A DNA stretch of 64,000 nucleotides from an uncultured Oscillospiraceae bacterium (lineage in GTDB: Bacteria > Bacillota > Clostridia > Oscillospirales > Oscillospiraceae). This document shows, one piece after another, positions 1 to 64,000 of this stretch; within the stretch, counting starts at the first letter, position 1, and each line of letters opens with the position of its first letter. Made by a program: the position numbers and the translations under genes. The stretch spans positions 31,948 through 95,947 of the forward strand of contig CABUAK010000001.1 of assembly GCA_902489545.1 (NCBI GenBank), read 5' to 3'. The notes under the pieces were generated by a model, which had not been told where the DNA came from, did not search any database, and worked only from the letters and a program-made list of their open reading frames with translations.

Positions 1-675
1 AAAATTGAAATACAGGATATTCCCATTTCCCTGATCCTGGATCAGTATCTGGCCTATCTGGAACGGCGGCAGCAGCTGGATCTGGAGGTGGCCAGTGAGT
101 TTGTAACCATGGCGGCCCAGCTGATGTTCATCAAAACCCGGATGCTCCTCTCCATTGAGGACGAGGAGGCCCAAAGCGAGATGGATCTTTTGATCAAATC
201 TCTGGAGGAGCGGCGCAACGGCGAGGCCTATGGCCGAATCAAGTACGCCGCCGGGAAGCTGGGACCCATGGGGGAGTTCGGGCGGAGTATCCTGCTGAAA
301 AATCCGGAGCCCATGGAGCGCGGAAAGATTTACGAGTATGACCACCAGCCGGAGGATCTGCTGGCGGCCATGGGGGAGATTGCCAGCCGCAGCGAGCGCA
401 TGGCGCCCCCGCCCACCAGCAGCTTTACAGAGATTGTGCGGCACGAGCCCTACCCGGTGGCCAGCAAGGCCCAGGAACTGCTGGACCGGCTGCGGCAGAT
501 CGGGATTGCCAGCTTTCGCCGTCTGTTTCGGGGCAGCCGCAGCCGCAGCGAGGTAGTGGCCACCTTTTTGGCGGTGCTGGAACTGTGCAAGGCCCGGCTG
601 ATCCGCCTGGCGGGCAGCGAGACAGACTGCACCGTCACCCCCACCGGCGAGGGCGGGGACACTCTGACCCTGTGA
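1..675 (+). CDS. scpA: Segregation and condensation protein A (ScpA), 5' end cut by window edge
   Basis: Frame-1 translation from base 1 (KIEIQDIPISLILDQYLAYLERRQ...) matches the kleisin ScpA; followed by scpB. Confidence 0.85.
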   Translation, partial: KIEIQDIPISLILDQYLAYLERRQQLDLEVASEFVTMAAQLMFIKTRMLLSIEDEEAQSEMDLLIKSLEERRNGEAYGRIKYAAGKLGPMGEFGRSILLKNPEPMERGKIYEYDHQPEDLLAAMGEIASRSERMAPPPTSSFTEIVRHEPYPVASKAQELLDRLRQIGIASFRRLFRGSRSRSEVVATFLAVLELCKARLIRLAGSETDCTVTPTGEGGDTLTL

Positions 676-683
676 GGTACGCC

Positions 684-1283
684 ATGACATTGGAAATGAA
701 GGAACTGGAATCCGCCGTGGAGGGTATTCTCTTTGCAGCGGGGGAGCCGGTACATATGGACCGCATCTGCCTGGCTCTGGACCTGGACCGGCTTTCGGCG
801 GAGCAGGTGCTGCAGCGTCTGGGGGACTACTACGCCTATGAGCGCCGGGGTATCCGCCTTTTGCACATGGAGGACAGCTGGCAGCTTTGTTCCGCTCCGG
901 ACTACGCCGATATGATCCGCCGGGCCTTTGAGATCCGGAAGCCCGCCAAGCTGAGCCAGCCAGCGCTGGAGGTGCTGGCCATCATCGCCTACTACCAGCC
1001 CACCACCCGGGCCTATGTGGACCAGGTCCGGGGCGTGGACAGCGCATACACGGTGGGCCTGCTGCTGGAACGGAAGCTGATTGAGGAGTGCGGGCGCCTG
1101 CAGGTGCCGGGCCGGCCCAGGCTGTACCGTACCACACAGAATTTTTTGCGGTCTTTCCACCTGCGCACACTGGAGGAACTGCCCGATCTGCCAGGCGTGG
1201 AGGCGGAGGGCCAGCTGCGGCTGGGGGAGGACGGAATGCTCATTGATCCGGAGGCCCCGGCGGAGACGGGGGCGACGGAGTGA
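684..1283 (+). CDS. scpB: Segregation and condensation protein B (ScpB)
   Basis: ATG at 684 just after the scpA stop; winged-helix ScpB-like sequence (MTLEMKELESAVEGILFAAGEPV...); scpA-scpB pairing is conserved. Confidence 0.85.
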   Translation: MTLEMKELESAVEGILFAAGEPVHMDRICLALDLDRLSAEQVLQRLGDYYAYERRGIRLLHMEDSWQLCSAPDYADMIRRAFEIRKPAKLSQPALEVLAIIAYYQPTTRAYVDQVRGVDSAYTVGLLLERKLIEECGRLQVPGRPRLYRTTQNFLRSFHLRTLEELPDLPGVEAEGQLRLGEDGMLIDPEAPAETGATE

Positions 1284-1304
1284 CGGGAGAGGAGGGGACG
1301 GCCC

Positions 1305-1982
1305 TTGCTTGGCAGGATCATCCTGTATATTGTACTGGCGGTGCTGCTGCTTTTGGCCATTGCTCTGCTGATCCCCATCCGGGCCCGCGTATTCTATGAC
1401 CAGGGGGAACTGACTGCCCTGCTCCGCTTCGGCCCGCTGAAAATTCCGCTCTATCCTGCTGAGAAGCGGGAGAAGGGGAAGAAAGAGGCGCCTCCTTCCG
1501 AGGATACGGAGAGGGCGGCGGAGAAAAAGAAGAAACCCGGGCTTACCCTGAGCCGGGAGCAGATTTTTTACAGTCTGGAGACACTGCCGCCGATCCTGGG
1601 CAGGGCCCTGGGCCGGATCGGGCGGCGGCTGCGCATTGCGCCGCTGAAGGTTCATGTGCTGTTGGCTGGGCCGGATCCGGCGGACACCGCGCTTCTCTAT
1701 GGGCGACTGGAGGCGGCGCTGGGGGCGCTGCTGCCCATGCTCCACCGGGTGGCCCACATCCGGGATCAGGATATCCGCCTGTTCCCGGATTTCCAGCAGG
1801 AGTGCCCCGCCTGCGCTGCCGATGTGGGGATTGCCATCCGGGGCTGGGATCTGCTGGTGGTCGCCCTCTGTGCGGGGGGAAGCCTGCTGGGATGGTACAA
1901 AAATTTTCGCAAGCTGGCGGCGGACAAGGCCGTCTCTGATACAGACGCCGGGACCTCCCGGCAGGGGGCCGGCGCCGCTTAA
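1305..1982 (+). CDS. DUF2953 (YtfI-like) membrane protein, sporulation-associated
   Basis: TTG start with GGAGG 10 nt upstream; N-terminal TM helix; sits upstream of ytfJ as in other Firmicutes. Confidence 0.55.
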   Translation: MLGRIILYIVLAVLLLLAIALLIPIRARVFYDQGELTALLRFGPLKIPLYPAEKREKGKKEAPPSEDTERAAEKKKKPGLTLSREQIFYSLETLPPILGRALGRIGRRLRIAPLKVHVLLAGPDPADTALLYGRLEAALGALLPMLHRVAHIRDQDIRLFPDFQQECPACAADVGIAIRGWDLLVVALCAGGSLLGWYKNFRKLAADKAVSDTDAGTSRQGAGAA

Positions 1983-2013
1983 CGGGCCGGGCAGATGAAA
2001 GGAGAACGCAGCT

Positions 2014-2433
2014 ATGGATAAAAAACATCCTCTCAGTGACATGATGCGGGAGAGCATGGCCAAGGTCCGGGAGATGGTGGACACCAATACCATCGTGGGC
2101 CAGCCCATCACCACGCCGGACGGTGTGACGCTGATCCCCATCTCTCGGGTCAGCTTCGGCTTTGGCGGCGGCGGCGGGGAGTTCGGCAACAAGAAGGAGG
2201 CGGAGCCGGACCCCAACATCGGCGGCGGCGTGGGAGCCGGCGTAAAGATCGAGCCGGTGGCTTTCCTGATTGTCAAGGACAGCCTGGTGCGGGTGATGCC
2301 CGTGGCGGTGCCCGCTGTGTCCACGGTGGACCGTATCGTGGAGATGGTGCCGGATATGGTGGACAAGGTGGCTGGCTTTATCAGCAAAAAGGACGGGGAC
2401 GCCGCGAAAGAGGCGGCGGAGGAGACTCTGTAA
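2014..2433 (+). CDS. ytfJ: GerW/YtfJ family sporulation protein
   Basis: RBS AAAGGAG; conserved GerW pattern (TIVGQPITTPDGVTLIPISRVSFGFGGGGGEF...VKIEPVAFLIV). Confidence 0.8.
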   Translation: MDKKHPLSDMMRESMAKVREMVDTNTIVGQPITTPDGVTLIPISRVSFGFGGGGGEFGNKKEAEPDPNIGGGVGAGVKIEPVAFLIVKDSLVRVMPVAVPAVSTVDRIVEMVPDMVDKVAGFISKKDGDAAKEAAEETL

Positions 2434-2564
2434 GTGCATAGTTTCGCAAGTGGTTTCCTCGGGGGCATGTGACGCCACCGGGGAAACTGCGCTGTCCCGG
2501 CCTGGACACGCTGGACCTGACAGGGATTGCCAGGTTGGATCGGCGGCGGTCCGGAGATACTAGA

Positions 2565-2588
2565 GGCACCTGTAGTCTGGGAGGTGCC
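2565..2588 (+). promoter_or_regulatory. 7-bp hairpin partly sequestering the SD of the downstream DD-carboxypeptidase gene
   Basis: ggcacct(2565-71)/aggtgcc(2582-88); SD GGGAGG at 2579-84; ATG at 2591. Confidence 0.2.
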
Positions 2589-2590
2589 CT

Positions 2591-3703
2591 ATGTCCAGTT
2601 ACTCCTTCCGGCGCTGTATTTGCGCCCTTATACTGACAAGTATATTGACTTGTCACGCCAGTGCGAACAGCACATCCGCCGCATCTGCTGTTCTGATTGA
2701 GCAGGAAAGCGGGCGGGTGCTCTTTCAGCAGAACGCCGACGAGGAGCGCCTGATCGCCAGCATCACAAAGATCATGACCGCCGTGGTGGCATTGGAGCAG
2801 GGGGACCTGCAGGCGGCCTATACGGTGACGGCGGAGGATATGGCTGAGGGCTCCAGCATGTATTTAAAGCCGGGGGATGTGCTGACGCTGGAGGAACTGC
2901 TCTATGGCCTGATGCTGGTCAGCGGAAATGACGCGGCCCTGGCGGTGGCCCACTGCGTGTCCGGCAGTGTGGAGGATTTTGTGGCCGCCATGAATGAGAC
3001 GGCTCAGCGCCTGGGGATGACCCATTCCCATTTTCAGAACCCCAACGGCCTGGATGCCGACGGTCACTATGCCAGCGCCAGGGACATGGCCGCACTCACC
3101 GCCTATGCCCTGAAGAAGGAGGCCTTCCGCCGCATTGTTTCCACCGCCTCCATCACCATTGGGGAGCGGTATTTGGCCAATCATAACAAGCTGCTGCGGC
3201 TTTACGAGGGCTGCCTGGGGGTCAAGACCGGCTTTACCAAGGCTGCGGGCCGCACCCTGGTGTCCGCGGCGGAGCGGGACGGCATGACCCTTGTATGTGT
3301 CACCCTCCACGACGGGGATGACTGGAACGACCACATGGCAATGCTGGATTACGGCTTTGCTCACTACAAGCTGGAGACCGCCGTCCCCGCGGGGCGGGTG
3401 CTGGCTTCGGTGCTGGTGCGAAACGGTACCGCTGCCTCCGTCCCCCTGGTGGCAGATGGGGATTTGAGTTACCCCCTGGCAGAGGGGGAGCGCCTGACCG
3501 TGGCGGCGGAGGTCCCCCTGTCCATTTCGGCGCCGGTGGTTCCCGGACAGGCTGTGGGGGTGGCGCGGGCTTACCTCAACGGGGAGGCGGTGGCCTCCGT
3601 GGCGCTGGTGGCTGCTGCCCCCTCCGCTCTGCGGGGCGCGCTGGACGAGGAGCCAGAGCACTTCTGGCAGAAACTCTTCGGACAGAGCGGGGCGGGGAGA
3701 TAG
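2591..3703 (+). CDS. Serine-type D-Ala-D-Ala carboxypeptidase (PBP5-like, DacB/DacF type)
   Basis: Signal peptide; SxxK (SITKIMT), SGN and KTG motifs; peptidase S11 family. Confidence 0.85.
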   Translation: MSSYSFRRCICALILTSILTCHASANSTSAASAVLIEQESGRVLFQQNADEERLIASITKIMTAVVALEQGDLQAAYTVTAEDMAEGSSMYLKPGDVLTLEELLYGLMLVSGNDAALAVAHCVSGSVEDFVAAMNETAQRLGMTHSHFQNPNGLDADGHYASARDMAALTAYALKKEAFRRIVSTASITIGERYLANHNKLLRLYEGCLGVKTGFTKAAGRTLVSAAERDGMTLVCVTLHDGDDWNDHMAMLDYGFAHYKLETAVPAGRVLASVLVRNGTAASVPLVADGDLSYPLAEGERLTVAAEVPLSISAPVVPGQAVGVARAYLNGEAVASVALVAAAPSALRGALDEEPEHFWQKLFGQSGAGR

Positions 3704-3770
3704 CTTACAGGATTGGATGCGGTGTTTGAGCGGAACAGGGCGGAATACCCCGCCCGGAAGGGAGCAGCCT

Positions 3771-4478
3771 ATGGAGGAGCGTCTGCAAAAGCTGCTGTCC
3801 GCCGCGGGCCTCTGCTCCCGGCGGCAGGCGGAGGAGTACCTTCGCGCCGGACGGGTGGCGGTCAACGGTGCGGCGGCAGGACTGGGGGACCGGGCGGATC
3901 CGGACCGGGATCTGGTGACGCTGGACGGCGTGCCCCTTCCCCAGCGGCGGGAACGGCAGTACCTGATGCTCCACAAGCCCCGGGGCTATGTCACCACGCT
4001 GTCCGACGAGCGGGGACGCCCCACCGTGGCCCAGCTGGTGGCGGACTGCGGGGAGAGGGTCTACCCTGTGGGGCGGCTGGATATGGACTCCGAGGGGCTT
4101 CTGCTGCTGACCAGCGACGGCAATTTCGCCCAGCGTCTGGCCCACCCCAGCCATGGCCTGGAGAAGGAGTACCACGTGACGGTTAGCGGCGCGCTGTCCG
4201 GCTGTGAGACGAGGCTGGAGGCCCTGCGGGAGTTGGAGGACGGCAGCCCCATCGCTCCCGCCTCCGTTCGGGTGCTGGAGCGCCGGGTAGGGGAGTGGGT
4301 GATCGCTGTCACCATTCACCAGGGGCTCAACCGCCAGATCCGGCGCATGTGCGCCCTGGCAGGGCTGACGGTACGGCGGCTGCGGCGGGTGCGGGAGGGC
4401 GTGGTGTGCCTGGGGGACCTGCCGGTGGGGAAGTGGCGGCGCCTGACCGGGGAGGAACTGGCAGCGCTGGAAGGATAA
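3771..4478 (+). CDS. rluB: RsuA/RluB family 23S/16S rRNA pseudouridine synthase
   Basis: S4 domain (LQKLLSAAGLCSRRQAEEYLRAGRVAVNG) plus catalytic motif GRLDMDSEGLLLLTSDG; RBS GGAAGGGAG. Confidence 0.85.
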   Translation: MEERLQKLLSAAGLCSRRQAEEYLRAGRVAVNGAAAGLGDRADPDRDLVTLDGVPLPQRRERQYLMLHKPRGYVTTLSDERGRPTVAQLVADCGERVYPVGRLDMDSEGLLLLTSDGNFAQRLAHPSHGLEKEYHVTVSGALSGCETRLEALRELEDGSPIAPASVRVLERRVGEWVIAVTIHQGLNRQIRRMCALAGLTVRRLRRVREGVVCLGDLPVGKWRRLTGEELAALEG

Positions 4479-4561
4479 GCGCCGGATTTCCCGTAAGTTT
4501 CTCTTGTGCTTTTTATGAATTCTGTGTATCATGACAGATAGCGACAACAGCGAGGAGGTCC

Positions 4562-5431
4562 ATGATGACCAAGGATGTGTTACATACGATCCAGGAGAAT
4601 ATGGCCAACTTTTCCAAGGGGCAGAAGCGGATTGCCGGCTATATGATATCCGACTATGATAAGGCGGCCTTTATGACCGCCAGTAAGCTGGGCCGCCTGG
4701 TAGGGGTCAGCGAGTCCACAGTGGTGCGCTTTGCCGCCCAGCTGGGCTACGACGGCTATCCTGCCATGCAGCGGGCCCTGCAGGAGATGGTCCGCAGCAA
4801 GCTGACTTCTATTCAGCGCATCCAGGCGTCCAACGACACCCTTTTCAGTGCCGATGTGATTACCACCGTTCTTCAGCGGGACATGGACAAGATCCGGGTG
4901 GCGATTGACGAGGTGGACCGCGCCGCCTTTACGGCGGTGGTGGACAAGCTGATGGCGGCCCGGCACATCTATATTCTGGGCGTCCGCTCCAGTTCCTTTC
5001 TGGCGGGCTATTTCCACTTTTACATGCACCTCATTTTTGAAAATATCACCCTTGTCACCAGCAACAGCGCCGGAGATATTCTGGAGAGCATCCTGCGCAT
5101 TGGGCCCGGGGATGTGCTGGTAGGCATCAGCTTTCCCCGCTACTCCCAGTCCACGGTGAAGGGGGTTCAGTTTGCCCGGGACCGGGGGGCGGATGTGGTA
5201 GCCATCACAGACAGCGCTGTCTCGCCCCTGTATCCCATGGCCTCCGCGGCCCTTTTGGCGCACAGCGATATGATTTCCTTTGTGGATTCCCTGGTGGCTC
5301 CCTTCAGCTTGCTCAACGCTCTGATTGTGGCGGCGGGACACCGGAAGAACGCGGACATTGCGCAGATTTTCAATCGCCTGGAGGCCATTTGGGATGAGTA
5401 CGGCGTCTTTGGATACGGCACGGATGCATGA
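4562..5431 (+). CDS. MurR/RpiR family transcriptional regulator (HTH_6 plus SIS)
   Basis: N-terminal RpiR HTH (IAGYMISDYDKAAFMTASKLGRLVGVSESTVVRFAAQLGY) and C-terminal SIS domain. Confidence 0.8.
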   Translation: MMTKDVLHTIQENMANFSKGQKRIAGYMISDYDKAAFMTASKLGRLVGVSESTVVRFAAQLGYDGYPAMQRALQEMVRSKLTSIQRIQASNDTLFSADVITTVLQRDMDKIRVAIDEVDRAAFTAVVDKLMAARHIYILGVRSSSFLAGYFHFYMHLIFENITLVTSNSAGDILESILRIGPGDVLVGISFPRYSQSTVKGVQFARDRGADVVAITDSAVSPLYPMASAALLAHSDMISFVDSLVAPFSLLNALIVAAGHRKNADIAQIFNRLEAIWDEYGVFGYGTDA

Positions 5432-6659
5432 TGTGATTGTGGTGGGCGGCGGCCCCGCCGGAATGATGGCCGCTGTGGCCGCCGCTGAGTACGGGGCGTC
5501 CGTGCTGCTGCTGGAGGGCAACGAGCGGCTTGGCAAAAAGCTGAATATCACCGGTAAAGGCCGGTGCAATGTGACCAACAACTGCTCCGTGGAGGAATTG
5601 CTGCAGTCGATTCCACGTAATGGAAAATTCCTTTACAGTGCCTTCTCTCAGTTTGACAGCGCTGATACGATAACGTTTTTTACCCGCCGGGGCGTGCCGC
5701 TGAAGACGGAGCGGGGAAATCGCGTGTTTCCCCAGTCCAACCGGGCCTTTGACATCAGCGGCGCTCTGGAGAAGTACCTGCGGGAGTTGGGGGTCAAGCT
5801 TGTCCGGGATCGGGCCCAGGCCCTCCTGGTGGAGGACGGTACTCTAACCGGGGTCAAGGGGGAGCGGGGCCGGTACCGGGGGCGCGGTGTGGTGGTGGCT
5901 ACCGGAGGGGTCAGCTATCCGCTCACCGGCTCCACGGGGGACGGCTACCGCCTGGCTCGGTCTGTGGGACACACGGTGGTGGAGCCCCGGGGCTCCCTGG
6001 TGCCTCTGTGTGCGTCCGGTGAACTGTGCCGGCGTCTCCAGGGGCTGAGTCTGCGCAATGTGGCTCTGCGGGTCTATGAGGAAAAAGACCTGCTGTATGA
6101 GGACTTTGGGGAACTGCTCTTTACCCACTTCGGGGTCAGCGGTCCACTGGTGCTCTCCGCCTCCGCGCATATGCGGCGGTTCGGCCAGGTCCGCTACCGG
6201 CTGGAGATCGATTTAAAACCGGCTCTGGATGAACAGACTCTGGACCGCCGCCTGGTATCGGATTTTGCCAGGCATGCCAACAGCGATTTTGTCAACGCCT
6301 TTGATGAACTGCTGCCGAAAAAGCTGATTGAGCCGTTTGTGGAACTGACCGGCGTGGCGCCGCGGCAGAAGGTTCATGATCTGACCCGGGAGCAGCGGCG
6401 CCGGGTGGGAGCGCTGCTGAAGGCGCTGCCGGTGTCCGTCACCGGCCCCCGCCCTGTGGCGGAGGCCATTGTCACCTCCGGCGGCGTGGCCGTGGGGGAG
6501 GTGAATCCCTCCACGATGGCATCCCGGCTGCTGCCTGGCCTGTATTTTGCCGGGGAGGTGCTGGATGTGGACGGCTACACCGGGGGGTTCAACCTGCAGA
6601 TCGCCTGGTCCACAGGCCATCTGGCGGGGGCCTCGGCGGCCCAGGCTCTGTGGCGGTAG
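5424..6659 (+). CDS. NAD(P)/FAD-dependent oxidoreductase, HI0933/BaiN family
   Basis: MHDVIVVGGGPAGMMAA Rossmann motif; family-typical length and C-terminus; start chosen at ATG 5424 overlapping the upstream stop. Confidence 0.8.
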   Translation: MHDVIVVGGGPAGMMAAVAAAEYGASVLLLEGNERLGKKLNITGKGRCNVTNNCSVEELLQSIPRNGKFLYSAFSQFDSADTITFFTRRGVPLKTERGNRVFPQSNRAFDISGALEKYLRELGVKLVRDRAQALLVEDGTLTGVKGERGRYRGRGVVVATGGVSYPLTGSTGDGYRLARSVGHTVVEPRGSLVPLCASGELCRRLQGLSLRNVALRVYEEKDLLYEDFGELLFTHFGVSGPLVLSASAHMRRFGQVRYRLEIDLKPALDEQTLDRRLVSDFARHANSDFVNAFDELLPKKLIEPFVELTGVAPRQKVHDLTREQRRRVGALLKALPVSVTGPRPVAEAIVTSGGVAVGEVNPSTMASRLLPGLYFAGEVLDVDGYTGGFNLQIAWSTGHLAGASAAQALWR

Positions 6660-6695
6660 CCGATGGGGAAGAAAAGCAGAGAGGAACAAGGGGAC

Positions 6696-7394
6696 ATGAC
6701 GGAAAAAAAGATAACGGAAACTCCCATCGCCGTGGCCATTGACGGCCCGAGCGGGGCGGGAAAGAGCACACTGGCCCGCAGTGTGGCCCGGGAACTGGGC
6801 TTTGTATACGTGGATACCGGCGCGATCTACCGCACCGTGGGCTGTCAGGCGCGCCGGCTGGGGGTGGATCCCGGCGACGCGGCGGCGGTCATCGCTCTGC
6901 TGCCAAAAACCCGGGTAGAACTGGCCTATGGGGCAGATGGCCTCCAGCGGATGTATCTGAACGGGGAGGATGTGACGGATGAAATCCGTCTGCCGGAGAT
7001 ATCCCTGTATGCTTCCCGGGTGTCGGCGGTGCCGGAGGTCCGCGCCTTTTTGATGGATATGCAGCGTCAGGCGGCGCTGCGGCACAATGTGATTATGGAT
7101 GGGCGGGATATCGGCACCGTGGTGCTGCCCCAGGCCCAGGTGAAAATTTTTCTCACCGCCTCACCGGAGGACCGGGCTGCCCGCCGCTGCGCGGAACTGC
7201 GGGAGCGGGGGATTGAGAAGGACTATGGGCAGCTGCTGGAAGAGATCCGGGAGCGGGACTACAACGACTCCCACCGGGCCGCTTCCCCCCTGCGCCCGGC
7301 GGAGGATGCGGTGTGCCTGGACACCACCGGCAACAGCTTTGAGACGAGCCGCCGCCAGATCCTGGAGATTATCAAGGAGCGGATCGGAGAATGA
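6696..7394 (+). CDS. cmk: Cytidylate kinase
   Basis: P-loop IAVAIDGPSGAGKST; start at ATG 6696 gives a typical N-terminus (an in-frame ATG at 6663 is also possible). Confidence 0.85.
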   Translation: MTEKKITETPIAVAIDGPSGAGKSTLARSVARELGFVYVDTGAIYRTVGCQARRLGVDPGDAAAVIALLPKTRVELAYGADGLQRMYLNGEDVTDEIRLPEISLYASRVSAVPEVRAFLMDMQRQAALRHNVIMDGRDIGTVVLPQAQVKIFLTASPEDRAARRCAELRERGIEKDYGQLLEEIRERDYNDSHRAASPLRPAEDAVCLDTTGNSFETSRRQILEIIKERIGE

Positions 7395-7990
7395 ATCGAT
7401 TTTACCAGGTGGTATATACGGTTTTGGGGCCCCTTTTGCGCCTGCTGTTCCCCATGCGTGTGGTGGGATTGGAGCATGTGCCGGAGGGGGGATGCCTCAT
7501 CTGCCCCAACCACGCCAGCGGCTGGGACCCGATTCTGGTAGCCCTGGCGCTGCCCCGGGATTCCGGCGTTGTATTCATGGCCAAGGAGCAGCTGTTCCGT
7601 ACGCCTCTTCTCAGCTGGCTGCTCCGCAAGCTGGGGGCCTTTCCGGTGCGGCGGGGCGGCAACGACCTGACTGCCATGAAGACCTCCATTAAGAGCCTGC
7701 AGGACGGAAAACGCCTTTTGATTTTTCCAGAGGGGACTCGCGTGGACCACCCGGGAGAGGCGGAGGCCAAGGGCGGCGTCACGGTGATGTCCACCCGTAC
7801 CGGAGCCCCCATAGTGCCGGTATACTGCGGCGGGAAGCACAAGTTTTTGCGGCGGACCACCGTGGTTTTTGGGACGCCCTACAGCCCCGTCATTGCCGGT
7901 CGGCGGCCCACCCAGGAGGAGAACCGGCAGGCTGCGGAGGAACTCCTGCGGCGGATCTACGCCCTCAGCGAGGTGGACGGATGGAAGTAA
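7391..7990 (+). CDS. plsC: 1-acyl-sn-glycerol-3-phosphate acyltransferase
   Basis: HX4D motif (NHASGWD) and FPEGTR motif. Confidence 0.8.
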   Translation: MNRFYQVVYTVLGPLLRLLFPMRVVGLEHVPEGGCLICPNHASGWDPILVALALPRDSGVVFMAKEQLFRTPLLSWLLRKLGAFPVRRGGNDLTAMKTSIKSLQDGKRLLIFPEGTRVDHPGEAEAKGGVTVMSTRTGAPIVPVYCGGKHKFLRRTTVVFGTPYSPVIAGRRPTQEENRQAAEELLRRIYALSEVDGWK

Positions 7991-9924
7991 TCCAGGCCAA
8001 AAGCGCCGGCTTCTGCTTCGGCGTGGACCGGGCGGTGCGCATGGCCTACGAACTGGCGGAGCGGGAGCCCCGCTCCCGGATGCTGGGGGCCGTGATTCAT
8101 AACAGCCATGTGGTGGCGGAACTGGAGGCTGCGGGGATGCGGGTAATCTCCGCGCCGGAGGAGGCGGAGAGCGGCGACTGGGTGCTGCTGCGGGCCCACG
8201 GCGTGGGCCTGGCGGCCTACGAGACCCTCCGGGGCCGGGGCGCCCGGATTGTTGACGCCACCTGTCCCAAGGTAGCGCGGGTTCAGCAGATTGTCAGCCA
8301 GGCAGAGCGGGAGGGGCGCCAGCCGCTGATGATCGGGGATCCGGAGCACCCGGAGGTGCGGGGCGTTGCCGGCTGGTGCCGCCGCCTTCTGGTCTGTTCC
8401 GGACCGGAGGCTGTGGAGCGGTGGCTGGAAAGTGATGCGGATGCAACAAATCTTCCGCTGACAGTGGTTTCCCAGACCACAATGATCCGGGCAAGCTGGG
8501 AAACTTCTTTGAAAATTCTAAAAAAACAGTGTACAAACGTAAAAATATTTGATACAATATGTGGTGCTACGCATAACCGTCAATCGGAGGCGGCGGAAAT
8601 TGCCGGTCGGGTTGACGCGATGGTGGTGGTGGGCGACAGCAAGAGCGCCAACACAAAGCATCTGACAGAGATTTGCCGTATCGATTGCTCCCGTGTGTTC
8701 CAGATTGAAAACGCGGACGAGCTGCCCATGGAGAAGCTGTCGGACTGCCGGGTGGTTGGCCTGACGGCGGGGGCCTCCACGCCTGCGAGCATCATAAAGG
8801 AGGTCAATAAGACGATGAGTGAAGAAAAGATCCAGGGCGAGGGCATGGAAAATTTTGCCGAAATGTTTGAACAGTATACCAATACTTTAAATACAGGAGA
8901 TAAGGTAACCGGTGTTGTCACCGCCATCACCCCCACCGAAGTCCATGTGGACCTTGGCTGTAAGCAGGCCGGCTATATCCCTGTGGACCAGCTGACTGAC
9001 GATCCTACCGTAAAGCCCGAGGACGTGGTCAAGGTCGGCGACAAAGTGGAACTGTTCGTCATTCGCGTCAATGACATTGAGGGCTATGCCACCCTCTCCA
9101 AGAAGCGCCTGGACTCCGTCAAGGTCTGGGAGAACATTGAGGATGCCTGCAACAACAAGGAAGTGATGGACGCTGTCGTCACGGAGGAGAACAAGGGCGG
9201 TATCGTGGCGTCTGTGAAGGGCGTGCGCGTGTTTGTGCCCGCCTCCCAGTCCGGACTGCCCCGGGATGCGGCTATGAGCCAGCTGCTCAAGCAGAAGGTT
9301 CAGCTGCGTATCACGGAGGTTAACCGCGCCCGCCGCCGGGTTGTGGGTTCCATCAAGGCCGTGCAGCAGGAGGCCCGGGCCGCCACCGCCGCCAAGGTGT
9401 GGGCGGAGATCGAAGTGGGCAAGCGCTACACCGGTACGGTTAAGAGCATGACCAGCTACGGCGTGTTTGTGGACATTGGCGGCGTGGACGGGATGGTACA
9501 TATCTCCGACCTGAGTTGGAGCCGCATCAAGCACCCCAGCGAGGTGGTGCGTGTCGGCGATACGCTGGATGTGTACGTCATCTCCTTTGATCAGGAGAAA
9601 AAGAAGATTTCCTTGGGCGTGAAGGACCGCAGCACCAATCCCTGGGATACCTTTATGGCTACCTATAAGGTGGGCGACGTGGCCCCTGTGCGCGTGGTGA
9701 AGCTGATGACCTTCGGGGCTTTTGCCGAGGTGGTTCCCGGCGTGGACGGCCTGATCCACATCTCCCAGATTGCGGACCGCCGCATTGAGAAGCCCGGCGA
9801 TGTACTCTCCGAGGGTCAGACCGTGGATGCCAAGATTACCGCCGTGGACGAGGAGAAGAAGAAGATCTCCCTGTCCATTCGGGCGCTGCTGGCTCCTACC
9901 CCCGTGGATGAGGACGACGAGTAA
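7981..9924 (+). CDS. ispH: Bifunctional 4-hydroxy-3-methylbut-2-enyl diphosphate reductase (IspH) / ribosomal protein S1
   Basis: N-terminal LytB/IspH region (MEVIQAKSAGFCFGVDRAV...) fused to four C-terminal S1 domains; a fusion typical of Clostridia. Confidence 0.9.
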   Translation: MEVIQAKSAGFCFGVDRAVRMAYELAEREPRSRMLGAVIHNSHVVAELEAAGMRVISAPEEAESGDWVLLRAHGVGLAAYETLRGRGARIVDATCPKVARVQQIVSQAEREGRQPLMIGDPEHPEVRGVAGWCRRLLVCSGPEAVERWLESDADATNLPLTVVSQTTMIRASWETSLKILKKQCTNVKIFDTICGATHNRQSEAAEIAGRVDAMVVVGDSKSANTKHLTEICRIDCSRVFQIENADELPMEKLSDCRVVGLTAGASTPASIIKEVNKTMSEEKIQGEGMENFAEMFEQYTNTLNTGDKVTGVVTAITPTEVHVDLGCKQAGYIPVDQLTDDPTVKPEDVVKVGDKVELFVIRVNDIEGYATLSKKRLDSVKVWENIEDACNNKEVMDAVVTEENKGGIVASVKGVRVFVPASQSGLPRDAAMSQLLKQKVQLRITEVNRARRRVVGSIKAVQQEARAATAAKVWAEIEVGKRYTGTVKSMTSYGVFVDIGGVDGMVHISDLSWSRIKHPSEVVRVGDTLDVYVISFDQEKKKISLGVKDRSTNPWDTFMATYKVGDVAPVRVVKLMTFGAFAEVVPGVDGLIHISQIADRRIEKPGDVLSEGQTVDAKITAVDEEKKKISLSIRALLAPTPVDEDDE

Positions 9925-9950
9925 GCGACTTTTTCCATCTGCATGAATAG

Positions 9951-9991
9951 AGCGCCTGACAGACGTATGCCACGCTGTCAGGCGCTTTTAT
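9951..9991 (+). terminator. Rho-independent terminator after ispH-rpsA
   Basis: Perfect 12-bp stem agcgcctgacag/ctgtcaggcgct, 12-nt loop, then TTTTA. Confidence 0.6.
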
Positions 9992-10064
9992 GCCCAAAAG
10001 GAGCGGCGTCTGCCTGGGGGACCCTGTTTATTTTGGAAAATCCTCCCAATATGGGGTTTTTTCC

Positions 10065-10093
10065 TTGAATTTGCTGGAAAAGAACAGTACAAT
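10065..10093 (+). promoter_or_regulatory. Sigma-A-like promoter upstream of carD
   Basis: TTGAAT, 17-nt spacer, TACAAT. Confidence 0.4.
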
Positions 10094-10170
10094 ATACATA
10101 TATGTGGGATTTCACTGAAACCCCCGGCGGGCGACGGAAATTCCTGTGCTGGAAGGGAGGCGGATGGAAT

Positions 10171-10662
10171 ATGTTCTGTATCGGGGACAAGGTGGTCCAT
10201 CCCATGCACGGCGCCGGGATCATTGACGGCATTGTGTCGGAGCGGATGGGCGGCGTCACCCAGGAGTACTATGTGTTTAAAATGCCCGTAGGCGGTCTGG
10301 TGCTGAAGATTCCAACTGCCAACAGCGCCGCGGTGGGCCTGCGGGCCACGGTGGCCGCAGGGGATGCGGCCCGGCTGCTGCGGGAACTGCCAGGTTTGGC
10401 GGTGGAGATGAACAGCAACTGGAATCACCGCTACCGGGAAAATTTGCAGCGGCTGAAGAGCGGCGATCTATACGAGGTGGCCCGGGTTATCAAGGGGCTG
10501 CTCCATCGGGAGAACCAGAAGGGGCTCTCTACCGGTGAGCGAAAAATGCTCCACACCGCCAAGCAGATTTTAATCTCCGAAATGGTCCTTGTGACCGGAC
10601 GGGACTATCGGGCAATTGAGAACAGGATTCAGGCGGCAGTATCGGAGGAGATGGCGGGATGA
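10171..10662 (+). CDS. carD: CarD/CdnL family RNA polymerase-binding transcription factor
   Basis: MFCIGDKVVHPMHGAGIIDGI N-terminal RNAP-interacting domain; RBS GGAAGGGAGG. Confidence 0.8.
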   Translation: MFCIGDKVVHPMHGAGIIDGIVSERMGGVTQEYYVFKMPVGGLVLKIPTANSAAVGLRATVAAGDAARLLRELPGLAVEMNSNWNHRYRENLQRLKSGDLYEVARVIKGLLHRENQKGLSTGERKMLHTAKQILISEMVLVTGRDYRAIENRIQAAVSEEMAG

Positions 10663-11396
10663 AAAAACTCTTTACCAAGCTGTTTGGGCGCAGCCGGGAG
10701 GCTGCGCCGGTGTGCTCCGCTGTGGTGGCCGCCGCGGGCTGCTCAAGCCGCATGGGTGGGGAGAATAAGCTGCTGCTGCCGCTGGACGGGGTACCGGTGT
10801 TGGTCCGAAGCCTGCTGGCACTGGAGCGGTCCAGCTTGGTCAGCGAGATTGTGGTAGCCGCCCGGGAGCAGGATCTGCTGGTGTTCGCGGACCTGTGCAA
10901 GGCCTACGGCATCACAAAGCCTATGAAAATTGTCTGCGGCGGGGAGACCAGGACCCAATCCGTGCTGGCGGCTGCTTTGGAGTGCAGGGAGGACGCCCGG
11001 ATTATCGCTGTCCACGATGGGGCACGCCCCCTGGTGGAGCCGGAACTCATTGACCGGGTCATTGCCCGGGCGCTGGAGACCAACGCCGCTGTGCCGGCGG
11101 TGCCGGTGAAGGACACCATTAAGGTGGTCCGGGAGGACCGTGTGGCGTGTACGCCGGACCGGGCGAGCCTGCGGGCGGTGCAGACACCACAGGCATTTGA
11201 TGCGCAGCTGCTGCGGGCGGCCCTTCAGTCTGCGGCGGAGGCGGGGGAGAGCCCCACCGATGACTGCGCCGCCGTGGAACGGCTGGGGAAGGAAGTGTTC
11301 CTGGTGGAGGGCTCCTATGAGAATCTGAAGATTACCACGCCGGAGGACATAGGGGCGGCGGAGGCGATTTTACAGCAGCGGGAGGAATTGGGATGA
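10659..11396 (+). CDS. ispD: 2-C-methyl-D-erythritol 4-phosphate cytidylyltransferase
   Basis: Conserved IspD motifs ([10 protein letters not shown]...VHDGARPLV...VKDTIK). Confidence 0.85.
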
Positions 11397-11917
11397 ACGT
11401 TCTGCCACGGGTGGGACATGGGTATGATGTTCACCGCCTGGTTGAGGGGCGGCGTCTGGTGCTGGGGGGTGTCGTCATCCCTTTTGAGAGAGGCCTGCTG
11501 GGCCACTCCGATGCGGACGTGGTGCTGCACGCCTTGATGGACGCCCTGCTGGGCGCGGCTGCCATGGGAGATATTGGCCGCCTTTTTCCGGACAGCGATC
11601 CCCGCTATCAGGATGCCGACAGCCGTATGCTGCTGCGGCAGGTGGCTGTGCGGCTGGACCGGGCCGGCTATGCGGTGGGCAATGTGGATGTGACGCTGGT
11701 GGCTCAGAAGCCAAAGGTGGCCCCCTATGTGGAGGAGATGCGGCGCAATATTGCCGCGGACCTGGGGGTGTCTGTGACCCGGGTGAATGTGAAGGCCACC
11801 ACGGAGGAACACCTGGGTTTTACCGGCAGCGGCCAGGGCATGGCGGCCCACGCCGTTGCCCTTCTGTACCGCCGGGAGGGAGAGATTCCGCAGGCGGACG
11901 CAAAAATCTTGAAATAG
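11393..11917 (+). CDS. ispF: 2-C-methyl-D-erythritol 2,4-cyclodiphosphate synthase
   Basis: [11 protein letters not shown]...[11 protein letters not shown] motifs; start overlaps the ispD stop. Confidence 0.9.
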
Positions 11918-11919
11918 TA

Positions 11920-11948
11920 TTGAAATCCATCGAATAATGGGGTATACT
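11920..11948 (+). promoter_or_regulatory. Sigma-A-like promoter for the DUF1858 gene
   Basis: TTGAAA, 17-nt spacer, TATACT, then GGAGG and ATG at 11981. Confidence 0.4.
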
Positions 11949-11980
11949 ATTGGCGCTAATTTATTTTGGAGGTATCTCTC

Positions 11981-12181
11981 ATGATTCAGATTACGAAAGA
12001 CACCATTATCGGTGACATCCTGGATATTGCTCCTCAGACCGCTCCTGTGTTCCTCTCTATTGGAATGCACTGCCTGGGCTGCCCCAGCAGCCGCGGCGAG
12101 ACGGTGGAGGAGGCCTGCGCGGTCCACGGTGTGGACGTGGAGAAGCTGCTGGAGGTTATCAACGCCGAGGCCAACAAGTAA
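11981..12181 (+). CDS. DUF1858 redox-disulfide domain protein (hybrid-cluster-protein-associated type)
   Basis: 66 aa with a GMHCLGCP CxxC motif; close match to the DUF1858/TIGR03980 consensus. Confidence 0.65.
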   Translation: MIQITKDTIIGDILDIAPQTAPVFLSIGMHCLGCPSSRGETVEEACAVHGVDVEKLLEVINAEANK

Positions 12182-12247
12182 ACGGTTCCCTGAGGGCCCA
12201 TGCGGCGACGTATGGGCCCTTATGCAGCCTGAAAAAGGAGGGGGAGT

Positions 12248-12967
12248 ATGGCCCTGTCTCTGGTTCTGCAGCCCCGCCTGCGGATGATTGCTGATCTGAT
12301 CCCGGCAGGCTGCCGCCGCGTAGCGGATGTGGGTACGGATCACGGCTATATTCCCGCGGAACTGCTGCTGACAGGCCGGGTGGATGTGGCCATCGCGTCA
12401 GATATTGGACGGGCTCCCCTGGAGCACGCACGGCGCACCGCCCTGTGCTATGGCCTGACGGGCCGGATGGATCTGCGTCTGGGCGACGGCCTGGAGGCCA
12501 TCAGACCCGGTGAGGTGGACGCTGTTGTGATTGCCGGGATGGGGGGAGACAACATCGTCGACATTCTGGACCGGGCCCCCTGGACCAAGGAGGGCCTCAC
12601 GCTGGTTCTGCAGCCTATGAGTAAGGCCGAGGTGCTGCGCCAGTGGCTGCCGGAACATGGCTATGCCATCCGGCTGGAACGGCTGGCGGCGGACAAGGGG
12701 GTGCTGTACCCCATTATGCTGGTTCAGGGTGGCCCCATGCCTCCCGCCACGCCTGCTCAGGCCTGGGGCGGCTTTCTATTGGAGGAGGACCCTCTGTGGG
12801 GGCCTTATCTGACGGACCGGATCCTGAGGCTTCGCCGGGCCGCCGGCGCTCTGGAGCGGGCCAGGGATCCGGCTATGGAACTTCGCCGGGCGGTTTTTCT
12901 GGCGGCGGCGGAGGATTTGACGGAAAAGAAGGGGGCGTGGGAGCGTGCCAACTGTACGGGAAGTTGA
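12248..12967 (+). CDS. trmK: tRNA (adenine22-N1)-methyltransferase TrmK family (class I SAM-dependent MTase)
   Basis: DVGTDHGYIP motif; conserved pairing with the downstream Nif3 gene. Confidence 0.75.
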   Translation: MALSLVLQPRLRMIADLIPAGCRRVADVGTDHGYIPAELLLTGRVDVAIASDIGRAPLEHARRTALCYGLTGRMDLRLGDGLEAIRPGEVDAVVIAGMGGDNIVDILDRAPWTKEGLTLVLQPMSKAEVLRQWLPEHGYAIRLERLAADKGVLYPIMLVQGGPMPPATPAQAWGGFLLEEDPLWGPYLTDRILRLRRAAGALERARDPAMELRRAVFLAAAEDLTEKKGAWERANCTGS

Positions 12968-13724
12968 GAAGGCTCTGTTCGAGTTGGCCCCCAGGGAATT
13001 GGCCCAGGATTGGGACAATGTGGGTCTGCTGGTGGGAGACCCGGAGGGGATGGTATCCGCTGTGCTGGTGGCTCTGGATGTGACGGAGACGGTGGCCCGG
13101 GAGGCGGAGGAACTGGGGGCGGGATTAATTGTGGCCCACCACCCGGTGATGAACTGCGCTTGGCACCCGGTGCAGACCATCCGGGAGGACGATCCCCAGG
13201 GCCGGCTGCTGCTGAGGCTGATTCGAAGCCGGACAGCCGCCATTTGTATGCACACCAACCTGGATGCCGCCGCCGGCGGCGTCAACGACGCTCTGGCCCA
13301 GGCTCTGGGTCTTGCGGAGGTGGAGCCTCTGGGGGAGGACGGCATTGGCCGTGTGGGCACGCTTCCGGAGGAGATGGCGCTGTCCGCATTTCTGCCCCTG
13401 GTACGCCAGCGGCTGCGTCCAAACGGCATCCGCTACGTATCCGCCGGCCGGTCAGTGCGGCGGGTGGCGGTGGGCGGCGGTGCCTGCGGGGAGTATGCGC
13501 TTCGCGCCCTGGAACTGGGCTGTGACACCTTCGTCACCGCCGATATCAAATATAACGGTTTTCTGGACGCTGGGGAATTGGGGCTGAACCTGCTGGACGC
13601 GGGGCACTACCCCACTGAGAACGTGGTGTGTCCCGCTGTGGTCCGCTATTTGGCCCGGTGCTTCCCCGGCCTCACTATCCATCCATCCGCCTCCCACCGG
13701 GAGGCTGTGCAATACTACGTGTAA
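12945..13724 (+). CDS. Nif3-like dinuclear metal centre protein (YqfO/GTP cyclohydrolase 1 type 2 family)
   Basis: GTG start overlapping the trmK 3' end; conserved His-rich metal-site motifs (VAHHP...HTNLD...AGHY). Confidence 0.8.
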   Translation: MPTVREVEKALFELAPRELAQDWDNVGLLVGDPEGMVSAVLVALDVTETVAREAEELGAGLIVAHHPVMNCAWHPVQTIREDDPQGRLLLRLIRSRTAAICMHTNLDAAAGGVNDALAQALGLAEVEPLGEDGIGRVGTLPEEMALSAFLPLVRQRLRPNGIRYVSAGRSVRRVAVGGGACGEYALRALELGCDTFVTADIKYNGFLDAGELGLNLLDAGHYPTENVVCPAVVRYLARCFPGLTIHPSASHREAVQYYV

Positions 13725-13738
13725 GGAGAGCAGAGACT

Positions 13739-14473
13739 ATGTCTGGACATTCCAAGTGGCATAACATCCAAAAGACAAAGGGCGCGGCAGACGCCAAGCG
13801 TTCCCAGACCTTCACCAAAATCGCCCGTGAGATGATCGTGGCGGTGAAAGAGGGCGGCAGCGGCGACCCCAACAACAATTCCCGCCTGGCGACAGTCATC
13901 GCCAAGGCCAAGGCGGCCAATATGCCCAATGACAACATTAAACGCACCATTGACAAGGCACTGGGCGCCGGGAACAGCGACAATTTTGAAAAGGTGGTCT
14001 ATGAGGGCTACGGCCCCTGCGGCGTGGCTGTGATTGTGGAAGCGCTGACGGACAATCGCAACCGCACCGCCCCGGAGGTGCGCCACCTCTTTGACAAATA
14101 CGGCGGAAACATGGGCGCCAGCGGCTGTGTCAGTTGGAGTTTTGACAGAAAGGGCGTTATCGTGATCGATAACGAGGATGGCGATCTGGATGAGGAGGCC
14201 GTCATGATGGACGCCCTGGACTGTGGCGCGGCGGACTTTGAGGCTGATGAGGGGATCTTTGAGATCACCACGGAGCCGGACGATTTCAACGCTGTCACCT
14301 CCGCGCTGGAGAGCAAGGGCTATGTCTTTGCTGAGGCGGGCATTGAGATGGTCCCCCAGACCTACATCAAACTCACCAATGAGGACGACATCAAGAATAT
14401 GACCAAGATGATCGACCTCATGGAGGATAATGAGGATGTCCAGAATGTCTGGCACAACTGGGAGCAGGATTAA
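13739..14473 (+). CDS. yebC: YebC/PmpR family DNA-binding transcriptional regulator
   Basis: MSGHSKWHNIQKTKGAADAKR signature N-terminus. Confidence 0.9.
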   Translation: MSGHSKWHNIQKTKGAADAKRSQTFTKIAREMIVAVKEGGSGDPNNNSRLATVIAKAKAANMPNDNIKRTIDKALGAGNSDNFEKVVYEGYGPCGVAVIVEALTDNRNRTAPEVRHLFDKYGGNMGASGCVSWSFDRKGVIVIDNEDGDLDEEAVMMDALDCGAADFEADEGIFEITTEPDDFNAVTSALESKGYVFAEAGIEMVPQTYIKLTNEDDIKNMTKMIDLMEDNEDVQNVWHNWEQD

Positions 14474-14777
14474 TTTGATTTTTTGGTGAAATAAGAGTTC
14501 TTTAGAACTTTTAAAGAGTCACTGCGACATACATGGCGCCTGATGTGACATACGCCTATCCTTTGGCTGCGATATACCAAGGGGGCAGAATTATGGAAAG
14601 CAGCGCGGTGGTCCTTTTATCAAATCGGACAGGGAGGGCCCTGGGTGAGTGGAACGCTTGCCCAGGGCTCTCCCTCTGCCTAAGGGACCGGGTCTGGTGA
14701 GACCTCTGGCATGCATCCGGCTTCTGGCACCGCCGCTGCCTCTCCGGCATACAATGCGGATAGGGGAGGCGGTTGCA
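14474..14777 (+). other. Roughly 300-nt non-coding leader upstream of the DUF3343/aminotransferase pair; possible structured RNA
   Basis: No plausible ORF; near-perfect 14-bp inverted repeat at 14632-14674 (gggagggccctggg/cccagggctctccc). Confidence 0.3.
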
Positions 14778-15032
14778 TTGCCATACTATCTTTTGCTGAG
14801 CCGCTCCATCACCCACGCCCAGCGCATGAGCGGCGTTCTGGAAGCGGCGGGAATTACCGCCAGGTTCTTTCGACCGCCAATCGGCCTGACGGATCGGAGC
14901 TGCGGCTACGCTGTGCGCGTCAACGCACCGTATCTGCCGGCGGCGCTGGAACGGCTGCGTGCCGCCGGGATGTGGCCATCCAAGGTGTTTTATCAGGATG
15001 GCACAGGTGCTTTCAGCGAAGTGAGCATATGA
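14778..15032 (+). CDS. DUF3343 small protein (putative Se/S carrier-like)
   Basis: TTG start 8 nt after GGAGG; 84 aa (MPYYLLLSRSITHAQRMSGVLEAAGI...CGYAVRV); sits directly upstream of a cysteine-desulfurase-like gene. Confidence 0.65.
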   Translation: MPYYLLLSRSITHAQRMSGVLEAAGITARFFRPPIGLTDRSCGYAVRVNAPYLPAALERLRAAGMWPSKVFYQDGTGAFSEVSI

Positions 15033-15078
15033 GCCGAGGGGCCGGGGAAAAGCCCCGGCCCCTCACATAGGAGGATAC

Positions 15079-16176
15079 ATGATCTATCTTGACAGTGCGG
15101 CGACAACGCTGCAAAAGCCGCCCGCGGTAGCGGCGGCCGTGGCCAATGCCATCCAAACCATGACGACGCCGGGCAGGGGAGACCACCCCGCCGCCCGTCT
15201 GGCGGCGGAGCGGATGCTTCAGTGCCGGACAGAGGCAGCTGCGTTTTTCGGCGTGTCCTCGCCGGAGAATGTGGTATTCACCATGAACGCCACCCACGCT
15301 TTAAACCTGGCCATCAAGACACTGGTGTCCCCCGGGGACACCGTGGTCATATCCGGCTATGAACATAATGCGGTGACACGCCCTCTGCACGCCATCGGGG
15401 ATGTGTCCGTGCGTGTGGTCAACGGCAGATTGTTTGACCGGGGACAGATGGTGGACGGGTTTGCCAGGGCGGTGGACCGGACGGTCTCAGCTGTGATCTG
15501 CAACCATATGTCCAATGTGTTCGGCTATGTTCTGCCGGTGGAGGACATAGCGGAGATCTGCCGGGAGCGGGGCGTGCCGCTGGTGGTGGATGCCTCCCAG
15601 TCCGCGGGAATCCTCCCCGTGAACCTGGGGCAGTGGGAGGCAGCCTATGTGGCCATGCCCGGCCACAAGGGGCTCTACGGCCCGCAGGGGACGGGGATGC
15701 TGCTCTGCGGCGAGGGCCGCCTGCCCGACCCGCAGCTGGAGGGTGGCACTGGAAGCCTGTCCAGGCAGCAGGAGATGCCGGACTTTCTGCCGGACCGGCT
15801 GGAGGCCGGTACCCACAATGTCCACGGGGTGGCAGGCCTGCTGGAAGGGCTGCGCTTTGTCCGACATTTGGGCCTGGAGCGGATCCAAAGCCGGGAGTCG
15901 GCGGTAATCGGCGCTTTGGCCCAGGGCTTGAGCCGAAGGGGGGGGTACCGGCTGCTGGGCAGCGGCTCCGTGCTCTCCGTCCTGCCGGTGAGGGAGGCAC
16001 CGGAGACCCTGGCGGACCGGCTGGCCGAGGGCGGCGTGGCGGTACGGGCGGGGCTCCATTGCGCGCCACTGGCCCATATGACCGCCGGCACCCTGGAAAC
16101 CGGTACCGTCCGTTTCTCCGCCTCTGTGTTCAATACGCTGGAGGAAGTAGAGCAGGTGTTGACGCTGCTGGACTAA
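15079..16176 (+). CDS. Class V aminotransferase (cysteine desulfurase/selenocysteine lyase-like)
   Basis: RBS AGGAGG; PLP-fold motifs including a HKGLYGPQG-type lysine region. Confidence 0.8.
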   Translation: MIYLDSAATTLQKPPAVAAAVANAIQTMTTPGRGDHPAARLAAERMLQCRTEAAAFFGVSSPENVVFTMNATHALNLAIKTLVSPGDTVVISGYEHNAVTRPLHAIGDVSVRVVNGRLFDRGQMVDGFARAVDRTVSAVICNHMSNVFGYVLPVEDIAEICRERGVPLVVDASQSAGILPVNLGQWEAAYVAMPGHKGLYGPQGTGMLLCGEGRLPDPQLEGGTGSLSRQQEMPDFLPDRLEAGTHNVHGVAGLLEGLRFVRHLGLERIQSRESAVIGALAQGLSRRGGYRLLGSGSVLSVLPVREAPETLADRLAEGGVAVRAGLHCAPLAHMTAGTLETGTVRFSASVFNTLEEVEQVLTLLD

Positions 16177-16289
16177 GCTTTCTGCACGCTGGGAGGGGGC
16201 CGCTCCATGGGAGCGGCCCCCTGGCGCTGCCTATGGGATTTCCATAGGGAAAGCGTGCCTGGTACGGACTGTGACCTTGGCGGGCATCA

Positions 16290-16739
16290 TCATCTGCGGA
16301 GCGGATGGATTACGCCGCAGGCAATTTTTTCACCGGCGTTCCCGGCTGGCTGGGATGTGAAGTCATCTGGCTGGCTGTGGATGACTACCGTGCGGCCAAT
16401 CACGTCCGCCACCCGGAAACGGCCTGTCAGCATTGCCATCCGGGCGTGTCCGCCGCATCCAAACAGCGGCGGGAGATCGCCTGCGTGGCGGGGGTGGCCG
16501 CAATTGCCCTTGGAGTAGTGGCCGCCCGTCTCGGAAAATCCTGTTCCTCCGCAGGAACAGCCCTCGTGGATGTGGAAGCCAAAGATTTCAGGGCCGCTCT
16601 GGGGCAGTCGGCATATATTTGCCGCCACCAGTGTGCCGGTGGGACGGCAGTAGAACGCGACGGTTCCGATGGGCCCGGCGGCCGGGTCCGCGCCGTGTAT
16701 GTTTGCGATGGCCTGTGGACGGCCAAAGGGAAAATCCAT
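16290..16739 (-). CDS. sodC: Cu/Zn superoxide dismutase with no signal peptide
   Basis: GFHIHEG motif, metal-ligand His residues, C-terminal GNAGEKIACGVI motif; ATG at 16739 lies 7 nt after GGGAGG on the - strand; no N-terminal signal sequence. Confidence 0.8.
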   Translation of the reverse strand: MDFPFGRPQAIANIHGADPAAGPIGTVAFYCRPTGTLVAANICRLPQSGPEIFGFHIHEGCSCGGTGFSETGGHYSKGNCGHPRHAGDLPPLFGCGGHARMAMLTGRFRVADVIGRTVVIHSQPDDFTSQPAGNAGEKIACGVIHPLRR

Positions 16740-17029
16740 GCTGGTACCTCCCAATCGGAAAGGGGGCGCGCTGCATCAGCGGTAGAGTGGATTCCGCTGT
16801 ACACCCCCTCTATCGTATGCCGGCGGAAGGAAAGCGTGCGGAGGGCGGCGAACCGGGGTTGTCCCTCCCGTACTGGCTCTTCCGTATGAAGAGCATTCCG
16901 CCCCGGCGGCCCTGCATTCAGTGTCGCCGGGTGCGCGGCATATGCTGGAAGGTGCTCCGTTTCCTGCTATCCTCTGGGGGAATTGCGGAAAAATTTACGA
17001 ATTGTACAAAAAATTGCAGGTGGAATTGG

Positions 17030-17058
17030 TTGCTTTTTCCCCGCACTTAGATTAGAAT
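17030..17058 (+). promoter_or_regulatory. Sigma-A-like promoter upstream of cdaA
   Basis: TTGCTT, 17-nt spacer, TAGAAT. Confidence 0.35.
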
Positions 17059-17076
17059 AGGAGTACTTATGGGATT

Positions 17077-17988
17077 ATGAAAATTGGGGGGCAAATCATG
17101 GAGGTCATCACGGGAATTGCACAGCAGATCGTGGATTTTGTTCTCTCCCTAAAGTTAAGCGATATTCTGGATATTTTAATCATTGCGTATCTGGTGTACC
17201 GTTTGCTGCTTCTGGTGCGCAAGACCAATTCCTCCCGCTTGTTCAAGGGTGTGCTTCTGGTGCTCCTGGGGCTGTGGGTCTCCTCCTTCGGCCTGCGGGG
17301 GCTGAACTATTTGTTGAGCCATATTGTGGAGTGGGGCGTTTTGGCGCTGCTGATTCTCTTCCAGCCGGAGATCAGGCGGGTGTTGGAGCAGATGGGCAGC
17401 AGCCGGTTTCCGTTTTTGGAGTTTTTTTCCAAGCCGCAGGTGGACAAGCAGGTCATTGAGAAGGCCATCGCCCAGACAGTGCAGGCCTGCGGGGATATGA
17501 GCAAGTCCCGCACGGGGGCGCTGATTGTGTTTGAACGGAACATTCAGCTGGACGAGGTCCTCCGCAGCGGCACCAGGCTGGATGCGGAAACCTCCTCGGA
17601 ACTGCTGAAAAACATCTTTTTTGTGAAGGCGCCCATGCACGACGGCGCCGTCATTGTCCGGCAGGGCAGGGTCCTGGGGGCGGGCTGCATGCTTCCCCTG
17701 AGCCGGAATGTGAATTTAAGCCGGGATCTGGGCATGCGCCACCGGGCTGGCATCGGCATGAGCGAGAATTCCGACGCGGTGGTGGTTCTGGTCAGTGAGG
17801 AGACCGGCTCCATTTCGGTGGCCGTGGGCGGCATGCTTAAGCGGCATCTGATGACCGAGACGCTGGAGCAGCTGCTGCGCAACGAGCTGCTGCCCCAGCC
17901 GGAGGCGGAGGCGGACAAGGATGCCAAAAGGCGCCAGCCTCTGAAAAACCTTTTCGGCATTGGGAAAAGGGAGGACCGCCATGAGTGA
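17077..17988 (+). CDS. cdaA: Diadenylate cyclase CdaA (c-di-AMP synthase)
   Basis: N-terminal TM helices plus a DisA_N domain (DGAVIV...RHRAGIG motifs); an alternative ATG at 17098 is possible. Confidence 0.9.
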   Translation: MKIGGQIMEVITGIAQQIVDFVLSLKLSDILDILIIAYLVYRLLLLVRKTNSSRLFKGVLLVLLGLWVSSFGLRGLNYLLSHIVEWGVLALLILFQPEIRRVLEQMGSSRFPFLEFFSKPQVDKQVIEKAIAQTVQACGDMSKSRTGALIVFERNIQLDEVLRSGTRLDAETSSELLKNIFFVKAPMHDGAVIVRQGRVLGAGCMLPLSRNVNLSRDLGMRHRAGIGMSENSDAVVVLVSEETGSISVAVGGMLKRHLMTETLEQLLRNELLPQPEAEADKDAKRRQPLKNLFGIGKREDRHE

Positions 17989-19216
17989 GAAAACCAATAA
18001 GATCCTTTATATGGCGCTGTCCCTGCTGCTGGCGATCCTGTTTTGGCTGTACGTGGATAACGCCGAAGGGGGCAAAATCAGCGAGACCTTTTACAACGTT
18101 CCCGTGGAGTTTATTGGGGAGACGGATGTACTGGCTACCCGTGGGCTGATGCTGGCGGACGCCGGGGAGACCACGATTACCCTGCGTCTGAGCGGACCCC
18201 GTCTGGCCATATCCAGTCTGGACCGGGACGATATCCGCATCCAGGTGGACCTGACGGGCATCAACGCCGTCAGCACCTATCAACTCAGCTATACGGTCAA
18301 TTACCCGGACTCCATCAACAACAGCGACATCAGCATTGAATCCGCCTCCCGCTCCACGGTGACGGTACAGGTGATTGAACTATCCACAAAGACCGTTCCG
18401 GTGGTCGCGGAGATCGTGGGCAAGGTGGCGGATGGGTATATGTATATGTCGGACCGCCTGGTGCTGGAGCCCTCCACCCTGACCGTCAGCGGCCGGGAGG
18501 AGGATATTGCTGATGTGGAGCAGGCCAGGATTGTCCTGGATCTTACTGACGCCACCAGCACCGTAGAGCGGGAATTCACCTACCAGCTGTTGGACAGCGC
18601 CGGCGGCCAGGTGCCCACCGACGGTATCCGGGTCTCTGACAAGCGGATTGAGGTGACGGCACCGGTATTCCTAGTGAAGGATCTGGATCTGACCATCAAG
18701 TGGAAGGAGGCCGCCGGGTCCATGCTGGAGAATGTGGACTGGGAGATTGTCCCCAACAAGATCACGGTGGCTGGGGAGGCGTCCAGTTTGGAGACAAAGG
18801 AGAATATCATTCTGGGCGAGGTGGATCTCAGCAATCTTCTCTCCGATACCCAGCTGGAACTGGAGATCGACACCCCTGCCAACTGCGTCAACAGCAGCGG
18901 TATTGCCAGTGCCACCGTGTCCATCAAATTTATCAACGGCCTGGAGACGCGGCTCTTCACTGTCACCAATATTGCCGCCCGGGGCCTGTCCAACGGGCAG
19001 AATTTCAGCCGGATTACCAATTCTGTGGATGTGGTGGTCCGGGGCATGCCGGAGGAACTGGAGGAACTGACAGCGGATGATATCCGCATTGTGGTTGACC
19101 TGACGGAGTATACCTCTGACGGAACCTATTCTGTACCCGCCACCGTGCTGGTGGACGGCCACGATGGGGTGGGGGCTGTGGGCTCCTACACTGTGGCCTG
19201 CAAGATCACATCCTAG
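17981..19216 (+). CDS. cdaR: CdaR (YbbR-like domain) regulator of CdaA
   Basis: RBS AAAAGGGAGG; TM anchor plus repeated YbbR-like beta domains; overlaps the cdaA stop, as is typical for the cdaA-cdaR operon. Confidence 0.8.
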   Translation: MSEKTNKILYMALSLLLAILFWLYVDNAEGGKISETFYNVPVEFIGETDVLATRGLMLADAGETTITLRLSGPRLAISSLDRDDIRIQVDLTGINAVSTYQLSYTVNYPDSINNSDISIESASRSTVTVQVIELSTKTVPVVAEIVGKVADGYMYMSDRLVLEPSTLTVSGREEDIADVEQARIVLDLTDATSTVEREFTYQLLDSAGGQVPTDGIRVSDKRIEVTAPVFLVKDLDLTIKWKEAAGSMLENVDWEIVPNKITVAGEASSLETKENIILGEVDLSNLLSDTQLELEIDTPANCVNSSGIASATVSIKFINGLETRLFTVTNIAARGLSNGQNFSRITNSVDVVVRGMPEELEELTADDIRIVVDLTEYTSDGTYSVPATVLVDGHDGVGAVGSYTVACKITS

Positions 19217-19228
19217 GGGGCGCCGCTT

Positions 19229-19633
19229 ATGATCCAGATTGCGACTGTCACCGGGGTACCCGCCCCGGGAGAGGCGGTGGTGTCCGTGGTCCGGCAAAGT
19301 GCCTGCGGCCACGACTGCGAAACCTGCGCCGGCTGCGGTGCCCAGGGAGGAAGCCTCACGGTTCGGGCTGTGACGGAAATTCCGGTGGCTGTGGGGGATC
19401 GGGTAGAGATATACAGCGGCAACAGCCGGGTGCTGGGCATCGCGGCGTTGGTGTATCTGGCGCCGGTGGCTCTGTTTTTGGCAGGCTACCTTCTCTCCGG
19501 CGCCCTGCCGGAGACGATGCGTTACCTATGCGGGGGGATGGCCTTCCTGCTGGGGATGCTGGGTGCGGTGGCGCTGGACCGGCTGGCCCGACGGCGGGGC
19601 GGCGTTGTGTTCCGAATCCTGCGCAAGGTATAG
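19229..19633 (+). CDS. RseC/MucC (SoxR-reducing system) family small membrane protein
   Basis: Cys cluster CGHDCETCAGCG followed by two TM helices. Confidence 0.55.
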   Translation: MIQIATVTGVPAPGEAVVSVVRQSACGHDCETCAGCGAQGGSLTVRAVTEIPVAVGDRVEIYSGNSRVLGIAALVYLAPVALFLAGYLLSGALPETMRYLCGGMAFLLGMLGAVALDRLARRRGGVVFRILRKV

Positions 19634-19641
19634 GTGAGGAC

Positions 19642-20541
19642 ATGTTCGGCTATGTAAGACCATCCACGGCGCAGCTGAGCGAAGCGGACAAGCAGCGCTT
19701 TGCCGCCGTGTACTGCGGACTGTGCCGCGCGCTGCAGCGGCGCTACGGCACTGCAGCCCGCTTTATTCTCAACTATGATTTTACCTTTCTGGCGGTGCTG
19801 CTGTCGGAGAGGGAGTCTGGTGAGCCGCTGCACAGGCGGTGTATGGCGCATCCTGTGCGGGGGCGGGACTATTTCCCCGGCAATGCCGCCCTTGACCTGG
19901 CAGCGGACTGCAGTGTGATTCTGGCCTGGTGGCAGCTGCGGGATGCCGTGGCGGATCACGGCGCCGCTGCGGGGGCAAAATATCGGGCCGCATCCCTGGC
20001 CTTGGCGGGCGCCTACGGCAAGGCCCGCCGCCTCCGTCCTGATTTTGACCGGTCCACGGCGGCACATCTGGAGAAGCTGGGCCGGCTGGAGCGGGAGGGC
20101 TGCGCCTCCATGGACGAGGCGGCGGATGCCTTCGCCGTGCTGCTGCGGGGGATCGGCAGCCAGGTGGCGGACCCGGTGCGGCGGCGGGTGACGGAGGAGT
20201 TTCTCTACCATCTGGGCCGCTGGATCTATCTGGTGGACGCGGCGGACGACCTGAAGGAGGACTTTGCCTCCGGCAACTATAACCCGCTGATCCTCCGATT
20301 CTCCCTGCAGGAGGGCAAGCTGTCAGAGGAAGCCAGGCGGAGTCTGGTGATTTCATTGGACGGCTCTATCCGCCTGATGGCCGCAGCCTATGAGTTGTGG
20401 GACTTCGGAGTGTGGAGTCCCATCATCCGCGCGACAGTCTATGAGGGGCTTTTCTGTGTGGGAAAGGCTGTTTTAGAGGGTACATTCCAAGCTGGCGATA
20501 CGTGGTTTCGTATTGGCGGCAGAAACAAGGAGCAGCTATGA
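19642..20541 (+). CDS. DUF5685 family protein
   Basis: MFGYVRP...YCGLC N-terminus; co-located with a J-domain gene as described for DUF5685. Confidence 0.7.
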   Translation: MFGYVRPSTAQLSEADKQRFAAVYCGLCRALQRRYGTAARFILNYDFTFLAVLLSERESGEPLHRRCMAHPVRGRDYFPGNAALDLAADCSVILAWWQLRDAVADHGAAAGAKYRAASLALAGAYGKARRLRPDFDRSTAAHLEKLGRLEREGCASMDEAADAFAVLLRGIGSQVADPVRRRVTEEFLYHLGRWIYLVDAADDLKEDFASGNYNPLILRFSLQEGKLSEEARRSLVISLDGSIRLMAAAYELWDFGVWSPIIRATVYEGLFCVGKAVLEGTFQAGDTWFRIGGRNKEQL

Positions 20542-21197
20542 GCGATCCCTATAAAATTCTGAATATCCCCAGCACCGCCACCGATGAGGAGGTCAAAAAG
20601 GCGTACCGGGACCTGGCGCGGAAGTACCACCCGGATAACTACCACGACAACCCGCTGGCGGATCTGGCCCAGGAGAAGATGAAGGAGATCAACGAGGCCT
20701 ACGACACCATTCAGCGCCAGCGGGGCAGCCGGGGCGCCGGGGGCGGCGGAACTGCCTCCGCTCAGCAGAGTTACGGCGGCTATCAGCGCCAGTCGTCGGC
20801 CTACAATGGCTATGCCTCCGCAGGAAGTGCCGCCTTTCAGCAGGTCCGTATGGCAATCAACCGCAACGATTTGGGCACGGCGGAGCAGATACTGGGCCGG
20901 ATCGATGACCACAACGGCGAGTGGAACTTTCTCAAGGGCACCATCTGCTACCGGCGGGGCTGGGTGGACGAGGCCCGTCGCTATTACCAGACCGCCTGCC
21001 AGATGGACCCGTCCAACAGTGAGTACCAGCAGGCCCTCAGCTATGTGGAGAACGGCGGGGAGACTGCCTACCGTCCCGGCGGCTTTGGAATGTTTTCCAC
21101 AGACTGTACGGAGGGGAATACCTGCGGCCGGCTGGCCTGTATGTATTTGGCCTGTAATATGTGTGGCTTCGGTGGGATGCGTTTTTGTATTTGCTAG
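20538..21197 (+). CDS. J-domain (DnaJ-like) protein with a TPR-like segment and a Cys-rich C-terminal tail
   Basis: J domain YKILNIPSTATDEEVKKAYRDLARKYHPD (HPD motif); C-terminus CTEGNTCGRLACMYLACNMCGFGGMRFCIC. Confidence 0.8.
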   Translation: MSDPYKILNIPSTATDEEVKKAYRDLARKYHPDNYHDNPLADLAQEKMKEINEAYDTIQRQRGSRGAGGGGTASAQQSYGGYQRQSSAYNGYASAGSAAFQQVRMAINRNDLGTAEQILGRIDDHNGEWNFLKGTICYRRGWVDEARRYYQTACQMDPSNSEYQQALSYVENGGETAYRPGGFGMFSTDCTEGNTCGRLACMYLACNMCGFGGMRFCIC

Positions 21198-21236
21198 CCG
21201 TGAAGCGGCTGTGGGAATAACAGGAGGGATGATCTT

Positions 21237-22121
21237 TTGATTAAGAGTATGACTGGTTACGGACGGGCCAGGGAGCAGAGAAACCACCGGGACATAACGG
21301 TGGAGGTCCGCAGCGTGAATAACCGGTATCTGGACTGCGCCGTAAAAATGCCCCGGGCCTATATTTTTGCCGAGGACGCCATTAAGTCCCTGGTACAGAA
21401 GGCTACCAGCCGGGGCAAGGTGGATGTGTTTGTGTCGGTTGATTCCCTGGGGGCGGAGGAGACGGTGGTATCCGTCAATGAACCTCTGGCCAGGGGATAT
21501 ATACAGGCGATGCACCGTCTGTGCGAACTGGGCGGCGGGCTGGTCCGGGAGGGCTGCGGCGCTGCGGAACTGGCGAGGCTTCCGGATGTGCTGGCTGTCA
21601 CGCAGGCGGAAGAGGATCTGGAGAGTGTTTCTGCCGACCTCTGCGCGGTGGTAGAGGACGCTTTGGCGGCATACAATGCCATGCGGGAGACGGAGGGCCG
21701 GAAGCTGGAGGAGGATATTCTGGGCCGGCTGGATACCATTGAAGCCATTACGGCCCGCGTGGAGGAGCGCTCTCCCCAGACTGTGGCGGAGTACCGGGAA
21801 AAATTGCTCGCCCGTATGCGGGAGGTGCTGCAGAGCACCACAATAGACGAGGGCCGCATTCTCACCGAGGCGGCCATCTTTGCTGACAAGGTGGCTGTGG
21901 ATGAGGAGACAGTGCGGCTGCGCAGCCACCTGGCGCAGCTGCGGGACATGCTGCGCAGCGGCGTGCCGGTAGGCCGGAAGCTGGATTTCCTGATCCAGGA
22001 GGTCAATCGGGAGTGCAATACCATCGGCTCAAAATGCACGGATCTGACCATTGCCAGAGATGTGGTGGACCTGAAGGCGGAGGTGGAAAAGATCCGCGAG
22101 CAGGTTCAGAATATCGAGTAG
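21237..22121 (+). CDS. yicC: YicC/YloC family endoribonuclease
   Basis: TTG start giving a MIKSMTGYGR N-terminus; C-terminal DUF1732 region. Confidence 0.85.
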   Translation: MIKSMTGYGRAREQRNHRDITVEVRSVNNRYLDCAVKMPRAYIFAEDAIKSLVQKATSRGKVDVFVSVDSLGAEETVVSVNEPLARGYIQAMHRLCELGGGLVREGCGAAELARLPDVLAVTQAEEDLESVSADLCAVVEDALAAYNAMRETEGRKLEEDILGRLDTIEAITARVEERSPQTVAEYREKLLARMREVLQSTTIDEGRILTEAAIFADKVAVDEETVRLRSHLAQLRDMLRSGVPVGRKLDFLIQEVNRECNTIGSKCTDLTIARDVVDLKAEVEKIREQVQNIE

Positions 22122-22131
22122 GAGGGGCGGC

Positions 22132-22392
22132 ATGGAGTTTGTGAACATCGGCTACGGCAGCATGATCTCTGCCCAACGGCTGATTGCCCTGATCAGCCCC
22201 GACTCCGCCCCCATTAAGCGGCTGGTTTCAGAAGCCCGGGACCGCAGCATGCTCATTGATGCCACCTTTGGACGGAAGACGGCGGCTGTACTGATTATGG
22301 ACAGCGACCATGTGATTCTGTCGGGCCTGCCGCTGGAGAAGCTGGGGCCGCGGTTTGGAATGGCTCCCACGGTACTGGAGGAGGAGCAATGA
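22132..22392 (+). CDS. remA: RemA/YlzA (DUF370) regulator
   Basis: 86 aa (MEFVNIGYGSMISAQRLIALISPDSAPIKRL); sits between yicC and gmk as in Bacillus. Confidence 0.85.
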   Translation: MEFVNIGYGSMISAQRLIALISPDSAPIKRLVSEARDRSMLIDATFGRKTAAVLIMDSDHVILSGLPLEKLGPRFGMAPTVLEEEQ

Positions 22393-22982
22393 GACGGGGA
22401 AAGACATTTATCATCTGCGGCCCCTCCGGCGTGGGGAAGGGGACGGTGGTTTCCCGGCTTTTGGCCCAGGACCCCACCCTCTATTTTTCCGTCTCCGCCA
22501 CCACCAGGCCACCCCGGCCTGGTGAGGAGGACGGGATTCACTACCACTTTCTCTCCCAAGAGCAGTTTCAGCACTGGATCCGGGAGGATGCTTTCCTGGA
22601 GTACGCGGAGTTCGTGGGCAATTACTACGGCACACCCAAAAAGTATGTGGACGAGGCCATGGCTGCCGGCCGGGATGTGATACTGGACATTGAGATCCAG
22701 GGGGCGGACCAGGTCCACCGCAAGCGCCCCGATGCGGTACGCATCTATGTGGCCCCCCCCAGCTGGGAGGAATTGGAGCGCCGCCTCATTGGCCGGGGTA
22801 CCGAGGACATGGAACGGGTGCGCCGCCGTTTGGAGCGGGGGAAGCAGGAGTTTGCCGCCGCCAGGGAATTTGATTATTTTGTGATCAACGACACCGTGGA
22901 CCGGGCTGTGGAGGAGATTCACGCCATTCTCTGCGCGGAGCACTGCCGGCCCGATGAGCGGATTTCCATGGTGGATCGTTAG
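22389..22982 (+). CDS. gmk: Guanylate kinase
   Basis: P-loop GPSGVGKGT; GMP-binding residues. Confidence 0.9.
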   Translation: MRRGKTFIICGPSGVGKGTVVSRLLAQDPTLYFSVSATTRPPRPGEEDGIHYHFLSQEQFQHWIREDAFLEYAEFVGNYYGTPKKYVDEAMAAGRDVILDIEIQGADQVHRKRPDAVRIYVAPPSWEELERRLIGRGTEDMERVRRRLERGKQEFAAAREFDYFVINDTVDRAVEEIHAILCAEHCRPDERISMVDR

Positions 22983-23024
22983 CAGGTCCCACAAATAAAT
23001 TTTTATTAAAGGAATGATACGACT

Positions 23025-23246
23025 ATGATGCTCTATCCCGCTATGAATAAGCTGACAGCCAACGTACCTAACCGCTACCTGCTGGTGAATGTGGTGGCCC
23101 GCCGGGCCCGCCAAATTGCCCAGGAGGCGGATGACACCGGCGAGAAGCTGGATATCAAGCCTGTGACTATGGCCATTCAGGAGGTGGCGGATGGCAAACT
23201 CTCTGTGACCGCCACCGATGTGGTGATTCGGGACGTGGAGGCCTGA
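23025..23246 (+). CDS. rpoZ: DNA-directed RNA polymerase subunit omega
   Basis: 73 aa; NRYLLVNVVARRARQI motif. Confidence 0.85.
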   Translation: MMLYPAMNKLTANVPNRYLLVNVVARRARQIAQEADDTGEKLDIKPVTMAIQEVADGKLSVTATDVVIRDVEA

Positions 23247-23276
23247 TGCCCCAGCAGAAGATGAGGAGGGATGACG

Positions 23277-25724
23277 ATGGATCAGGTGGCCCGGGTGGCC
23301 GTTTCCGCCGCTACCTACGCCATTGACAAGCCCTATGACTACCGGGTGCCCCAGGCGCTTTTGGGAAAGGCCCAGGTGGGCATGCGCGTCACAGTGCCCT
23401 TTGGCAGGGGAAATCGGACTAGCGAGGGGTTGATCCTGGCCCTGGTGGAGGACAGTCCACGGCCGGAACTGAAGGCGCTCTCCAGCCTGCTGGACCAGGA
23501 GCCGGTGCTGGGGGGCGAGGAAATTAAGCTGGCGCTGTGGCTGCGGGAGCGGTACTTCTGTACCCTCTACGACGGGGTCAAGGCCCTGCTTCCTGCGGGA
23601 CTCTGGTATCGGATTCAAGAGGTTTACACGCTGGCCGTGGACCGGGAGACGGCTCTGGCTGCGGCAGTGGGCGACAAGGAAAAAAATGTGCTGGAACTGC
23701 TGGCTGGGCGGGGCGGAAGCTGCGAACTGGAGACCATGAAGGCCCTCTGCGGCGACAGTGTCACTGCCCAGCTGCGCTGCCTGGTGGAGCGCGGCCTTGT
23801 GACGGAGGATACCACCTCCCGGCGCAAAATATCTGATAAATTGGTGCGCCGGGTGACGTTGGCGGTGGCGCCGGAGGAGGCCATGGCGGCGGTCGAGCCC
23901 AGGCGGCGCTCTGCGCCCCTCCGCTACGAGGTGGTAAAGCTTCTCTGTACCGTGGGCAGCGGACTCTCCAGCGACATCTGCTACTTTACCGGTGCCTCTA
24001 TGCAGACGCTGAAGGGGCTGGAGAAGAGCGGTCTGGTGACATTTTCCCAGGAGGAGGCCCTTCGGGTACCCAGGACGGACAGTGCCGACGGTGCGCCTAT
24101 CGTGCTCAACCAGGAGCAGCAGGCGGCCTACGACGGGATTTTGGCCATGTCGGAGACGGGAAAGCCCGGCTGCGCTCTGCTCTACGGCGTAACCGGCAGC
24201 GGTAAGACCGCTGTGTATATCCGTCTGCTGCAGGAAGTCGTCCGCCGTGGCCGCCAGGGGATGATCCTGGTTCCTGAGATTGCTCTTACCCCTCAGATCA
24301 TGGCCAAGTTCAGTGCATACTTTGGGGATAAAGTAGTTATGCTTCACAGCAATCTTCCCATGAGCGAGCGCTATGACCAATGGAAGCGTATTCGCCGGGG
24401 GGAGGTCAATGTGGTTTTGGGAACTCGCAGCGCGGTCTTTGCTCCTCTGGACCGGCTGGGAATGGTGATTCTGGACGAGGAGCAGGAGAGCAGCTACCAA
24501 TCGGAGAACCAGCCCCGCTACCACGCCCGGGATGTGGCGAAATTCCGCTGTGCCCAGAGCGGCGCAACTCTGGTGCTGGGCTCCGCCACCCCCTCGGTGG
24601 AGAGCACATATTTCGCCCAGAAGGGCGCCTATCAAAAGCTGATCCTTCGCAGCCGGTACAACCGGCAGCCTCTGCCAAGGGTGCTGATTGCGGATATGCG
24701 CCAGGAGGTGCGCCGGGGCAACGCCGGAATTATCAGCGAGTGTCTGCGGGGCGAGTTGGCGGAGAACCTGAGGCGGGGAGAGCAGAGCATTTTGTTTTTA
24801 AACCGCCGGGGCAATAGCCGCATGCTGCTGTGCGGGGAGTGCGGCGGGGTGCCGGAGTGTCCCCGGTGCAGTGTGCCCCTGACGTACCACAGCGCCAATG
24901 GCCGGCTGATGTGCCACTACTGCGGCCACTCCGAGCGGGCGGAGAGCACCTGCGACGAGTGCGGTGGATTGATGAAGCCTGTCGGTGTGGGTACCCAGCG
25001 GGTGGAGGAGGAGTTGGAGTGCCTTTTTCCCGGCACCCAGGTACTCCGTATGGATGCGGATACTGTGTCCGGGAACCATGAGCAGCTGCTCAGCCGGTTC
25101 GAAAAGCAGCAGATTCCCATTCTTTTGGGCACCCAGATGGTGGCCAAGGGATTGGATTTCGAAAATGTCACCCTGGTGGGGGTTTTGGCCGCGGATCTAA
25201 GCCTCTATGTGGACAGCTACCGGGCTGCCGAGCGCACCTTCAGCCTGCTGACCCAGGTGGTGGGGCGGGCTGGGCGGGGCAGTAAGGACGGCCGTGCTGT
25301 GATTCAGACCTTCACCCCGGATAATGAGGTCATTACCAGTGCCGCCCGCCAGGACTACAATACCTTTTACACCGGGGAACTCCGCATGCGGCGGGCCAGG
25401 CGCTATCCGCCATTTGCGGATATTTTCACCCTGACGGTCTCCGGGCCGGAGGAGGGGGCAGTGCTCCGGGCCGTGGCCCGGCTGCGGGACGCCATGCGTT
25501 CTGCTACCCGCTATCCCACCATGTCAAATATGTCCGTTGAGATTCTGGGGCCCGCTCCGGCACCGGTGCTGAAGGTCAATAACCGCTACCGCTATCGGGT
25601 GCTCTGGGTGGGCAGCAATGACCACACCACCCGGGAACTGCTGGCCTACTACATCCGTGCCTTCTATCAGCAGAAGGAGAACCGGGGGCTGCACCTGTTT
25701 GTGGACTGTAATGGACCGGAGTAA
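23277..25724 (+). CDS. priA: Primosomal protein N' (PriA replication-restart helicase)
   Basis: Walker A GVTGSGKT, DEEQ box, Cys4 zinc-binding region; ATG 23277 is preferred over 23271 on SD spacing. Confidence 0.9.
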   Translation: MDQVARVAVSAATYAIDKPYDYRVPQALLGKAQVGMRVTVPFGRGNRTSEGLILALVEDSPRPELKALSSLLDQEPVLGGEEIKLALWLRERYFCTLYDGVKALLPAGLWYRIQEVYTLAVDRETALAAAVGDKEKNVLELLAGRGGSCELETMKALCGDSVTAQLRCLVERGLVTEDTTSRRKISDKLVRRVTLAVAPEEAMAAVEPRRRSAPLRYEVVKLLCTVGSGLSSDICYFTGASMQTLKGLEKSGLVTFSQEEALRVPRTDSADGAPIVLNQEQQAAYDGILAMSETGKPGCALLYGVTGSGKTAVYIRLLQEVVRRGRQGMILVPEIALTPQIMAKFSAYFGDKVVMLHSNLPMSERYDQWKRIRRGEVNVVLGTRSAVFAPLDRLGMVILDEEQESSYQSENQPRYHARDVAKFRCAQSGATLVLGSATPSVESTYFAQKGAYQKLILRSRYNRQPLPRVLIADMRQEVRRGNAGIISECLRGELAENLRRGEQSILFLNRRGNSRMLLCGECGGVPECPRCSVPLTYHSANGRLMCHYCGHSERAESTCDECGGLMKPVGVGTQRVEEELECLFPGTQVLRMDADTVSGNHEQLLSRFEKQQIPILLGTQMVAKGLDFENVTLVGVLAADLSLYVDSYRAAERTFSLLTQVVGRAGRGSKDGRAVIQTFTPDNEVITSAARQDYNTFYTGELRMRRARRYPPFADIFTLTVSGPEEGAVLRAVARLRDAMRSATRYPTMSNMSVEILGPAPAPVLKVNNRYRYRVLWVGSNDHTTRELLAYYIRAFYQQKENRGLHLFVDCNGPE

Positions 25725-25789
25725 AGACCCTTGTGAGAGAAAAACCAGCAACAGGCGGCTAAGATCGCCCGAAGGAGGATACAATTACT

Positions 25790-26308
25790 ATGGCAATCAG
25801 ACAGATCGTGACCCAGGGAAATGACATCCTGGAGAAGAAGTGCCGCCCGGTGACGGCGTTCAATGACCGGCTCCACCAGCTGCTGGACGATATGGCGGAT
25901 ACCCTGGTGGAAGCTAACGGCGTGGGGTTGGCTGCTCCCCAGGTGGGGATCCTGCGCCGGGCGGTGATTGTGGTGGGGGACCAGGATGAGGTCATTGAAC
26001 TGATCAACCCCGAGATTGTTGCCAGCGACGGGGAGCAGACAGGCCCTGAGGGCTGCCTCAGTGTCCCCGGCAAGTTCGGTATGGTTACGCGGCCCTACCG
26101 TGTGACAGTCCGCGCCCAGGACCGCTTCGGCAACTGGTTTGAGGTGGAGGGCGAGGATTTGACAGCGCGGGCTTTCTGCCACGAGTTGGAGCACCTGGAC
26201 GGGCATCTGTACGTGGAGCATATCGACCGTTTCTTGACGGAGGAGGAACTCAACGAGTACTACAAGGAGCAGGAAGCCGAATTGAACGGGGAGGAGACCG
26301 GGGAGTAA
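25790..26308 (+). CDS. def: Peptide deformylase
   Basis: GVGLAAPQVG, EGCLS and HELEHLDG motifs. Confidence 0.9.
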   Translation: MAIRQIVTQGNDILEKKCRPVTAFNDRLHQLLDDMADTLVEANGVGLAAPQVGILRRAVIVVGDQDEVIELINPEIVASDGEQTGPEGCLSVPGKFGMVTRPYRVTVRAQDRFGNWFEVEGEDLTARAFCHELEHLDGHLYVEHIDRFLTEEELNEYYKEQEAELNGEETGE

Positions 26309-27252
26309 TGCGGATTGTTTTTATGGGGACGCCGGAATTTGCCGTATCCGTCCTGCGCCATGTGGTAGAGGGCGGATGGGAGGTCTGCGCCGTTTATACC
26401 CAGCCGGACAAGCCCAAAAATCGCGGTATGAAGCTGGTTCCAACACCTGTAAAGGAATATGCCCTCACAAAAGGGATTTCGGTTTATCAGCCGGCCTCCT
26501 GCCGGGACCCGGAAACGCTGGCCCAGTTGGAGGCTCTTGCGCCGGATGTGATCCTGGTGGCGGCCTACGGCAAGATTTTGCCCCAGGCCCTGCTGGATAT
26601 TCCGCGCCTTGCCATCCTCAACGTCCACTCCTCTCTGCTGCCCCAGTACCGGGGTGCCGCACCCATCAACTGGGCGGTGCTGAACGGGGACACAGAGACG
26701 GGCGTCACCATTCAGTACATGGCGGCGGAACTGGACGCGGGGGATATTTTGCTCTCTAAGCCGGCAGTCATTGACCCTGAGGAGGACGCGGGACAACTCT
26801 ACGGTCGTTTGGCGGAATTGGGCGGCCAGGCGGCCTGCGAGGCGCTGGTGCGGCTGCGCGACGGTACGGCGGGGCGGACGCCCCAGGTCTATGGTCCCCA
26901 GTACCAGTACGCGGCTATGCTGTCCAGGGATATGTCTCCGATTGACTGGACAAAGCCTGCCCAGACCATTGTGAATCAGATCCGGGGACTGATCCCCTGG
27001 CCCTGCGCCACCACGGAGGTGGCTGGGACCCGGTGGAAGGTCTACCGGGCCGGAGTGGGCGCCGCCGCAGGCGCCGCGCCAGGCACCATCGTATCTGCTG
27101 GAAAGGCGGGCATTGGGGTGGCCGCCGGGGACGGGAGGACGGTTCTTATTACGGAATTGCAGGCCGATGGCGGCAAGCGTATGGCCGCCGCGGACTATTT
27201 ACGCGGACACCCCATTCCGGCCTGCGGTCGGAATGGGGACCCTGCTATTTGA
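26308..27252 (+). CDS. fmt: Methionyl-tRNA formyltransferase
   Basis: MRIVFMGTPEFAV and NVHSSLLPQYRGAAPI motifs; the last ~12 codons lie inside a repeated element. Confidence 0.9.
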   Translation: MRIVFMGTPEFAVSVLRHVVEGGWEVCAVYTQPDKPKNRGMKLVPTPVKEYALTKGISVYQPASCRDPETLAQLEALAPDVILVAAYGKILPQALLDIPRLAILNVHSSLLPQYRGAAPINWAVLNGDTETGVTIQYMAAELDAGDILLSKPAVIDPEEDAGQLYGRLAELGGQAACEALVRLRDGTAGRTPQVYGPQYQYAAMLSRDMSPIDWTKPAQTIVNQIRGLIPWPCATTEVAGTRWKVYRAGVGAAAGAAPGTIVSAGKAGIGVAAGDGRTVLITELQADGGKRMAAADYLRGHPIPACGRNGDPAI

Positions 27253-27285
27253 CCGCAGCCGTCCGAAGTGAATTCGTCCGGCAGC
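27216..27285 (+). repeat. Copy 1 of an imperfect ~70-bp direct repeat; overlaps the fmt 3' end
   Basis: About 90% identical to 27333-27403; contains the ttccggcc...ggtcggaa inverted motif. Confidence 0.6.
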
Positions 27286-27332
27286 AAGGTTTTGCCTGTA
27301 GGCAAAACGCTTGAACGCCGGATTACCGGCGG

Positions 27333-27403
27333 TTCCGGCCTGGGGCCGGAATGGGGATCCCGCTATTTGGCCGCAGCTGTCCGAAGTGAATTCGTCCGGC
27401 GGC
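27333..27403 (+). repeat. Copy 2 of the ~70-bp direct repeat, intergenic
   Basis: Contains the perfect palindrome ttccggcctggggccggaa; a separate perfect hairpin gttttgcctgtaggcaaaac (27288-27307) lies between the copies. Confidence 0.6.
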
Positions 27404-27608
27404 AGAGGCCGCTGAACAGGCCGGCTGGTTTTGCTGTGCAGGAGCATAGCGGAGTTGGCCTTGCTGCCCGTGTTGCGGGCAGCGGCCGTACAATCCAAGC
27501 GCGGGGGTCGTTCCGACCCACATGCGCGAAAACTTTGTGCGACTGCTTTGCCATATATTGTAGCGCGCTGGGGCGCATGAAGTTTTATGCCCAGAGGAGG
27601 TTTATCGA

Positions 27609-28307
27609 ATGCCCTTTTACTATGACACCATCTACTGGATTGTTTTGATCCCGGTGCTGTTGCTGTCTGTGTATGCCCAGGCCAGGGTCAGCGGAAGCTT
27701 CAGCAAATACAGCCAGGTGAAAAATCGGCGGCACATCACCGGCGCCCAGGCGGCCTATGAGGTGCTGCGTACCCATGGTGTGACGGATGTGGAAATCCGT
27801 CCCTGCCGGGGCAGTCTGACAGACCACTACGCCCCCCGGGACAATACCATCTATCTCTCAGAGCCCGTGTACAGCGCCGACACGGTGGCAGCGGTAGGGG
27901 TGGCGGCCCATGAGGCGGGACATGCGGTGCAGTATGCGGTGGGGTATGGCCCGATCCGGATTCGCTCCGCCATTATTCCCGTGACCCAGTTTGGCTCCAA
28001 ATTTGCCTTTGTGGCGCTGCTGCTGGGTCTGGTACTCTACTCTCAACCCATGTTTGCCATCGGTATCGTCCTTTTTGGCCTGACCACCCTGTTTCAGCTG
28101 GTGACACTGCCGGTGGAATTTGATGCCTCCGCCCGGGCCCTGGCCACTATTGACGGCAATTTTCTGCTGGAGGCGGATGAGCGGCAGGGAGCGAAGAAGG
28201 TCCTGACCGCCGCGGCGCTGACCTACGTGGCAGCGCTGCTCATGTCCCTGGCGCAGCTGCTGCGCTACCTGCTGATTTTCTCCGGCCGGAACAACAGAAG
28301 GCGATGA
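27609..28307 (+). CDS. Zinc metallopeptidase (Zn_peptidase_2/YpfJ-like membrane protein)
   Basis: HEAGHAVQ zinc-binding motif; TM helices; RBS AGAGGAGG. Confidence 0.8.
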   Translation: MPFYYDTIYWIVLIPVLLLSVYAQARVSGSFSKYSQVKNRRHITGAQAAYEVLRTHGVTDVEIRPCRGSLTDHYAPRDNTIYLSEPVYSADTVAAVGVAAHEAGHAVQYAVGYGPIRIRSAIIPVTQFGSKFAFVALLLGLVLYSQPMFAIGIVLFGLTTLFQLVTLPVEFDASARALATIDGNFLLEADERQGAKKVLTAAALTYVAALLMSLAQLLRYLLIFSGRNNRRR

Positions 28308-29629
28308 GCGGCGGCGGAAGAGAGACGGCCCTGGAGGTGCTCACCGCCTGCCGGAGACTGGATGCCTGGTCCGACGGCAGCCTGAAGGCTGCCTGTAAGA
28401 AAAACGGCCTGGAGCCCCGGGAGGCGGCCTTTGCCGCCAGGCTGGTATACGGGGTTTTGCAGAACCGGGCGCTGCTGGATTTTTATCTGGATTGCTTCTG
28501 CACCGGCCCCTTCGACAAGCTGGAGCCCTTTGTGCGGGATGTGCTGCGCCTGGGGGCCTATCAGATTCTCTTTATGGATCGGGTTCCCTCCAGCGCGGCG
28601 GTTCACCAGGCGGTGGAGATGGTTAAGACCCACCGCCGTCAGCGTTCCGCCGGCCTGGTGAACGCCGTACTGCGGAAGGTGAGCCAGAACGCGGCACAGC
28701 TGCCCCCCATTCCGGAGGCGGACGTGGTGTCAGCCATGGCCCTGCGCTACAGCCACCCGGCGTGGCTGGTGGAGCGGCTGATGGGGCTGGTGGGCCGGGA
28801 GGAGGCAGAGGGCTTCCTGCAGGGGGATAACACACCGGCTCCCATGACGATTCAGCGTAATCCCCTTACATGCGACAGGGAGACTCTGCTAGACTATTGG
28901 GAGGGCCGTGGGGCCGCTATTCAGCCTCACCCCTGGCTGGCGGACTGCTTCTTCCTGACGGGCGGCGGAAGCCTGGAGGAGGACCGGGCCTTCCAGGCGG
29001 GATGGTTCCAGGTTCAGGATGCCGCCGCCAGGCTGGCGGTTCTGGCCGCCGGGCCCAGGCCTGGGGACCGTGTGTTGGACGTATGCGCCGCCCCCGGGGG
29101 GAAGTCCTTTGCCTGTGCCATAGCGATGGAAAACCAGGGGCACATTATTTCCTGCGACATCCATCCCAAAAAGCTGGAGGCCATGGCCCGGGATGGAGCC
29201 CGGCTGGGCGTCACCTGTGTGGAGACGGCGGTTCGGGACGGTCGGAGCAATGATCCCGCCTGGAATGGGGCTTTTGATCTGGTACTTTGTGACGTACCCT
29301 GCTCCGGCCTGGGCATTATCCGCAAGAAGCCGGATATTCGCTATAAGGACCCCGTCGCTCTGGCGGCGCTGCCGCCTATTCAGGGGGCCATTTTGGATAA
29401 TGCCAGCCGCTATGTCCGCCCGGGCGGTGTACTGCTCTACTCCACCTGCACCATTCTCCCCGAGGAAAATGAAGCGGTAGTGGAGGCGTTTCTCGCCGGT
29501 CACGGCGATTTTGCCAGAGAGCCCTTTCTCCTGCCGGGACCGGCGGGACAGACGGAGGGCACCGTTACTCTGTGGCCGCAGCGCCACGGCACCGACGGCT
29601 TTTATGTGTGTAAGCTGAGGAAGTTATGA
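28304..29629 (+). CDS. rsmB: 16S rRNA (cytosine967-C5)-methyltransferase RsmB/Sun
   Basis: N-terminal NusB-like region plus SAM-MTase motifs (DVCAAPGGKS, PCSGLG). Confidence 0.85.
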   Translation: MSGGGRETALEVLTACRRLDAWSDGSLKAACKKNGLEPREAAFAARLVYGVLQNRALLDFYLDCFCTGPFDKLEPFVRDVLRLGAYQILFMDRVPSSAAVHQAVEMVKTHRRQRSAGLVNAVLRKVSQNAAQLPPIPEADVVSAMALRYSHPAWLVERLMGLVGREEAEGFLQGDNTPAPMTIQRNPLTCDRETLLDYWEGRGAAIQPHPWLADCFFLTGGGSLEEDRAFQAGWFQVQDAAARLAVLAAGPRPGDRVLDVCAAPGGKSFACAIAMENQGHIISCDIHPKKLEAMARDGARLGVTCVETAVRDGRSNDPAWNGAFDLVLCDVPCSGLGIIRKKPDIRYKDPVALAALPPIQGAILDNASRYVRPGGVLLYSTCTILPEENEAVVEAFLAGHGDFAREPFLLPGPAGQTEGTVTLWPQRHGTDGFYVCKLRKL

Positions 29630-30663
29630 AAGAGGATATCAAATCCATGACCCTGGAGGAACTCACCGGGGCTTTGGCCCGGCTGGGGGAGCCGGCCTTC
29701 CGGGGAAAGCAGATCTTCTCCTGGCTCCACCGGGGCGCTGCCTCCTTTGAGGAGATGAGCAATCTCTCCAAGCCCCTGCGGGAGAAGCTGGCGGGTCTCT
29801 ACTACATTGATGCCCTCCAGGTGGAACGCAAGCAAGTCTCCCGGCTGGATGGCACGGTAAAGTACCTGTGGCGGCTTATGGACGGCAACTGCATAGAGAC
29901 GGTGCTCATGCAGTACCACCACGGCAATACGGTCTGTATCTCCAGCCAGGTTGGCTGCCGTATGGGCTGTGCCTTCTGTGCCTCCACCATTGGCGGCAAG
30001 GTGCGGGATCTGCGGCCGTCGGAACTGCTGGATCAGGTGATATTTACCCAGCTGGACAGCGGCCTCTCCGTCAGCAACATCGTACTCATGGGGATCGGAG
30101 AACCCCTGGACAATTTGGACAACGTGCTCCGGTTCCTGGAACTGGTGAACCACCCGGATGGGCTCTATATTGGCATGCGCCATATCAGTCTCTCCACCTG
30201 TGGCATCCTGCCGGGAATCCGCCGCCTGGCGGAGGAGGAACTGCAGTTGACACTCAGCGTATCCCTTCATGCGCCGGACAGCGAGACCCGCAGCAGGATC
30301 ATGCCGGTGAACCGGGCGTACGATGTGGAGGATTTGTTTGCGGCCTGCCACGCTTACTTTCAAAAGACAGGGCGGCGCATCAGCTTTGAGTATGCCATGA
30401 TCGACGGCGTCAACGACAGCGACTGGCAGGCGGATCGGATTGTTCAGAAATTGAGGGGGATGCCGGGACATGTGAATTTGATCCCACTGAACGATGTGGC
30501 GGAGAGTCCGCTGAAGCCCAGCCGCCGCATTCGTCAGTTTCAGGAGCGGCTGGAGAAGCAGGGGGTCACCGCCACGGTCCGGCGCAGCCTCGGCGGGGAT
30601 ATTGATGCCAGCTGCGGTCAGCTGCGGCGAAAGGCCATGGAAGATGGAGAAAGGGAGTGCTGA
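29626..30663 (+). CDS. rlmN: 23S rRNA (adenine2503-C2)-methyltransferase, radical SAM
   Basis: CxxxCxxC-type motif (CRMGCAFCAS) and C-terminal CGQL. Confidence 0.9.
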   Translation: MKEDIKSMTLEELTGALARLGEPAFRGKQIFSWLHRGAASFEEMSNLSKPLREKLAGLYYIDALQVERKQVSRLDGTVKYLWRLMDGNCIETVLMQYHHGNTVCISSQVGCRMGCAFCASTIGGKVRDLRPSELLDQVIFTQLDSGLSVSNIVLMGIGEPLDNLDNVLRFLELVNHPDGLYIGMRHISLSTCGILPGIRRLAEEELQLTLSVSLHAPDSETRSRIMPVNRAYDVEDLFAACHAYFQKTGRRISFEYAMIDGVNDSDWQADRIVQKLRGMPGHVNLIPLNDVAESPLKPSRRIRQFQERLEKQGVTATVRRSLGGDIDASCGQLRRKAMEDGEREC

Positions 30664-30664
30664 T

Positions 30665-31414
30665 ATGGTAAATGTGTGGGGCATGACCGATATCGGTCTT
30701 GTACGGAAGGAGAACCAGGACGCCTACCTGGTACAGACCAGCGAGGAGACCGGGCATACCATATGCGTGGTGTGCGACGGGATGGGCGGCCCCAAGGGGG
30801 GAAAGCTGGCCTCCCGCCTGGCAGTGGACATCTTTGTGTCCTCCTGCCTGGGCAACCTGCGCCGGGATATGACGGCGGAGCAGGTGCAGGAGGTGGCGGA
30901 TTTTGCCATCACCACCGCCAACAGCGCCGTCTATGAGCGATCCTGTGAGGACCCGGCCCTCCACGGCATGGGGACTACGCTGGTTTCCGCCATCACCTGG
31001 GGGGGGGAGTCTCTGATCTCTAATGTGGGGGACAGCCGGGCGTACCTGATCCGAGGCGGGGAGGGGGGCGGTCTCAGCCGCGTCACCAAGGACCACTCCC
31101 TGGTGGAACGGCTGGTGGATATGGGGAATATCACCGCCGAGGAGGCCCGCAGCCACCCGGACCGCAATTTGATCACCCGTGCCCTGGGGCCGGAACGGGA
31201 GGCCATGGGGGACAGCTACCGGGTGTCCCTGGCCGCCGGAGACTTTATCCTTCTCTGCACCGACGGCCTTATTGAGACTGCCACGGATCAGGAGATGGAG
31301 CGGGAGGTGCTTAGCAGCGCCCCCATCAACACCTGTTTAGACCGGCTTTTGGCCATCGCCAAGGAGCGCGGCGCCGCGGACAATGTCACCGCCGTGCTGC
31401 TCCAGCAGCTGTGA
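30665..31414 (+). CDS. prpC: PP2C-family Ser/Thr phosphatase (Stp/PrpC)
   Basis: GMTDIGLVRKENQDAY...CDGMGG motifs; sits upstream of the PASTA kinase. Confidence 0.85.
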   Translation: MVNVWGMTDIGLVRKENQDAYLVQTSEETGHTICVVCDGMGGPKGGKLASRLAVDIFVSSCLGNLRRDMTAEQVQEVADFAITTANSAVYERSCEDPALHGMGTTLVSAITWGGESLISNVGDSRAYLIRGGEGGGLSRVTKDHSLVERLVDMGNITAEEARSHPDRNLITRALGPEREAMGDSYRVSLAAGDFILLCTDGLIETATDQEMEREVLSSAPINTCLDRLLAIAKERGAADNVTAVLLQQL

Positions 31415-31457
31415 TGGACACTCCCGGCAAGTACCAAGGAAGAGAGGACACCTGACT

Positions 31458-33428
31458 ATGGAACGATACATAGGAAAGATGCTGGACAACCGGTACGAGA
31501 TTCTGGAGGTCATCGGCACAGGCGGCATGGCGGTGGTATTCAAGGCCAAGTGCCACCGGCTCAACCGCTTGGTGGCCATTAAGATGCTGAAAAAGGATCT
31601 GAGCGAGGACGCGGAGTTTCGCCGCCGGTTTCATGATGAGTCCCAGGCTGTCGCCATGCTCTCCCACCCCAACATTATGGCGGTGTACGACGTGAGTCGG
31701 GGCGGCGACATGGACTATATTGTCATGGAACTGATCGATGGCATCACGCTGAAACAGTATATGGAGCGCCGGGGCAGGTTGAATTGGCCCGAGGCCCTGC
31801 ACTTTATTACCCAGATCATGAAGGGACTCAGCCACGCCCACAGCCGTGGCATCATCCACCGAGACATTAAGCCCCAGAACATGATGGTGCTTCGGGACGG
31901 CACGGTGAAGGTGACGGACTTCGGCATCGCGTGCCTGTCCAACGGGAGAAGCCCCTCCAACGAGGCTATCGGCTCCGTCCATTATATCTCCCCTGAGCAG
32001 GCAAAAGGAGAGTACACCGATAACCGCAGCGACATCTACTCCGCCGGCGTGGTGCTCTATGAGATGCTCACCAGCCGCCTGCCCTTTGATGGCTCCGACC
32101 CGGTGTCCATAGCCATCCAGCACTTTTCCGCCGTACCGCTCAGCCCCCGGGAAATTGATCCCGACATTCCTGAGGCTCTGGAGCAGATCTGCATGAAGGC
32201 CATGGCGGCGGACCGGAATATGCGCTACGCTACCGCCGACGAGATGCTGGCGGATCTGGATGCTTTCCGCAAGGACCCCAGCGTCAGCTTCGATTACACG
32301 CCGGCGGATTTGCAGGCAGAGCGGGCGGCCGACGACGAGCCCACCCAATATCTGCCCAACGTGGCGGTGACGCGGTCCCGGCAGAACCCGCACCATGCCG
32401 CGCCGCCGCTGCGGCACGAGGAGGAGGAAGAGGAGGAGCACCACCGCGGGGGCAATTGGTGGAAGATGCTGCTGATGATTGCGCTGTGTGCGGTGGTTGG
32501 CTATTTTGCCGTGACACGCATCTATGACGCCATTATAAGCAGCTTTCCCGTGACGGAGGTGCCGGAGTATGCGGTGCCGAGGGTGGTGGGTAAGACGGTG
32601 GAGGAGGCCTCCGCCATGGAGGAGGTGGTCGGCGTCTTTGCCATCGTGGAGACAACCGCAGTGAACAGCAACGAGTACCCCGCCGGTCAGATTATCAGGC
32701 AGGATCCGGAGGAGGGGCGGATGAAAAAGCCCGCTGCCAATGGCCAGCTGATTCAGATTGATGTGACTGTCAGCCTGGGCGTCCGCTCCGGCGCCATGCC
32801 GGACCTGATCAACGCGGAGGCCCGTACCGCGAAGGTTACACTGGAGCAGGGGGACGACCTGGGTAAGCTGGATCTGAATGTGGTGGAGGGGGAGCCGGAG
32901 TACTCCGACGAGATTGAGGCCGGATATGTGATCCGCACGGTCCCCTCTGTTGGGGAACCGCTGGAGGAGGGGGATACCGTCACTCTGATTATCAGTAAGG
33001 GGCCCAAGATTAAGTCTTCCACCATGCCCCCCTGTGTGACGCTGGATATGGAGGATGTGCAGCGGATGATGGATGAACTGAAGCTGCTGGCTGTATTTGA
33101 GCCCGTGGAGGGCACACAGCCTGTTGGGGAGGTTCTCAGCCAGAGTGTGGCCGTGGGGGAGTCGGTGCCCGAGGGTACCACCGTCACCTTCACCTACAGC
33201 GACGGTGAGAAGCTTATTGAGAAGGTAATCTCCTTCACCGTTCCCGAGAGCAGCGGAGAGGTCTTTGTGGAGATGTTCCTGGATACCACCCAGGTGTTTG
33301 CCAGCGACCTGCCCGGAACCCAGGGGCTGCTGGAGGTTCCCGTCTATCAGAAGGCCGGAAGCTATGAACTGCGCATTTACGTGGATGATGTGTTGGAGCA
33401 CTATGAGGTGATGACCTTCGGTGAATAG
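31458..33428 (+). CDS. prkC: Ser/Thr protein kinase with PASTA domains (PrkC/PknB)
   Basis: Hanks kinase motifs (VAIKML, HRDIKPQN, DFGIA), TM segment, C-terminal PASTA repeats. Confidence 0.9.
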   Translation: MERYIGKMLDNRYEILEVIGTGGMAVVFKAKCHRLNRLVAIKMLKKDLSEDAEFRRRFHDESQAVAMLSHPNIMAVYDVSRGGDMDYIVMELIDGITLKQYMERRGRLNWPEALHFITQIMKGLSHAHSRGIIHRDIKPQNMMVLRDGTVKVTDFGIACLSNGRSPSNEAIGSVHYISPEQAKGEYTDNRSDIYSAGVVLYEMLTSRLPFDGSDPVSIAIQHFSAVPLSPREIDPDIPEALEQICMKAMAADRNMRYATADEMLADLDAFRKDPSVSFDYTPADLQAERAADDEPTQYLPNVAVTRSRQNPHHAAPPLRHEEEEEEEHHRGGNWWKMLLMIALCAVVGYFAVTRIYDAIISSFPVTEVPEYAVPRVVGKTVEEASAMEEVVGVFAIVETTAVNSNEYPAGQIIRQDPEEGRMKKPAANGQLIQIDVTVSLGVRSGAMPDLINAEARTAKVTLEQGDDLGKLDLNVVEGEPEYSDEIEAGYVIRTVPSVGEPLEEGDTVTLIISKGPKIKSSTMPPCVTLDMEDVQRMMDELKLLAVFEPVEGTQPVGEVLSQSVAVGESVPEGTTVTFTYSDGEKLIEKVISFTVPESSGEVFVEMFLDTTQVFASDLPGTQGLLEVPVYQKAGSYELRIYVDDVLEHYEVMTFGE

Positions 33429-34302
33429 AGGCAGGATACGGAAAGCCCTCAGCGGCTTCTACTATGTGGATACGGGGGACGGTGGGGTCATCCAGTGCCG
33501 GGCCCGTGGGAAATTTCGTCAGGATGGATTAAGCCCCCTGGTGGGGGATTGGGTCCAGATCCGGGAGACGGAGCCGGGAACCGGCATGGTCTGGGAGGTG
33601 GAACCCAGGAAAAACGCCTTCGCCCGGCCTGCTGTGGCCAACATCGACCAGTTGGTGGTGGTGGCCTCTGAGGCCGTCCCCGTGACGGATCCCTTCCTCG
33701 TTGACCGGGTTGCCGCCATCGCGGCCCTGAAGGGCTGCGGGGTACTGATCTGCATCAATAAATGCGACCTGGCCTCCGGAGAACGCTTGGCGTCGATTTA
33801 TCGTCAAGCGGGCTTTTCTACCTTGTGCGTCAGTGCTGAAACAGGAGAGGGCTTGCGAGAACTTCGGGATAGAATATCTGGCAAGCTTTCTGCCTTTACA
33901 GGGAACTCGGGCGTAGGGAAATCCAGCATTTTAAATGCGATTGAGCCCGATTTCTCCCTGCAGGTGGGAACTGTCAGCGAGAAGCTGGGGCGGGGCCGCC
34001 ATACCACGCGCCATGTGGAACTGCACCGCCTGACTTGCGGCGCGGAGGTCATCGATACGCCTGGATTTAGTTCCTTTGACGCCCAGGAACTGGACTTGGA
34101 ACTGAAGGAACGGCTGCCGGAGACATTTTTGGAGTTTCGTCCCTATCTGGACCGGTGCCGGTTTGTAGGGTGCAGCCACACCAAGGAGAAGGGCTGCGCT
34201 GTGCTTCAGGCGGTGCGGGCGGGGGAGATTCCGCCCAGCCGCCATGACAGCTATGTGCGCCTGTACCAGGAACTGAAAGATATCGCGGCATGGAAGCGTT
34301 AG
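33421..34302 (+). CDS. rsgA: Ribosome small-subunit-dependent GTPase A (RsgA/CpgA)
   Basis: GTG start overlapping the prkC stop; G-motifs (NKCDL, GNSGVGKSS, DTPGF) and a C-terminal Zn-finger Cys cluster. Confidence 0.85.
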   Translation: MNRGRIRKALSGFYYVDTGDGGVIQCRARGKFRQDGLSPLVGDWVQIRETEPGTGMVWEVEPRKNAFARPAVANIDQLVVVASEAVPVTDPFLVDRVAAIAALKGCGVLICINKCDLASGERLASIYRQAGFSTLCVSAETGEGLRELRDRISGKLSAFTGNSGVGKSSILNAIEPDFSLQVGTVSEKLGRGRHTTRHVELHRLTCGAEVIDTPGFSSFDAQELDLELKERLPETFLEFRPYLDRCRFVGCSHTKEKGCAVLQAVRAGEIPPSRHDSYVRLYQELKDIAAWKR

Positions 34303-34319
34303 CCTCCATGCCGCTTTTT
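34285..34319 (+). terminator. Rho-independent terminator at the rsgA 3' end
   Basis: 10-bp stem gcggcatgga/tccatgccgc followed by TTTTT. Confidence 0.6.
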
Positions 34320-34417
34320 CCGCCGGTGTCTTCGTCACCAACCGCCTGCCGCCGGTATATACTGGAGTACTTCGGGGTAAGGGGGCGATAGGAGTGGGGC
34401 CTGGATGGTGCCGGTGG

Positions 34418-34543
34418 ATGGGGACCTGCGCGCTGGCGCTGGGGATCGGGATCTTGATCGCCGCGGTTTTCCCGGTGGGGGCGCTGCTGTTCCTGGTGGC
34501 GTTTCTTCTGATTGGCTGTGGGTGCGCGTGCCTGCGCAGATAG
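34418..34543 (+). CDS. Possible 41-aa hydrophobic small membrane protein (MGTCALALGIGILIAAVFPVGALLFLVAFLLIGCGCACLRR)
   Basis: ORF not in the track; a single TM-like segment; weak RBS; may be spurious. Confidence 0.2.
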   Translation: MGTCALALGIGILIAAVFPVGALLFLVAFLLIGCGCACLRR

Positions 34544-34556
34544 GAAGGAGGTTTAT

Positions 34557-34631
34557 ATGAAGATCGTTGTGGTCAAATCCCCAAAATTTTTCAGTGGAAT
34601 TCTGCGGAAGCTGTTTGGGATGAAGGAGTGA
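34557..34631 (+). CDS. spoVM: Stage V sporulation protein M (26-aa amphipathic peptide)
   Basis: ORF not in the track; RBS AGGAGG 7 nt upstream; MKIVVVKSPKFFSGILRKLFGMKE vs B. subtilis SpoVM MKFYTIKLPKFLGGIVRAMLGSFRKD; same position (downstream of rsgA) as in the Bacillus order; a terminator follows. Confidence 0.7.
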   Translation: MKIVVVKSPKFFSGILRKLFGMKE

Positions 34632-34660
34632 TTTGTTTTTCAATGAGAGCCCCTGGCGCA

Positions 34661-34689
34661 GCCGCCCCTGCCCGGGGCGGTGTGTTTTA
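34661..34689 (+). terminator. Rho-independent terminator after spoVM
   Basis: ccgcccc/ggggcgg stem followed by a TGTGTTTT tail. Confidence 0.5.
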
Positions 34690-34843
34690 CAGGGTGTGCC
34701 CCCGGGATCCTTTTGCGAGGAAGTCCTGGGAGACTTTTTCGTGAAATGCCGGCATGAATTGCCTCCGCCCCTCATAGATTGGAACCAACGATAGCTTGAA
34801 CATCCGCAAAAGCTTGGATATGCGCTGAGGGAGGACGCCGGAT

Positions 34844-36382
34844 ATGGAACTGAAACTGAAAAAGGTCGGCCACGACTACTTTGAGCAGGTGGCCTGGCCC
34901 AGCTTTTCCTGCGAAACCATGCGGGAGAGCATTGTGCCGGACAGCTGCGCGGATATCGCGCGGATCATCGATACCACCGCTCTGGTCTGTGTCACAGGCC
35001 GGGAGGTAACTGGCGACGGCCGCTTTTGCGCCAGCGGCTCGGTGGATGTGGCGGTGCTGTACATACCGGAAAAGGGGGATGGCCCCTGTTCCCTTCGTTT
35101 CCAATTGCCCTTTCAGGCCTTTGGCGATGGACAAGGGGCGGCGGATTGTGAACTCCTGGATATTCGGGGAGAACTGCGCAGTGTGGATACCCGGGTGCTG
35201 AATCCCCGGAAGGTTCTGACACGGGCGGACATTCTGCTGTACCCTTCCGGCTGCCGCCGGACAGCGCTCTCCCTCTGCACCGATGCGGCGGAGGCCGGGG
35301 ATACCATACAGCTGCTGCGCCGGCAGAAGGAGATCCGGGTGGTGGCTGGCGTCCGGGAGAAGGAGTTCACGTTCCTGGAGGAACTGCCCCTGTCCCCAGG
35401 GAAGGGCGGGGCGGAGGAGGTCGTGTCCTTTCGTCTGGCTCTCCGAAGCACCGACAGCAAGCTGATTGGCAGCAAACTGGTGGTCAAAGGGCTGATTGCC
35501 GCCACCGTGCTGTACCGTGAGGCGGGAAATCGCCTGGGGGTACTGCAGCAGGAACTGCCATTTTCCCAGATTTTGGATGGCGCCGGCTTTGATGAGGAGT
35601 GCGAGAGCGAGGCGGTTTACCGCCTGTTGAGCGCCGAGTGCCGGGTAGGCGGAGAGAACAGCCCGGACGACAGCCATCTTTTGACGCTGACGCTGCTGCT
35701 GCGGGGCAGGGCTACCCTGTACCGCCGGGAGCAGGTAGGGTTTATCGCGGATCTGTACAGCACGGCGGCGCCGGTCAATTGCCAGACGATGGAGATTGAA
35801 CTGTGCGAGGACAGCCAGCGCCATATCCGCCGCCAGAATATGCGGGAACTGCTGGAGACCGGCACACCGGTGAAAGCGGTAATCGACACGGAGGTGTGCT
35901 GCTGCGGCGTCCAGTGGACCGGAGACGGTGGGGAGCGGACGCTGGAGATCCCTGTCTGGGCCAGATGCCTGTATCTGGATGAGAACGACAGTCTGCGCAG
36001 CGCCCGGCGGGATTTTACCATCACCTGTCCTGCGGAACTGCCGCCGGAGTGTCAGGCCACGGCGGAGGCCTGCTGCAGGGGGGACGTCATGGCCAGCATC
36101 ATGCCGGACGGTGTGGAACTGCGCTGCGCCCTGGAGTGCGCCATCGATGCCTCCCGCCGGGGCCGCTATGTCTGTGTCAGCGGCGGCGAGACGGAGGAGG
36201 AGGGGGAGCGGCCCGGCGAGATGCCCTCTCTGATTCTGCGGAAGATTGGGCGGGAGGAGACTTTGTGGGCGGTGGCGAAGCAGTACCGTACCACTTGCCG
36301 GGCCATTCTGGATGTCAACGAAATAGCCGACGAGGAGCATATCCCCCTGGACCGGCTGCTGCTGATTCCCAGGGCCCGATAG
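34844..36382 (+). CDS. DUF3794-type protein with a C-terminal LysM domain (SpoVID/SipL-like spore-coat morphogenetic protein candidate)
   Basis: C-terminal LysM (ETLWAVAKQYRTTCRAILDVNEIADEEHIPLDRLLLIP); long N-terminal region resembles the DUF3794/SpoVID N-domain; adjacent to spoVM. Confidence 0.55.
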   Translation: MELKLKKVGHDYFEQVAWPSFSCETMRESIVPDSCADIARIIDTTALVCVTGREVTGDGRFCASGSVDVAVLYIPEKGDGPCSLRFQLPFQAFGDGQGAADCELLDIRGELRSVDTRVLNPRKVLTRADILLYPSGCRRTALSLCTDAAEAGDTIQLLRRQKEIRVVAGVREKEFTFLEELPLSPGKGGAEEVVSFRLALRSTDSKLIGSKLVVKGLIAATVLYREAGNRLGVLQQELPFSQILDGAGFDEECESEAVYRLLSAECRVGGENSPDDSHLLTLTLLLRGRATLYRREQVGFIADLYSTAAPVNCQTMEIELCEDSQRHIRRQNMRELLETGTPVKAVIDTEVCCCGVQWTGDGGERTLEIPVWARCLYLDENDSLRSARRDFTITCPAELPPECQATAEACCRGDVMASIMPDGVELRCALECAIDASRRGRYVCVSGGETEEEGERPGEMPSLILRKIGREETLWAVAKQYRTTCRAILDVNEIADEEHIPLDRLLLIPRAR

Positions 36383-36451
36383 AATTCATCGTCCTGCAGA
36401 AGGAGAGAGGCGTGGCCTCAATGTCATTTAGTTAAGCCTTTTACCGAGCGC

Positions 36452-36497
36452 AAAAAAGTACCCACCCTGTTTTGAATCGGGTGGGTACTTTTTGTTG
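36452..36497 (+). terminator. Rho-independent terminator after the LysM gene
   Basis: A-run, 10-bp stem agtacccacc/ggtgggtact, then TTTTGTTG. Confidence 0.65.
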
Positions 36498-37002
36498 CGG
36501 TAATAAGCCGTGTTATAGACAATACCACTTTTCATATCACACATTTTGGCAAGTCAAGAGTGTATTCGTTCGACAAGCTGAAATTTATTTTGATGAAATC
36601 CGCTTATCAATTTGGTAAAAAAGTTCGCCCAACACCCAACACGCTACGAAAAAGGCAGTCACAAAGTGCCCACCTCTTAAAAATCTATCCCCGCCATTTT
36701 TATATCATCGTCAAGGCTTGTTGAAATATTGCAAAGAGCATTTACTGCCGCCTGTCGGTAAGAAAACAGGCAGATTTCCGTTGCATCTGCACGACTTGTT
36801 GAGATTTGACCTGTATCATTACCATTTACTTTGCATAAATGGTTGACCAAGCGAACTGCCTCCTTGCGGTGTACGCCCCTGCAAACCCGATGCGGTGCGA
36901 TGCGGCAACAATGGTTAAATTAGCACAGAAAAAGGAAATTCCAATCACTTTTATTATACCGGATACAGGAAAAGTAGAGCATTCCTAAAGGACTCTGTTT
37001 TG
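36498..37002. other. AT-rich (about 35-40% GC) stretch with no ORF, at a compositional boundary
   Basis: No ORF of 60 aa or more in any frame across roughly 620 bp, while the flanking core is about 65% GC. Confidence 0.5.
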
Positions 37003-37060
37003 ACAACAAAAACCCCAGCAGGAACTACGGCAAACAAATGTGCCATAGTCCCTGCTGGGG
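37003..37060 (-). terminator. Terminator for the minus-strand GntR gene (long hairpin)
   Basis: 10-bp stem ccccagcagg/cctgctgggg with an extended imperfect inner stem; an A-run on the + strand gives a U-run on the minus-strand transcript. Confidence 0.5.
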
Positions 37061-37119
37061 TTAATAAAAACGATGTGTCACAAATATAGGCGTTTTGGGG
37101 GGACGCGAAGGTCCGCTTC

Positions 37120-37854
37120 CTAGGCAGGGGACTTTTCGGGCGTTACCAGTGGCAGATCAACCCGAAACGCGTATTTGTCACCTCGGACGATAGACTTTGT
37201 ATATTCGATCAGCATATCACCCTCATAACTGTATCGTTCCAAGAGAGTGCAAGGAATATCGGATAAGATGTGCAACAGCGTCTTTTCCTCTAGACGAGGC
37301 ATGACCGGTTGGAATTTCTCTACCGCTCTGTCGGCATGAAAACCATATCTATCGCGAAGAAATTCATACAAGGAACCGTTTGAAAGAATGTCAGTATCCA
37401 ACGATAAAAACCGTGCCCGCGGCAGATAGGTCACTTCCAGCATCAAGGGATATTCTCTCGCGGACCGCAGCCGCACGAGCCTGTGGAACCGGGTACCAAT
37501 CGGATAACCGGTCTCATGTTCCAAGGCGGCATCTGCTTCCACCAAGTTACAGCTGATTACTCTATTCTGGATAATAATATCCACGCTTTTAAGCATGTCC
37601 GTAAAGGAATAGAAGCCAGATAAAGGCTGCGTAAAGAGCCGAGGTTTGATATAAGACCCTGTTCCATTAACCGTTTCTATAATTCCAGTCGCTTTCAGTA
37701 AATCGAGAGCCCGTCGAACAGTTGACCTGCTTACATTATATGTTTTGCACAATTTGTCTTCTGAGGGTAAGGGAGAATTTTCCTGGTAGACTCCTCGCTG
37801 TATATCAGCCAGAAGTTTTTTGTAAATAGTGACAAAAAGGGACTCGTTTGCCAT
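37120..37854 (-). CDS. GntR/HutC-family transcriptional regulator with a UTRA effector domain
   Basis: wHTH (SEDKLCKTYNVSRSTVRRALDLL) plus a C-terminal UTRA domain; about 42% GC; RBS GAGGAGG. Confidence 0.85.
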   Translation of the reverse strand: MANESLFVTIYKKLLADIQRGVYQENSPLPSEDKLCKTYNVSRSTVRRALDLLKATGIIETVNGTGSYIKPRLFTQPLSGFYSFTDMLKSVDIIIQNRVISCNLVEADAALEHETGYPIGTRFHRLVRLRSAREYPLMLEVTYLPRARFLSLDTDILSNGSLYEFLRDRYGFHADRAVEKFQPVMPRLEEKTLLHILSDIPCTLLERYSYEGDMLIEYTKSIVRGDKYAFRVDLPLVTPEKSPA

Positions 37855-37918
37855 CCTATTTCCTCCTCAAAAATCTTCCTGCAAAGAAAGCCGCGGTTAT
37901 TTCATGGGACAACGGTGG

Positions 37919-37964
37919 TCGTGAATGCGATTCGCATTCACGTGATAGGGGGTACCCCCTATCA
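37919..37964. promoter_or_regulatory. Two adjacent perfect palindromes (operator candidates) in the divergent GntR/kinase intergenic region
   Basis: cgtgaatgcgaTtcgcattcacg (11-bp arms) then gtgatagggggTAccccctatcac (11-bp arms). Confidence 0.4.
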
Positions 37965-38108
37965 CGAATCTTAGCTGACAGAGAAATCTATACAGATGCT
38001 ACGTGGAGATAACCTCAGTTCTTGGCAGATTGACCAATAACAACCTTGCCCTTTAATATACTGCCGACAAATTTGCCTGTCAAGCCTTTTTGCGACACCG
38101 CCCCAAAA

Positions 38109-38180
38109 GAGATACAGGTTGGCTTAGCTGTATGCTCAAATTTGAGATACCTGTATCTCAATCAGGCCCACCTGTATCTA
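38109..38180. promoter_or_regulatory. Three copies of an ACCTGTATCT motif (one inverted) upstream of the sugar operon
   Basis: agatacaggt at 38110-19; acctgtatct at 38149-58 and 38170-79; about 100-170 bp upstream of the kinase start. Confidence 0.35.
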
Positions 38181-38279
38181 AATGACCAAATCGGTTGACT
38201 TTTTCAGTTGAAATCTGTACGGTATATACAAAGGCATACCCCAAGTACCATAAGAATTCGGTAAAATGGAGGTTCGGCC

Positions 38280-39212
38280 ATGAAAAAGTGGTTCATCGGA
38301 GTAGACGGGGGCGGCACAAAAACGGCGGTCGCCGTCTCGTTGCCGGATGGAAAACCAGTAGCGGAGACAGTCGGGAAAGGGTGCTCCTATCAGATGCTGG
38401 GCGTTGATGGCGCCGTCACGGTCATCATCAAGGAGGTGCGTTCCTGCCTGGAGGCCGCCGGAATCACCTTGGATGACTGCGCCGGGTGCTGCCTTGGAGT
38501 TCCTTGCTATGGCGAGAACGCCGAAAACGATGCCGCGATAACGGAGGCACTGCGGCAGGCACTCTCCCCTGTTCCGGTCCACATCGTCAATGATGTGGAA
38601 GTGGGATGGGCTGGAGCTCTGGCCTGTCAAGCGGGAATCCATATCGTGGCGGGGACCGGGGCCATTGCCTTTGGCAAAGGTCTGGACCAGCGGGCTGCCC
38701 GATGCGGCGGCTGGAATGAGTTCTTTGGCGACGAAGGCTCCTGTTACTGGGTCGGGAGGGAGGCCATGAGTCTCTTTACCAAGCAGGCGGATGGACGCAT
38801 CCCCCGCGGGCCCCTCTATGACGTTGTACGGCGGGAACTGTCATTGTCCAAAGACATGAGGTTCATTGACATTGTAGTAAGCGATTTGGCCCCCTATCGG
38901 GACAAAGTTGCCGCTTTCCAACTCTATGCCAGTCAAGCGGCAAAACTGGGCGATCCGGCAGCGGTGTTGCTGTACGAGAGAGCGGCCCGGGAGCTTGCGC
39001 TGCTGGCGGGTGCTTTACGAAAAGAGTTGGTACTGCCGGAAACAGCCAGTGTTACCTACTCTGGCGGACTGTTTCGGACAGGCAGCCTGATTCTCGATCC
39101 GTTGGCAAGGGAACTGGATGGCTGTGGCTGCGTCTTGCGGAAACCGGAGAAAAGTGCTCTGGAAGGTGCGCTGCTGCTGGCTGTCAAACAATTTCACGGG
39201 AAAGGCAGGTAA
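38280..39212 (+). CDS. BadF/BadG/BcrA/BcrD-type ATPase (N-acetylglucosamine kinase-like sugar kinase)
   Basis: N-terminal ASKHA signature GVDGGGTKT; eukaryotic-type NAGK-like length; RBS GGAGG. Confidence 0.75.
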   Translation: MKKWFIGVDGGGTKTAVAVSLPDGKPVAETVGKGCSYQMLGVDGAVTVIIKEVRSCLEAAGITLDDCAGCCLGVPCYGENAENDAAITEALRQALSPVPVHIVNDVEVGWAGALACQAGIHIVAGTGAIAFGKGLDQRAARCGGWNEFFGDEGSCYWVGREAMSLFTKQADGRIPRGPLYDVVRRELSLSKDMRFIDIVVSDLAPYRDKVAAFQLYASQAAKLGDPAAVLLYERAARELALLAGALRKELVLPETASVTYSGGLFRTGSLILDPLARELDGCGCVLRKPEKSALEGALLLAVKQFHGKGR

Positions 39213-39217
39213 AAACT

Positions 39218-40255
39218 ATGTATTTGACTGAAGCGGAGATCCTGGATACTCCGCTGGCTCTGGCCTCCACCTGCGACTACTTTAAGAAGCGCGACGGAGA
39301 TCTGGCCGAATTTTTCGCAAAACACACGCAGAGGAAATTCGCCGTCCTGGGCTGCGGCTCCAGCTTTATGCTGGCAAAGAGCGCCGCGACACTGCTGGCA
39401 TCGATGCCCGATACCGTTGCCAGTGCGATCCCTGCCGGTGACTATATCCTCAATTATGATTTCTGGCAGGAGACCGTTCGGGGCAGCATCGTCATTCTGC
39501 TTTCCCGCTCCGGCAAGACCTCTGAGATGGTCTGGGCGCTCAAACACATTAAGGAAACCCTGGGCTGCCCGGCTATTTCCATTACTATGAAGGCAGAGAA
39601 CGATCTCACACCGCTGTGCGACCTGAATCTGGTGCTGGATTGGTGCTACGACAACAGTGTCTGCCAGACCCGCACGGTGACGAACCTCTACACTGCATCT
39701 CTGCTGCTGGCAGCCAAATATGCCGGCAAGGACGATTTGCGGAAGAGCGTTCTGGCGGCGGCGGAGAACAGCAACGCCTTCAATCTCAGGTACCGTCCCA
39801 TGCTCCAGGAGATTGCCGCCATGGATTGGGACCATGCGGTGGTCCTGGCCGATGGGCCGGTGAGCGGCATTGCCGAGGAGGGCGCGCTGGCTTTTACGGA
39901 GATTGCTATGCTGCCGGGCTGGTGCTTCCATCTGCTGGACTACCGCCACGGCCCCATCGTGGTCAGCGGCGGCAAAACCCTGACGCTTGTACTCCTGCGT
40001 CCCGGCGAGGGCGAACTGCAGGGTAAGATGGTTCAGGATGTAATGGCCCGGGGGAGCATCGTGGTGACGATCTCCGACCAGGCAGAAAATCTGTATGGCG
40101 CAGCGGCCCACGTTCAGATCACGGGTGTGGATGACTTCGCCGCTTGGGGCATTCTCTTTATCTACGTGGCCCAGATGACCGCGCTGCTCAAGGCGCTGGC
40201 CTTGGGCGGCAACCCGGATCAGCCCAAGGGGCTGGATGCGTACATTTCTCTTTGA
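39218..40255 (+). CDS. Double-SIS-domain sugar-phosphate isomerase/deaminase (AgaS/FrlB/GlmS-C-like)
   Basis: Two SIS domains (GCGSS...SRSGKTSE motif); 345 aa. Confidence 0.75.
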   Translation: MYLTEAEILDTPLALASTCDYFKKRDGDLAEFFAKHTQRKFAVLGCGSSFMLAKSAATLLASMPDTVASAIPAGDYILNYDFWQETVRGSIVILLSRSGKTSEMVWALKHIKETLGCPAISITMKAENDLTPLCDLNLVLDWCYDNSVCQTRTVTNLYTASLLLAAKYAGKDDLRKSVLAAAENSNAFNLRYRPMLQEIAAMDWDHAVVLADGPVSGIAEEGALAFTEIAMLPGWCFHLLDYRHGPIVVSGGKTLTLVLLRPGEGELQGKMVQDVMARGSIVVTISDQAENLYGAAAHVQITGVDDFAAWGILFIYVAQMTALLKALALGGNPDQPKGLDAYISL

Positions 40256-40430
40256 TGGGAAACTGCCCAGCTAACTGCTGGTGCTTTTCCGTAGCGGAGA
40301 AAAATACTGGAAATGTTAAGAGGCAGAAACAGGATTGGCAATATGTGCCAATTTGGGAGTTCTATTCCGCAAGTAACGAGTAAGAACTAAGCAGAAAGAA
40401 CGGAACGAATTAATGGAGGAGGTTCACGAA

Positions 40431-40496
40431 ATGCGTAGACGAAACAGAAGCAGGTTCCTGGCAATGCTTTTAAGCTTTGTGTTCACAGTTCAGTGA
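40431..40496 (+). pseudogene. 21-codon ORF resembling an orphan signal peptide (MRRRNRSRFLAMLLSFVFTVQ), a possible remnant of a deleted solute-binding protein gene
   Basis: Strong SD GGAGGAGG 9 nt upstream; basic N-terminal region plus hydrophobic core, then an immediate stop. Confidence 0.25.
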
Positions 40497-40586
40497 TCTC
40501 CTCACCCTCACCCCTCAGAAGACGGGAACACAAAACCGATGCGAAAAGTGGATATACGGCAAATTTAGAGCAAAGAAGGAGAAGGC

Positions 40587-41957
40587 ATGAATAAAATAAC
40601 ATTTCTGGGCGCAGGAAGTTCCGTATTCGCTAAAAATGTTCTGGGTGATTGTATGATGACGGAGGCTATGAGCGATTGGGAATATGCCCTGTTCGACATC
40701 AATCCTCAGCGCCTTGAAGAATCATACAAAATGCTTTCCAGCATCAATTGCAACTGCAACAGCGGAAAAGCCAAAATTGTCAAGTATGATAATCGGCTGG
40801 AGTCCCTCCGCGATGCAAAATACGTTGTCAATGCGATTCAGGTAGGCGGGTATGATCCTTGTACTATTACCGATTTTGAAATTCCCAAGAAATATGGTTT
40901 GCGTCAGACGATTGGCGACACCAACGGCATTGGCGGCATCTTCCGCGGGCTGCGTACTATCCCTGTTATGAGGGGATTTGCCGAAGATATGGAGAAGGTC
41001 TGCCCGGATGCGCTGTTCATCAATTACACAAACCCCATGTCCATTCTGACATTGGCATGGAACCGGTACTCCAGTATCAAGGCCGTTGGGTTGTGCCATT
41101 CCCATCAGGAGTGTATCCCAAGCCTTTTCGGCAAACTCGGCCTGCCTCAAAACAATCTGAAGTATAAGATTGCGGGCATCAATCATATGGCATGGCTGCT
41201 GGAGGTCACTCGCGAGGGAGAAGATTTGTACCCCATGATTAAGCAGAGAGCGGCTGAAGGACCAATTATTGATTCCTATGCGGAAGCCCGCAAGATATAT
41301 CGTCAGATTCCGCGCATTGAGGGTGAATTTACCGTTGACAACAATGACGATATGGTTCGCTTTGAATTGATGAAGCAGTTCGGTTACTATGTGACAGAAT
41401 CCAGTGAGCACAGTGCCGAGTACTACCCCTATTTCATCAAGAAAGAGCACCCGGAGTTAATCAAAAGGTTCAACATTCCTCTCGACGAGTATCCCCGCCG
41501 CTGCTTAATTCAGATTGAGGAATGGGCAGAACAAGCAGAAAAGCTGATCCACGATGAAAAACTGACCCACACCCACAGTCATGAATATGCCTCCGGAATC
41601 ATTGAGGCTATTGAGACTGGCAAGCCGTTCTCGTTCGGCGGAAATGTGATGAATACCGGTCTAATCGACAACCTTCCCGCAGATTGCTGTGTTGAGGTCA
41701 CGTGCCTTGCCAATGAAGGCGGCATCCAGCCCTGCCATATTGGAGCATTACCCCACCAGTTGGCAGCATTGAATATGCGGCAGATCAGTGTGCATCAGCT
41801 TACAGTGGATGCTGCACTTACTGGAAAAAAGGACTACATCTACCAGGCGGCGATGTTAGATCCCCATGCCTCTGCCGAACTGACCATTGATGAGATCCGC
41901 TCTATGGTAGATGATCTCATTGCCGCTCATGGCGATTGGTTGCCTGCATACCACTGA
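40587..41957 (+). CDS. Glycoside hydrolase family 4 (NAD+/Mn2+-dependent alpha-glycosidase)
   Basis: N-terminal Rossmann motif KITFLGAGSSVF and GH4 conserved regions; about 44% GC; RBS AAGGAGAAGG. Confidence 0.85.
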   Translation: MNKITFLGAGSSVFAKNVLGDCMMTEAMSDWEYALFDINPQRLEESYKMLSSINCNCNSGKAKIVKYDNRLESLRDAKYVVNAIQVGGYDPCTITDFEIPKKYGLRQTIGDTNGIGGIFRGLRTIPVMRGFAEDMEKVCPDALFINYTNPMSILTLAWNRYSSIKAVGLCHSHQECIPSLFGKLGLPQNNLKYKIAGINHMAWLLEVTREGEDLYPMIKQRAAEGPIIDSYAEARKIYRQIPRIEGEFTVDNNDDMVRFELMKQFGYYVTESSEHSAEYYPYFIKKEHPELIKRFNIPLDEYPRRCLIQIEEWAEQAEKLIHDEKLTHTHSHEYASGIIEAIETGKPFSFGGNVMNTGLIDNLPADCCVEVTCLANEGGIQPCHIGALPHQLAALNMRQISVHQLTVDAALTGKKDYIYQAAMLDPHASAELTIDEIRSMVDDLIAAHGDWLPAYH

Positions 41958-41978
41958 GACTGAGAAGGGAGAAATGAC

Positions 41979-43370
41979 ATGTCAAATGATATGAAAAGCA
42001 CTGTAAAGACAGAAGAGCCAAAAATGTGTACCAAGAAAGAGCAGATAGGTCATGCTCTCGGTGTGCTGGGTCATGATTCTGCATATACTATGTGGGGAAC
42101 TTGGATGATGCCATTCATGACGGACATTCTGATGTTGCCCGCAGCGTTTATCGGAGTTCTTGGCACAGCGGGACGCTTTTTTGATGCGTTCACCGATATT
42201 TCCATGGGTGTGATTGCCGACCGCACCAGAAGCAAATGGGGGCGCTTCCGTCCTTGGGTTCTCCGGGCGGGTCCGCTGTTCTGTCTGCTGATGGCACTAA
42301 GCTTTATCAAATTGCCTATTGGCGTTACTGGTCTATGCGTTGTTGCCGGTGTACTGTATATCCTTACAGGGAGCATTGCCTTTACGGCGGTAGACATTCC
42401 TTTTTGGTCTCTGCCTGCTGCGATGACCAGCAATACAGCTGAGCGGTCCAGCATCATCGGCTCGACTACAACGGCATCTAATCTGGTTACTGGCCTGCTG
42501 GGGGTCGTTATGCCAATCATTCTGGCACAGTTCGGTACATACGAGTGGACATCGTATTTCTACATGGCACTGGTCTTTGCTATCTTTGCCTCCGTCATGT
42601 ACTTCCTGTGCTTTAGGATGGTAAAAGAGCATGTTGTGCCAGACGATACGGAGAAATTCAGCCTGGTATTGGCACTGAGGAACATCTTTACAAACCAGCC
42701 ATTGCTCTGTGTCCAAATCTCCAATATTTTCTGTCTGGGCGGCATGGTTCTCCGAGGATACCTACTGTATTACTACTGCCAATATAACTTGGGTAATGTG
42801 GCGCTGATGGCACCATTAAGTGCCATCGGTACGGTTGGTATGGTTGTCGGTGCAATTCTGTTTACCCTCTTAGCAAAATATATTGGCAAAAAGAACTGCA
42901 TGTTTGGTATCGCCATTATCTATGCAGCAACAAACATCGTTCTGTACTTCATTGGCTGGGGTAATTACGCACTATTGTGTGTGTGCGCAGCGATAACGAC
43001 GACCACAAGCGGAGCAGCTATCGTGTGCGTCAACGCAATGATGGCTGATACAATCGAATATGGCGAGTGGAAAACTGGTCAGCGTAATGAAGCAATGATT
43101 ACCTCCACCCGTTGCTTTGTTACAAAGTGTGTTGCTGCCCTGGCCGCTCTGGCGGTAGTCGCTGCAATCGGCATGACTGGAATGAATCCGGAAGCAGCCG
43201 TGCAGGCCCCCGCAGTTCTGAATGGGTTCCACCTTCTGTATACCTTAGTCAATGCCTGTGTCATGATTTTGGCTGTGATTCCGATGTTTTTCTATAAGCT
43301 GACTGAAAAACGTCACGCTGAGATTATGGAAGAACTGGCCGCCCGCAAGGCCAGCAAGGGCAATAACTAA
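41979..43370 (+). CDS. MFS transporter of the glycoside-pentoside-hexuronide (GPH):cation symporter family
   Basis: 12-TM pattern; GPH signature region (GVIADRTRSKWGRFRPW); about 45% GC. Confidence 0.8.
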   Translation: MSNDMKSTVKTEEPKMCTKKEQIGHALGVLGHDSAYTMWGTWMMPFMTDILMLPAAFIGVLGTAGRFFDAFTDISMGVIADRTRSKWGRFRPWVLRAGPLFCLLMALSFIKLPIGVTGLCVVAGVLYILTGSIAFTAVDIPFWSLPAAMTSNTAERSSIIGSTTTASNLVTGLLGVVMPIILAQFGTYEWTSYFYMALVFAIFASVMYFLCFRMVKEHVVPDDTEKFSLVLALRNIFTNQPLLCVQISNIFCLGGMVLRGYLLYYYCQYNLGNVALMAPLSAIGTVGMVVGAILFTLLAKYIGKKNCMFGIAIIYAATNIVLYFIGWGNYALLCVCAAITTTTSGAAIVCVNAMMADTIEYGEWKTGQRNEAMITSTRCFVTKCVAALAALAVVAAIGMTGMNPEAAVQAPAVLNGFHLLYTLVNACVMILAVIPMFFYKLTEKRHAEIMEELAARKASKGNN

Positions 43371-43458
43371 ACCATTCTCTCTCCCCTCACACATAGCGCA
43401 GCCCCCAAGAGGCGCCCGGCGGCAAGCGCCGGGCGTCTCGACTATTTCTGGAAAGGCA

Positions 43459-44784
43459 ATGACAATGAAAACAAACAAAAAAAACCCAATTTTGAGCCTA
43501 CTGCATAACCGCGATGTCAATCGCGAAAAAGGGATTTATTCCTGCTGCAGTGCAAATGAGTATGTCATCCGGGCCGCCCTCCGCCGTGCCAAAGCCAATA
43601 ACACTGTAGTCCTGGTGGAGTCCACCGCCAACCAAGTCAATCAGAACGGCGGTTACACTGGCATGACCCCCGCCGCGTTCCGGCAATTTCTGGATCGCCT
43701 GGCTGCCGAGGAGGATTTCCCCGTCGAAAGCCTGCTCTGCGGCGGCGACCACTTGGGCCCTCTGACCTGGACGGCTCTCCCCGAGGCTCAGGCCATGGCC
43801 AACGCGGAGGAGCTGATCCGCTCCTATGTGCTGGCGGGCTTCTCCAAGATACATATTGATACCAGTATGCGCGTGGCAGACGACGACCCCAACGCCCGCC
43901 TGTCCGACGAGACCATTGCCCGGCGGGGGGCCCAGCTCTGCCGCACGGCGGAGGACGCCTTCGCCCAGTACAGCGAGGCGCACCCGGAGGCCCCCGCCCC
44001 GGTGTACGTCATTGGCAGCGAGGTCCCCATCCCCGGCGGGGCCCAGGAGAACGAAGACAGCGTGGCCGTCACCTCTCCGGCGGACTGCGAGGCCACGCTG
44101 GTGGAGTTCCGCCGCGCCTTCGCCGCTCAGGGGCTGAAGAATGCCTGGGAGCGGGTAGCCGCGCTAGTGGTGCAGCCGGGAGTAGAATTTGCGGACGACA
44201 GCGTCGTCACCTATGACCGCGCCGCTGCCAGGGAACTGATGGCGTGTCTGGACAACCACCCTGGCTTGGTCTTCGAGGGCCATTCCACCGACTACCAGCC
44301 CAAGGAGCGCCTGCGGGAGATGGTAGAGGACGGCGTGGCGATCCTGAAAGTGGGACCCGCCCTGACCTTTGCCCTGCGGGAGGGGCTGTTCGCTCTGGAG
44401 CAGATCGAGCGGGAGCTGTACGGCGTCAGCGACTTCCCCCGCTCCCATTTCCGCGCCGTGCTGGAGCAGGCCATGCTGGAGGACAAGAGCCAGTGGGCGA
44501 AATACTACCACGGTGATCTGCCCCGGAAGCGGTACGCCCGGGCGTTCAGCTACTCCGACAGGGCCCGATACTACCTGGTGAACCCCAAGGTGCGCTCCGC
44601 CACGCAAACGCTCCTTACCAATCTGGACGCCGCGAGTATTCCCATGGCCCTGCTCAGCCAGTACATGCCGGTGCAGTACGCCCGGGTACAATCGGGGAAG
44701 CTGCCGCTGCGGGCTACTGATCTCCTGATTGACCGGGTGGGAGATTGTATTGACGACTATCTGTATGCCACGATATGGCAGTAA
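43459..44784 (+). CDS. D-tagatose-bisphosphate aldolase non-catalytic subunit family (GatZ/KbaZ)
   Basis: Length and conserved GatZ/KbaZ regions (CSANEYVIRAAL...VLVESTANQVNQNGGYTGMTP). Confidence 0.8.
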   Translation: MTMKTNKKNPILSLLHNRDVNREKGIYSCCSANEYVIRAALRRAKANNTVVLVESTANQVNQNGGYTGMTPAAFRQFLDRLAAEEDFPVESLLCGGDHLGPLTWTALPEAQAMANAEELIRSYVLAGFSKIHIDTSMRVADDDPNARLSDETIARRGAQLCRTAEDAFAQYSEAHPEAPAPVYVIGSEVPIPGGAQENEDSVAVTSPADCEATLVEFRRAFAAQGLKNAWERVAALVVQPGVEFADDSVVTYDRAAARELMACLDNHPGLVFEGHSTDYQPKERLREMVEDGVAILKVGPALTFALREGLFALEQIERELYGVSDFPRSHFRAVLEQAMLEDKSQWAKYYHGDLPRKRYARAFSYSDRARYYLVNPKVRSATQTLLTNLDAASIPMALLSQYMPVQYARVQSGKLPLRATDLLIDRVGDCIDDYLYATIWQ

Positions 44785-44800
44785 ACAAAGGGGGATAACC

Positions 44801-45661
44801 ATGCCATTAGTCAACAGCAGAGAACTTTTGAAGGACGCGCAGGCCCACGGCTACGCCGTCGGCGCGTTCAACGTAGAAAATATGGAAATGATGCAGGCAG
44901 TAGTGGCCGCAGCGGAGGCCGAGTCCGCGCCGCTGATGCTGCAGACCACGCCCTCCACCCTTCGCTATGCGGGACCATCAGTCTTTGCCGCCATGGCCCA
45001 GGCCATCGCCGGAAAGGCCCATGTCCCTGTGGCGATCCATCTGGATCATGGGGACAGCTTCAAGCTGTGCCGACAGGCCGCTTGGGACGGATACACATCG
45101 ATAATGATCGACGGTTCCAAGCTGTCCCTGGAGGATAACATCACTTTGGTGCGCCGGGTGGTGCAGATGGCTGGGGATGTGCCCCGGCAGCCCGCCGTGG
45201 AGGCGGAGCTGGGGCGCTTGGGTGGTAAGGAGGACAGCCTGGAGGTAAAGCCCGGTGAGGACATTTATACCGATCCCGGCGAAGCAGCCCGTTTCGTGGA
45301 GGAGACAGGAGTCGATTCCCTGGCGGTAGCCATCGGCACGGCTCATGGGTTTTATAAAGGCAAACCCAAGCTGGACTTTGACAGGCTGGCTCAGTTGCGG
45401 GACGCAGTATCTGTGCCGCTGGTGCTCCACGGATCTTCCGGTGTTCCGGATGAGGATGTGCAGAGGGCGATTTCTCTGGGCGTGTGCAAGGTGAACTTCG
45501 CCACGGAGTTGCGGGCCGCCTATACGGAAGCCACCCGGAAGACTCTTTCCAGTGACCCGGATCTGTATGATCCCAAGAAATTTGGTAGTCCCGGTCGGGA
45601 GGCTGTGACAAAACTGGTGCGCCACCGGATTGCCGTCTGCGGATCGTGTAATCGCGTATAA
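44801..45661 (+). CDS. Class II fructose/tagatose-bisphosphate aldolase (KbaY/GatY/FbaA family)
   Basis: Zn-ligand motifs (HLDHG, HGSSG); ATG at 44801 after AAAGGGGGA. Confidence 0.85.
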   Translation: MPLVNSRELLKDAQAHGYAVGAFNVENMEMMQAVVAAAEAESAPLMLQTTPSTLRYAGPSVFAAMAQAIAGKAHVPVAIHLDHGDSFKLCRQAAWDGYTSIMIDGSKLSLEDNITLVRRVVQMAGDVPRQPAVEAELGRLGGKEDSLEVKPGEDIYTDPGEAARFVEETGVDSLAVAIGTAHGFYKGKPKLDFDRLAQLRDAVSVPLVLHGSSGVPDEDVQRAISLGVCKVNFATELRAAYTEATRKTLSSDPDLYDPKKFGSPGREAVTKLVRHRIAVCGSCNRV

Positions 45662-46125
45662 GCTCTATTGGAGGACTGAATTTGTCTTTATGTCAGATCA
45701 ATTTATGCTCAACTGAAATATATAAGTCTGTTGATGGTCTGATACATATGGCAATTCAGCCCTCCCAGTCTGTAATGATGGGCCAATTCTCAAAGGAGGA
45801 GTAAAAGTGGTTGTTTTAGGGGGTGATAACTAGAGGGGCGGGATAAAGCTCCCTCTTGGACTTTGGAGTTGCAAACCGACCTTGGTTGCACAACTTAACG
45901 GAGGTAGAAAGCATAACAGAGATAACTTAACACGCGTCTTGCGGCGAGGTTTAGAGGCAGCGGAGGACCACTGCCTCCTCTCGGCGACCGCTTTGAACTT
46001 AAAAAGGATGATAAAATGTATGGGATGACGCCGATGGGCGTCTTTTTTACTGCCATTTTTCCACTCAAAATAAATGAACACGCACTTTGTCAACAGCTCC
46101 AAAATGTCCCAAGGCGGAGGCATCC

Positions 46126-46154
46126 TTGTTGTCCCGCCCGGACAGAGGTATAAT
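46126..46154 (+). promoter_or_regulatory. Near-consensus sigma-A promoter driving the recombinase fragment
   Basis: TTGTTG, 17-nt spacer, TATAAT, followed by GGGAAGGAGG and ATG at 46186. Confidence 0.45.
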
Positions 46155-46185
46155 ATAGATGTAATGTGATAGGGAAGGAGGAACA

Positions 46186-46353
46186 ATGGCACGAACAAAA
46201 AACAGAGGATTGCAACAGAGTTTCTCTCCCTCTTATACCGTTCCCCGCTGGCGGCTGGGCGAATACATCCGACTTTCTAAGGAGGACTTGAAAAAGGGAA
46301 AGGACGATAGCAATAGCGTCATCGACCAGCGTGATCTGCTCAATGACTATTGA
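46186..46353 (+). pseudogene. N-terminal 55-codon fragment of a large serine recombinase (truncated remnant)
   Basis: MARTKNRGLQQSFSPSYTVPRWRLGEYIRLSKEDLKKGKDDSNSVIDQRDLLNDY* carries the catalytic-Ser region (YIRLSKED) and the S-x-S-(I/V)-x-NQR motif of serine recombinases, then stops; the downstream sequence is unrelated. Confidence 0.5.
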
Positions 46354-46491
46354 TCATAGCCTGAATCAGAGAAGCCTCATTGTCATAGCTATGCTGTCCA
46401 TGTTTGTCGTCAGCGCCGCGTTCAACAAGACACAGCTGGTAAAAATATTTCCCGGGCAATTGTACATATCGCCAAGGGCAGCTTTACCAAG

Positions 46492-47514
46492 GTGATGGCG
46501 GGCTACATTCTCTGTGCCGCCCTTCTCTGCTCGCTGATCAGTTCCAAACTGATCCCATTCTGCATTTTGTATCCCCTTTTGGCCGGGACACTGGAGGACA
46601 TGGGTGTCAGTCCCAGCAAGGAAATGTTCCCTCTGGGCCTGACGTGTATTGCCTGCCTGGGGATCCTGCCCATCGGCAGCGGCGCCGCCAGCTTTGCCCA
46701 GTCCAACGCCTATCTGCAGGCCAGCAGCGTGACGGAATACGCCTTTGTAGCCACCAATACCTTTATGGGCCGCTGGCCGGTGCTGGTTGTCTGTGTGCTT
46801 TACGCAATTTTTCTGGCGCCGAAGCTGGCCCCTGATCGGCCCCCTGTGGCTATTAACGCCATGGAGAACGCCGCCGCGGGTCGCGCCGTCAATAAAGAGG
46901 CAATGGACCCCTTCCATGAGAAGTGCGGCTATATTGTCTTCTTTGCCGTAAGCATTGGCCTGCTTCTCTCCTCCACACTGGGTGTTCCCCCCTGGTTTAT
47001 CACCCTTGTGGGTGCGATGCTGGTGGTAATCACCGGCACGATGAAGCCCCGGGAGGCGGTAGCCGCCATGCCCATCGGCATTTGGCTGCTGTTCGTGGGG
47101 GCTATATGTCTGGCCAACGCGCTGAATCTGACGGGAGCCGGTGCCATGATCGGTGATTTTATTGCAAAGGTTTCCATGACACTGAAATACGACGTGCTCA
47201 TTTATGCCGTGTTTTTTATTGTACCCTTTGTTATGACGCAGTTTATATTCAACCAGACAGTATCCACCATCCTGATGCCGATTACCATCCAGGCCTGTAT
47301 GAGTTTGGGGGTCAATCCGGTTGGACCCATGATCTATGTGAGCGGCGCGGCGCTGACAGCGTTTATGTCCCCCATGGCCACCGGTACGGTTCCGTACTAT
47401 ATGGCGGCCGGTGGGTATGATATGCGCAGTGTGCTCAAGCAGTCCTGGCTGCCCGCGCTGCTGTTTGCGGTGGTACAGGTGGCGTGGATGTCTGTTGCCT
47501 TTCCGCTTCATTAA
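46492..47514 (+). CDS. Ion-transporter superfamily permease (SLC13/CitMHS/ArsB-NhaD-like), probably N-terminally truncated or frameshifted
   Basis: 340-aa polytopic membrane ORF with GTG start; a hydrophobic TM-like segment upstream (46343-46495) is in a different frame across an A5/T3/C3/G3 homopolymer region. Confidence 0.5.
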   Translation: MMAGYILCAALLCSLISSKLIPFCILYPLLAGTLEDMGVSPSKEMFPLGLTCIACLGILPIGSGAASFAQSNAYLQASSVTEYAFVATNTFMGRWPVLVVCVLYAIFLAPKLAPDRPPVAINAMENAAAGRAVNKEAMDPFHEKCGYIVFFAVSIGLLLSSTLGVPPWFITLVGAMLVVITGTMKPREAVAAMPIGIWLLFVGAICLANALNLTGAGAMIGDFIAKVSMTLKYDVLIYAVFFIVPFVMTQFIFNQTVSTILMPITIQACMSLGVNPVGPMIYVSGAALTAFMSPMATGTVPYYMAAGGYDMRSVLKQSWLPALLFAVVQVAWMSVAFPLH

Positions 47515-47564
47515 AGGCCGCACCCCGGTATCCGGTGCAGGCGCCGGGATAACCCAAAATCGCA

Positions 47565-47600
47565 ATCAGGCCGGGGACTTTGTCCCCTGGCCTGATTTTT
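47565..47600 (+). terminator. Rho-independent terminator after the transporter gene
   Basis: 14-bp stem atcaggccggggac/gtcccc(t)ggcctgat followed by TTTTT. Confidence 0.6.
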
Positions 47601-47714
47601 CACAGAGGCAGTATGGGGAATGCCTGCTTGCAAAACGGTTTTCCAGGTTGACCGGAGGCGGGATCTATATTAAAATAGGCCCTGTGAGATTTTAAGAGAG
47701 ACGGGGCAATTGCT

Positions 47715-50192
47715 ATGACACAGGATTTCAATCAGAGATACATAGAAGCCCGCAGGGCAGTTATCGCCCGGCGTTACGCGCGGATGAACCCCCAGCAGCG
47801 CCAGGCGGTGCTGGCCACGGAGGGACCGCTGCTGCTGCTGGCCGGGGCTGGCAGCGGAAAGACCACTGTGCTCATCAACCGGGTGGACAACCTTTTGACC
47901 TTTGGCCGGGGCAGCGACACGGACTATGTGCCCGACTGGGCCACGGAGGCGGATCTGGCCTTTTTGGAGAACTTTCCCCAACGGCCCGCTCCGGAGGACT
48001 GGCGGGAGGCCAGACGCCTGTGTGCCGTGGAGGCGGCGGTGCCCTGGTCGGTGATTGCCATCACCTTCACCAACAAGGCCGCCGGAGAGTTGAAGGAGCG
48101 CCTGGGCCGGATGTGCGGCGCAGCCGCCAACGATATCTGGGCGGCCACCTTTCACAGCGCCTGCGTGCGCATCCTTCGCCGGGATATGGAGCGCCTGGGG
48201 GAGGGATTCACCAACAGCTTTACCATCTATGACAGCGACGACAGCAAGCGGGTCATCAAGGACATCCTCAAGGACATGAGCTTGGATGAGAAGGAGTTCC
48301 AGCCCCGTTCCGTGTTGGCCATCATTTCCAACGCCAAGGACAAGGATCAGTCACCGGACCGCTTTGCCCAGGAGGCGAAGAGTTCCTACGACTGGCGGAT
48401 GCCCCGCATCGCGCAGATCTATGCAGGCTATGTTCGCCGCCTGCGGGAGGCCAACGCCCTGGATTTTGACGACATTATTCTCCACACCGTCCACCTGCTG
48501 CAGAAGGATGAGGAGACCCGCTCCTACTACCAGAGGAAATTCCGCTATGTCCTCATTGATGAGTACCAGGATACCAATCACCTCCAGTACCTACTGGCCA
48601 GGCTGCTGGCGGGGGGGTATGAGAACATCTGTGTGGTGGGGGATGATGACCAGTCCATCTATCGCTTCCGGGGAGCCAACATCGAAAATATTCTGAGTTT
48701 TGAAAGCCAGTATGCCGCCTGCCGCACCATCCGCCTGGAGCAGAACTACCGTTCCACCCAGAATATTCTGGACGCTGCCAACGGCGTTATCCGCAACAAC
48801 GCCGGGCGCAAGGGCAAGACGCTGTGGACGGAGAGTGGGCCGGGGGAGAAGGTGCTGGTTAAGACCGTGTTCAATGAGAGTGACGAGGCTAATTTTGTGG
48901 CGGGAAAGATTATGGAAAGCTATGGCCGGGGGGCCAGCTGGAAGGACAGCGCCATTCTTTACCGGATGAACGCCCAGTCAAACGCCCTGGAAATGGCTCT
49001 CAAGCGCAACGGCGTGCCCTACAAGATCTATGGCGGCATGAAATTCTTCGACCGCTCCGAGGTGAAGGACATGCTCTCCTACCTCTGCCTGATCAACAAC
49101 ACCTTCGACGATCTGCGTCTGCGGCGGGTCATCAATGTTCCGGCCCGCGGTATCGGCGGCGCCACAGTGGAGAAGGTGGCCCAGCTGGCGGAGGAGGAGG
49201 GGACCAGCCTCTACCAGATTCTTCTGCGGGTGGGCGAGTACCCGGTGCTGAAATCCGCCGCCGGGAAACTGGGGAAATTTGTGGAACTGATTGAGGGACT
49301 GCGGGAGTTGGAGGGGACGATGGAACTGGCGGAATTTTACGATGCCGTCTGCCAGCGCACCGGCTATCTTCAGGCGCTGGAGGCGAAGGGCGATATGGAG
49401 AGCCGGGGCCGGGCGGAGAACGTGCAGGAACTGCGTTCCAGTATCATCGGCTTTCTGGACAGTGACCCGGAGAACCGCTCCCTGGCCGGCTTTTTGGATA
49501 CAGTAGCCCTATACACCGACCTGGATGACGGGGATGGGGAAAATACTGTCTCGCTGATGACCATGCACAGCGCCAAGGGCCTGGAGTTTCCCAACGTCTA
49601 TGTGGTGGGCATGGAGGAGGGAATTTTCCCCAGCGGTCGGGCCGCAGGGGAGAGCGAGGAAATGGAGGAGGAGCGGCGGCTGTGCTATGTGGCCATGACC
49701 CGGGCCAGGGAGCATCTCACCATGACCACCGCCCGGCAGCGGATGCTGTATGGCCGCACCAGCAACAATCTGCCCTCCCGCTTTTTGGAGGAAATCCCCT
49801 CGGAAACCCTGGACTGGCAGAGCAGGGCGGAGCCCCGTCCACGGAGAAGCGGCTGGGAGGAGGAGAGCAGCTTTGCCGACGCCTCCTTCAGCGGCCACAC
49901 CTTCGGACAGCAGGCTCAGGCCCGCTCCGCCGCCTCCGCCCCCTCCGCCCCCAGAAGTTACCGTCCCACAAATACCGGCCGGAGCATGGGCTTTACCGCC
50001 CAGGCCGGTTCTGCCGCCCCCCTGCTCCAGCTGCAGAAGGGGGACCGGCTCCGCCACCGTACTTTTGGGGAGGGAATGGTCCTCTCGATCCGGCCCATGG
50101 GTGGAGATGCGCTGATTGAGGTGTCCTTTGAGAAGGTGGGGACCAAGAAGCTGATGCTGCGGGCCGCCGGGGCCCACATTACCAAGCTGTGA
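47715..50192 (+). CDS. pcrA: ATP-dependent DNA helicase PcrA (UvrD/Rep family)
   Basis: Walker A GAGSGKT, helicase motifs I-VI, C-terminal Tudor-like tail. Confidence 0.9.
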   Translation: MTQDFNQRYIEARRAVIARRYARMNPQQRQAVLATEGPLLLLAGAGSGKTTVLINRVDNLLTFGRGSDTDYVPDWATEADLAFLENFPQRPAPEDWREARRLCAVEAAVPWSVIAITFTNKAAGELKERLGRMCGAAANDIWAATFHSACVRILRRDMERLGEGFTNSFTIYDSDDSKRVIKDILKDMSLDEKEFQPRSVLAIISNAKDKDQSPDRFAQEAKSSYDWRMPRIAQIYAGYVRRLREANALDFDDIILHTVHLLQKDEETRSYYQRKFRYVLIDEYQDTNHLQYLLARLLAGGYENICVVGDDDQSIYRFRGANIENILSFESQYAACRTIRLEQNYRSTQNILDAANGVIRNNAGRKGKTLWTESGPGEKVLVKTVFNESDEANFVAGKIMESYGRGASWKDSAILYRMNAQSNALEMALKRNGVPYKIYGGMKFFDRSEVKDMLSYLCLINNTFDDLRLRRVINVPARGIGGATVEKVAQLAEEEGTSLYQILLRVGEYPVLKSAAGKLGKFVELIEGLRELEGTMELAEFYDAVCQRTGYLQALEAKGDMESRGRAENVQELRSSIIGFLDSDPENRSLAGFLDTVALYTDLDDGDGENTVSLMTMHSAKGLEFPNVYVVGMEEGIFPSGRAAGESEEMEEERRLCYVAMTRAREHLTMTTARQRMLYGRTSNNLPSRFLEEIPSETLDWQSRAEPRPRRSGWEEESSFADASFSGHTFGQQAQARSAASAPSAPRSYRPTNTGRSMGFTAQAGSAAPLLQLQKGDRLRHRTFGEGMVLSIRPMGGDALIEVSFEKVGTKKLMLRAAGAHITKL

Positions 50193-50304
50193 CAAAAAAT
50201 TTTGCCCAGCATTTTTTCGTGAAATCTGGGAACAATTTACCTGTACCGCCGTCTAATGAGCAGACCCCGGACAAGCGGGGCAACACCAACCAAAGGAGAA
50301 CACA

Positions 50305-50790
50305 ATGAAACGAGTATTTTCAACCCTGCTGGCTTTGACCATGGTGCTGGCCCTGGCGGCCTGCGGCAAGACGGAACCCACTCCCGCCGAGGCCCCTGAT
50401 CTGAACCAGTACTATGAGGATTTTATGGCCTCCCTGGGTGAGGGGAACGCTCCGGCAATGATGGATCTGGAGGGGGACCTGGTTGCCTCCTACTATCCCG
50501 GCCTGGAGAAGTATGAGACGAAGCAGATGGTGCTGAAGGCCGCCGCCATCACCTCGGTGCCCTTTGAATTTGCTCTGGTGGAGTTGGCGGACGCTGCGGA
50601 CGCACAGGCGGTGGCGGACATTTTCCAGGACCGCATTGACAGCCAGGTCGAGGGCGGTGCCTTCTATCCCGCCTCTGTGGAGGCGTGGGAGAAGGCCCAG
50701 GTACTGACAAACGGCAGCGTGGTGGCTCTGATCTCTGCCGGAGACAGCCAGCAGGACGCTGTGGACGCTTTCAACGCGCTCTTCGCCTGA
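50305..50790 (+). CDS. DUF4358-like lipoprotein
   Basis: Signal peptide with lipobox LAAC; sits upstream of the MBOAT/DHHW pair as seen for DUF4358. Confidence 0.55.
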   Translation: MKRVFSTLLALTMVLALAACGKTEPTPAEAPDLNQYYEDFMASLGEGNAPAMMDLEGDLVASYYPGLEKYETKQMVLKAAAITSVPFEFALVELADAADAQAVADIFQDRIDSQVEGGAFYPASVEAWEKAQVLTNGSVVALISAGDSQQDAVDAFNALFA

Positions 50791-50799
50791 CGCGGAGTA

Positions 50800-50832
50800 A
50801 AAATGCCGTGGCCCATGCCACGGCATTTTTTT
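50800..50832 (+). terminator. Hairpin terminator/attenuator between the lipoprotein and MBOAT genes
   Basis: 12-bp stem aaaatgccgtgg/ccacggcatttt followed by a T8 run. Confidence 0.55.
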
Positions 50833-50865
50833 GCCCGTGGAAACTATGAAAAGGGGGGAGACCCA

Positions 50866-52251
50866 TTGGTCTTTTCCAGTCTACCGTTTTTGTTTTTCTA
50901 TCTTCCGGTGGTTCTGCTCGTCTACTGCCTCACACCGCTGCATCTGCGCAATCTTCTTCTGCTGCTGGTCAGTCTGCTCTTTTACGGCTGGGGAGAGCCT
51001 GTCTATATTCTCATTATGTTCCTCTCCATCGCGGTGGATTATACCCACGGCATCCTGGTGGAGCGCTGGCGGGAGAACGACAGAAAGGCCCGCATGGCGG
51101 TGTTCTCCTCCGTGTTCTTTAATCTGGCCATCCTGGTTTTCTTCAAATACTGGGACTTTATTGCTGTCAATGTAAATGCCTTGACGGGGCTTTCCCTGCC
51201 GGTGCTGGGCATTCCTCTGCCCATTGGCATCAGCTTCTACACCTTTCAGACGATGAGTTATACCATCGACGTCTACCGCCGCGACGCGCCGGTGCAGAAA
51301 AACATAGTGACATTCGGCGCCTTTGTTACACTTTTCCCCCAGCTGATTGCCGGCCCCATTATCCAGTACAAATCCGTGGCCCGGCAGCTGACTCACCGGG
51401 AGGAGACGGTGGAGAAGGCGGCGTCTGGTGTGGAGCGGTTTTGCGTGGGGCTGGCAAAGAAGGTGCTGTTGGCCAATGCCATCGGCCGGCTGTGGGATGC
51501 CTCACTGGCCAGCGAGAGTTTGACGGCGGCGGGGGCCTGGCTGGGCCTTGTGGCCTACGCCTTCCAGATCTACTTCGACTTCTCCGGCTATTCCGACATG
51601 GCCATCGGCCTGGGGCGCATGTTTGGTTTTTCCTTTGTAGAGAACTTCAACTACCCCTATATTTCCCGCTCAGTGGTGGAGTTCTGGAAGCGCTGGCATA
51701 TCTCCCTGACCAACTGGTTTCGGGAATATGTGTACTTTCCCCTGGGGGGAAATCGGGTGTCCCGGCTGAAATGGGTCCGCAACATCCTGGTGGTGTGGCT
51801 TTTGACCGGCATCTGGCATGGGGCTGGGTGGAATTTTCTGCTGTGGGGGCTGTACTATGCCCTGTGGATGCTGGCGGAACGGCTCTTTTTGGGCAGGTGG
51901 CTGGAGAAGCTGCCGGATATTTTCCGACATATATACGCCATGGCGGTGGTGCTGGTGGGCTGGGCCCTGTTCGCCGTGGAGGATATGGGGCGTCTGGGCC
52001 GATATCTGGGGGCCTGCTTTGGCGCCGGGCCGCTTATTGACGCCGCCGCGCTGTACCAGCTGCGCACGTATTTGCCCCTGCTGGTGATCCTGGCGCTGGC
52101 CTCGACGCCCCTGGGCCGGTGCCTGTGGAGCCGGCTGGGGGAACGGGCAAGGGGTGTGCTCACCCCGGTTCTGGTGCTGGCGTGCCTAGTGCTCTGTACT
52201 GCCTCCCTGGTGGATGCCAGCTATAACCCATTTCTGTATTTCCGTTTTTAA
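50866..52251 (+). CDS. MBOAT family O-acyltransferase (DltB/AlgI-like)
   Basis: TTG start after GGGGGAG gives a MVFSSLPFLFFYLPVV family-typical N-terminus; conserved His region (WHISLTNWFREYVYFPLGG...GIWHG). Confidence 0.85.
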   Translation: MVFSSLPFLFFYLPVVLLVYCLTPLHLRNLLLLLVSLLFYGWGEPVYILIMFLSIAVDYTHGILVERWRENDRKARMAVFSSVFFNLAILVFFKYWDFIAVNVNALTGLSLPVLGIPLPIGISFYTFQTMSYTIDVYRRDAPVQKNIVTFGAFVTLFPQLIAGPIIQYKSVARQLTHREETVEKAASGVERFCVGLAKKVLLANAIGRLWDASLASESLTAAGAWLGLVAYAFQIYFDFSGYSDMAIGLGRMFGFSFVENFNYPYISRSVVEFWKRWHISLTNWFREYVYFPLGGNRVSRLKWVRNILVVWLLTGIWHGAGWNFLLWGLYYALWMLAERLFLGRWLEKLPDIFRHIYAMAVVLVGWALFAVEDMGRLGRYLGACFGAGPLIDAAALYQLRTYLPLLVILALASTPLGRCLWSRLGERARGVLTPVLVLACLVLCTASLVDASYNPFLYFRF

Positions 52252-52262
52252 GGAGGGCTTGT

Positions 52263-53360
52263 ATGAAACGAACCGCACAATATGTGACAACGGGCCTTTT
52301 CTTCCTCTTTCTGCTTGGCTTTGGCCTGATTCACCTGCTGCTGCCGGACCGCAGCTTTTCCCCGGTGGAGAACCGGAACCTGAGCCAGCTGCCCTCTTTC
52401 TCCTGGGCGGCGCTGGCGGATGGCAGTTATACCGCCGATCTGGAGACCTATCTGGCGGATCAGTTTCCCGGGCGTGACAGCTGGATGGGCCTTCAGGCCC
52501 GCTGGCAGTGGCTTTTGGGCCGCCGGGAGTTTAACGGCGTCTTTCTCTGCGGGGACACCCTGATCTCCCAGGTAACGGACAACAGCCTGGGGGAGCGGAA
52601 CCTGGGGTATATCGCCAGCCTGGCCCAGCGGACAGATATCCCGGTCTGTCTGGGCCTGATTCCCACGGCGGCGGAGATCTGGAGGGAGAAGCTGCCGGAG
52701 GGAGCCTGGTCCTATGACCAGTTGGCCTTTCTGGAGCGTGCCAGGGATCTGGATGTCACCTGGGTAGACATGGCCGCCGCCCTGGGGGCCCATCGGGAGG
52801 AACCGATTTACTACCGCACGGATCACCACTGGACCAGCCTTGGGGCGTACTACGGCTACACCGCACTGATGGAGGCCCTGGGGGAGAGGCCCAAGGCTCT
52901 GGGGGATGGGGAGACCATGTCGGAGAACTTCAACGGCACCCTCTACTCCACCTCCGGTGTCCATTGGCTGGCGCCGGACACGATCCAGCGCTATGTTACC
53001 GGGGAGGGCGTCACCGTGGAGGATGTCTATGCCGGAGCGACCCATGGCCTCTATGTGGACAGCTTCCTGGAGGAGAAGGACCAGTACGCCTTCTTCTTGG
53101 GCGGCAACGGGCCGCTGTATATCGTTCGGAATCCCGGCGCCGCCCTGGACCGGAAGCTGCTGGTGGTACGGGACAGCTACAGCGACAGCCTCGCCCCCTT
53201 TCTCAGCCAGTCCTTCAGCGAGGTCCATCTGCTGGACCTGCGTTACTACCGCACCTCTGTGGCCCGGTACGCCCAAGAGCAGGGAATTGACCAGATTTTC
53301 ATCTGCTACAGCGTGGAAAATTTCCTGCGGGACGCCGACGCCGTATTTCTGGGACAGTGA
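52263..53360 (+). CDS. DHHW family protein (AlgX/AlgJ/DltD-like SGNH-fold partner of MBOAT)
   Basis: N-terminal TM helix; eponymous RTDHHWT motif; RBS TAAGGAGGG. Confidence 0.8.
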   Translation: MKRTAQYVTTGLFFLFLLGFGLIHLLLPDRSFSPVENRNLSQLPSFSWAALADGSYTADLETYLADQFPGRDSWMGLQARWQWLLGRREFNGVFLCGDTLISQVTDNSLGERNLGYIASLAQRTDIPVCLGLIPTAAEIWREKLPEGAWSYDQLAFLERARDLDVTWVDMAAALGAHREEPIYYRTDHHWTSLGAYYGYTALMEALGERPKALGDGETMSENFNGTLYSTSGVHWLAPDTIQRYVTGEGVTVEDVYAGATHGLYVDSFLEEKDQYAFFLGGNGPLYIVRNPGAALDRKLLVVRDSYSDSLAPFLSQSFSEVHLLDLRYYRTSVARYAQEQGIDQIFICYSVENFLRDADAVFLGQ

Positions 53361-53407
53361 GGTTCCTCCGGTCCGCTGGCGCCTCCGGTCCGCTGGGAAG
53401 GATTGGA

Positions 53408-53437
53408 TTGACAGGGCGGAAAAACGCGTGATAGAAT
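53408..53437 (+). promoter_or_regulatory. Sigma-A-like promoter for the ArsR-like regulator gene
   Basis: TTGACA, 18-nt spacer, TAGAAT; preceded by a tandem 18-bp repeat cctccggtccgctgg(c/g). Confidence 0.45.
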
Positions 53438-53528
53438 GGACGTACCCTGCGCCCCGGGGCGCTCCTGGCCGCGGGGAACACGATAGAAGGCCTGCCCGCC
53501 TCTGGGCGGGTGTGGGGCGGAGGCGCGT

Positions 53529-54650
53529 ATGGGGTATTTGGTACTGCGGGAGCCGGTGGTTCTCTATGAGACCATCGAGGCTGTCTATCAGCACGTCAAC
53601 GGAATATCGCTGGAAAAGCGAAAAAATGATCTGCTGCGGAAGTATGGACAGCGGCTTACCCCGGCGGAGCGGGAGCGAATGGAGGATATCTGCGGTGCTC
53701 TTCTGCCCATTGAGGAACTCTGTGAAAGCCTGCCGGAGGACCCCGCGCTGCTCTACTACTTCCAAAAGTGGGAGACGGAGAGCAACTGGCAGAACATCTG
53801 TCTGGCCAAGCTGATGGTGTTCAGCTTTCTGGACATCCGGGTAGGCTCCTTTCAGGCATCCCTGGAGCAGACCCTCCACGACGCGCAGGAGCGGCTCTCC
53901 CGGCCCTATATCCTCACGGAGATCAACAGCGGCGGCATGAGTTTTCGTTCCCCTGAGCCGGGGGAGACGCCGCCGGACCTGGTCAGTCAGCTGGATCAGC
54001 TGGCCATCGGGGAGCAGTACTGCTGGAAGCTGTACAAGATGCTCTGGGACTACCCCCAGGCCATGGCCGAACTGCGGCAGCTGCTGGAGCCGCTGGCGGG
54101 ACGGGTGGAACAGGTGCTGCGGGACGTAATGCCGTTGGCCCGGGCCGCCTACGACGGGTGGGAGCAGTATTTTGCCCGGCACACCTTTTCCGACCTTCTG
54201 GAGCACGTTACCAACCAGACCGTCCAGGAGGATGGGATGGATGTGTACATCAATTTAAACCTGATGGCGCCCGGAGATATTGTTTTTACCTACGATATCC
54301 AGGGGGAAACTCCGTTTCGCCAGGTGTACATCGGCGCCCTGCTCAGTCAGAATTTTCAGATGAACCGGCTGCAGGCCACGGAGGAGGAGGTATGCAGCCT
54401 GCTGCGGGTGATCAGCGACCGCAGCAAGTTTGAGATTCTGCGCCGCATTTCCCACAACAGCACCTACTGCCAGGAACTGTCCCGGGAGATGAATCTGACC
54501 ACGGCCACCATCTCACGGCACATGGGCCTGCTGCTGGACGCGGGCTTGGTGCGGGCCCGGCGGAAGGATAACCGGATCTACTACGATCTGGAGCGGGATA
54601 CACTGACAGGCCTCTGTGAGATGATTACGAAAATTTTGCTGGAACCCTAG
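53529..54650 (+). CDS. Transcriptional regulator with a C-terminal ArsR/SmtB-type winged HTH and a large N-terminal domain of unknown function
   Basis: C-terminus FEILRRISHNSTYCQELSREMNLTTATISRHMGLLLDAGLVRARRKDNRIYYDL matches ArsR-family HTH; about 280 N-terminal aa with no recognisable motif. Confidence 0.55.
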   Translation: MGYLVLREPVVLYETIEAVYQHVNGISLEKRKNDLLRKYGQRLTPAERERMEDICGALLPIEELCESLPEDPALLYYFQKWETESNWQNICLAKLMVFSFLDIRVGSFQASLEQTLHDAQERLSRPYILTEINSGGMSFRSPEPGETPPDLVSQLDQLAIGEQYCWKLYKMLWDYPQAMAELRQLLEPLAGRVEQVLRDVMPLARAAYDGWEQYFARHTFSDLLEHVTNQTVQEDGMDVYINLNLMAPGDIVFTYDIQGETPFRQVYIGALLSQNFQMNRLQATEEEVCSLLRVISDRSKFEILRRISHNSTYCQELSREMNLTTATISRHMGLLLDAGLVRARRKDNRIYYDLERDTLTGLCEMITKILLEP

Positions 54651-54675
54651 TCCGGCCTTCTTCTGCCGGCTTGCG

Positions 54676-54710
54676 TGGGGAGCGGTAAAGACCGCTTCCC
54701 ACTCTTTTTT
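54676..54710 (+). terminator. Rho-independent terminator after the regulator gene
   Basis: gggagcggt/accgct(t)ccc stem followed by a T7 run. Confidence 0.5.
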
Positions 54711-54880
54711 TGCCTAAATTGGAAAAGAATGGCTTGACAGCGGTGGCTGGAGCCAGTATACTTCATGTATATCTTATATCATGTTACGCTTATAAGAAGC
54801 ATACGGGATGTGACAGGGTATAGGGGCCGAATATGGCCGGCTGGATACCGGCAATTTCACAAAGGAAAGGGAGAAACAAC

Positions 54881-57800
54881 ATGAAAAAGCATCTGGGAAT
54901 TCGGCTGTTGTCGATCGCCCTGGTGACGGTTCTGCTGTGCGGCTACACAGCGCCCCTGGCCTCCGCCAGTTCCGGCGGGGACAGCGTGGACCTGCGCTTT
55001 ACGCCGCTGGAGGAGAACGACCAGGAGTCCTCCGTAATGGCGGAGGCGGTGGCGGAAGAAATCGAGGAGACACCGGATTACGCGGATACGGATATGGTCC
55101 GTGTCTCCATTGTACTGGACGGCCAGTCCACCCTGGAGGCGGGGTATCCCGCCCAGGACATTGCGGAGAACCGCTCCGCCATGACCTTCCGGGCGAAGGT
55201 GCGCAGCCGCCAGGAGACCGTCATCAGCCATATCTCCCAGGAGGCCCTGGGCGGTAAGGAACTGGATGTGGTCTGGAATATTACGCTGGCGGCCAACATC
55301 ATTTCCGCCAATGTCCCCTTTGGGGCCCTGGAGGATATCTCCGCGGTGGACGGCGTGAGCAGCGTGGTCCTGGAGCGGCGCTACGAGCCCTGCGTGGTGG
55401 ACCGGGAGGAGGCGGACGACCCCCACATGGCCACCTCCACCGGAATGACCGGGGCCAACGCCGCCTGGGCTGCGGGCTACACCGGCGCCGGCTCCCGGAT
55501 TGCCGTCATCGATACCGGTACGGACACGGACCACCAGTCCTTCTCCGACGAGGGCTTTGCCTACGCCCTGGCGCAGCAGGCCCAGACGGAGGGCAAGGAA
55601 CTGGACGCCTATCTGGAGGAACTGGACCTGCTGGACGTGGAGGAGATTGCGGACAAGCTGAGCCAGCTGAACATTGCCGCCACCATGGACGGCAAGAACT
55701 TTGAGGTCAGCAGACTGTATCTCACCTCCAAGCTGCCCTTTGCCTTCAACTATGTGGACAAGAGTCTGGACGTGGCCCACGACAACGACAGTGCCGGAGA
55801 GCACGGCTCCCACGTGGCCGGCATTGCCCTTGCCAACCGCTACATCCCCAGCGGCAACGGGACCTTCCAGAATGCGCTGGAGTCCGTCAAGACCCAGGGG
55901 GCCGCGCCGGATGCCCAGCTGATTACCATGAAGGTGTTCGGCAAAATGGGCGGCGCCTATGAGTCTGACTACATGGTGGCCATTGAGGACGCCATCATTC
56001 TCGGCTGCGATGCCGTAAACCTGTCCCTGGGGTCCGGCTCTCCCGGATGGAGCCGCAACGGGGACGACGTCTATCAGGCCATTTTGGAGGGCTTGGCTGA
56101 CAGCGGCATCGTGGCCACCATGTCCGCCGGCAACTCCGGCACCTGGATGGAAAACAGCTACAGCCCCACGGGGTACCTCTATGCCGACGATGTAAGCATG
56201 ACGACCACCGGCACCCCGGGCACCTCCGCCAATTCCCTCTCTGTGGCGTCCGTGGATAACGCCGGCTACACCGGCATGTACATCAAGTCCGGAGAGAGCA
56301 TCATCTTTTATACGGAGTCCGCCTCCTACTCCAATGAGCCGATACATACCCTGGTGGGGGAGCGGGACTACGTCCTCATCGATGGGTACGGCACAGAGGA
56401 GGACTTCGCGGCGCTGGGCGATGCCCTGAGGGGTAAGATCGCCATCTGCTCCCGGGGCGGCAGCGTATCCTTCTATGTGAAGGCCAACAACGCCGTGAAG
56501 GCGGGCGCGATCGGCGTTATCGTCTATAATAACACCACAGGCACCATCAACATGGACCTGTCCGACTACGAGTATACCGCGCCCTGTGTCTCCATCACCC
56601 AGGCGGACGGCGCGCTGCTGAAAGCCAACGCCACAGCGGTGAATGGCCACTATGAGGGGACCTTTACCATCAGCGATGAGATCGCCAGCGTGGCCTATGA
56701 GCAGGCGCACTATACAATGAGCGACTTCTCCTCCTGGGGTGTGCCCGGCTCTCTGACGATCAAGCCGGAGATCACCGCCCCCGGCGGCAGCATCTACTCC
56801 ATCAACGGCGCCGCCTCCGGCGGTCAGGCCTATGAAACCATGTCCGGCACCTCCATGGCCGCCCCCCAGGTGGCAGGTATGGTGGCGCTGGCCGCGGAGT
56901 ACATTCGGGAGACCGGGCTGGAGGCACGGACAGGCCTGACCAGCCGTCAGCTGATCCAGAGCCTGCTCATGTCCACCTCCGTTCCCCTGATTGAGGAGGC
57001 CAGCGGCAGCTACTGGTCCCTACTGAAGCAGGGCTCCGGACTTGCCAATATCAGCGCCCTTCTGTCCGCCGACTCCTTTATTACCATGGGCGCGGACGCC
57101 ACAGACTCTTACGCTGATGGCAAGGTGAAGGCCGAACTGGGGGATGACCCGGGCCGCACCGGTGCCTATCGCTTTACCTTTGCGCTCCACAACATGGAGG
57201 AGACGGCCCAGCGCTATGTGTTCTCCTCTGACTTCTTCACCCAGGATCTGTTCACTCAGGATGGCATCTCCTACCTGGACACGGCCACCACCGCCCTGGG
57301 CGCCAGTGTGCGCTACACGGTGGATGGAGTGACTTACGTGCCCTCCGCCGCCCGGGTAATCTGTGATCTGGATGGAGATGGGGACACGGACGCCGACGAC
57401 GCCCAGTTCATCCTGGAGAGCGTGGTGGACCCCTCCGTCTCCGTGGCACCCGAGGGGGATGTGGATGGCGACGGGGCGGTGACGACCTATGACGCCTATC
57501 TGATTTTGCGGGACCTGGAAACCGGCTCCGTTCTGGTAGAGGCCGGCGAGAGCGTGGAGGTGGCGGTGGAGATTGTTCTCCCCAAGGCTGTGAAGGCACA
57601 GCTGGACGCCGCCTACCCCAGTGGGGCCTATGTGGAGGGCTATGTGTTTGCAGCCCCTGTGTCTACGGATGAGGGTACGGTGGCCGCTACCCACTCCATC
57701 CCGGTGCTGGGCTTCTACGGCAGCTGGACGGATGCCTCCATGTATGACCGGATTACGTATACCGACTACCTGTATGGGGATACCACTGCCTCCTACCTGG

Positions 57801-60800
57801 GCTTTACCCAGACCAACACCCTGCTTATCAAGCACCAGCGGGATTCAAAAACCTATCTCCACACCATCAACCCCTATTTGATTGAGGACACCTATCCCGA
57901 GGGGCGGGGCGCCATTCGGAGTACCGACACCCTCTACCAGTACCGGCTGTCCCTGATCCGCAATGCCGCCGCCATCACGGTACGCATCAGCGATCAGAAT
58001 CAGAAGGAACTGTATACGGGCACGGTCTTTCAGCAGGCCAACAGCGCCTACTACTACACCAATGGCGGCCAGTGGATGGATACGGCGTCCTCCTACACGA
58101 TGAACCGCAAGGTATCCTCCCTGGGCGCGGAGGAGGGCGACGTGCTGACGGTCAGTGTCATCGCTATTCCTGAGTACTATGAGGACGGCGGCGCTATAAG
58201 CGAGGAGAACGTGGAGCAGCTTGTGGCCTCCGGCGCGCTGGGAGAAGGGGCCTATCTGACCACCACCCTGACGGTGGACAATACAGCCCCCGTTATGACA
58301 AATATCTCCAAAGATTTGGAAACCGGCAACCTCACCGTGACGGCTCAGGATAACAACTATGTGGCTGCCGTGCGGGTTTTGAACAGCGCCGGGGCGACAG
58401 TCCTGGCTACTGCCGCCGCCCAGCAGGACGCGGCTGGCGGGGAGGCCACCGCAGTGGTGGATCTGACGAACAGTAAGATCGGCCCCACCTGCAAGGTGCT
58501 GGTGGCGGACTACGCAGGGAACGAGACGGTGTACACCGTGGATTACGGCGGGGAGCCAGAGGACTATACCGGCCGGATGTACGGCTTTACCAGTTCCACC
58601 TACCGGGGCGGCGGCGACCGCTGGCTGGAAATTCAGCCTGAGAAACTCTGCTACAGCAGTGACACCGCTTGCGACGGCACGGTGAACCTGGACGCGATGG
58701 ATGTGCTTGTTACCGCAGCGGAATATGTGGACGGGTATGTGTACATGGCCGCCGATGACGGGATGCTCTATGCGGCCAAGCAGGGGGAGTGGGGCTATAT
58801 TTCCCCTGTGGGACCCCTGCAGGAGGGCGCGGTGGTGAAGGATATGGCCTTCAACTACCAAAACAACACCCTGTACGCCCTGGATAACGCCAATGGAATT
58901 TACACGGTGGATCTGGTGACGGGGGAGATGCTCCCGGCCTTCACCGTGACCGTGGTCAACCCCAAGGTGACGAGTGCCAGCAATGCCAAGTATGAAGTGC
59001 TGGCCAACCTGGCCATTGACGACGCGGGGAATTTCTACGCTGTGACCGTGGGCAACTATACCTACTACTCTTTCCTCTACAAATGGTCCCTTGCGGATGT
59101 GGCAGGGGGGACTGCGGAACTCGTCCCGGTTCTGGGTGCGGATGACAAGAACGGCCATACCGGCTACTACACCGGGTTTGGTGCCCTGGCCTGGGACCAC
59201 GACAGCGATCAGCTATACTGGGCCACCGCCACTGACCAGGCGAACCGCTTTAAGACCGGACAGTCCAACCGTCTGCTGCGCATTGACACGGAAACAGGCG
59301 CGGCGGAGAAGGTGAACCCGGACTACTGCCTGGGGAAATATCCGAACATTGAGTGCTCCCAGTTCTACGTGGGCATAACGGGCCTCTACATAGTCCCCTC
59401 CGGCTCCGGAGAGATTGCCCCGGCGGAGGAGGCCACTAAGATTACCATCAGTGAGGAGAGCCTGGATCTTCTGCAGGGCTCCGCATATGCTCTGTCGGCC
59501 ACCGTGTTCCCCTGGACCCTGTCCGACAGTTCCGTTACCTGGACGACCGACAATCCTGCCGTGGCCACGGTGGAGGATGGGTTTGTGATGGCCGTTGGCG
59601 TGGGTGAGACAGAAATTACCGCCACCACCAATGCGTCTCCCCGACTCAGTATCTCCTGCCGCGTCACCGTGTCGGAGTTGGAGCCCATCACCCTCAGCGC
59701 CATGCTCTACGATGTGAACGGCTATACCTCCTGGATGGAGTTTGAGACCAATGAGCCGGCCAACTGGCGGACCTTTGCCGCCGGAGAGGTGGATCTCTAC
59801 GCCGGTGCCCTGCTGGAGGGCATGGTTTACGGTCACAACGGCGAGAACCTCTACCGTTTTGATCCCGACACCTTTGAAACCACCAATCTGGGCCCCATCT
59901 CCTCCTCCTGGATTTGGTCCGACGCAGCTCCGGCCCCCGCTATGGAGGGCGGCTACTTCGACCGCCTGGTGGGCCTCTGCAATGGCGGCACCTACCTGGA
60001 GATGCTGAACCCGGAAGAGGGGAATCTTACCTACTTCAACCTGAGCAGTACCTTTATCAGCGATCCCCTAGCGGCTATCGCCTATGTGGAGAGCGGCCTC
60101 TATGACGGGGAGTATCCTGCCGCCTACTACTATGTGCTGACGGAAAGTGGGGAGTTGTGGGACTTTACCCTGTATACCAAGGATGACGGGAAGGGTTACA
60201 GCGCCTCCTACACGGATTTGGGTAATGTGGGCCTGGATCTTACCGGAGTGTCCGACGTGGCGGGCGGGGCCTACGCCTCCATGGTGTACGACAGTACTTC
60301 CGGCTATCTGCTTCTCTCCTCCTATGCCGGGGAGAGCGTGAACCGGCTGTACGCCATTGATCTGGATTGGATGACCTATGCGCCCCTGGGTGATTTTGGA
60401 GAGGGCAACTGGCCCGTTGTCTCCCTGTATGAGTACGAGCGGGTGACGGAACTGACGGTGCGTCTGCGGCCCACCCATGCGGCCGTCTACGAGAAGGATA
60501 CCCTGGAACTGTCCGGAAGGGTGCTGCCCACCGCCTATTCCAACGAAATCATTTGGAGCAGCGGCGATGAGAGCATTGCCACCGTGGATGAAAACGGCGT
60601 GGTGACAGGCATCAGCGAGGGCACGGTGGAGATTACCGCCACCTCGGTGGATCGGGACGCGCTGGGGCAGAACGCCTCCGCCTCCTGCTCGGTGACAGTG
60701 AAGCCTCTGATGGATGTGGGGGCGGAACTCATCGCACAGATTACCGACGACACAGGCACCTACTGGGCCCGCATTGATACCAGCGACACAGAGTCTCCGG

Positions 60801-62848
60801 AATATCTGGCGGAGGCAGAGGTGGAACTGACGGCCGGCGGTGAGCACGAGGGCAAGATCTACGGCATCGATGGGGACTACCAGAGCGCGTGCAGCATCTG
60901 GATGGTAGACCCGGAGGAGGACTATAAGGCCTATCTGGGCGCCGGGTGCTCTGTCAGCTACAGCTTCCTGGATGTGGCCGCCGCTCCCGCCATGGATCTC
61001 AGCGGAACCAGTTCAGCGGGCGAAGCCATTGTGGTGGACGCCTTTAACGGCCCCCTCTTCCTCTCCAATGCCCGCACCCTGGTGTACCTGAAGGACTATG
61101 AGAAGGGCAGCATATATGTCACCAGCTTTGATATCGCCCGCAAGCATCCCGATATCGCCGCCCTTGCCTTCCTGGGTACAACGACCTATGGCAAGGCACT
61201 TAAGCCGGCCCAGGACTACCTGGCTCTCTGCGCGGACGGTACTTTGGTCAAATATGAGATCTACGCGACCTATAACACCAGTGAGGACAGTATCGGCTAT
61301 ACCCTGCGCCAGAAGGATGTGGGCAACGTGGGGATGAAGTTCAGGGAGGATACGGCTCTGTCCATGGTCTATGTCAACGACGGTGTCAATACGGGCCTGA
61401 TCGTGGCATATTCCGACGAATTGGCGGAGTTGTATTACATTGATCTGACAGCCCCCGTCCTTACCATCGGCAAACTGGGCAATGTGGGTGATGCCACCGC
61501 CATTGCCGCTCCCTACGTGGAGGGCAATCCCCCGGAGAATGACGCCTACCCCTACAGCCTGGGCGATGTTGTGCTGGATGGCACCGATACGGTCTGCTCC
61601 GCGCCCATCTCCTATGCCGAGGATCTTGATACAGCCATGGAGACCTGGGACTTGGAGGAGGAGGAACTGGATGGGGAGGTCTGGGAGGTCAATACCGACC
61701 CGACGTTCTTCGAGGCCTTCGATTTCTCCGACGACGCCGACATGGCACCGGACAGCTGGGAGCCGGAAGAGAATTTGGAAGAAAACTCTGATGAAAAGCC
61801 CGAAGAGGACGGCTGGGTGGACGGGGATACCCCGGCGCCCGGCAATATCCCCATCGGCGGCCTCCAGGCGCTCAAGGGCGTGGTACAGAACAATCTTTCT
61901 GCCAAACGGGTGTCCCTGCAGCTGACGGAGGATATGGATACTACCAACGGCCTTCTGGAACTCTCCTACAACCCCGCTGTGCTGACCTACGAGGGCCTGG
62001 CGGCCTGCGCGGATCAGCAGGCTGTCTCCGTGGATGCCGGGGCCGGTGTAATCCGGTTCGCCTACGCCTCCGGTGGTGCGATCCGCTCCGGGAATGTCCT
62101 GGCCACGGTCCGCTTTACCTATGCCGGGGATTCCGTGGATACACGGGTTACAGTCAAAACCTTGCAGCGGGGCAGCAACACCTCCGTCAAGGAGCGCCCT
62201 GTTACAATTGACGTGACCTGCGGCGGTGACGAACACACCCACACGCCCTCCAGACCCTCCCAGGGTACAGAGGAGCCTGCCACTCCGGTTACACCGGATA
62301 TCCCCGCCGTACCCTCTGTCAGCTTCCTGGATGTGGCGGAAGGTGCCTGGTACTATGACGCTGTGGTCTATATGGTGAGCAATGGCTACATGAATGGGGT
62401 TTCCGATGCCCACTTCGATCCCAATGGCCAACTCAGCCGCGCTATGCTGGCTACGCTGTTCCACCGTCTGTCCGGTGGAGAACTTGCCGGTAGCGCGAAT
62501 CCCTTTACCGATATTCCCGTGGACGCCTGGTACGCCAGAGCGGTAAATTGGGCCGCGGCAAATGGTATTCTGCTGGGTACCAGCGACACCACCTTCAGTC
62601 CCGGCCAGGTGGCCACGCGGGAGATGGTGGTTACGGTGCTCTACCGCTACGCCAAAGCTGAGCCCGTTGCCGAAGATCATCTGTCCGCCTTTATGGATGC
62701 TGAAACGGTCTCCGGCTGGGCGCGGGACGCTGTGAATTGGGCCGTTGCGGAGGGATATCTCCAGGGCAGCGCCGGTATGCTGAATCCCAGGGGCGTCATG
62801 ACCCGGGCGGAGATGGCCCAGCTACTGATGAATTTCCTGAGGAAGTAA
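54881..62848 (+). CDS. Giant (2655-aa) SLH-anchored subtilisin-like (S8) multidomain cell-surface serine protease
   Basis: Signal peptide; I9-like propeptide; S8 triad motifs (VAVIDTGTD, HGSHVAGIA, GTSMAAPQVAG) with a PA-domain insertion; Big_2 Ig-like repeats; Asp-rich dockerin/EF-hand-like loops (DLDGDGDTDADD, DVDGDGAVTTYD); acidic linker; a cohesin-like beta-sandwich; three C-terminal SLH domains. Confidence 0.85.
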   Translation: MKKHLGIRLLSIALVTVLLCGYTAPLASASSGGDSVDLRFTPLEENDQESSVMAEAVAEEIEETPDYADTDMVRVSIVLDGQSTLEAGYPAQDIAENRSAMTFRAKVRSRQETVISHISQEALGGKELDVVWNITLAANIISANVPFGALEDISAVDGVSSVVLERRYEPCVVDREEADDPHMATSTGMTGANAAWAAGYTGAGSRIAVIDTGTDTDHQSFSDEGFAYALAQQAQTEGKELDAYLEELDLLDVEEIADKLSQLNIAATMDGKNFEVSRLYLTSKLPFAFNYVDKSLDVAHDNDSAGEHGSHVAGIALANRYIPSGNGTFQNALESVKTQGAAPDAQLITMKVFGKMGGAYESDYMVAIEDAIILGCDAVNLSLGSGSPGWSRNGDDVYQAILEGLADSGIVATMSAGNSGTWMENSYSPTGYLYADDVSMTTTGTPGTSANSLSVASVDNAGYTGMYIKSGESIIFYTESASYSNEPIHTLVGERDYVLIDGYGTEEDFAALGDALRGKIAICSRGGSVSFYVKANNAVKAGAIGVIVYNNTTGTINMDLSDYEYTAPCVSITQADGALLKANATAVNGHYEGTFTISDEIASVAYEQAHYTMSDFSSWGVPGSLTIKPEITAPGGSIYSINGAASGGQAYETMSGTSMAAPQVAGMVALAAEYIRETGLEARTGLTSRQLIQSLLMSTSVPLIEEASGSYWSLLKQGSGLANISALLSADSFITMGADATDSYADGKVKAELGDDPGRTGAYRFTFALHNMEETAQRYVFSSDFFTQDLFTQDGISYLDTATTALGASVRYTVDGVTYVPSAARVICDLDGDGDTDADDAQFILESVVDPSVSVAPEGDVDGDGAVTTYDAYLILRDLETGSVLVEAGESVEVAVEIVLPKAVKAQLDAAYPSGAYVEGYVFAAPVSTDEGTVAATHSIPVLGFYGSWTDASMYDRITYTDYLYGDTTASYLGFTQTNTLLIKHQRDSKTYLHTINPYLIEDTYPEGRGAIRSTDTLYQYRLSLIRNAAAITVRISDQNQKELYTGTVFQQANSAYYYTNGGQWMDTASSYTMNRKVSSLGAEEGDVLTVSVIAIPEYYEDGGAISEENVEQLVASGALGEGAYLTTTLTVDNTAPVMTNISKDLETGNLTVTAQDNNYVAAVRVLNSAGATVLATAAAQQDAAGGEATAVVDLTNSKIGPTCKVLVADYAGNETVYTVDYGGEPEDYTGRMYGFTSSTYRGGGDRWLEIQPEKLCYSSDTACDGTVNLDAMDVLVTAAEYVDGYVYMAADDGMLYAAKQGEWGYISPVGPLQEGAVVKDMAFNYQNNTLYALDNANGIYTVDLVTGEMLPAFTVTVVNPKVTSASNAKYEVLANLAIDDAGNFYAVTVGNYTYYSFLYKWSLADVAGGTAELVPVLGADDKNGHTGYYTGFGALAWDHDSDQLYWATATDQANRFKTGQSNRLLRIDTETGAAEKVNPDYCLGKYPNIECSQFYVGITGLYIVPSGSGEIAPAEEATKITISEESLDLLQGSAYALSATVFPWTLSDSSVTWTTDNPAVATVEDGFVMAVGVGETEITATTNASPRLSISCRVTVSELEPITLSAMLYDVNGYTSWMEFETNEPANWRTFAAGEVDLYAGALLEGMVYGHNGENLYRFDPDTFETTNLGPISSSWIWSDAAPAPAMEGGYFDRLVGLCNGGTYLEMLNPEEGNLTYFNLSSTFISDPLAAIAYVESGLYDGEYPAAYYYVLTESGELWDFTLYTKDDGKGYSASYTDLGNVGLDLTGVSDVAGGAYASMVYDSTSGYLLLSSYAGESVNRLYAIDLDWMTYAPLGDFGEGNWPVVSLYEYERVTELTVRLRPTHAAVYEKDTLELSGRVLPTAYSNEIIWSSGDESIATVDENGVVTGISEGTVEITATSVDRDALGQNASASCSVTVKPLMDVGAELIAQITDDTGTYWARIDTSDTESPEYLAEAEVELTAGGEHEGKIYGIDGDYQSACSIWMVDPEEDYKAYLGAGCSVSYSFLDVAAAPAMDLSGTSSAGEAIVVDAFNGPLFLSNARTLVYLKDYEKGSIYVTSFDIARKHPDIAALAFLGTTTYGKALKPAQDYLALCADGTLVKYEIYATYNTSEDSIGYTLRQKDVGNVGMKFREDTALSMVYVNDGVNTGLIVAYSDELAELYYIDLTAPVLTIGKLGNVGDATAIAAPYVEGNPPENDAYPYSLGDVVLDGTDTVCSAPISYAEDLDTAMETWDLEEEELDGEVWEVNTDPTFFEAFDFSDDADMAPDSWEPEENLEENSDEKPEEDGWVDGDTPAPGNIPIGGLQALKGVVQNNLSAKRVSLQLTEDMDTTNGLLELSYNPAVLTYEGLAACADQQAVSVDAGAGVIRFAYASGGAIRSGNVLATVRFTYAGDSVDTRVTVKTLQRGSNTSVKERPVTIDVTCGGDEHTHTPSRPSQGTEEPATPVTPDIPAVPSVSFLDVAEGAWYYDAVVYMVSNGYMNGVSDAHFDPNGQLSRAMLATLFHRLSGGELAGSANPFTDIPVDAWYARAVNWAAANGILLGTSDTTFSPGQVATREMVVTVLYRYAKAEPVAEDHLSAFMDAETVSGWARDAVNWAVAEGYLQGSAGMLNPRGVMTRAEMAQLLMNFLRK

Positions 62849-62972
62849 AAACCCCGGGCGGGGCAAAACCAGCGGGGCTGGGAAACATTTGTTTCCCAGC
62901 CCCGCTCTGGCTGCCAAGCGTATGGGTGGATCCGCGGCACTGCGGCCTTCTGTTGCCAATACGTTCAGATCC

Positions 62973-63767
62973 CTATTTAGGTTCATTTTTGGAGTAGTGG
63001 GCTAAAAAGCGCCTGGTGCGTTCCTCCCTGGGGTGGTCGAACACCGCCGCTGGGGGGCCCTGCTCCACGATAACACCCTCGTCCATGAAAAGGATCTGGT
63101 CAGCGACCTCCCGGGCAAATTCCATCTCATGGGTGACGATAATCATGGTCATATCCCGCTCCGCCAGGGAGCGGATGACCCGCAGCACCTCGCCGGTGAG
63201 TTCCGGGTCCAGGGCGGAGGTGGGCTCGTCGAAACAGAGGATGTCCGGGTTCAGTGCCAGGGCCCGGGCAATGGCTACCCGCTGCTGCTGGCCACCGGAG
63301 AGTTGGTGGGGGTAACTGTCCATCCGGTTTTGCAGTCCCACCTGGCCCAGAAGAGCCGTCCCCGTCTCCCGGATCTCCTGGAGAATGGCTCTCTTCTCAG
63401 CTTTGTAGTCCGGCCGCTCACGCGCCAGCAGCTGCGGCGCCAGCATCACGTTCTCCAGAGCGGTGTACTGGGGGAAGAGGTTGAAGTTCTGGAACACCAG
63501 TCCAAAATGGAGCCGCTTGCGGCGAATCTGTTCCTCACTCTGGGTGGCGGGGTCCGAGGCGTCGAATAGGATCTGATTTCCCACAGAGATAATGCCCCGG
63601 TCCGGGGTTTCCAAAAAGTTCAAACACCGCAGCAGCGTGGTCTTACCGCTTCCGGAGGAGCCGATGATGGCCAGGGACTGCCCCTGCTCCAGGGTGAAAC
63701 TGATATCCCGCAAAACTTCTGTACTGCCAAAGTGCTTTTCAATTTTTTCAACCTGTAAAATTGCCAT
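62973..63767 (-). CDS. Polar amino acid ABC transporter ATP-binding protein (GlnQ/ArtP-like)
   Basis: Walker [10 protein letters not shown], signature [15 protein letters not shown], Walker [13 protein letters not shown]; ATG at 63767 after GAGAGGAG. Confidence 0.85.
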
Positions 63768-63781
63768 GCCGTCAACTCCTC

Positions 63782-64000
63782 TCATCGGAAATAGGACAGC
63801 CGCTTTTCGCACCAGCCGAGAAGCAGCGTCAGCAGCCCATTCACTGCCAGATAGAAAACCGCGGTATAAAACAGGGGCCACATCAGGCCCTTTTTTATAA
63901 AGGATTCCCCCATCCAGATAATCTCGTAAACAGAGATAACCCGCACCAGGGCGGTGTCCTTCACCAGGGTGATCAGTTCATTGCCCATGGGGGGAACGAT
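63782..64000 (-). CDS. Amino acid ABC transporter permease (C-terminal part; gene continues beyond the window edge)
   Basis: C-terminus typical of His/Gln-type permeases ([43 protein letters not shown]); the reading frame stays open to base 64000. Confidence 0.7.

Follow-up and report, generated by a model that had tools for sequence, protein, structure and literature searches.

The Aga/Gam pathway for N-acetylgalactosamine and galactosamine, as found in E. coli (AgaS-KbaZ/KbaY) and, with a permease and a kinase, in Shewanella (AgaP-AgaK-AgaS-AgaZ-AgaY), leads from an amino-sugar kinase through a SIS-type 6-phosphate deaminase/isomerase to tagatose-6-phosphate and on to a GatZ/GatY-type class II aldolase; the canonical pathway is summarized in PMC12118421, and the presence of an AgaS-type enzyme where AgaA is missing is taken in the literature to mark growth on GalN, not GalNAc (PMC5583593). 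We compared a locus of the same logic with this pathway, with the blood-group-A enzyme pair of Flavonifractor plautii, with the melAB alpha-galactoside cassette (GH4 alpha-galactosidase MelA, GPH symporter MelB), and with clostridial conjugative transposons of the Tn5397/Tn1549/Tn916 type, which carry a terminal recombinase (TndX-like large serine recombinase). The locus lies in a 64-kb stretch of DNA (the window) from a human-gut Oscillospiraceae bacterium, within an accessory block at positions 36383–46360. The core of the block (approximately 36839–45690) is an operon of ~8.8 kb for the use of sugars, intact and spread by horizontal transfer, whose family occurs in gut Oscillospiraceae; it encodes a GntR/UTRA regulator, a BadF-type kinase, a SIS protein, a GH4 glycosidase, a GPH symporter, GatZ and GatY. 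We consider it likely that the block as a whole, which lies where synteny breaks, is an accessory region of composite structure, made up of a functional transferred operon and mobile-element debris, and not one insertion between sipL and pcrA.

ORF and Pfam analysis reproduced the gene content given in a preliminary description of this DNA. The gene for the GntR/HutC-type regulator with a UTRA effector domain (37120–37854, minus strand; Pfam GntR 3e-17, UTRA 1e-28) is divergent from the operon, and its product shares 86–88% amino acid identity with those of loci L110, L111 and L118 and 62–68% with those of L106, L119 and L114. A repeat count of the GntR–kinase intergenic region found three exact copies of ACCTGTATCT, one of them inverted (38110–38183), which form a candidate operator: allowing up to one mismatch, the motif has seven matches in the window versus 1.9 expected, a number reached by 0 of 100 shuffles, and it is kept in L110 and L111. 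The BadF/BcrAD-family kinase (38280–39212, plus strand; Pfam BcrAD_BadFG 9e-29) is amino-sugar kinase-like, with a MurNAc/GlcNAc kinase (8ZO3, 3e-28) and human GlcNAc kinase as its closest solved structures and a score of 74.6 bits, under the cutoff, against NCBIfam NagK_SO3507. The two-domain SIS protein (39218–40255, plus strand; Pfam SIS) is amino-sugar-6-phosphate deaminase/isomerase-like; its closest solved structures are the GlcN-6-P deaminases 2DEC, 2CB0 and 1J5X, with the E. coli AgaS type more distant, and every NCBIfam equivalog score is under cutoff. Both the SIS protein and the kinase fall far under the NCBIfam cutoffs for AgaS, GlmD and NagK.

A low-GC intergenic spacer of 331 bp (40256–40586; 45.3% GC) follows and is 82% identical to the sequence downstream of SIS in L109/L110; L111 has just 17 bp there. 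The remaining genes are all on the plus strand. The cassette begins with a GH4 glycosidase of the MelA-like alpha-galactosidase subfamily (40587–41957; Pfam Glyco_hydro_4 and 4C), which passes NCBIfam PRK15076 (617.9, cutoff 486) and is 96–97% identical at the amino acid level to its counterparts in L111, L119 and L120, and ends with a GPH-family (MFS_2) cation symporter (41979–43370; TIGR00792 324, cutoff 231) that is 95–96% identical to those of L111 and L119. Next come a GatZ/KbaZ-like subunit of tagatose-bisphosphate aldolase (43459–44784; Pfam GatZ_KbaZ-like 3e-175; TIGR02810 521, cutoff 569) and a GatY/KbaY-like class II ketose-bisphosphate aldolase (44801–45661; Pfam F_bP_aldolase 1e-101; NF009374 378.5, cutoff 383; TIGR00167 passed). 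The operon's seven genes are all intact and, outside the cassette, 99–100% conserved between strains, and among the matches listed the block is carried by 10 of 10 sipL-bearing contigs of the species; the later decay previously proposed for the block therefore applies to its edges, not to the operon.

With the Aga/Gam systems the operon has in common a GntR-family regulator and uptake by a permease, not a PTS (PMC12118421, PMC5583593), and its GatZ and GatY come near the curated models in score. Unlike them, its SIS protein is not of the AgaS family (55.9 bits, cutoff 529) and is nearer to GlmD-type GlcN-6-P deaminases, its kinase is related to NagK/MurK at family level only, and it includes the GH4 enzyme and the GPH symporter but no AgaA deacetylase. 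The Flavonifractor pair, FpGalNAcDeAc (6N1A) and the GH36 enzyme FpGalNase (9AWT, 8X1B), has orthologues in the slot between SIS and GatZ in L109/L110 and L106, loci whose backbone is 86–96% identical to the window's; the slot proteins of L110 and L106 match the deacetylase with an E value of 2.7e-259 and the galactosaminidase with >1000 bits. The enzymes in these sister-locus slots thus tie the backbone to galactosamine from GalNAc-terminated glycans, but the slot in the window contains neither Flavonifractor-type enzyme, being occupied by a GH4 of cytoplasmic type and a symporter, so that its own link to galactosamine is one of context, not homology. As for melAB, the window's GH4 passes the alpha-galactosidase subfamily cutoff and its transporter the GPH model, and the two genes are adjacent and exchanged as a unit. 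In contrast to melAB, the cassette does not stand alone but lies within an amino-sugar/tagatose backbone, the transporter scores 198 against a MelB equivalog cutoff of 456, and two GH4 paralogue lineages alternate or co-occur in the family.

From the observed gene content, intactness and family matches we infer both the substrate and every enzymatic step. The substrates are probably galactosamine-type sugars. The GntR/UTRA repressor would control the divergent promoter bearing the repeated ACCTGTATCT sites, and the GPH symporter would bring in an alpha-linked galactosaminide or galactoside, to be cleaved by the GH4 enzyme. The BadF-type kinase would then phosphorylate the amino sugar, and the SIS protein would deaminate and isomerise the product to tagatose-6-phosphate. 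The block encodes neither a deacetylase nor a tagatose-6-phosphate kinase; a kinase encoded elsewhere would phosphorylate tagatose-6-phosphate, and GatZ/GatY would split the product into DHAP and glyceraldehyde-3-phosphate. A melibiose-type substrate is also possible, since the curated models identify the GH4 as a MelA-like alpha-galactosidase and the transporter as a generic GPH protein. Overall, we regard the block as an accessory island of an ordinary kind that offers a single useful lead for biochemistry.

The SIS–GatZ slot is exchangeable, and the species has two divergent GH4+GPH alleles. In strains L004, L005 and L009, the tract at 40664–43354 (plus strand) is replaced by an alternative cassette whose DNA is 61–76% identical to the window's, with flanks more than 99% identical and the 331-bp spacer common to both alleles. 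Identity to the window's proteins is 79% for the alternative GH4 and 66.5% for the alternative transporter, and this GH4 represents the second paralogue lineage, which is found in tandem in L114. In other species the slot is filled by a GH36 galactosaminidase, with or without a GalNAc deacetylase. Mosaic structure is genuine at the level of the operon family.

The compositional shift reported for the block is real: its GC content is 52.5% versus 61.1% in the rest of the window, and of the 1-kb windows in the 64 kb the 25 lowest in GC all fall inside it (36–46.5 kb), those outside having a mean GC of 0.612 (sd 0.027, minimum 0.557). Three troughs (36.4–38.3, 40.2–43.4 and 45.5–46.5 kb) reach z values of −4.5 to −6.1, and values for the kinase/SIS and GatZ/GatY segments are core-like (z −1.9 to +1.5). 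Tetranucleotide correlation to the background, proposed earlier as a further check, drops only to z −2.4 to −2.6 in the block. Several of the original figures needed correction: GC does alternate along the sugar locus, but between 48–49% and 59–63% instead of about 44% and 60%; the GntR gene has 45.9% GC, not 42%; and the left stretch, put at 35–40%, measures 42–43% with a 200-bp minimum of 36.5%. Both block junctions were found again in independent metagenome assemblies from several studies; the low-GC block is therefore genuine and not an assembly artefact.

A native operon under vertical inheritance, its lower GC reflecting gene-specific constraints (membrane protein, regulator, expression level), would agree with the presence of the operon in all species contigs examined, with the core-like GC3 of SIS and GatZ (0.74–0.79, GatZ at the upper value) and with the low GC of transporters and regulators in every family copy. 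However, the GC3 of 0.48–0.56 in GntR (0.48), GH4 and GPH, against 0.72–0.81 in core genes, is not explained by amino acid content, and the distant copy L114 encodes the same proteins with a near-uniform GC3 of 0.69–0.78. The operon is moreover missing from the sipL neighbourhood of relatives, its proteins are 93–97% identical to those of loci with unrelated flanks, and a ypsA fragment was co-transferred with it, all of which make native origin very improbable.

The alternation itself recurs elsewhere. In L106 the GC content is 48% for GntR, 62 and 61% for kinase and SIS, 54 and 50% for glycosidase and transporter, and 64 and 62% for GatZ and GatY; the corresponding values in L111 are 40%, 58 and 56%, 51 and 51%, and 58 and 58%. 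As the same pattern is seen in orthologous loci of other hosts, with 45–56% GC flanks, it arrived with the locus: alternating GC is a trait of the operon family and no proof of assembly in this genome. This bears on the model of the preliminary description, a single sipL–pcrA island built here in several steps from donors of different GC and now decaying. Sharp troughs alternating with core-like segments, a recombinase remnant and broken transporter at the right end, and modules that do differ in history across the family (GntR type, slot content) all speak for it. Against it, the alternation is the same in L106, L110, L111 and L119 and so predates arrival here; GntR, kinase, SIS, GatZ and GatY show one consistent set of distances (86–92%) to L110 and L111; and all operon genes are intact and conserved.

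The left edge contradicts the model further. That sipL is directly followed by pcrA in related genomes was not borne out: the two closest relatives (L101 and L102) have spoIVA after sipL, which places the block at a synteny breakpoint, and L104 has a different 6-kb insert there. Neither spoIVA nor a remnant of it was found in the window, where the genes lying 3' of spoIVA in L102 (DUF1858-TrmK-NIF3-YebC) sit at 11981–14470, and the 10 kb around relatives of pcrA contain neither sipL nor the transporter. No direct repeats of the anticipated att-like kind flank the block, and its edges hold no att sites or tRNA. With its presumed adjacency already contradicted, we judge the single-island model unlikely and retain the composite region.

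The breakpoint lies in AT-rich DNA directly 3' of the sipL stop codon (36383–36838, 42% GC), where a perfect 15-nt hairpin with T-runs (36453–36493) probably terminates sipL. These ~456 bp had no nucleotide or translated match among the compared loci, plasmid and phage records, and the sipL–spoIVA intergenic sequence common to L101 and L102 is absent from the stretch. The 49-aa ORF labelled spoVM had no Pfam match. Although the left stretch had been described as having no ORF, it contains the 3' end of a ypsA-like (DUF1273/SLOG) gene (36839–36988, plus strand; residues 131–176 of 180), which tblastn aligned with the intact 180-aa YpsA of L111 (65% identity, E 3e-18) and which is 74% identical to the L110 copy. 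Intact ypsA adjoins GntR in L111 and L118, and the fragment is left over from the surroundings in which the operon once lay. Between it and the GntR stop codon, a 22-nt inverted repeat (37011–37062, 91% complementary) is a likely terminator; the sole Rfam match there was a chance-level miRNA under the gathering score.

Foreign origin, as originally proposed, is supported by the unrelated contexts of the operon elsewhere (glycosidase genes, a surface protein, an IS, a PTS and an integrase module, all different), by the ypsA relic, by IS and recombinase remnants, and by backbone proteins 93–96% identical to those of L106, a mouse-gut MAG (GCA_910588045.1). No relative of SipL exceeds 74% identity and none of PcrA 66%, and this lack of close homologues suggests that the window species is distant from the L106 organism. 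No empty site was found, and with nearest relatives this distant (SipL 70–74%) the insertion is not precisely datable or delimitable.

The block edges are debris of successive mobile-element events. The gap after GatY is 524 bp, in agreement with the ~520 bp reported, but it is not non-coding: after ~200 bp that gave no matches, it holds a 3' remnant (~50 codons; 45861–46028, plus strand) of an IS1182-like transposase, found by tblastn with a 451-aa DUF772+DDE_Tnp_1_6 ORF of MT836631 (56% over 55 aa, E 4e-12); Pfam DDE_Tnp_1_6 matches the C-terminal end only, under cutoff (E 0.016). Homology to MT837700 (95%) and Subdoligranulum OY725840 (85%) begins at 46100 and covers a promoter region and serine recombinase start (46100–46353, plus strand). 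The serine-recombinase 5' remnant described previously is indeed present: the 55-codon frame at 46186–46353 holds the first 54 codons of the large serine recombinase of a conjugative element. The gene is intact at the same place in strain L097 (561 aa, Resolvase+Recombinase+Zn_ribbon) and cut to 213 aa in strain L095. As in elements of the Tn5397/Tn1549/Tn916 type, the full-length homologue has large serine recombinase architecture, with ~32% identity to a TndX-annotated gene, and in OY725840 it is the last gene after TrbL_2, a VirB4/TraG-like ATPase, NlpC/P60, a relaxase and sigma70_r4; unlike such elements, the window keeps only the promoter and 54 codons, without conjugation genes or ends.

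The whole block might alternatively be one degenerate conjugative element, with the operon as cargo, the recombinase as last gene, and conjugation and regulatory modules lost by deletions, one of them IS-associated. The element body in OY725840 and MT837700 lies upstream (left) of the recombinase, the position of the operon here, and their homology stops ~57 bp past the recombinase stop codon; in L111 the same operon occupies the place of cargo at a Tn916-like right end, with sigma70_r4, HTH_17 and a tyrosine integrase immediately downstream of it. The transposase tail between GatY and the recombinase promoter, the ypsA gene cut at the left edge and the intact recombinase of L097 point the same way. 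Yet neither a conjugation gene nor a left end nor an att site was found in the window, the Subdoligranulum element lacks homologues of the L111 flank genes (DUF6744, HTH, YpsA), L106, L110 and L114 show no recombinase next to the operon, and landing beside a resident operon followed by loss of the element body in one deletion fits equally well. We put this possibility slightly below an even chance, and hold with the same reserve that the operon arrived as cargo of a conjugative element of the recombinase-bearing kind.

Within the composite region, the right end closes with two further fragments. One, 47 bp long (46348–46394, minus strand), derives from the central part of an SBP_bac_5 gene and matches L095 at 100% (13573–13619), inside that strain's 567-aa SBP_bac_5 gene. 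The broken transporter, correctly recognized before, is a CitMHS/DASS anion-transporter pseudogene (46395–47514, plus strand), 5'-truncated and frameshifted near 46490, whose matches start at profile position 83 of Pfam CitMHS and at position 108 of 444 of TIGR00785; in other strains it is further broken, into pieces of 151 and 165 aa or to 308 aa.

GC content averages 59.7% across the window, 52.5% in the block at 36383-46360 and 61.1% in the remainder. The 1-kb windows outside the block had a mean GC of 0.612 (sd 0.027, minimum 0.557); three troughs within it, at 36.4-38.3, 40.2-43.4 and 45.5-46.5 kb, reached z values of -4.5 to -6.1, and the 25 lowest-GC 1-kb windows of the 64 kb all fell inside the block. 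The two segments between the troughs were in the core range, and tetranucleotide usage of the block deviated mildly (z about -2.5). By part, GC was 42-43% in the left gap, 45.9% in the divergent GntR regulator gene, 48-49% in the GH4 glycosidase and GPH transporter genes, 59-60% in the BadF-type kinase, SIS and GatY genes, and 63% in GatZ. The contrast with the core genes (GC3 of 0.72-0.81) was displayed best by GC3: GntR (0.48), GH4 (0.56) and GPH (0.54) were lowest, the kinase (0.64) and GatY were intermediate within a range of 0.64-0.69, and SIS (0.74) and GatZ (0.79) were core-like. The composition shift claimed in the preliminary description was thus confirmed, and the gene content listed there was as we found it; its GC figures needed small corrections, to the values given above. 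An assembly artefact is excluded: a human-gut scaffold in ENA is 100% identical to the window, and each of the two block junctions was found again in separately assembled metagenomes of several cohorts.

The host is a human-gut Oscillospiraceae species without a close relative in the searched collections: PcrA found no better match than one of 66% identity among GTDB species representatives, and the best non-self SipL match was 74% identical. In the two closest sipL-bearing genomes (L101 and L102; 73% and 70% in SipL), the run from priA through rsgA and a small ORF to sipL is kept upstream, and spoIVA comes directly next, ~220 bp after sipL. In a third relative (L104, 67%), a different 6.4-kb insert separates sipL and spoIVA. 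The block operon is absent from the syntenic sipL site of all three, relatives that are only 67-73% identical in SipL, and the searched collections contained no closer genome. The suggestion that sipL might elsewhere be directly followed by pcrA failed: pcrA loci from 46 related genomes carried no sipL, and neither sipL nor the transporter was found within 10 kb of pcrA, while sipL leads to spoIVA. No spoIVA gene was found in the 64-kb window, and no remnant of it in the window or the gaps. The DUF1858-TrmK-NIF3-YebC genes, which follow spoIVA in L102, were located at window positions 11981-14470, just past carD-ispD. The region (10102-14470 and 34844-36382) is rearranged on either side of the expected place of spoIVA, and the block itself marks a rearrangement breakpoint; none of the compared genomes offers a true empty site. 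Between rsgA and sipL, the window encodes a 49-aa hydrophobic ORF (34394-34543, + strand) without a Pfam match, which had been named spoVM; an ORF of 48-49 aa occupies the same position in L101, L102 and L104, and its identity as SpoVM is only putative.

Searches with the SIS and GH4 proteins, together with context look-ups, placed the operon in a widespread family. The framework of a divergent GntR gene, kinase, SIS, a variable slot, GatZ and GatY recurs across many gut Clostridia, and its surroundings differ from one locus to the next: GH78/GH3/GH43/GH35 genes in the mouse-gut MAG GCA_910588045.1 (L106), a Cna-B surface protein in L110, DUF6744-YpsA genes with a downstream sigma70_r4/HTH_17/tyrosine integrase module in L111, an IS in L119 and a mannose-type PTS in L114. 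A scan of JGI metagenomes with the SIS protein returned no relatives. The backbone proteins of the window are 93-96% identical to those of L106, and its GH4 and GPH proteins are 95-97% identical to those of L111, L119 and L120. As these identities far exceed those found by any core protein of the species, transfer of the operon between lineages would be the simplest reading. In DNA, the backbone is 84-91% identical to that of L106 and L111. The window also retains the last 46 codons of ypsA beside GntR, a footprint of a previous context, since ypsA adjoins the operon in L111 and L118. Directly upstream of GntR, DUF6744 and YpsA genes are found as a pair in both L118 (456-6069) and L111 (2-1351), preceded in L118 by a gene for an SMC_N/AAA_15 ATPase; the set may belong to a mobile or defence module travelling with the operon.

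The alternation of GC within the operon had been taken as a sign of stepwise assembly in this genome. The same alternation was found in L106 (GntR 48%, kinase and SIS 62% and 61%, glycosidase and transporter 54% and 50%, GatZ and GatY 64% and 62%) and in L110, L111 and L119, with flanks of 45-56% GC; in L114, a more distant copy, GC3 is nearly uniform at 0.69-0.78. Because the pattern is present in these loci of other hosts, it was inherited with the locus rather than built in this genome, and assembly in situ was not borne out. Taken alone, GC alternation within an operon does not count as evidence that the operon was assembled stepwise in its present genome, and composition-based scans should allow for its inheritance with a mobile locus family. 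A separate origin of the window GntR from the backbone was also considered and rejected: in pairwise matrices, the window GntR, kinase, SIS, GatZ and GatY show one consistent set of distances to L110 and L111 (86-92%), and the outlier is the GntR of L106.

Within the family, there are two GntR types, and slot contents vary among loci. Compared with L119, the window cassette has roughly one third of the divergence of the window backbone (transporter 95.9%, SIS 87.8% identical), while both proteins are about 65% identical to their counterparts in L114. Modular exchange within the family is thus real. The cassette is also polymorphic within the species. In three of the ten sipL-bearing contigs (L004, L005 and L009), the tract at 40664-43354 shares only 61-76% DNA identity with the window, while the flanks are >99% identical; one breakpoint falls 77 bp into GH4, the other at the stop codon of the transporter gene. 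The proteins of the alternative cassette are 79% (GH4) and 66.5% (GPH) identical to those of the window, and its GH4 belongs to a second paralogue lineage. L114 carries two GH4 genes in tandem (10001-12823), one per lineage; its operon copy adjoins a mannose-family PTS with a sigma-54 activator. Two further variable segments were observed. A 300-bp patch within GatZ (43966-44266) is 92.7-96% identical between strains in surroundings of >99%, and looks like a short recombination tract. The end of GatY with the adjoining gap (45466-46100) differs by 3-4% and a 9-bp indel from most other strains of the species, a divergence much above that of the rest of the block.

Both edges of the block carry debris. 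On the left, 456 bp of unassigned AT-rich DNA with a likely sipL terminator precede the ypsA tail. On the right, about 200 bp without a match after GatY are followed by the last ~50 codons of an IS1182-like transposase (45861-46028, E 4e-12), a large serine recombinase gene reduced to its promoter and first 54 codons (from 46100), a 47-bp piece from midway through an SBP_bac_5 gene and, last, a 5'-truncated and frameshifted DASS transporter gene. The recombinase copy of the window spans 55 codons, has no Pfam match and is a remnant, not a gene. At the same point, another strain (L097) encodes an intact 561-aa recombinase with Resolvase, Recombinase and Zn-ribbon domains, and in L095 the protein is cut to 213 aa, with TPR and SBP_bac_5 genes after it; additional breaks in the transporter were seen in other strains. 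These differing states imply that at least two deletions led to the state of the window. The mobility-gene remnants in the block are a serine recombinase 5' piece and an IS transposase 3' piece. Direct repeats in the flanks, which the preliminary description had proposed to search for as att-like sites, and inverted repeats there were limited to short matches at chance level. A tRNA scan of the window found none, and an Rfam scan of 33-49 kb gave three chance-level matches below the gathering scores. The left gap matched neither plasmid nor phage DNA; the right gap had no match in plasmid DNA and a single short one in phage DNA, which led to the IS remnant. The pieces 36383-36838 and 45691-45860 had no blastn or tblastx homology to the fetched loci. 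Overall, the earlier interpretation of a foreign, mosaic and decayed island was partly supported: foreign origin, mosaicism at the level of the family and decay of the edges into truncated and broken genes stood, whereas sipL-pcrA adjacency, in-situ assembly and decay of the sugar genes did not.

Recombinase relatives, 79-80% identical, were found in a fecal contig and a Subdoligranulum record (OY725840). In the latter, TrbL_2, VirB4/TraG-like, NlpC/P60, relaxase and sigma70_r4 genes precede the recombinase gene, which comes last. The two records cease to be homologous about 57 bp past the recombinase stop codon, which places the element body on the left side of the recombinase, in the present position of the operon. 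An element extending rightward from 46100 was rejected, as L115 and L116 share 1.5 kb upstream and their homology ends just after the stop. The right end, ~40-57 bp after the stop, is kept in L097, L116 and L117 but has been lost from the window by deletion, and a search for a matching left end found none. Beyond the right end, L097 has an AT-rich stretch (13121-13524) with a 98-aa ORF lacking a Pfam match, and this stretch had no match in the window or the other fetched loci. No relaxase, coupling protein or VirB4-like ATPase was present among the called ORFs of the block (ORFs of at least 100 aa and small gap ORFs, with the nine main ORFs and part of the short edge ORFs scanned against Pfam), and the window retains neither conjugation genes nor a left end or att site. 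Given the position of the element body and the arrangement in L111, delivery of the operon as cargo of a conjugative element would be plausible, though we stop somewhat short of considering it probable.

Seen as a genomic island, the block is of an ordinary kind, in which a transferred catabolic operon and the debris of mobile elements lie together at a rearrangement breakpoint. The main lead is biochemical and concerns the putative galactosamine-use backbone with its GH4 cassettes. In L110, a 777-aa protein matching FpGalNAcDeAc (6N1A, E 2.7e-259) occupies the slot, and a GH36 gene comes next. The slot of L106 contains a GH36 enzyme with matches to the Flavonifractor 'A type blood alpha-D-galactosamine galactosaminidase' (9AWT and 8X1B; >1000 bits), with roughly 70% identity, estimated by eye, over 660 residues. 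Through this context, the uncharacterised kinase/SIS/GatZY backbone is connected with the two enzymes, a galactosaminidase and a deacetylase, that serve A-to-O blood conversion, and it becomes a candidate gut pathway of galactosamine use downstream of a clinically studied enzyme pair. The aldolase pair is present (Pfam GatZ_KbaZ-like 3e-175, F_bP_aldolase 1e-101), with NCBIfam equivalog scores slightly below cutoff (GatZ 521 vs. 569; GatY 378.5 vs. 383). The nearest relatives of the window kinase are MurNAc/GlcNAc kinases, with a score below the curated NagK threshold. Those of the SIS protein are GlcN-6-P deaminases, AgaS-type isomerases being further off (PDB matches at only E 3.5e-8); it scored 55.9 bits against the cutoff of 529.2 for TIGR02815 agaS_fam, and its best NCBIfam match, GlmD, reached 89 bits, below the cutoff of 580. 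No AgaA/NagA deacetylase is encoded in the block, which is consistent with GalN rather than GalNAc as the substrate, or with a deacetylase encoded elsewhere. From gene context, we infer that the window kinase, SIS and GatZ/GatY run parallel to the Aga/Gam pathway (PMC12118421, PMC5583593) and that this backbone serves galactosamine use.

The GH4 protein matches Pfam Glyco_hydro_4 and Glyco_hydro_4C, both at full length, and exceeded the PRK15076 cutoff (617.9 vs. 486). By curated models, it is predicted to be a MelA-like alpha-galactosidase, and the transporter to be a generic member of the GPH family; on these assignments, the operon substrate may instead be an alpha-galactoside. A more specific proposal, which we regard as doubtful in its full form, is that the backbone constitutes a so far undescribed gut-Oscillospiraceae route for galactosamine that FpGalNAcDeAc and FpGalNase release from the GalNAc of blood group A or mucin. 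The GH4 and GPH cassettes found in the same slot would then act as alternative cytoplasmic entry modules, and the GH4 enzymes, of two paralogue lineages polymorphic in the species, would cleave imported alpha-galactosaminides. To our knowledge, cleavage of alpha-galactosaminides has not been reported for GH4, and this enzyme set is worth assaying. With regard to regulation, three exact repeats of ACCTGTATCT occur in the divergent promoter region and are kept in L110 and L111, which makes them a candidate operator.

Two other features of the window lie outside the block. A 72-nt direct repeat (27215-27286 and 27333-27404), its copies 90% identical and 118 bp apart, is located in the interval separating the fmt gene from the Zn-peptidase gene; both copies align to a single one in L005, which suggests that one copy and the spacer are missing there. 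A single ORF of 2671 aa occupies 54833-62848 (+ strand), and its counterpart in L091 was called as an S8 peptidase of 2655 aa that has PA, Big_2 and SLH domains.

Follow-up and report, generated by a model that had tools for sequence, protein, structure and literature searches.

A putative non-PTS galactosamine catabolic locus in an uncultured Oscillospiraceae bacterium and its probable relationship to blood group A-degrading loci

The secreted deacetylase FpGalNAcDeAc and the GH36 galactosaminidase FpGalNase of Flavonifractor plautii strip the blood group A antigen and convert type A blood to O. For the catabolic genes of the FpGalNAcDeAc/FpGalNase locus, no description was found in the literature searched, although an earlier description is possible. 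In Shewanella, AgaP and AgaK constitute a non-PTS GalNAc pathway, in which a permease and a cytoplasmic kinase replace the PTS (PMC12118421). In E. coli, both KbaZ and GatZ interconvert fructose-6-P and tagatose-6-P (PMC11907403). Here, we describe a seven-gene locus within a 64,000-nucleotide stretch of DNA from an uncultured Oscillospiraceae bacterium (the window), which most likely imports and catabolizes galactosamine (GalN)-containing sugars. It appears to be a reduced form of a locus carrying the A-to-O enzymes, which suggests why those bacteria make such enzymes.

The seven genes are present at the coordinates listed in Table 1, where a preliminary description of this DNA had placed them apart from the aldolase start (see below), and domain searches agree with the family labels it had assigned. 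Long antisense ORFs on the minus strand (39194-40111, 40722-41450, and 44164-44814) were rejected as high-GC artefacts. The gene order cannot be attributed to chance, since human-gut metagenomes contain it unchanged in 11 or more SIS lineages. The preliminary description had also proposed a non-PTS route from GalN to tagatose phosphate, with a permease and a kinase serving in place of the PTS, and this proposal now finds support in independent comparative evidence. ORF and domain searches found no AgaA/NagA-like gene in the window locus; the lack of a GalNAc-6-P deacetylase agrees with a route that is specific for GalN and not with one for GalNAc. The biochemistry of the whole locus is one that we infer, with the substrate assignments resting on genomic context.

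Table 1. Coordinates of genes and candidate sites of the locus, numbered from the first nucleotide of the window
Feature	Position	Strand	Evidence or remark
Terminator-like hairpin downstream of the GntR gene	37013..37060	-	20-bp stem, then T-run
GntR/HutC-family regulator (winged HTH + UTRA)	37120..37854	-	Pfam GntR 3e-17, UTRA 1e-28
Divergent promoter-like sites, GntR-kinase intergenic region	38083-38055 and 38030-38059	- and +	
Candidate operator cluster	38110..38183	.	repeats in sequence
Candidate operator repeat AGATACAG-N10-CTGTAT	38110-38133		
Candidate operator repeat GAGATAC-CT-GTATCTC	38144-38159		
Candidate operator repeat CCTGTATCT	38171-38179		
BadF/BcrAD-type (ASKHA) sugar kinase, proposed galactosamine 6-kinase	38280..39212	+	PF01869 9e-29
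Double-SIS enzyme, GlmS-isomerase/GlmD type, proposed GalN-6-P deaminase/isomerase	39218..40255	+	SIS domain match
Putative deletion scar: RBS (GGAGGAGG) and 21-codon ORF MRRRNRSRFLAMLLSFVFTVQ (stop)	40431..40496	+	position, peptide pattern
GH4 NAD+/Mn2+-dependent glycosidase, MelA subfamily, proposed alpha-galactosaminidase	40587..41957	+	Glyco_hydro_4 + 4C
GPH (MFS_2) cation symporter, proposed alpha-galactosaminide importer	41979..43370	+	TIGR00792
GC-rich hairpin between GPH and KbaZ	43409..43439	+	13-bp stem, weak T tail
GatZ/KbaZ-family protein	43459..44784	+	PF08013 3e-175
KbaZ alternative start	43465	+	gives 439 aa
Class II ketose-bisphosphate aldolase, KbaY/GatY-like	44801..45661	+	PF01116 1e-101
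Terminator-like hairpin, then T-run	46027..46042	+	first such site past the aldolase gene

Related gut Clostridia encode the same backbone together with close homologs of FpGalNAcDeAc and FpGalNase, located between the SIS and GH4 genes. In loci L007 and L187, the SIS gene is followed by genes for a 772-aa and a 1075-aa protein, the first matching the solved FpGalNAcDeAc (6n1a, E 6e-255) and the second the "A type blood alpha-D-galactosamine galactosaminidase" (9awt/8x1b, E 0), and the backbone GntR-kinase-SIS ... GPH-KbaZ-aldolase is common to both loci and the window. L019, L082, L101, and L146 display the complete arrangement, kinase-SIS-DeAc-GH36-GH4-GPH-KbaZ-KbaY, and L016, L018, L133, L160, and L172 have reduced, window-like forms. 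The 21-codon ORF downstream of the SIS gene in the window is probably the remnant of a GalNAc-deacetylase signal peptide. In the relatives, the deacetylase begins 47-142 nt after the SIS gene with MRRNLKRVASLILSTLVVAQL... or MRNRRKAVSLLTGLLVTAQL...; no DNA-level similarity was found between these starts and 40431-40496. Since this putative remnant is all that is left between SIS and GH4, the window locus would be a deletion derivative. It had previously been viewed as a GH4-initiated pathway. The cleavage of an alpha-linked amino-sugar glycoside implied by the GH4 enzyme stands, but an ancestral initiation by GH4 does not, as the fuller versions start extracellularly with the FpGalNAcDeAc and FpGalNase homologs, both of which have been lost at the window locus.

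The kinase carries an N-terminal DGGGTKT motif and, among solved structures, is closest to MurK, a MurNAc/GlcNAc 6-kinase (8zo3, E 3e-28); its sole NCBIfam match, NagK_SO3507 (NF046058), reaches 75 bits (cut-off 370). We propose that it is a galactosamine 6-kinase; its gene and the SIS gene co-occur in nearly all loci. The SIS protein can be aligned over its full length with the GlmS isomerase domain, which has two SIS units, and conserves the GlmS-type phosphate loop as well as S347, S349, T352, E488, and H504. The GlmS Schiff-base lysine K603 is absent, as it is from AgaS and FrlB. Its nearest solved relatives are the archaeal GlmD-type GlcN-6-P deaminases (2dec/2cb0, E 3e-23), and it scores 89 bits on NF041128 (cut-off 580). 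Of the earlier label, an AgaS/FrlB-like double-SIS isomerase-deaminase, the double-SIS architecture holds, whereas the likeness is to GlmD instead. Orthology with AgaS (21.5% identity; TIGR02815 56 bits, cut-off 529) and with FrlB (23% identity over part of its length) was rejected, and the protein falls below every curated cut-off, rather than clustering firmly with FrlB or GlmS. In relatives, its gene immediately precedes those of the FpGalNAcDeAc and FpGalNase homologs, and the enzyme is proposed to convert GalN-6-P to tagatose-6-P and NH4+.

The GH4 enzyme is presumably cytoplasmic, because it contains an N-terminal Rossmann GAGS motif and no signal peptide. It matches the NCBIfam model PRK15076 "alpha-galactosidase" at 618 bits (cut-off 486) and shares 48% identity with E. 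coli MelA and about 60% with Bacillales MelA-like enzymes; judging by the subfamily cut-off and the MelA identity, it may be a simple alpha-galactosidase. It belongs to a monophyletic subclade restricted to these loci: members at 70-80% identity are found within them in 54/54 cases, and none of the 78 MelA-like GH4 loci at 57-62% identity contains the SIS, kinase, GPH, or KbaZ genes. Relatives of at least 71% identity always share the neighborhood and those at 57-62% never do, unlike a plain melibiase with unrelated neighbors. The subclade-specific changes include CHSV>CHSH (54/54) and NPMA>NPMS (53/54, with NPMP in the remaining one), besides an insertion of ~25 residues compared to MelA. The alpha-glucosidase AglA likewise has a His at the CHS+1 position (CHGH), and the remote variants L170 and L176 pair the kinase and SIS genes with a canonical NPMA/CHSV GH4. 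The gene is intact in several lineages devoid of DeAc and GH36. We lean slightly toward this GH4 acting on alpha-GalN glycosides. As a separate observation counting against such an assignment, the exo-acting secreted GH36 should free GalN already, leaving a cytoplasmic galactosaminidase seemingly unneeded.

Wherever this GPH is present in a related locus, a gene for a cytoplasmic GH lies just before it, and this preceding gene encodes either the subclade GH4 or a signal-peptide-less paralog of the GH36 FpGalNase. The paralog has no in-frame upstream start and keeps all of the active-site residues reported for FpGalNase (W317, D346, D347, W387, K461, D463, Y/F464, C513, and D532; PMC11762096). 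Loci L010 and L019 are 84% identical across an 8 kb backbone and differ in the GH-GPH cassette; the cassette alleles observed indicate that GPH and GH4 form an exchangeable unit. The symporter scores 324 bits on TIGR00792 (cut-off 231) and retains MelB D19, D55, D59, T121, D124, W128, and K377, with the changes K18>H and R149>T in an alignment at 25% identity. The galactosyl-binding residues D19, D124, and W128 are absent from UidB and YicJ, and R149, the helix-V Arg, gives two H-bonds to the C2-OH in MelB (PMC8329300). We propose that the symporter imports alpha-galactosaminides and possibly GalN as well.

The KbaZ-family protein (TIGR02810 521, cut-off 569) shares 48% identity with KbaZ and 43% with GatZ, and the aldolase (NF009374 GatY 378, cut-off 383; TIGR00167 311, cut-off 216) shares 46.5% with KbaY and 44% with GatY. 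The pair is equidistant or slightly nearer to Kba than to Gat and does not cluster with the latter. A TTG start for the aldolase at 44729 (ORF 44729-45661) was rejected, because identical contigs call ATG 44801, which is most likely the start of a 286-aa protein. The aldolase is proposed to act on tagatose-1,6-bisphosphate, with the KbaZ-family protein as its partner and/or an epimerase. The locus includes no tagatose-6-P kinase, which would be explained by KbaZ functioning as a 4-epimerase; that tagatose-6-P/fructose-6-P epimerization is its main activity is a tentative assignment, to which we give a little less than even weight. Among the relatives, L009 has KbaZ and no aldolase, and L155 has two PfkB kinases and an aldolase in place of KbaZ. 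One divergently transcribed GntR/UTRA regulator and one operon layout serve the entire locus, and the regulator is the presumed operon repressor. It is 29% identical to FrlR, and its orthologs (49-73% identity) hold the same position in most related loci. It would bind at the candidate operator sites; after dereplication, 11 of the 21 intergenic regions between GntR and kinase genes contained a motif related to them, AGATACAACTG/CAGTTGTATCT.

The model that we consider likely is a GntR-controlled, non-PTS catabolism of alpha-linked GalN, encoded by a deletion derivative of an A-antigen/GalNAc-scavenging locus, and its core, the route from GalN to tagatose-6-P, seems highly probable. The operon would have been acquired horizontally, its parent being the locus with which gut Oscillospiraceae-like Clostridia scavenge blood group A and GalNAc. 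Where that locus is complete, the secreted deacetylase and secreted GH36 would turn terminal GalNAc-alpha to GalN-alpha and free GalN or GalN-terminated fragments, whereas the window bacterium, having lost both, presumably lives on the products of neighboring bacteria. The GPH symporter would bring in an alpha-galactosaminide, and possibly free GalN, and the cytoplasmic GH4 would split the former by NAD+/Mn2+ redox-elimination to yield GalN. The BadF-type kinase would then generate GalN-6-P, which the GlmD-like double-SIS enzyme would deaminate and isomerize to tagatose-6-P and NH4+. Two exits to glycolysis are conceivable: KbaZ could epimerize tagatose-6-P to fructose-6-P, or a housekeeping phosphofructokinase could phosphorylate tagatose-6-P, with the KbaY-like aldolase, possibly together with KbaZ, cleaving the product. 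Repression by GntR/UTRA at AGATACA...TGTATCT sites would persist until a pathway phosphosugar builds up.

It is also conceivable, if unlikely, that GH4 and GPH form a standard melAB-like module for alpha-galactosides that simply happens to sit beside GalN kinase/deaminase/KbaZY genes. Its substrates would then be melibiose, raffinose, or fragments of the B antigen/alpha-Gal, free GalN would be taken up through this transporter or a different one, and the galactose released by GH4 would feed a Leloir pathway encoded elsewhere. The alpha-galactosidase subfamily match, the identities to MelA and the Bacillales enzymes, a GH-then-GPH order mirroring melA-melB, the canonical CHSV motif of the remote variants, and an extra MFS_1 transporter in the Flavonifractor-type locus that could import GalN all agree with such an arrangement. 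However, the GH4 subclade occurs only inside GalN loci, its close outgroups share none of the neighbors (0/78), and two of its catalytic-site motifs carry fixed changes. Furthermore, its slot is otherwise held by a cytoplasmic paralog that has the same active-site residues as the GalN-specific GH36, the transporter has no counterpart of the Arg that binds the C2-OH in MelB (PMC8329300), Leloir genes are absent from all loci of this kind, and a single regulator and operon layout govern the whole.

Far less probable is a non-PTS tagatose-6-P pathway for galactose, in which GH4 frees galactose, BadF forms galactose-6-P, and the SIS enzyme isomerizes this to tagatose-6-P. GlmS-type SIS enzymes do catalyze aldose-ketose isomerization, the window protein has counterparts of E488 and H504 and none of K603, the GH4 is MelA-like, and KbaZ and KbaY handle tagatose phosphates. 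Yet AgaS and FrlB share the K603 deficiency, the nearest characterized SIS relatives (GlmD, NagB-II, and AgaS) are deaminases, the kinase-SIS pair adjoins enzymes whose experimentally known product is GalN rather than galactose, and the altered transporter pocket speaks against a C2-OH sugar. We attach equally little credence to a fructosamine/Amadori or glucosamine pathway, with the SIS protein as an FrlB-like deglycase or GlmD-type deaminase and the kinase as a NagK/GlcN kinase. This reading draws on the JGI name of the 96% homolog P0001, "fructoselysine-6-P-deglycase FrlB-like protein", on the SIS protein matching GlcN-6-P deaminases best among both HMMs and PDB entries, on the GlcNAc kinase match, and on the similarity between the regulator and FrlR. 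Against it, both family scores lie far under their cut-offs (89 vs 580 and 75 vs 370), FrlB identity is low and partial, most loci are missing an FrlD-type kinase and amino-acid transporter, KbaZ and the aldolase indicate a tagatose (galacto) product rather than fructose-6-P, and the linkage to FpGalNase-type enzymes is conserved.

Compared with described systems, the GalN locus of the window shares its GntR, BadF kinase, SIS, GPH, KbaZ, and aldolase backbone with those loci of relatives in which it flanks the Flavonifractor plautii-type FpGalNAcDeAc/FpGalNase gene pair, and its GntR, kinase, SIS, and GPH proteins are 57-67% identical to those of L007. The position of the Flavonifractor-type pair is also shared, being marked in the window by the putative signal-peptide remnant. 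However, the window contains neither secreted enzyme, has GH4 where the Flavonifractor-type locus has its second, signal-peptide-less GH36, and is without the MFS_1 transporter found there between KbaZ and the aldolase. With the aga/gam regulon of E. coli (AgaS, KbaZ, KbaY, Aga/Gam PTS, AgaA, and AgaR), it is proposed to share the same post-phosphorylation chemistry, namely GalN-6-P to tagatose-6-P followed by a KbaZ/KbaY step (48% and 46.5% identity, respectively). In contrast, it has no PTS or AgaA deacetylase, a GntR/HutC regulator instead of the DeoR-type AgaR, a deaminase that is not an AgaS ortholog, and an added glycosidase-symporter cassette.

The permease-plus-kinase logic is the same as that of Shewanella AgaP/AgaK, a comparison based on the published description, and the window kinase weakly matches, at the family level, a model of the Shewanella NagK type (NF046058, 75 bits). 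Unlike the Shewanella pathway, the window locus includes no deacetylase, and GalN or a GalN-glycoside is therefore presumed to take the place of GalNAc as its substrate; its GPH symporter is paired with a glycosidase, and its deaminase comes from a different SIS clade. E. coli melAB exhibits the same families and gene order, with a GH4 48% identical to MelA and a symporter keeping the MelB galactosyl pocket (D19, D124, and W128) and cation site (D55, D59, and T121). In the window, however, the cassette sits in an amino-sugar operon, NPMS/CHSH and a ~25-residue insertion distinguish its GH4 from the NPMA/CHSV of MelA, and the symporter, with no more than 25.5% identity to MelB, has neither K18 nor R149. 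Lastly, the archaeal and Thermotoga GlmD-type deaminases (2dec, 2cb0, and 1j5x) match the SIS protein best in sequence (E 3e-23 to 5e-17) and, like it, are double-SIS proteins without a glutaminase domain and with a conserved catalytic E and H pair. The window protein nevertheless remains far from the GlmD model (NF041128 89 bits vs a cut-off of 580), and its context indicates the C4 epimer, GalN-6-P, as its substrate.

Taken together, our comparisons support the view that the seven-gene locus is the catabolic back-end of a system by which gut Clostridia scavenge blood-group-A antigen (GalNAc-alpha), and that its secreted front-end has been lost here. Judged from genomic context, a core leading from galactosamine (GalN) to tagatose-6-P is highly probable. 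The non-PTS GalN-to-tagatose route proposed in the preliminary description gains support from comparative context and is sharpened, and all seven ORFs are present at exactly the positions it had assigned. The kinase and SIS genes are separated by 5 nt, the GH4 and GPH genes by 21 nt and the KbaZ and aldolase genes by 16 nt, and the spacer between the SIS and GH4 genes measures 331 nt. A strong hairpin terminator lies 3' of the regulator gene, and the next candidate in the other direction is the first terminator-like site past the aldolase. Between the GPH and KbaZ genes there is a 13-bp GC-rich hairpin with only a weak T tail; by partial termination or RNA processing, it could set the cassette apart from the downstream genes. 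The divergent intergenic region holds three copies of an inverted motif, and 11 of the 21 homologous spacers left after dereplication have a related motif (AGATACAACTG/CAGTTGTATCT); these are plausible candidate operators to which the GntR/HutC regulator would bind. No Rfam family reached its gathering score across positions 1-64000, and no riboswitch or RNA gene was detected in the window. Long antisense ORFs are numerous (e.g. 39194-40111 and 46366-47565, both on the minus strand) and are by-products of high G+C.

Features of the locus and its surroundings, with the basis or content of each assignment
Feature	Position	Strand	Basis or content
GntR + UTRA regulator	37120-37854	-	domain search
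Inverted motif, 3 copies	38110-38183		AGATACA/TGTATCT type
BadF/BcrAD-type kinase	38280-39212	+	domain search
SIS protein	39218-40255	+	full-length alignment with the two-SIS isomerase domain of GlmS
21-codon ORF	40431-40496		strong RBS
GH4	40587-41957	+	NCBIfam PRK15076 alpha-galactosidase subfamily, 618 bits vs 486 cut-off
GPH symporter	41979-43370	+	domain/family search
GC-rich hairpin	43409-43439	+	13 bp
GatZ/KbaZ-family protein	43459-44784	+	domain/family search
Class II aldolase	44801-45661	+	ATG 44801 is the start called on identical contigs
First terminator-like site past aldolase	46027
CitMHS-family transporter ORF	46492-47514	+	N-terminally truncated; profile positions 83-333 of 336 only
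MBOAT-family membrane O-acyltransferase, then DHHW/AlgX-like SGNH protein	50803-53360	+
Giant cell-surface subtilase	54833-62848	+	2671 aa; Peptidase_S8 with inserted PA domain, Big_2 and Fn3-like repeats, 3 C-terminal SLH domains

The locus lies within a stretch of 49-56% G+C at about 36.4-47.6 kb, compared with approximately 61% for the window. Among related loci (designated by L numbers), mobilisation and T4SS-coupling genes accompany L010, IS elements and recombinases accompany L018 and an integrase accompanies L187. Together with the low G+C, these genes identify it as a mobile island. The flanks are housekeeping genes (rsmB-rlmN-PP2C-PASTA kinase-rsgA-sipL upstream, pcrA/uvrD downstream), and this gene set therefore identifies the host as a spore-forming Clostridium-type Firmicute. 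Identical copies of the locus are carried by human-gut metagenome contigs, and the closest relatives bearing a name are MAGs of Oscillospiraceae and Clostridia. When the whole locus was compared with plasmids in a near search, there were no matches. When contigs with an identical SipL but lacking the island were sought to define its insertion boundaries, the island was present on all contigs listed. On its right side, the island varies between contigs and is in decay: the truncated CitMHS ORF is broken in two on both L002 and L003, and on L004 its place is taken by genes for a resolvase, a TPR protein and an SBP. Further downstream, ahead of the giant subtilase, the MBOAT and SGNH pair resembles surface-polymer O-acetylation systems.

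The strongest indication of function comes from related loci. SIS homologues at 59-72% identity reside in loci sharing the same regulator and kinase. In two of these (L007/L187), the SIS gene is followed directly by a 772-aa protein matching the solved FpGalNAcDeAc structure (6n1a, E 6e-255) and then by a 1075-aa GH36 matching FpGalNase (9awt/8x1b, E 0), the structure of which is titled "A type blood alpha-D-galactosamine galactosaminidase"; the order continues as GH36b-GPH-KbaZ-MFS_1-aldolase-...-integrase, GH36b being a signal-peptide-less GH36 paralogue. The regulator-kinase-SIS ... GPH-KbaZ-aldolase backbone thus occurs in the same order in the window and in FpGalNAcDeAc/FpGalNase-type loci. 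Relatives of the window GH4 (71-96% identity) occur in four arrangements, where DeAc denotes the deacetylase homologue: GntR-kinase-SIS-DeAc-GH36-GH4-GPH-KbaZ-KbaY in L019 and L082 (Ca. Fimivicinus), LacI-SIS-DeAc-GH36-GH4-GH4-GPH-KbaZ-kinase-aldolase in L017, GntR-kinase-SIS-GH4-GH4-GPH-KbaZ-...-aldolase in L016, and an IS-ridden copy without DeAc and GH36 in L018. A metagenome scan by SIS alignment added 80 loci, which together with the earlier ones form 26 SIS lineages at 95% identity; the window-type GH4 is present in 11 of these, including the window's own, and both the full form (with DeAc and GH36) and the reduced form (without them) recur among the lineages.

Neither secreted gene is found anywhere in the 64-kb window. 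Instead, the SIS-GH4 spacer encodes a 21-codon ORF (MRRRNRSRFLAMLLSFVFTVQ, then stop) behind a strong RBS. Its peptide is similar in pattern to the signal peptides of the deacetylases in relatives (e.g. MRRNLKRVASLILSTLVVAQL..., MRNRRKAVSLLTGLLVTAQL...), which begin 47-142 nt past SIS. Signal peptides, which are present on both DeAc and the first GH36 of relatives, were judged by manual reading of N-termini and by checks for in-frame upstream starts. The spacer has no DNA similarity to related loci and the scar argument therefore rests upon position, RBS and peptide pattern; by these, the ORF is a deletion scar of the DeAc signal peptide and the window is a reduced form.

Several variants of this theme were also encountered. 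The Flavonifractor-type FpGalNAcDeAc/FpGalNase locus includes an extra MFS_1 transporter gene in the KbaZ/aldolase interval (L187/L188:12848-14092), with a tyrosine integrase about 2 kb downstream; the gene is also found in L158, is truncated in L160 and is absent from the window. Its product could be an importer of free GalN. In one reduced lineage (L132-L140, L169 and L172; e.g. L136:16850-21037), the GntR gene adjoins SIS directly, and the sole BadF kinase, at 44% identity, is encoded some 5 kb past KbaZ, following the genes of an ABC sugar transporter (SBP_bac_1 and a pair of permeases). A remote variant (L170:7731-12432 and L176; SIS 49-51% identical) encodes a signal-peptide-less GH29 alpha-L-fucosidase, a BadF kinase, SIS and a distinct GH4 that is 34% identical and has canonical NPMA/CHSV motifs, a hint that fucosylated oligosaccharides of blood-group type are imported and degraded in the cytoplasm.

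Directly upstream of GPH lies either a window-type GH4 or a GH36 that is paralogous to FpGalNase, at 56-65% identity, and has neither a signal peptide nor an in-frame upstream start. This paralogue contains all of the FpGalNase active-site residues reported (PMC11762096), including the family-atypical C513 and D532. Across 8 kb of backbone at 84% identity, L010 carries GH36b-GPH and L019 carries GH4-GPH. From this slot equivalence and the signal-peptide pattern, a conserved design is therefore evident, in which two enzymes are secreted and an alpha-galactos(amin)idase in the cytoplasm is paired with a symporter. The GH4-GPH cassette itself exists as two divergent alleles exchanged as one unit: from SipL to SIS and again from KbaZ to the aldolase, the same-species contigs L184 and L185 match the window at 99-100% identity, whereas their GH4-GPH pair at 40.5-43.5 kb is just 62-80% identical and their GH4 has 461 aa, versus 456 aa in the window. 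Both GH4 types lie side by side in tandem in L016 and L017.

The assignment of the window enzyme as an NAD/Mn glycosidase of GH4 holds. Both domains were found (PF02056, N-terminal Rossmann, E 1e-57; PF11975, C-terminal, E 4e-65), GAGS at residues 8-11 supplies the GxGS NAD+-binding motif, and C170 and H200 align with C174 and H203 of AglA, which we take to be the Mn2+-ligating Cys and His of GH4 structures. The best reading of this protein, and one only somewhat more likely than not, is a cytoplasmic alpha-galactosaminidase. Its main rival is a plain alpha-galactosidase, which is favored by a PRK15076 score of 617.9 bits, over the cut-off of this MelA-type model, and by 48% identity to E. coli MelA. 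However, the window GH4 is without the canonical NPMA and CHSV motifs that E. coli MelA shares with 79 further MelA-like sequences. CHSH is present instead in the window and in all 54 locus GH4s at 70-80% identity, along with NPMS in the window and in 53 of these and NPMP in one, and remote GH4s keep the canonical NPMA/CHSV. The subclade has an insertion of about 25 residues and 11 positions fixed differently, including NPMA>NPMS, CHSV>CHSH, R317A and D376N. The Cys of CHSH is taken as a Mn2+ ligand by alignment to AglA C174, and the roles of the motif positions come from alignment to AglA and LplD plus general knowledge. A caveat for GalN specificity is that His at CHS+1 is not particular to GalN loci, as the alpha-glucosidase AglA likewise has His after CHG.

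Gene neighborhood also bears upon the plain alpha-galactosidase. A contig scan with the GH4 was dominated by the generic pattern AGINHMAW, so that most of its matches were MelA-like loci of Bacillales with 57-62% identity; a single true relative emerged (Ca. Fimivicinus L082) and the rest served as the outgroup. None of the other six genes was found in the 78 outgroup loci (Paenibacillus, Bacillus and others; 57-62% identity). The preliminary description had named a plain melibiase with an unrelated neighborhood in relatives as a refuting outcome, but every GH4 of at least 71% identity lies inside a GalN-type locus, and a neighbor-joining tree places the locus-associated enzymes in one monophyletic group (60 tips, no outgroup inside). 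This confinement of the subclade to GalN-type loci argues for the alpha-galactosaminidase. The GH4 is also intact in lineages lacking the secreted enzymes (the window, L016, L018/L151, L133, L160 and L172).

The adjacent transporter was correctly labeled a GPH cation symporter, as it scores 324 bits with TIGR00792 (cut-off 231) and conserves the cation-site residues D55, D59 and T121. It is distinct from MelB, at 198 bits with PRK10429 (under the 456 cut-off) and 25.5% identity. In MelB, Asp19 accepts hydrogen bonds from the C2/C3-OH and Asp124 from the C4/C6-OH, Trp128 bonds the C3/C4-OH, Lys18 donates to the C3-OH and Arg149 provides two hydrogen bonds to the C2-OH (PMC8329300). The window protein and its orthologues keep Asp19, Asp124 and Trp128 (motif DIPFWSL), with Lys18 replaced by His and Arg149 by Thr or Gln (Thr in the window). 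The non-galactoside carriers UidB and YicJ of E. coli lack Asp19, Asp124 and Trp128 and have an Arg in the helix-V segment. A galacto-type pocket without cationic C2/C3 donors would fit a 2-ammonio-galactoside; as the alignment is at 25% identity, this argument is supportive rather than decisive.

For the kinase, the BadF part of the preliminary label stands (PF01869, 9e-29; VDGGGTKT, the DxGGT phosphate-1 motif, at residues 8-15), but not membership in the NagK_SO3507 equivalog (75 bits, below 370); its closest solved relative is MurK, a MurNAc/GlcNAc 6-kinase (E 3e-28). Similarly, the double-SIS architecture of the presumed isomerase-deaminase is sound, but its suggested kinship to AgaS and FrlB is not: it scores 55.9 bits with the AgaS model TIGR02815 (cut-off 529.2), and identity is 21.5% to E. 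coli AgaS and 23% over 286 aa to E. coli FrlB (E 8e-6). Its best curated-model match is GlmD (NF041128), yet at 89.3 bits versus 580, and its best PDB matches are GlmD-type GlcN-6-P deaminases (2dec/2cb0, E 3e-23). By alignment, the SIS protein and 8 homologues have the S-x-S-x-x-T loop of GlmS and equivalents of E488 and H504, which we take to be the phosphate loop and catalytic residues, respectively; K485 and K603 are absent, the latter from AgaS and FrlB as well. Matches this far below the AgaS and GlmD cut-offs, combined with the GlmS residues, therefore place the protein in an unassigned clade of the GlmS-isomerase superfamily that is orthologous to neither AgaS nor FrlB. Three other substrates were considered and rejected: an Amadori compound, given the partial 23% identity to FrlB, no match to the FrlB model and no FrlA or FrlD in the window; GlcN, given the distance from the GlmD cut-off; and galactose-6-P.

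The exit from tagatose-6-P would involve two further genes. The KbaZ-like protein is a member of the GatZ/KbaZ family (PF08013, 583 bits; by BLASTP against E. coli K-12, 48% identity to KbaZ and 43% to GatZ), but scores of 521 versus 568.8 with TIGR02810 and 484 versus 707 with PRK15458 (KbaZ) mean that an equivalent function would not be assured. The aldolase matches PF01116 (340 bits) and TIGR00167 (311 vs 215.6) and falls short of NF009374 GatY (378.1 vs 383) and TIGR01858 (344 vs 443.6), models that are blind to FBP versus TBP specificity; its identity is 46.5% to KbaY and 44% to GatY (BLASTP, E. coli K-12). No tagatose-6-P kinase gene is present in the locus. GatZ and KbaZ of E. coli interconvert fructose-6-P and tagatose-6-P (PMC11907403). 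L009 encodes regulator-kinase-SIS-KbaZ with no aldolase, and L154-L157 (e.g. L155:13983-16760) encode GH4-GPH-PfkB-aldolase-PfkB with no KbaZ; thus an epimerase route through KbaZ and a bisphosphate route through PfkB and aldolase look like alternatives. That KbaZ and kinases of the PfkB type seem to exclude each other is consistent with KbaZ as a tagatose-6-P epimerase. Having both KbaZ and an aldolase, the window could use either exit route, and such loci are a natural setting in which to ask whether KbaZ acts as a tagatose-6-P 4-epimerase in vivo.

FpGalNAcDeAc and FpGalNase are under development for universal-donor blood and organs. The literature searched, which did not extend to the original 2019 FpGalNase paper, contains no description of their physiological context or of the pathway proposed here, and it yielded nothing relevant on galactosaminidases in GH4, on GalN kinases or on the catabolic genes of the Flavonifractor cluster. 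According to our account, extracellular deacetylation would feed a GalN-specific, PTS-independent kinase/deaminase/tagatose-6-P route, with no need of a cytoplasmic deacetylase. Four candidate specificities, each new for a well-studied family, follow, namely a GH4 alpha-galactosaminidase, a BadF-type GalN 6-kinase, a GlmD-like GalN-6-P deaminase and a GPH symporter for GalN glycosides. We consider the full combination of a first GH4 alpha-galactosaminidase, its cassette with an Arg149-less symporter, the AgaK/AgaS replacements, cross-feeding and allele-specific glycans to be tentative and slightly more open to doubt than not. If true, the NAD+/Mn2+ redox-elimination glycosidases would gain a new specificity, and GH4 plus symporter would be an "import and cleave" cassette that can be swapped and that handles GalN-alpha-terminated oligosaccharides (deacetylated, of blood-group-A type), with the two alleles within one species reflecting different glycan targets. 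A GalN-only catabolic route would also explain why gut Clostridia deacetylate the A antigen prior to cleavage, and strains that have lost the secreted enzymes, as in the window, would live by cross-feeding on this public good. Reduced loci like that of the window do point to such use of GalN derived from the A antigen. Through GalNAc availability, the gut microbiota is shaped by ABO and secretor status (PMC12118421), and present marker sets for GalNAc pathways, being PTS/AgaS-based, would miss carriers of such loci.

The key features of the locus are distinct from those of the E. coli aga/gam system, as the mannose-family PTS, AgaA and the DeoR-type AgaR are all absent from the window's seven genes. 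The underlying chemistry is known from both E. coli and Shewanella, but the kinase, deaminase, transporter and glycosidase of the window are not orthologous to theirs, and it would be in the role of non-orthologous replacements for AgaK and AgaS that the kinase and the GlmD-like SIS protein serve, should the joint reading be correct.
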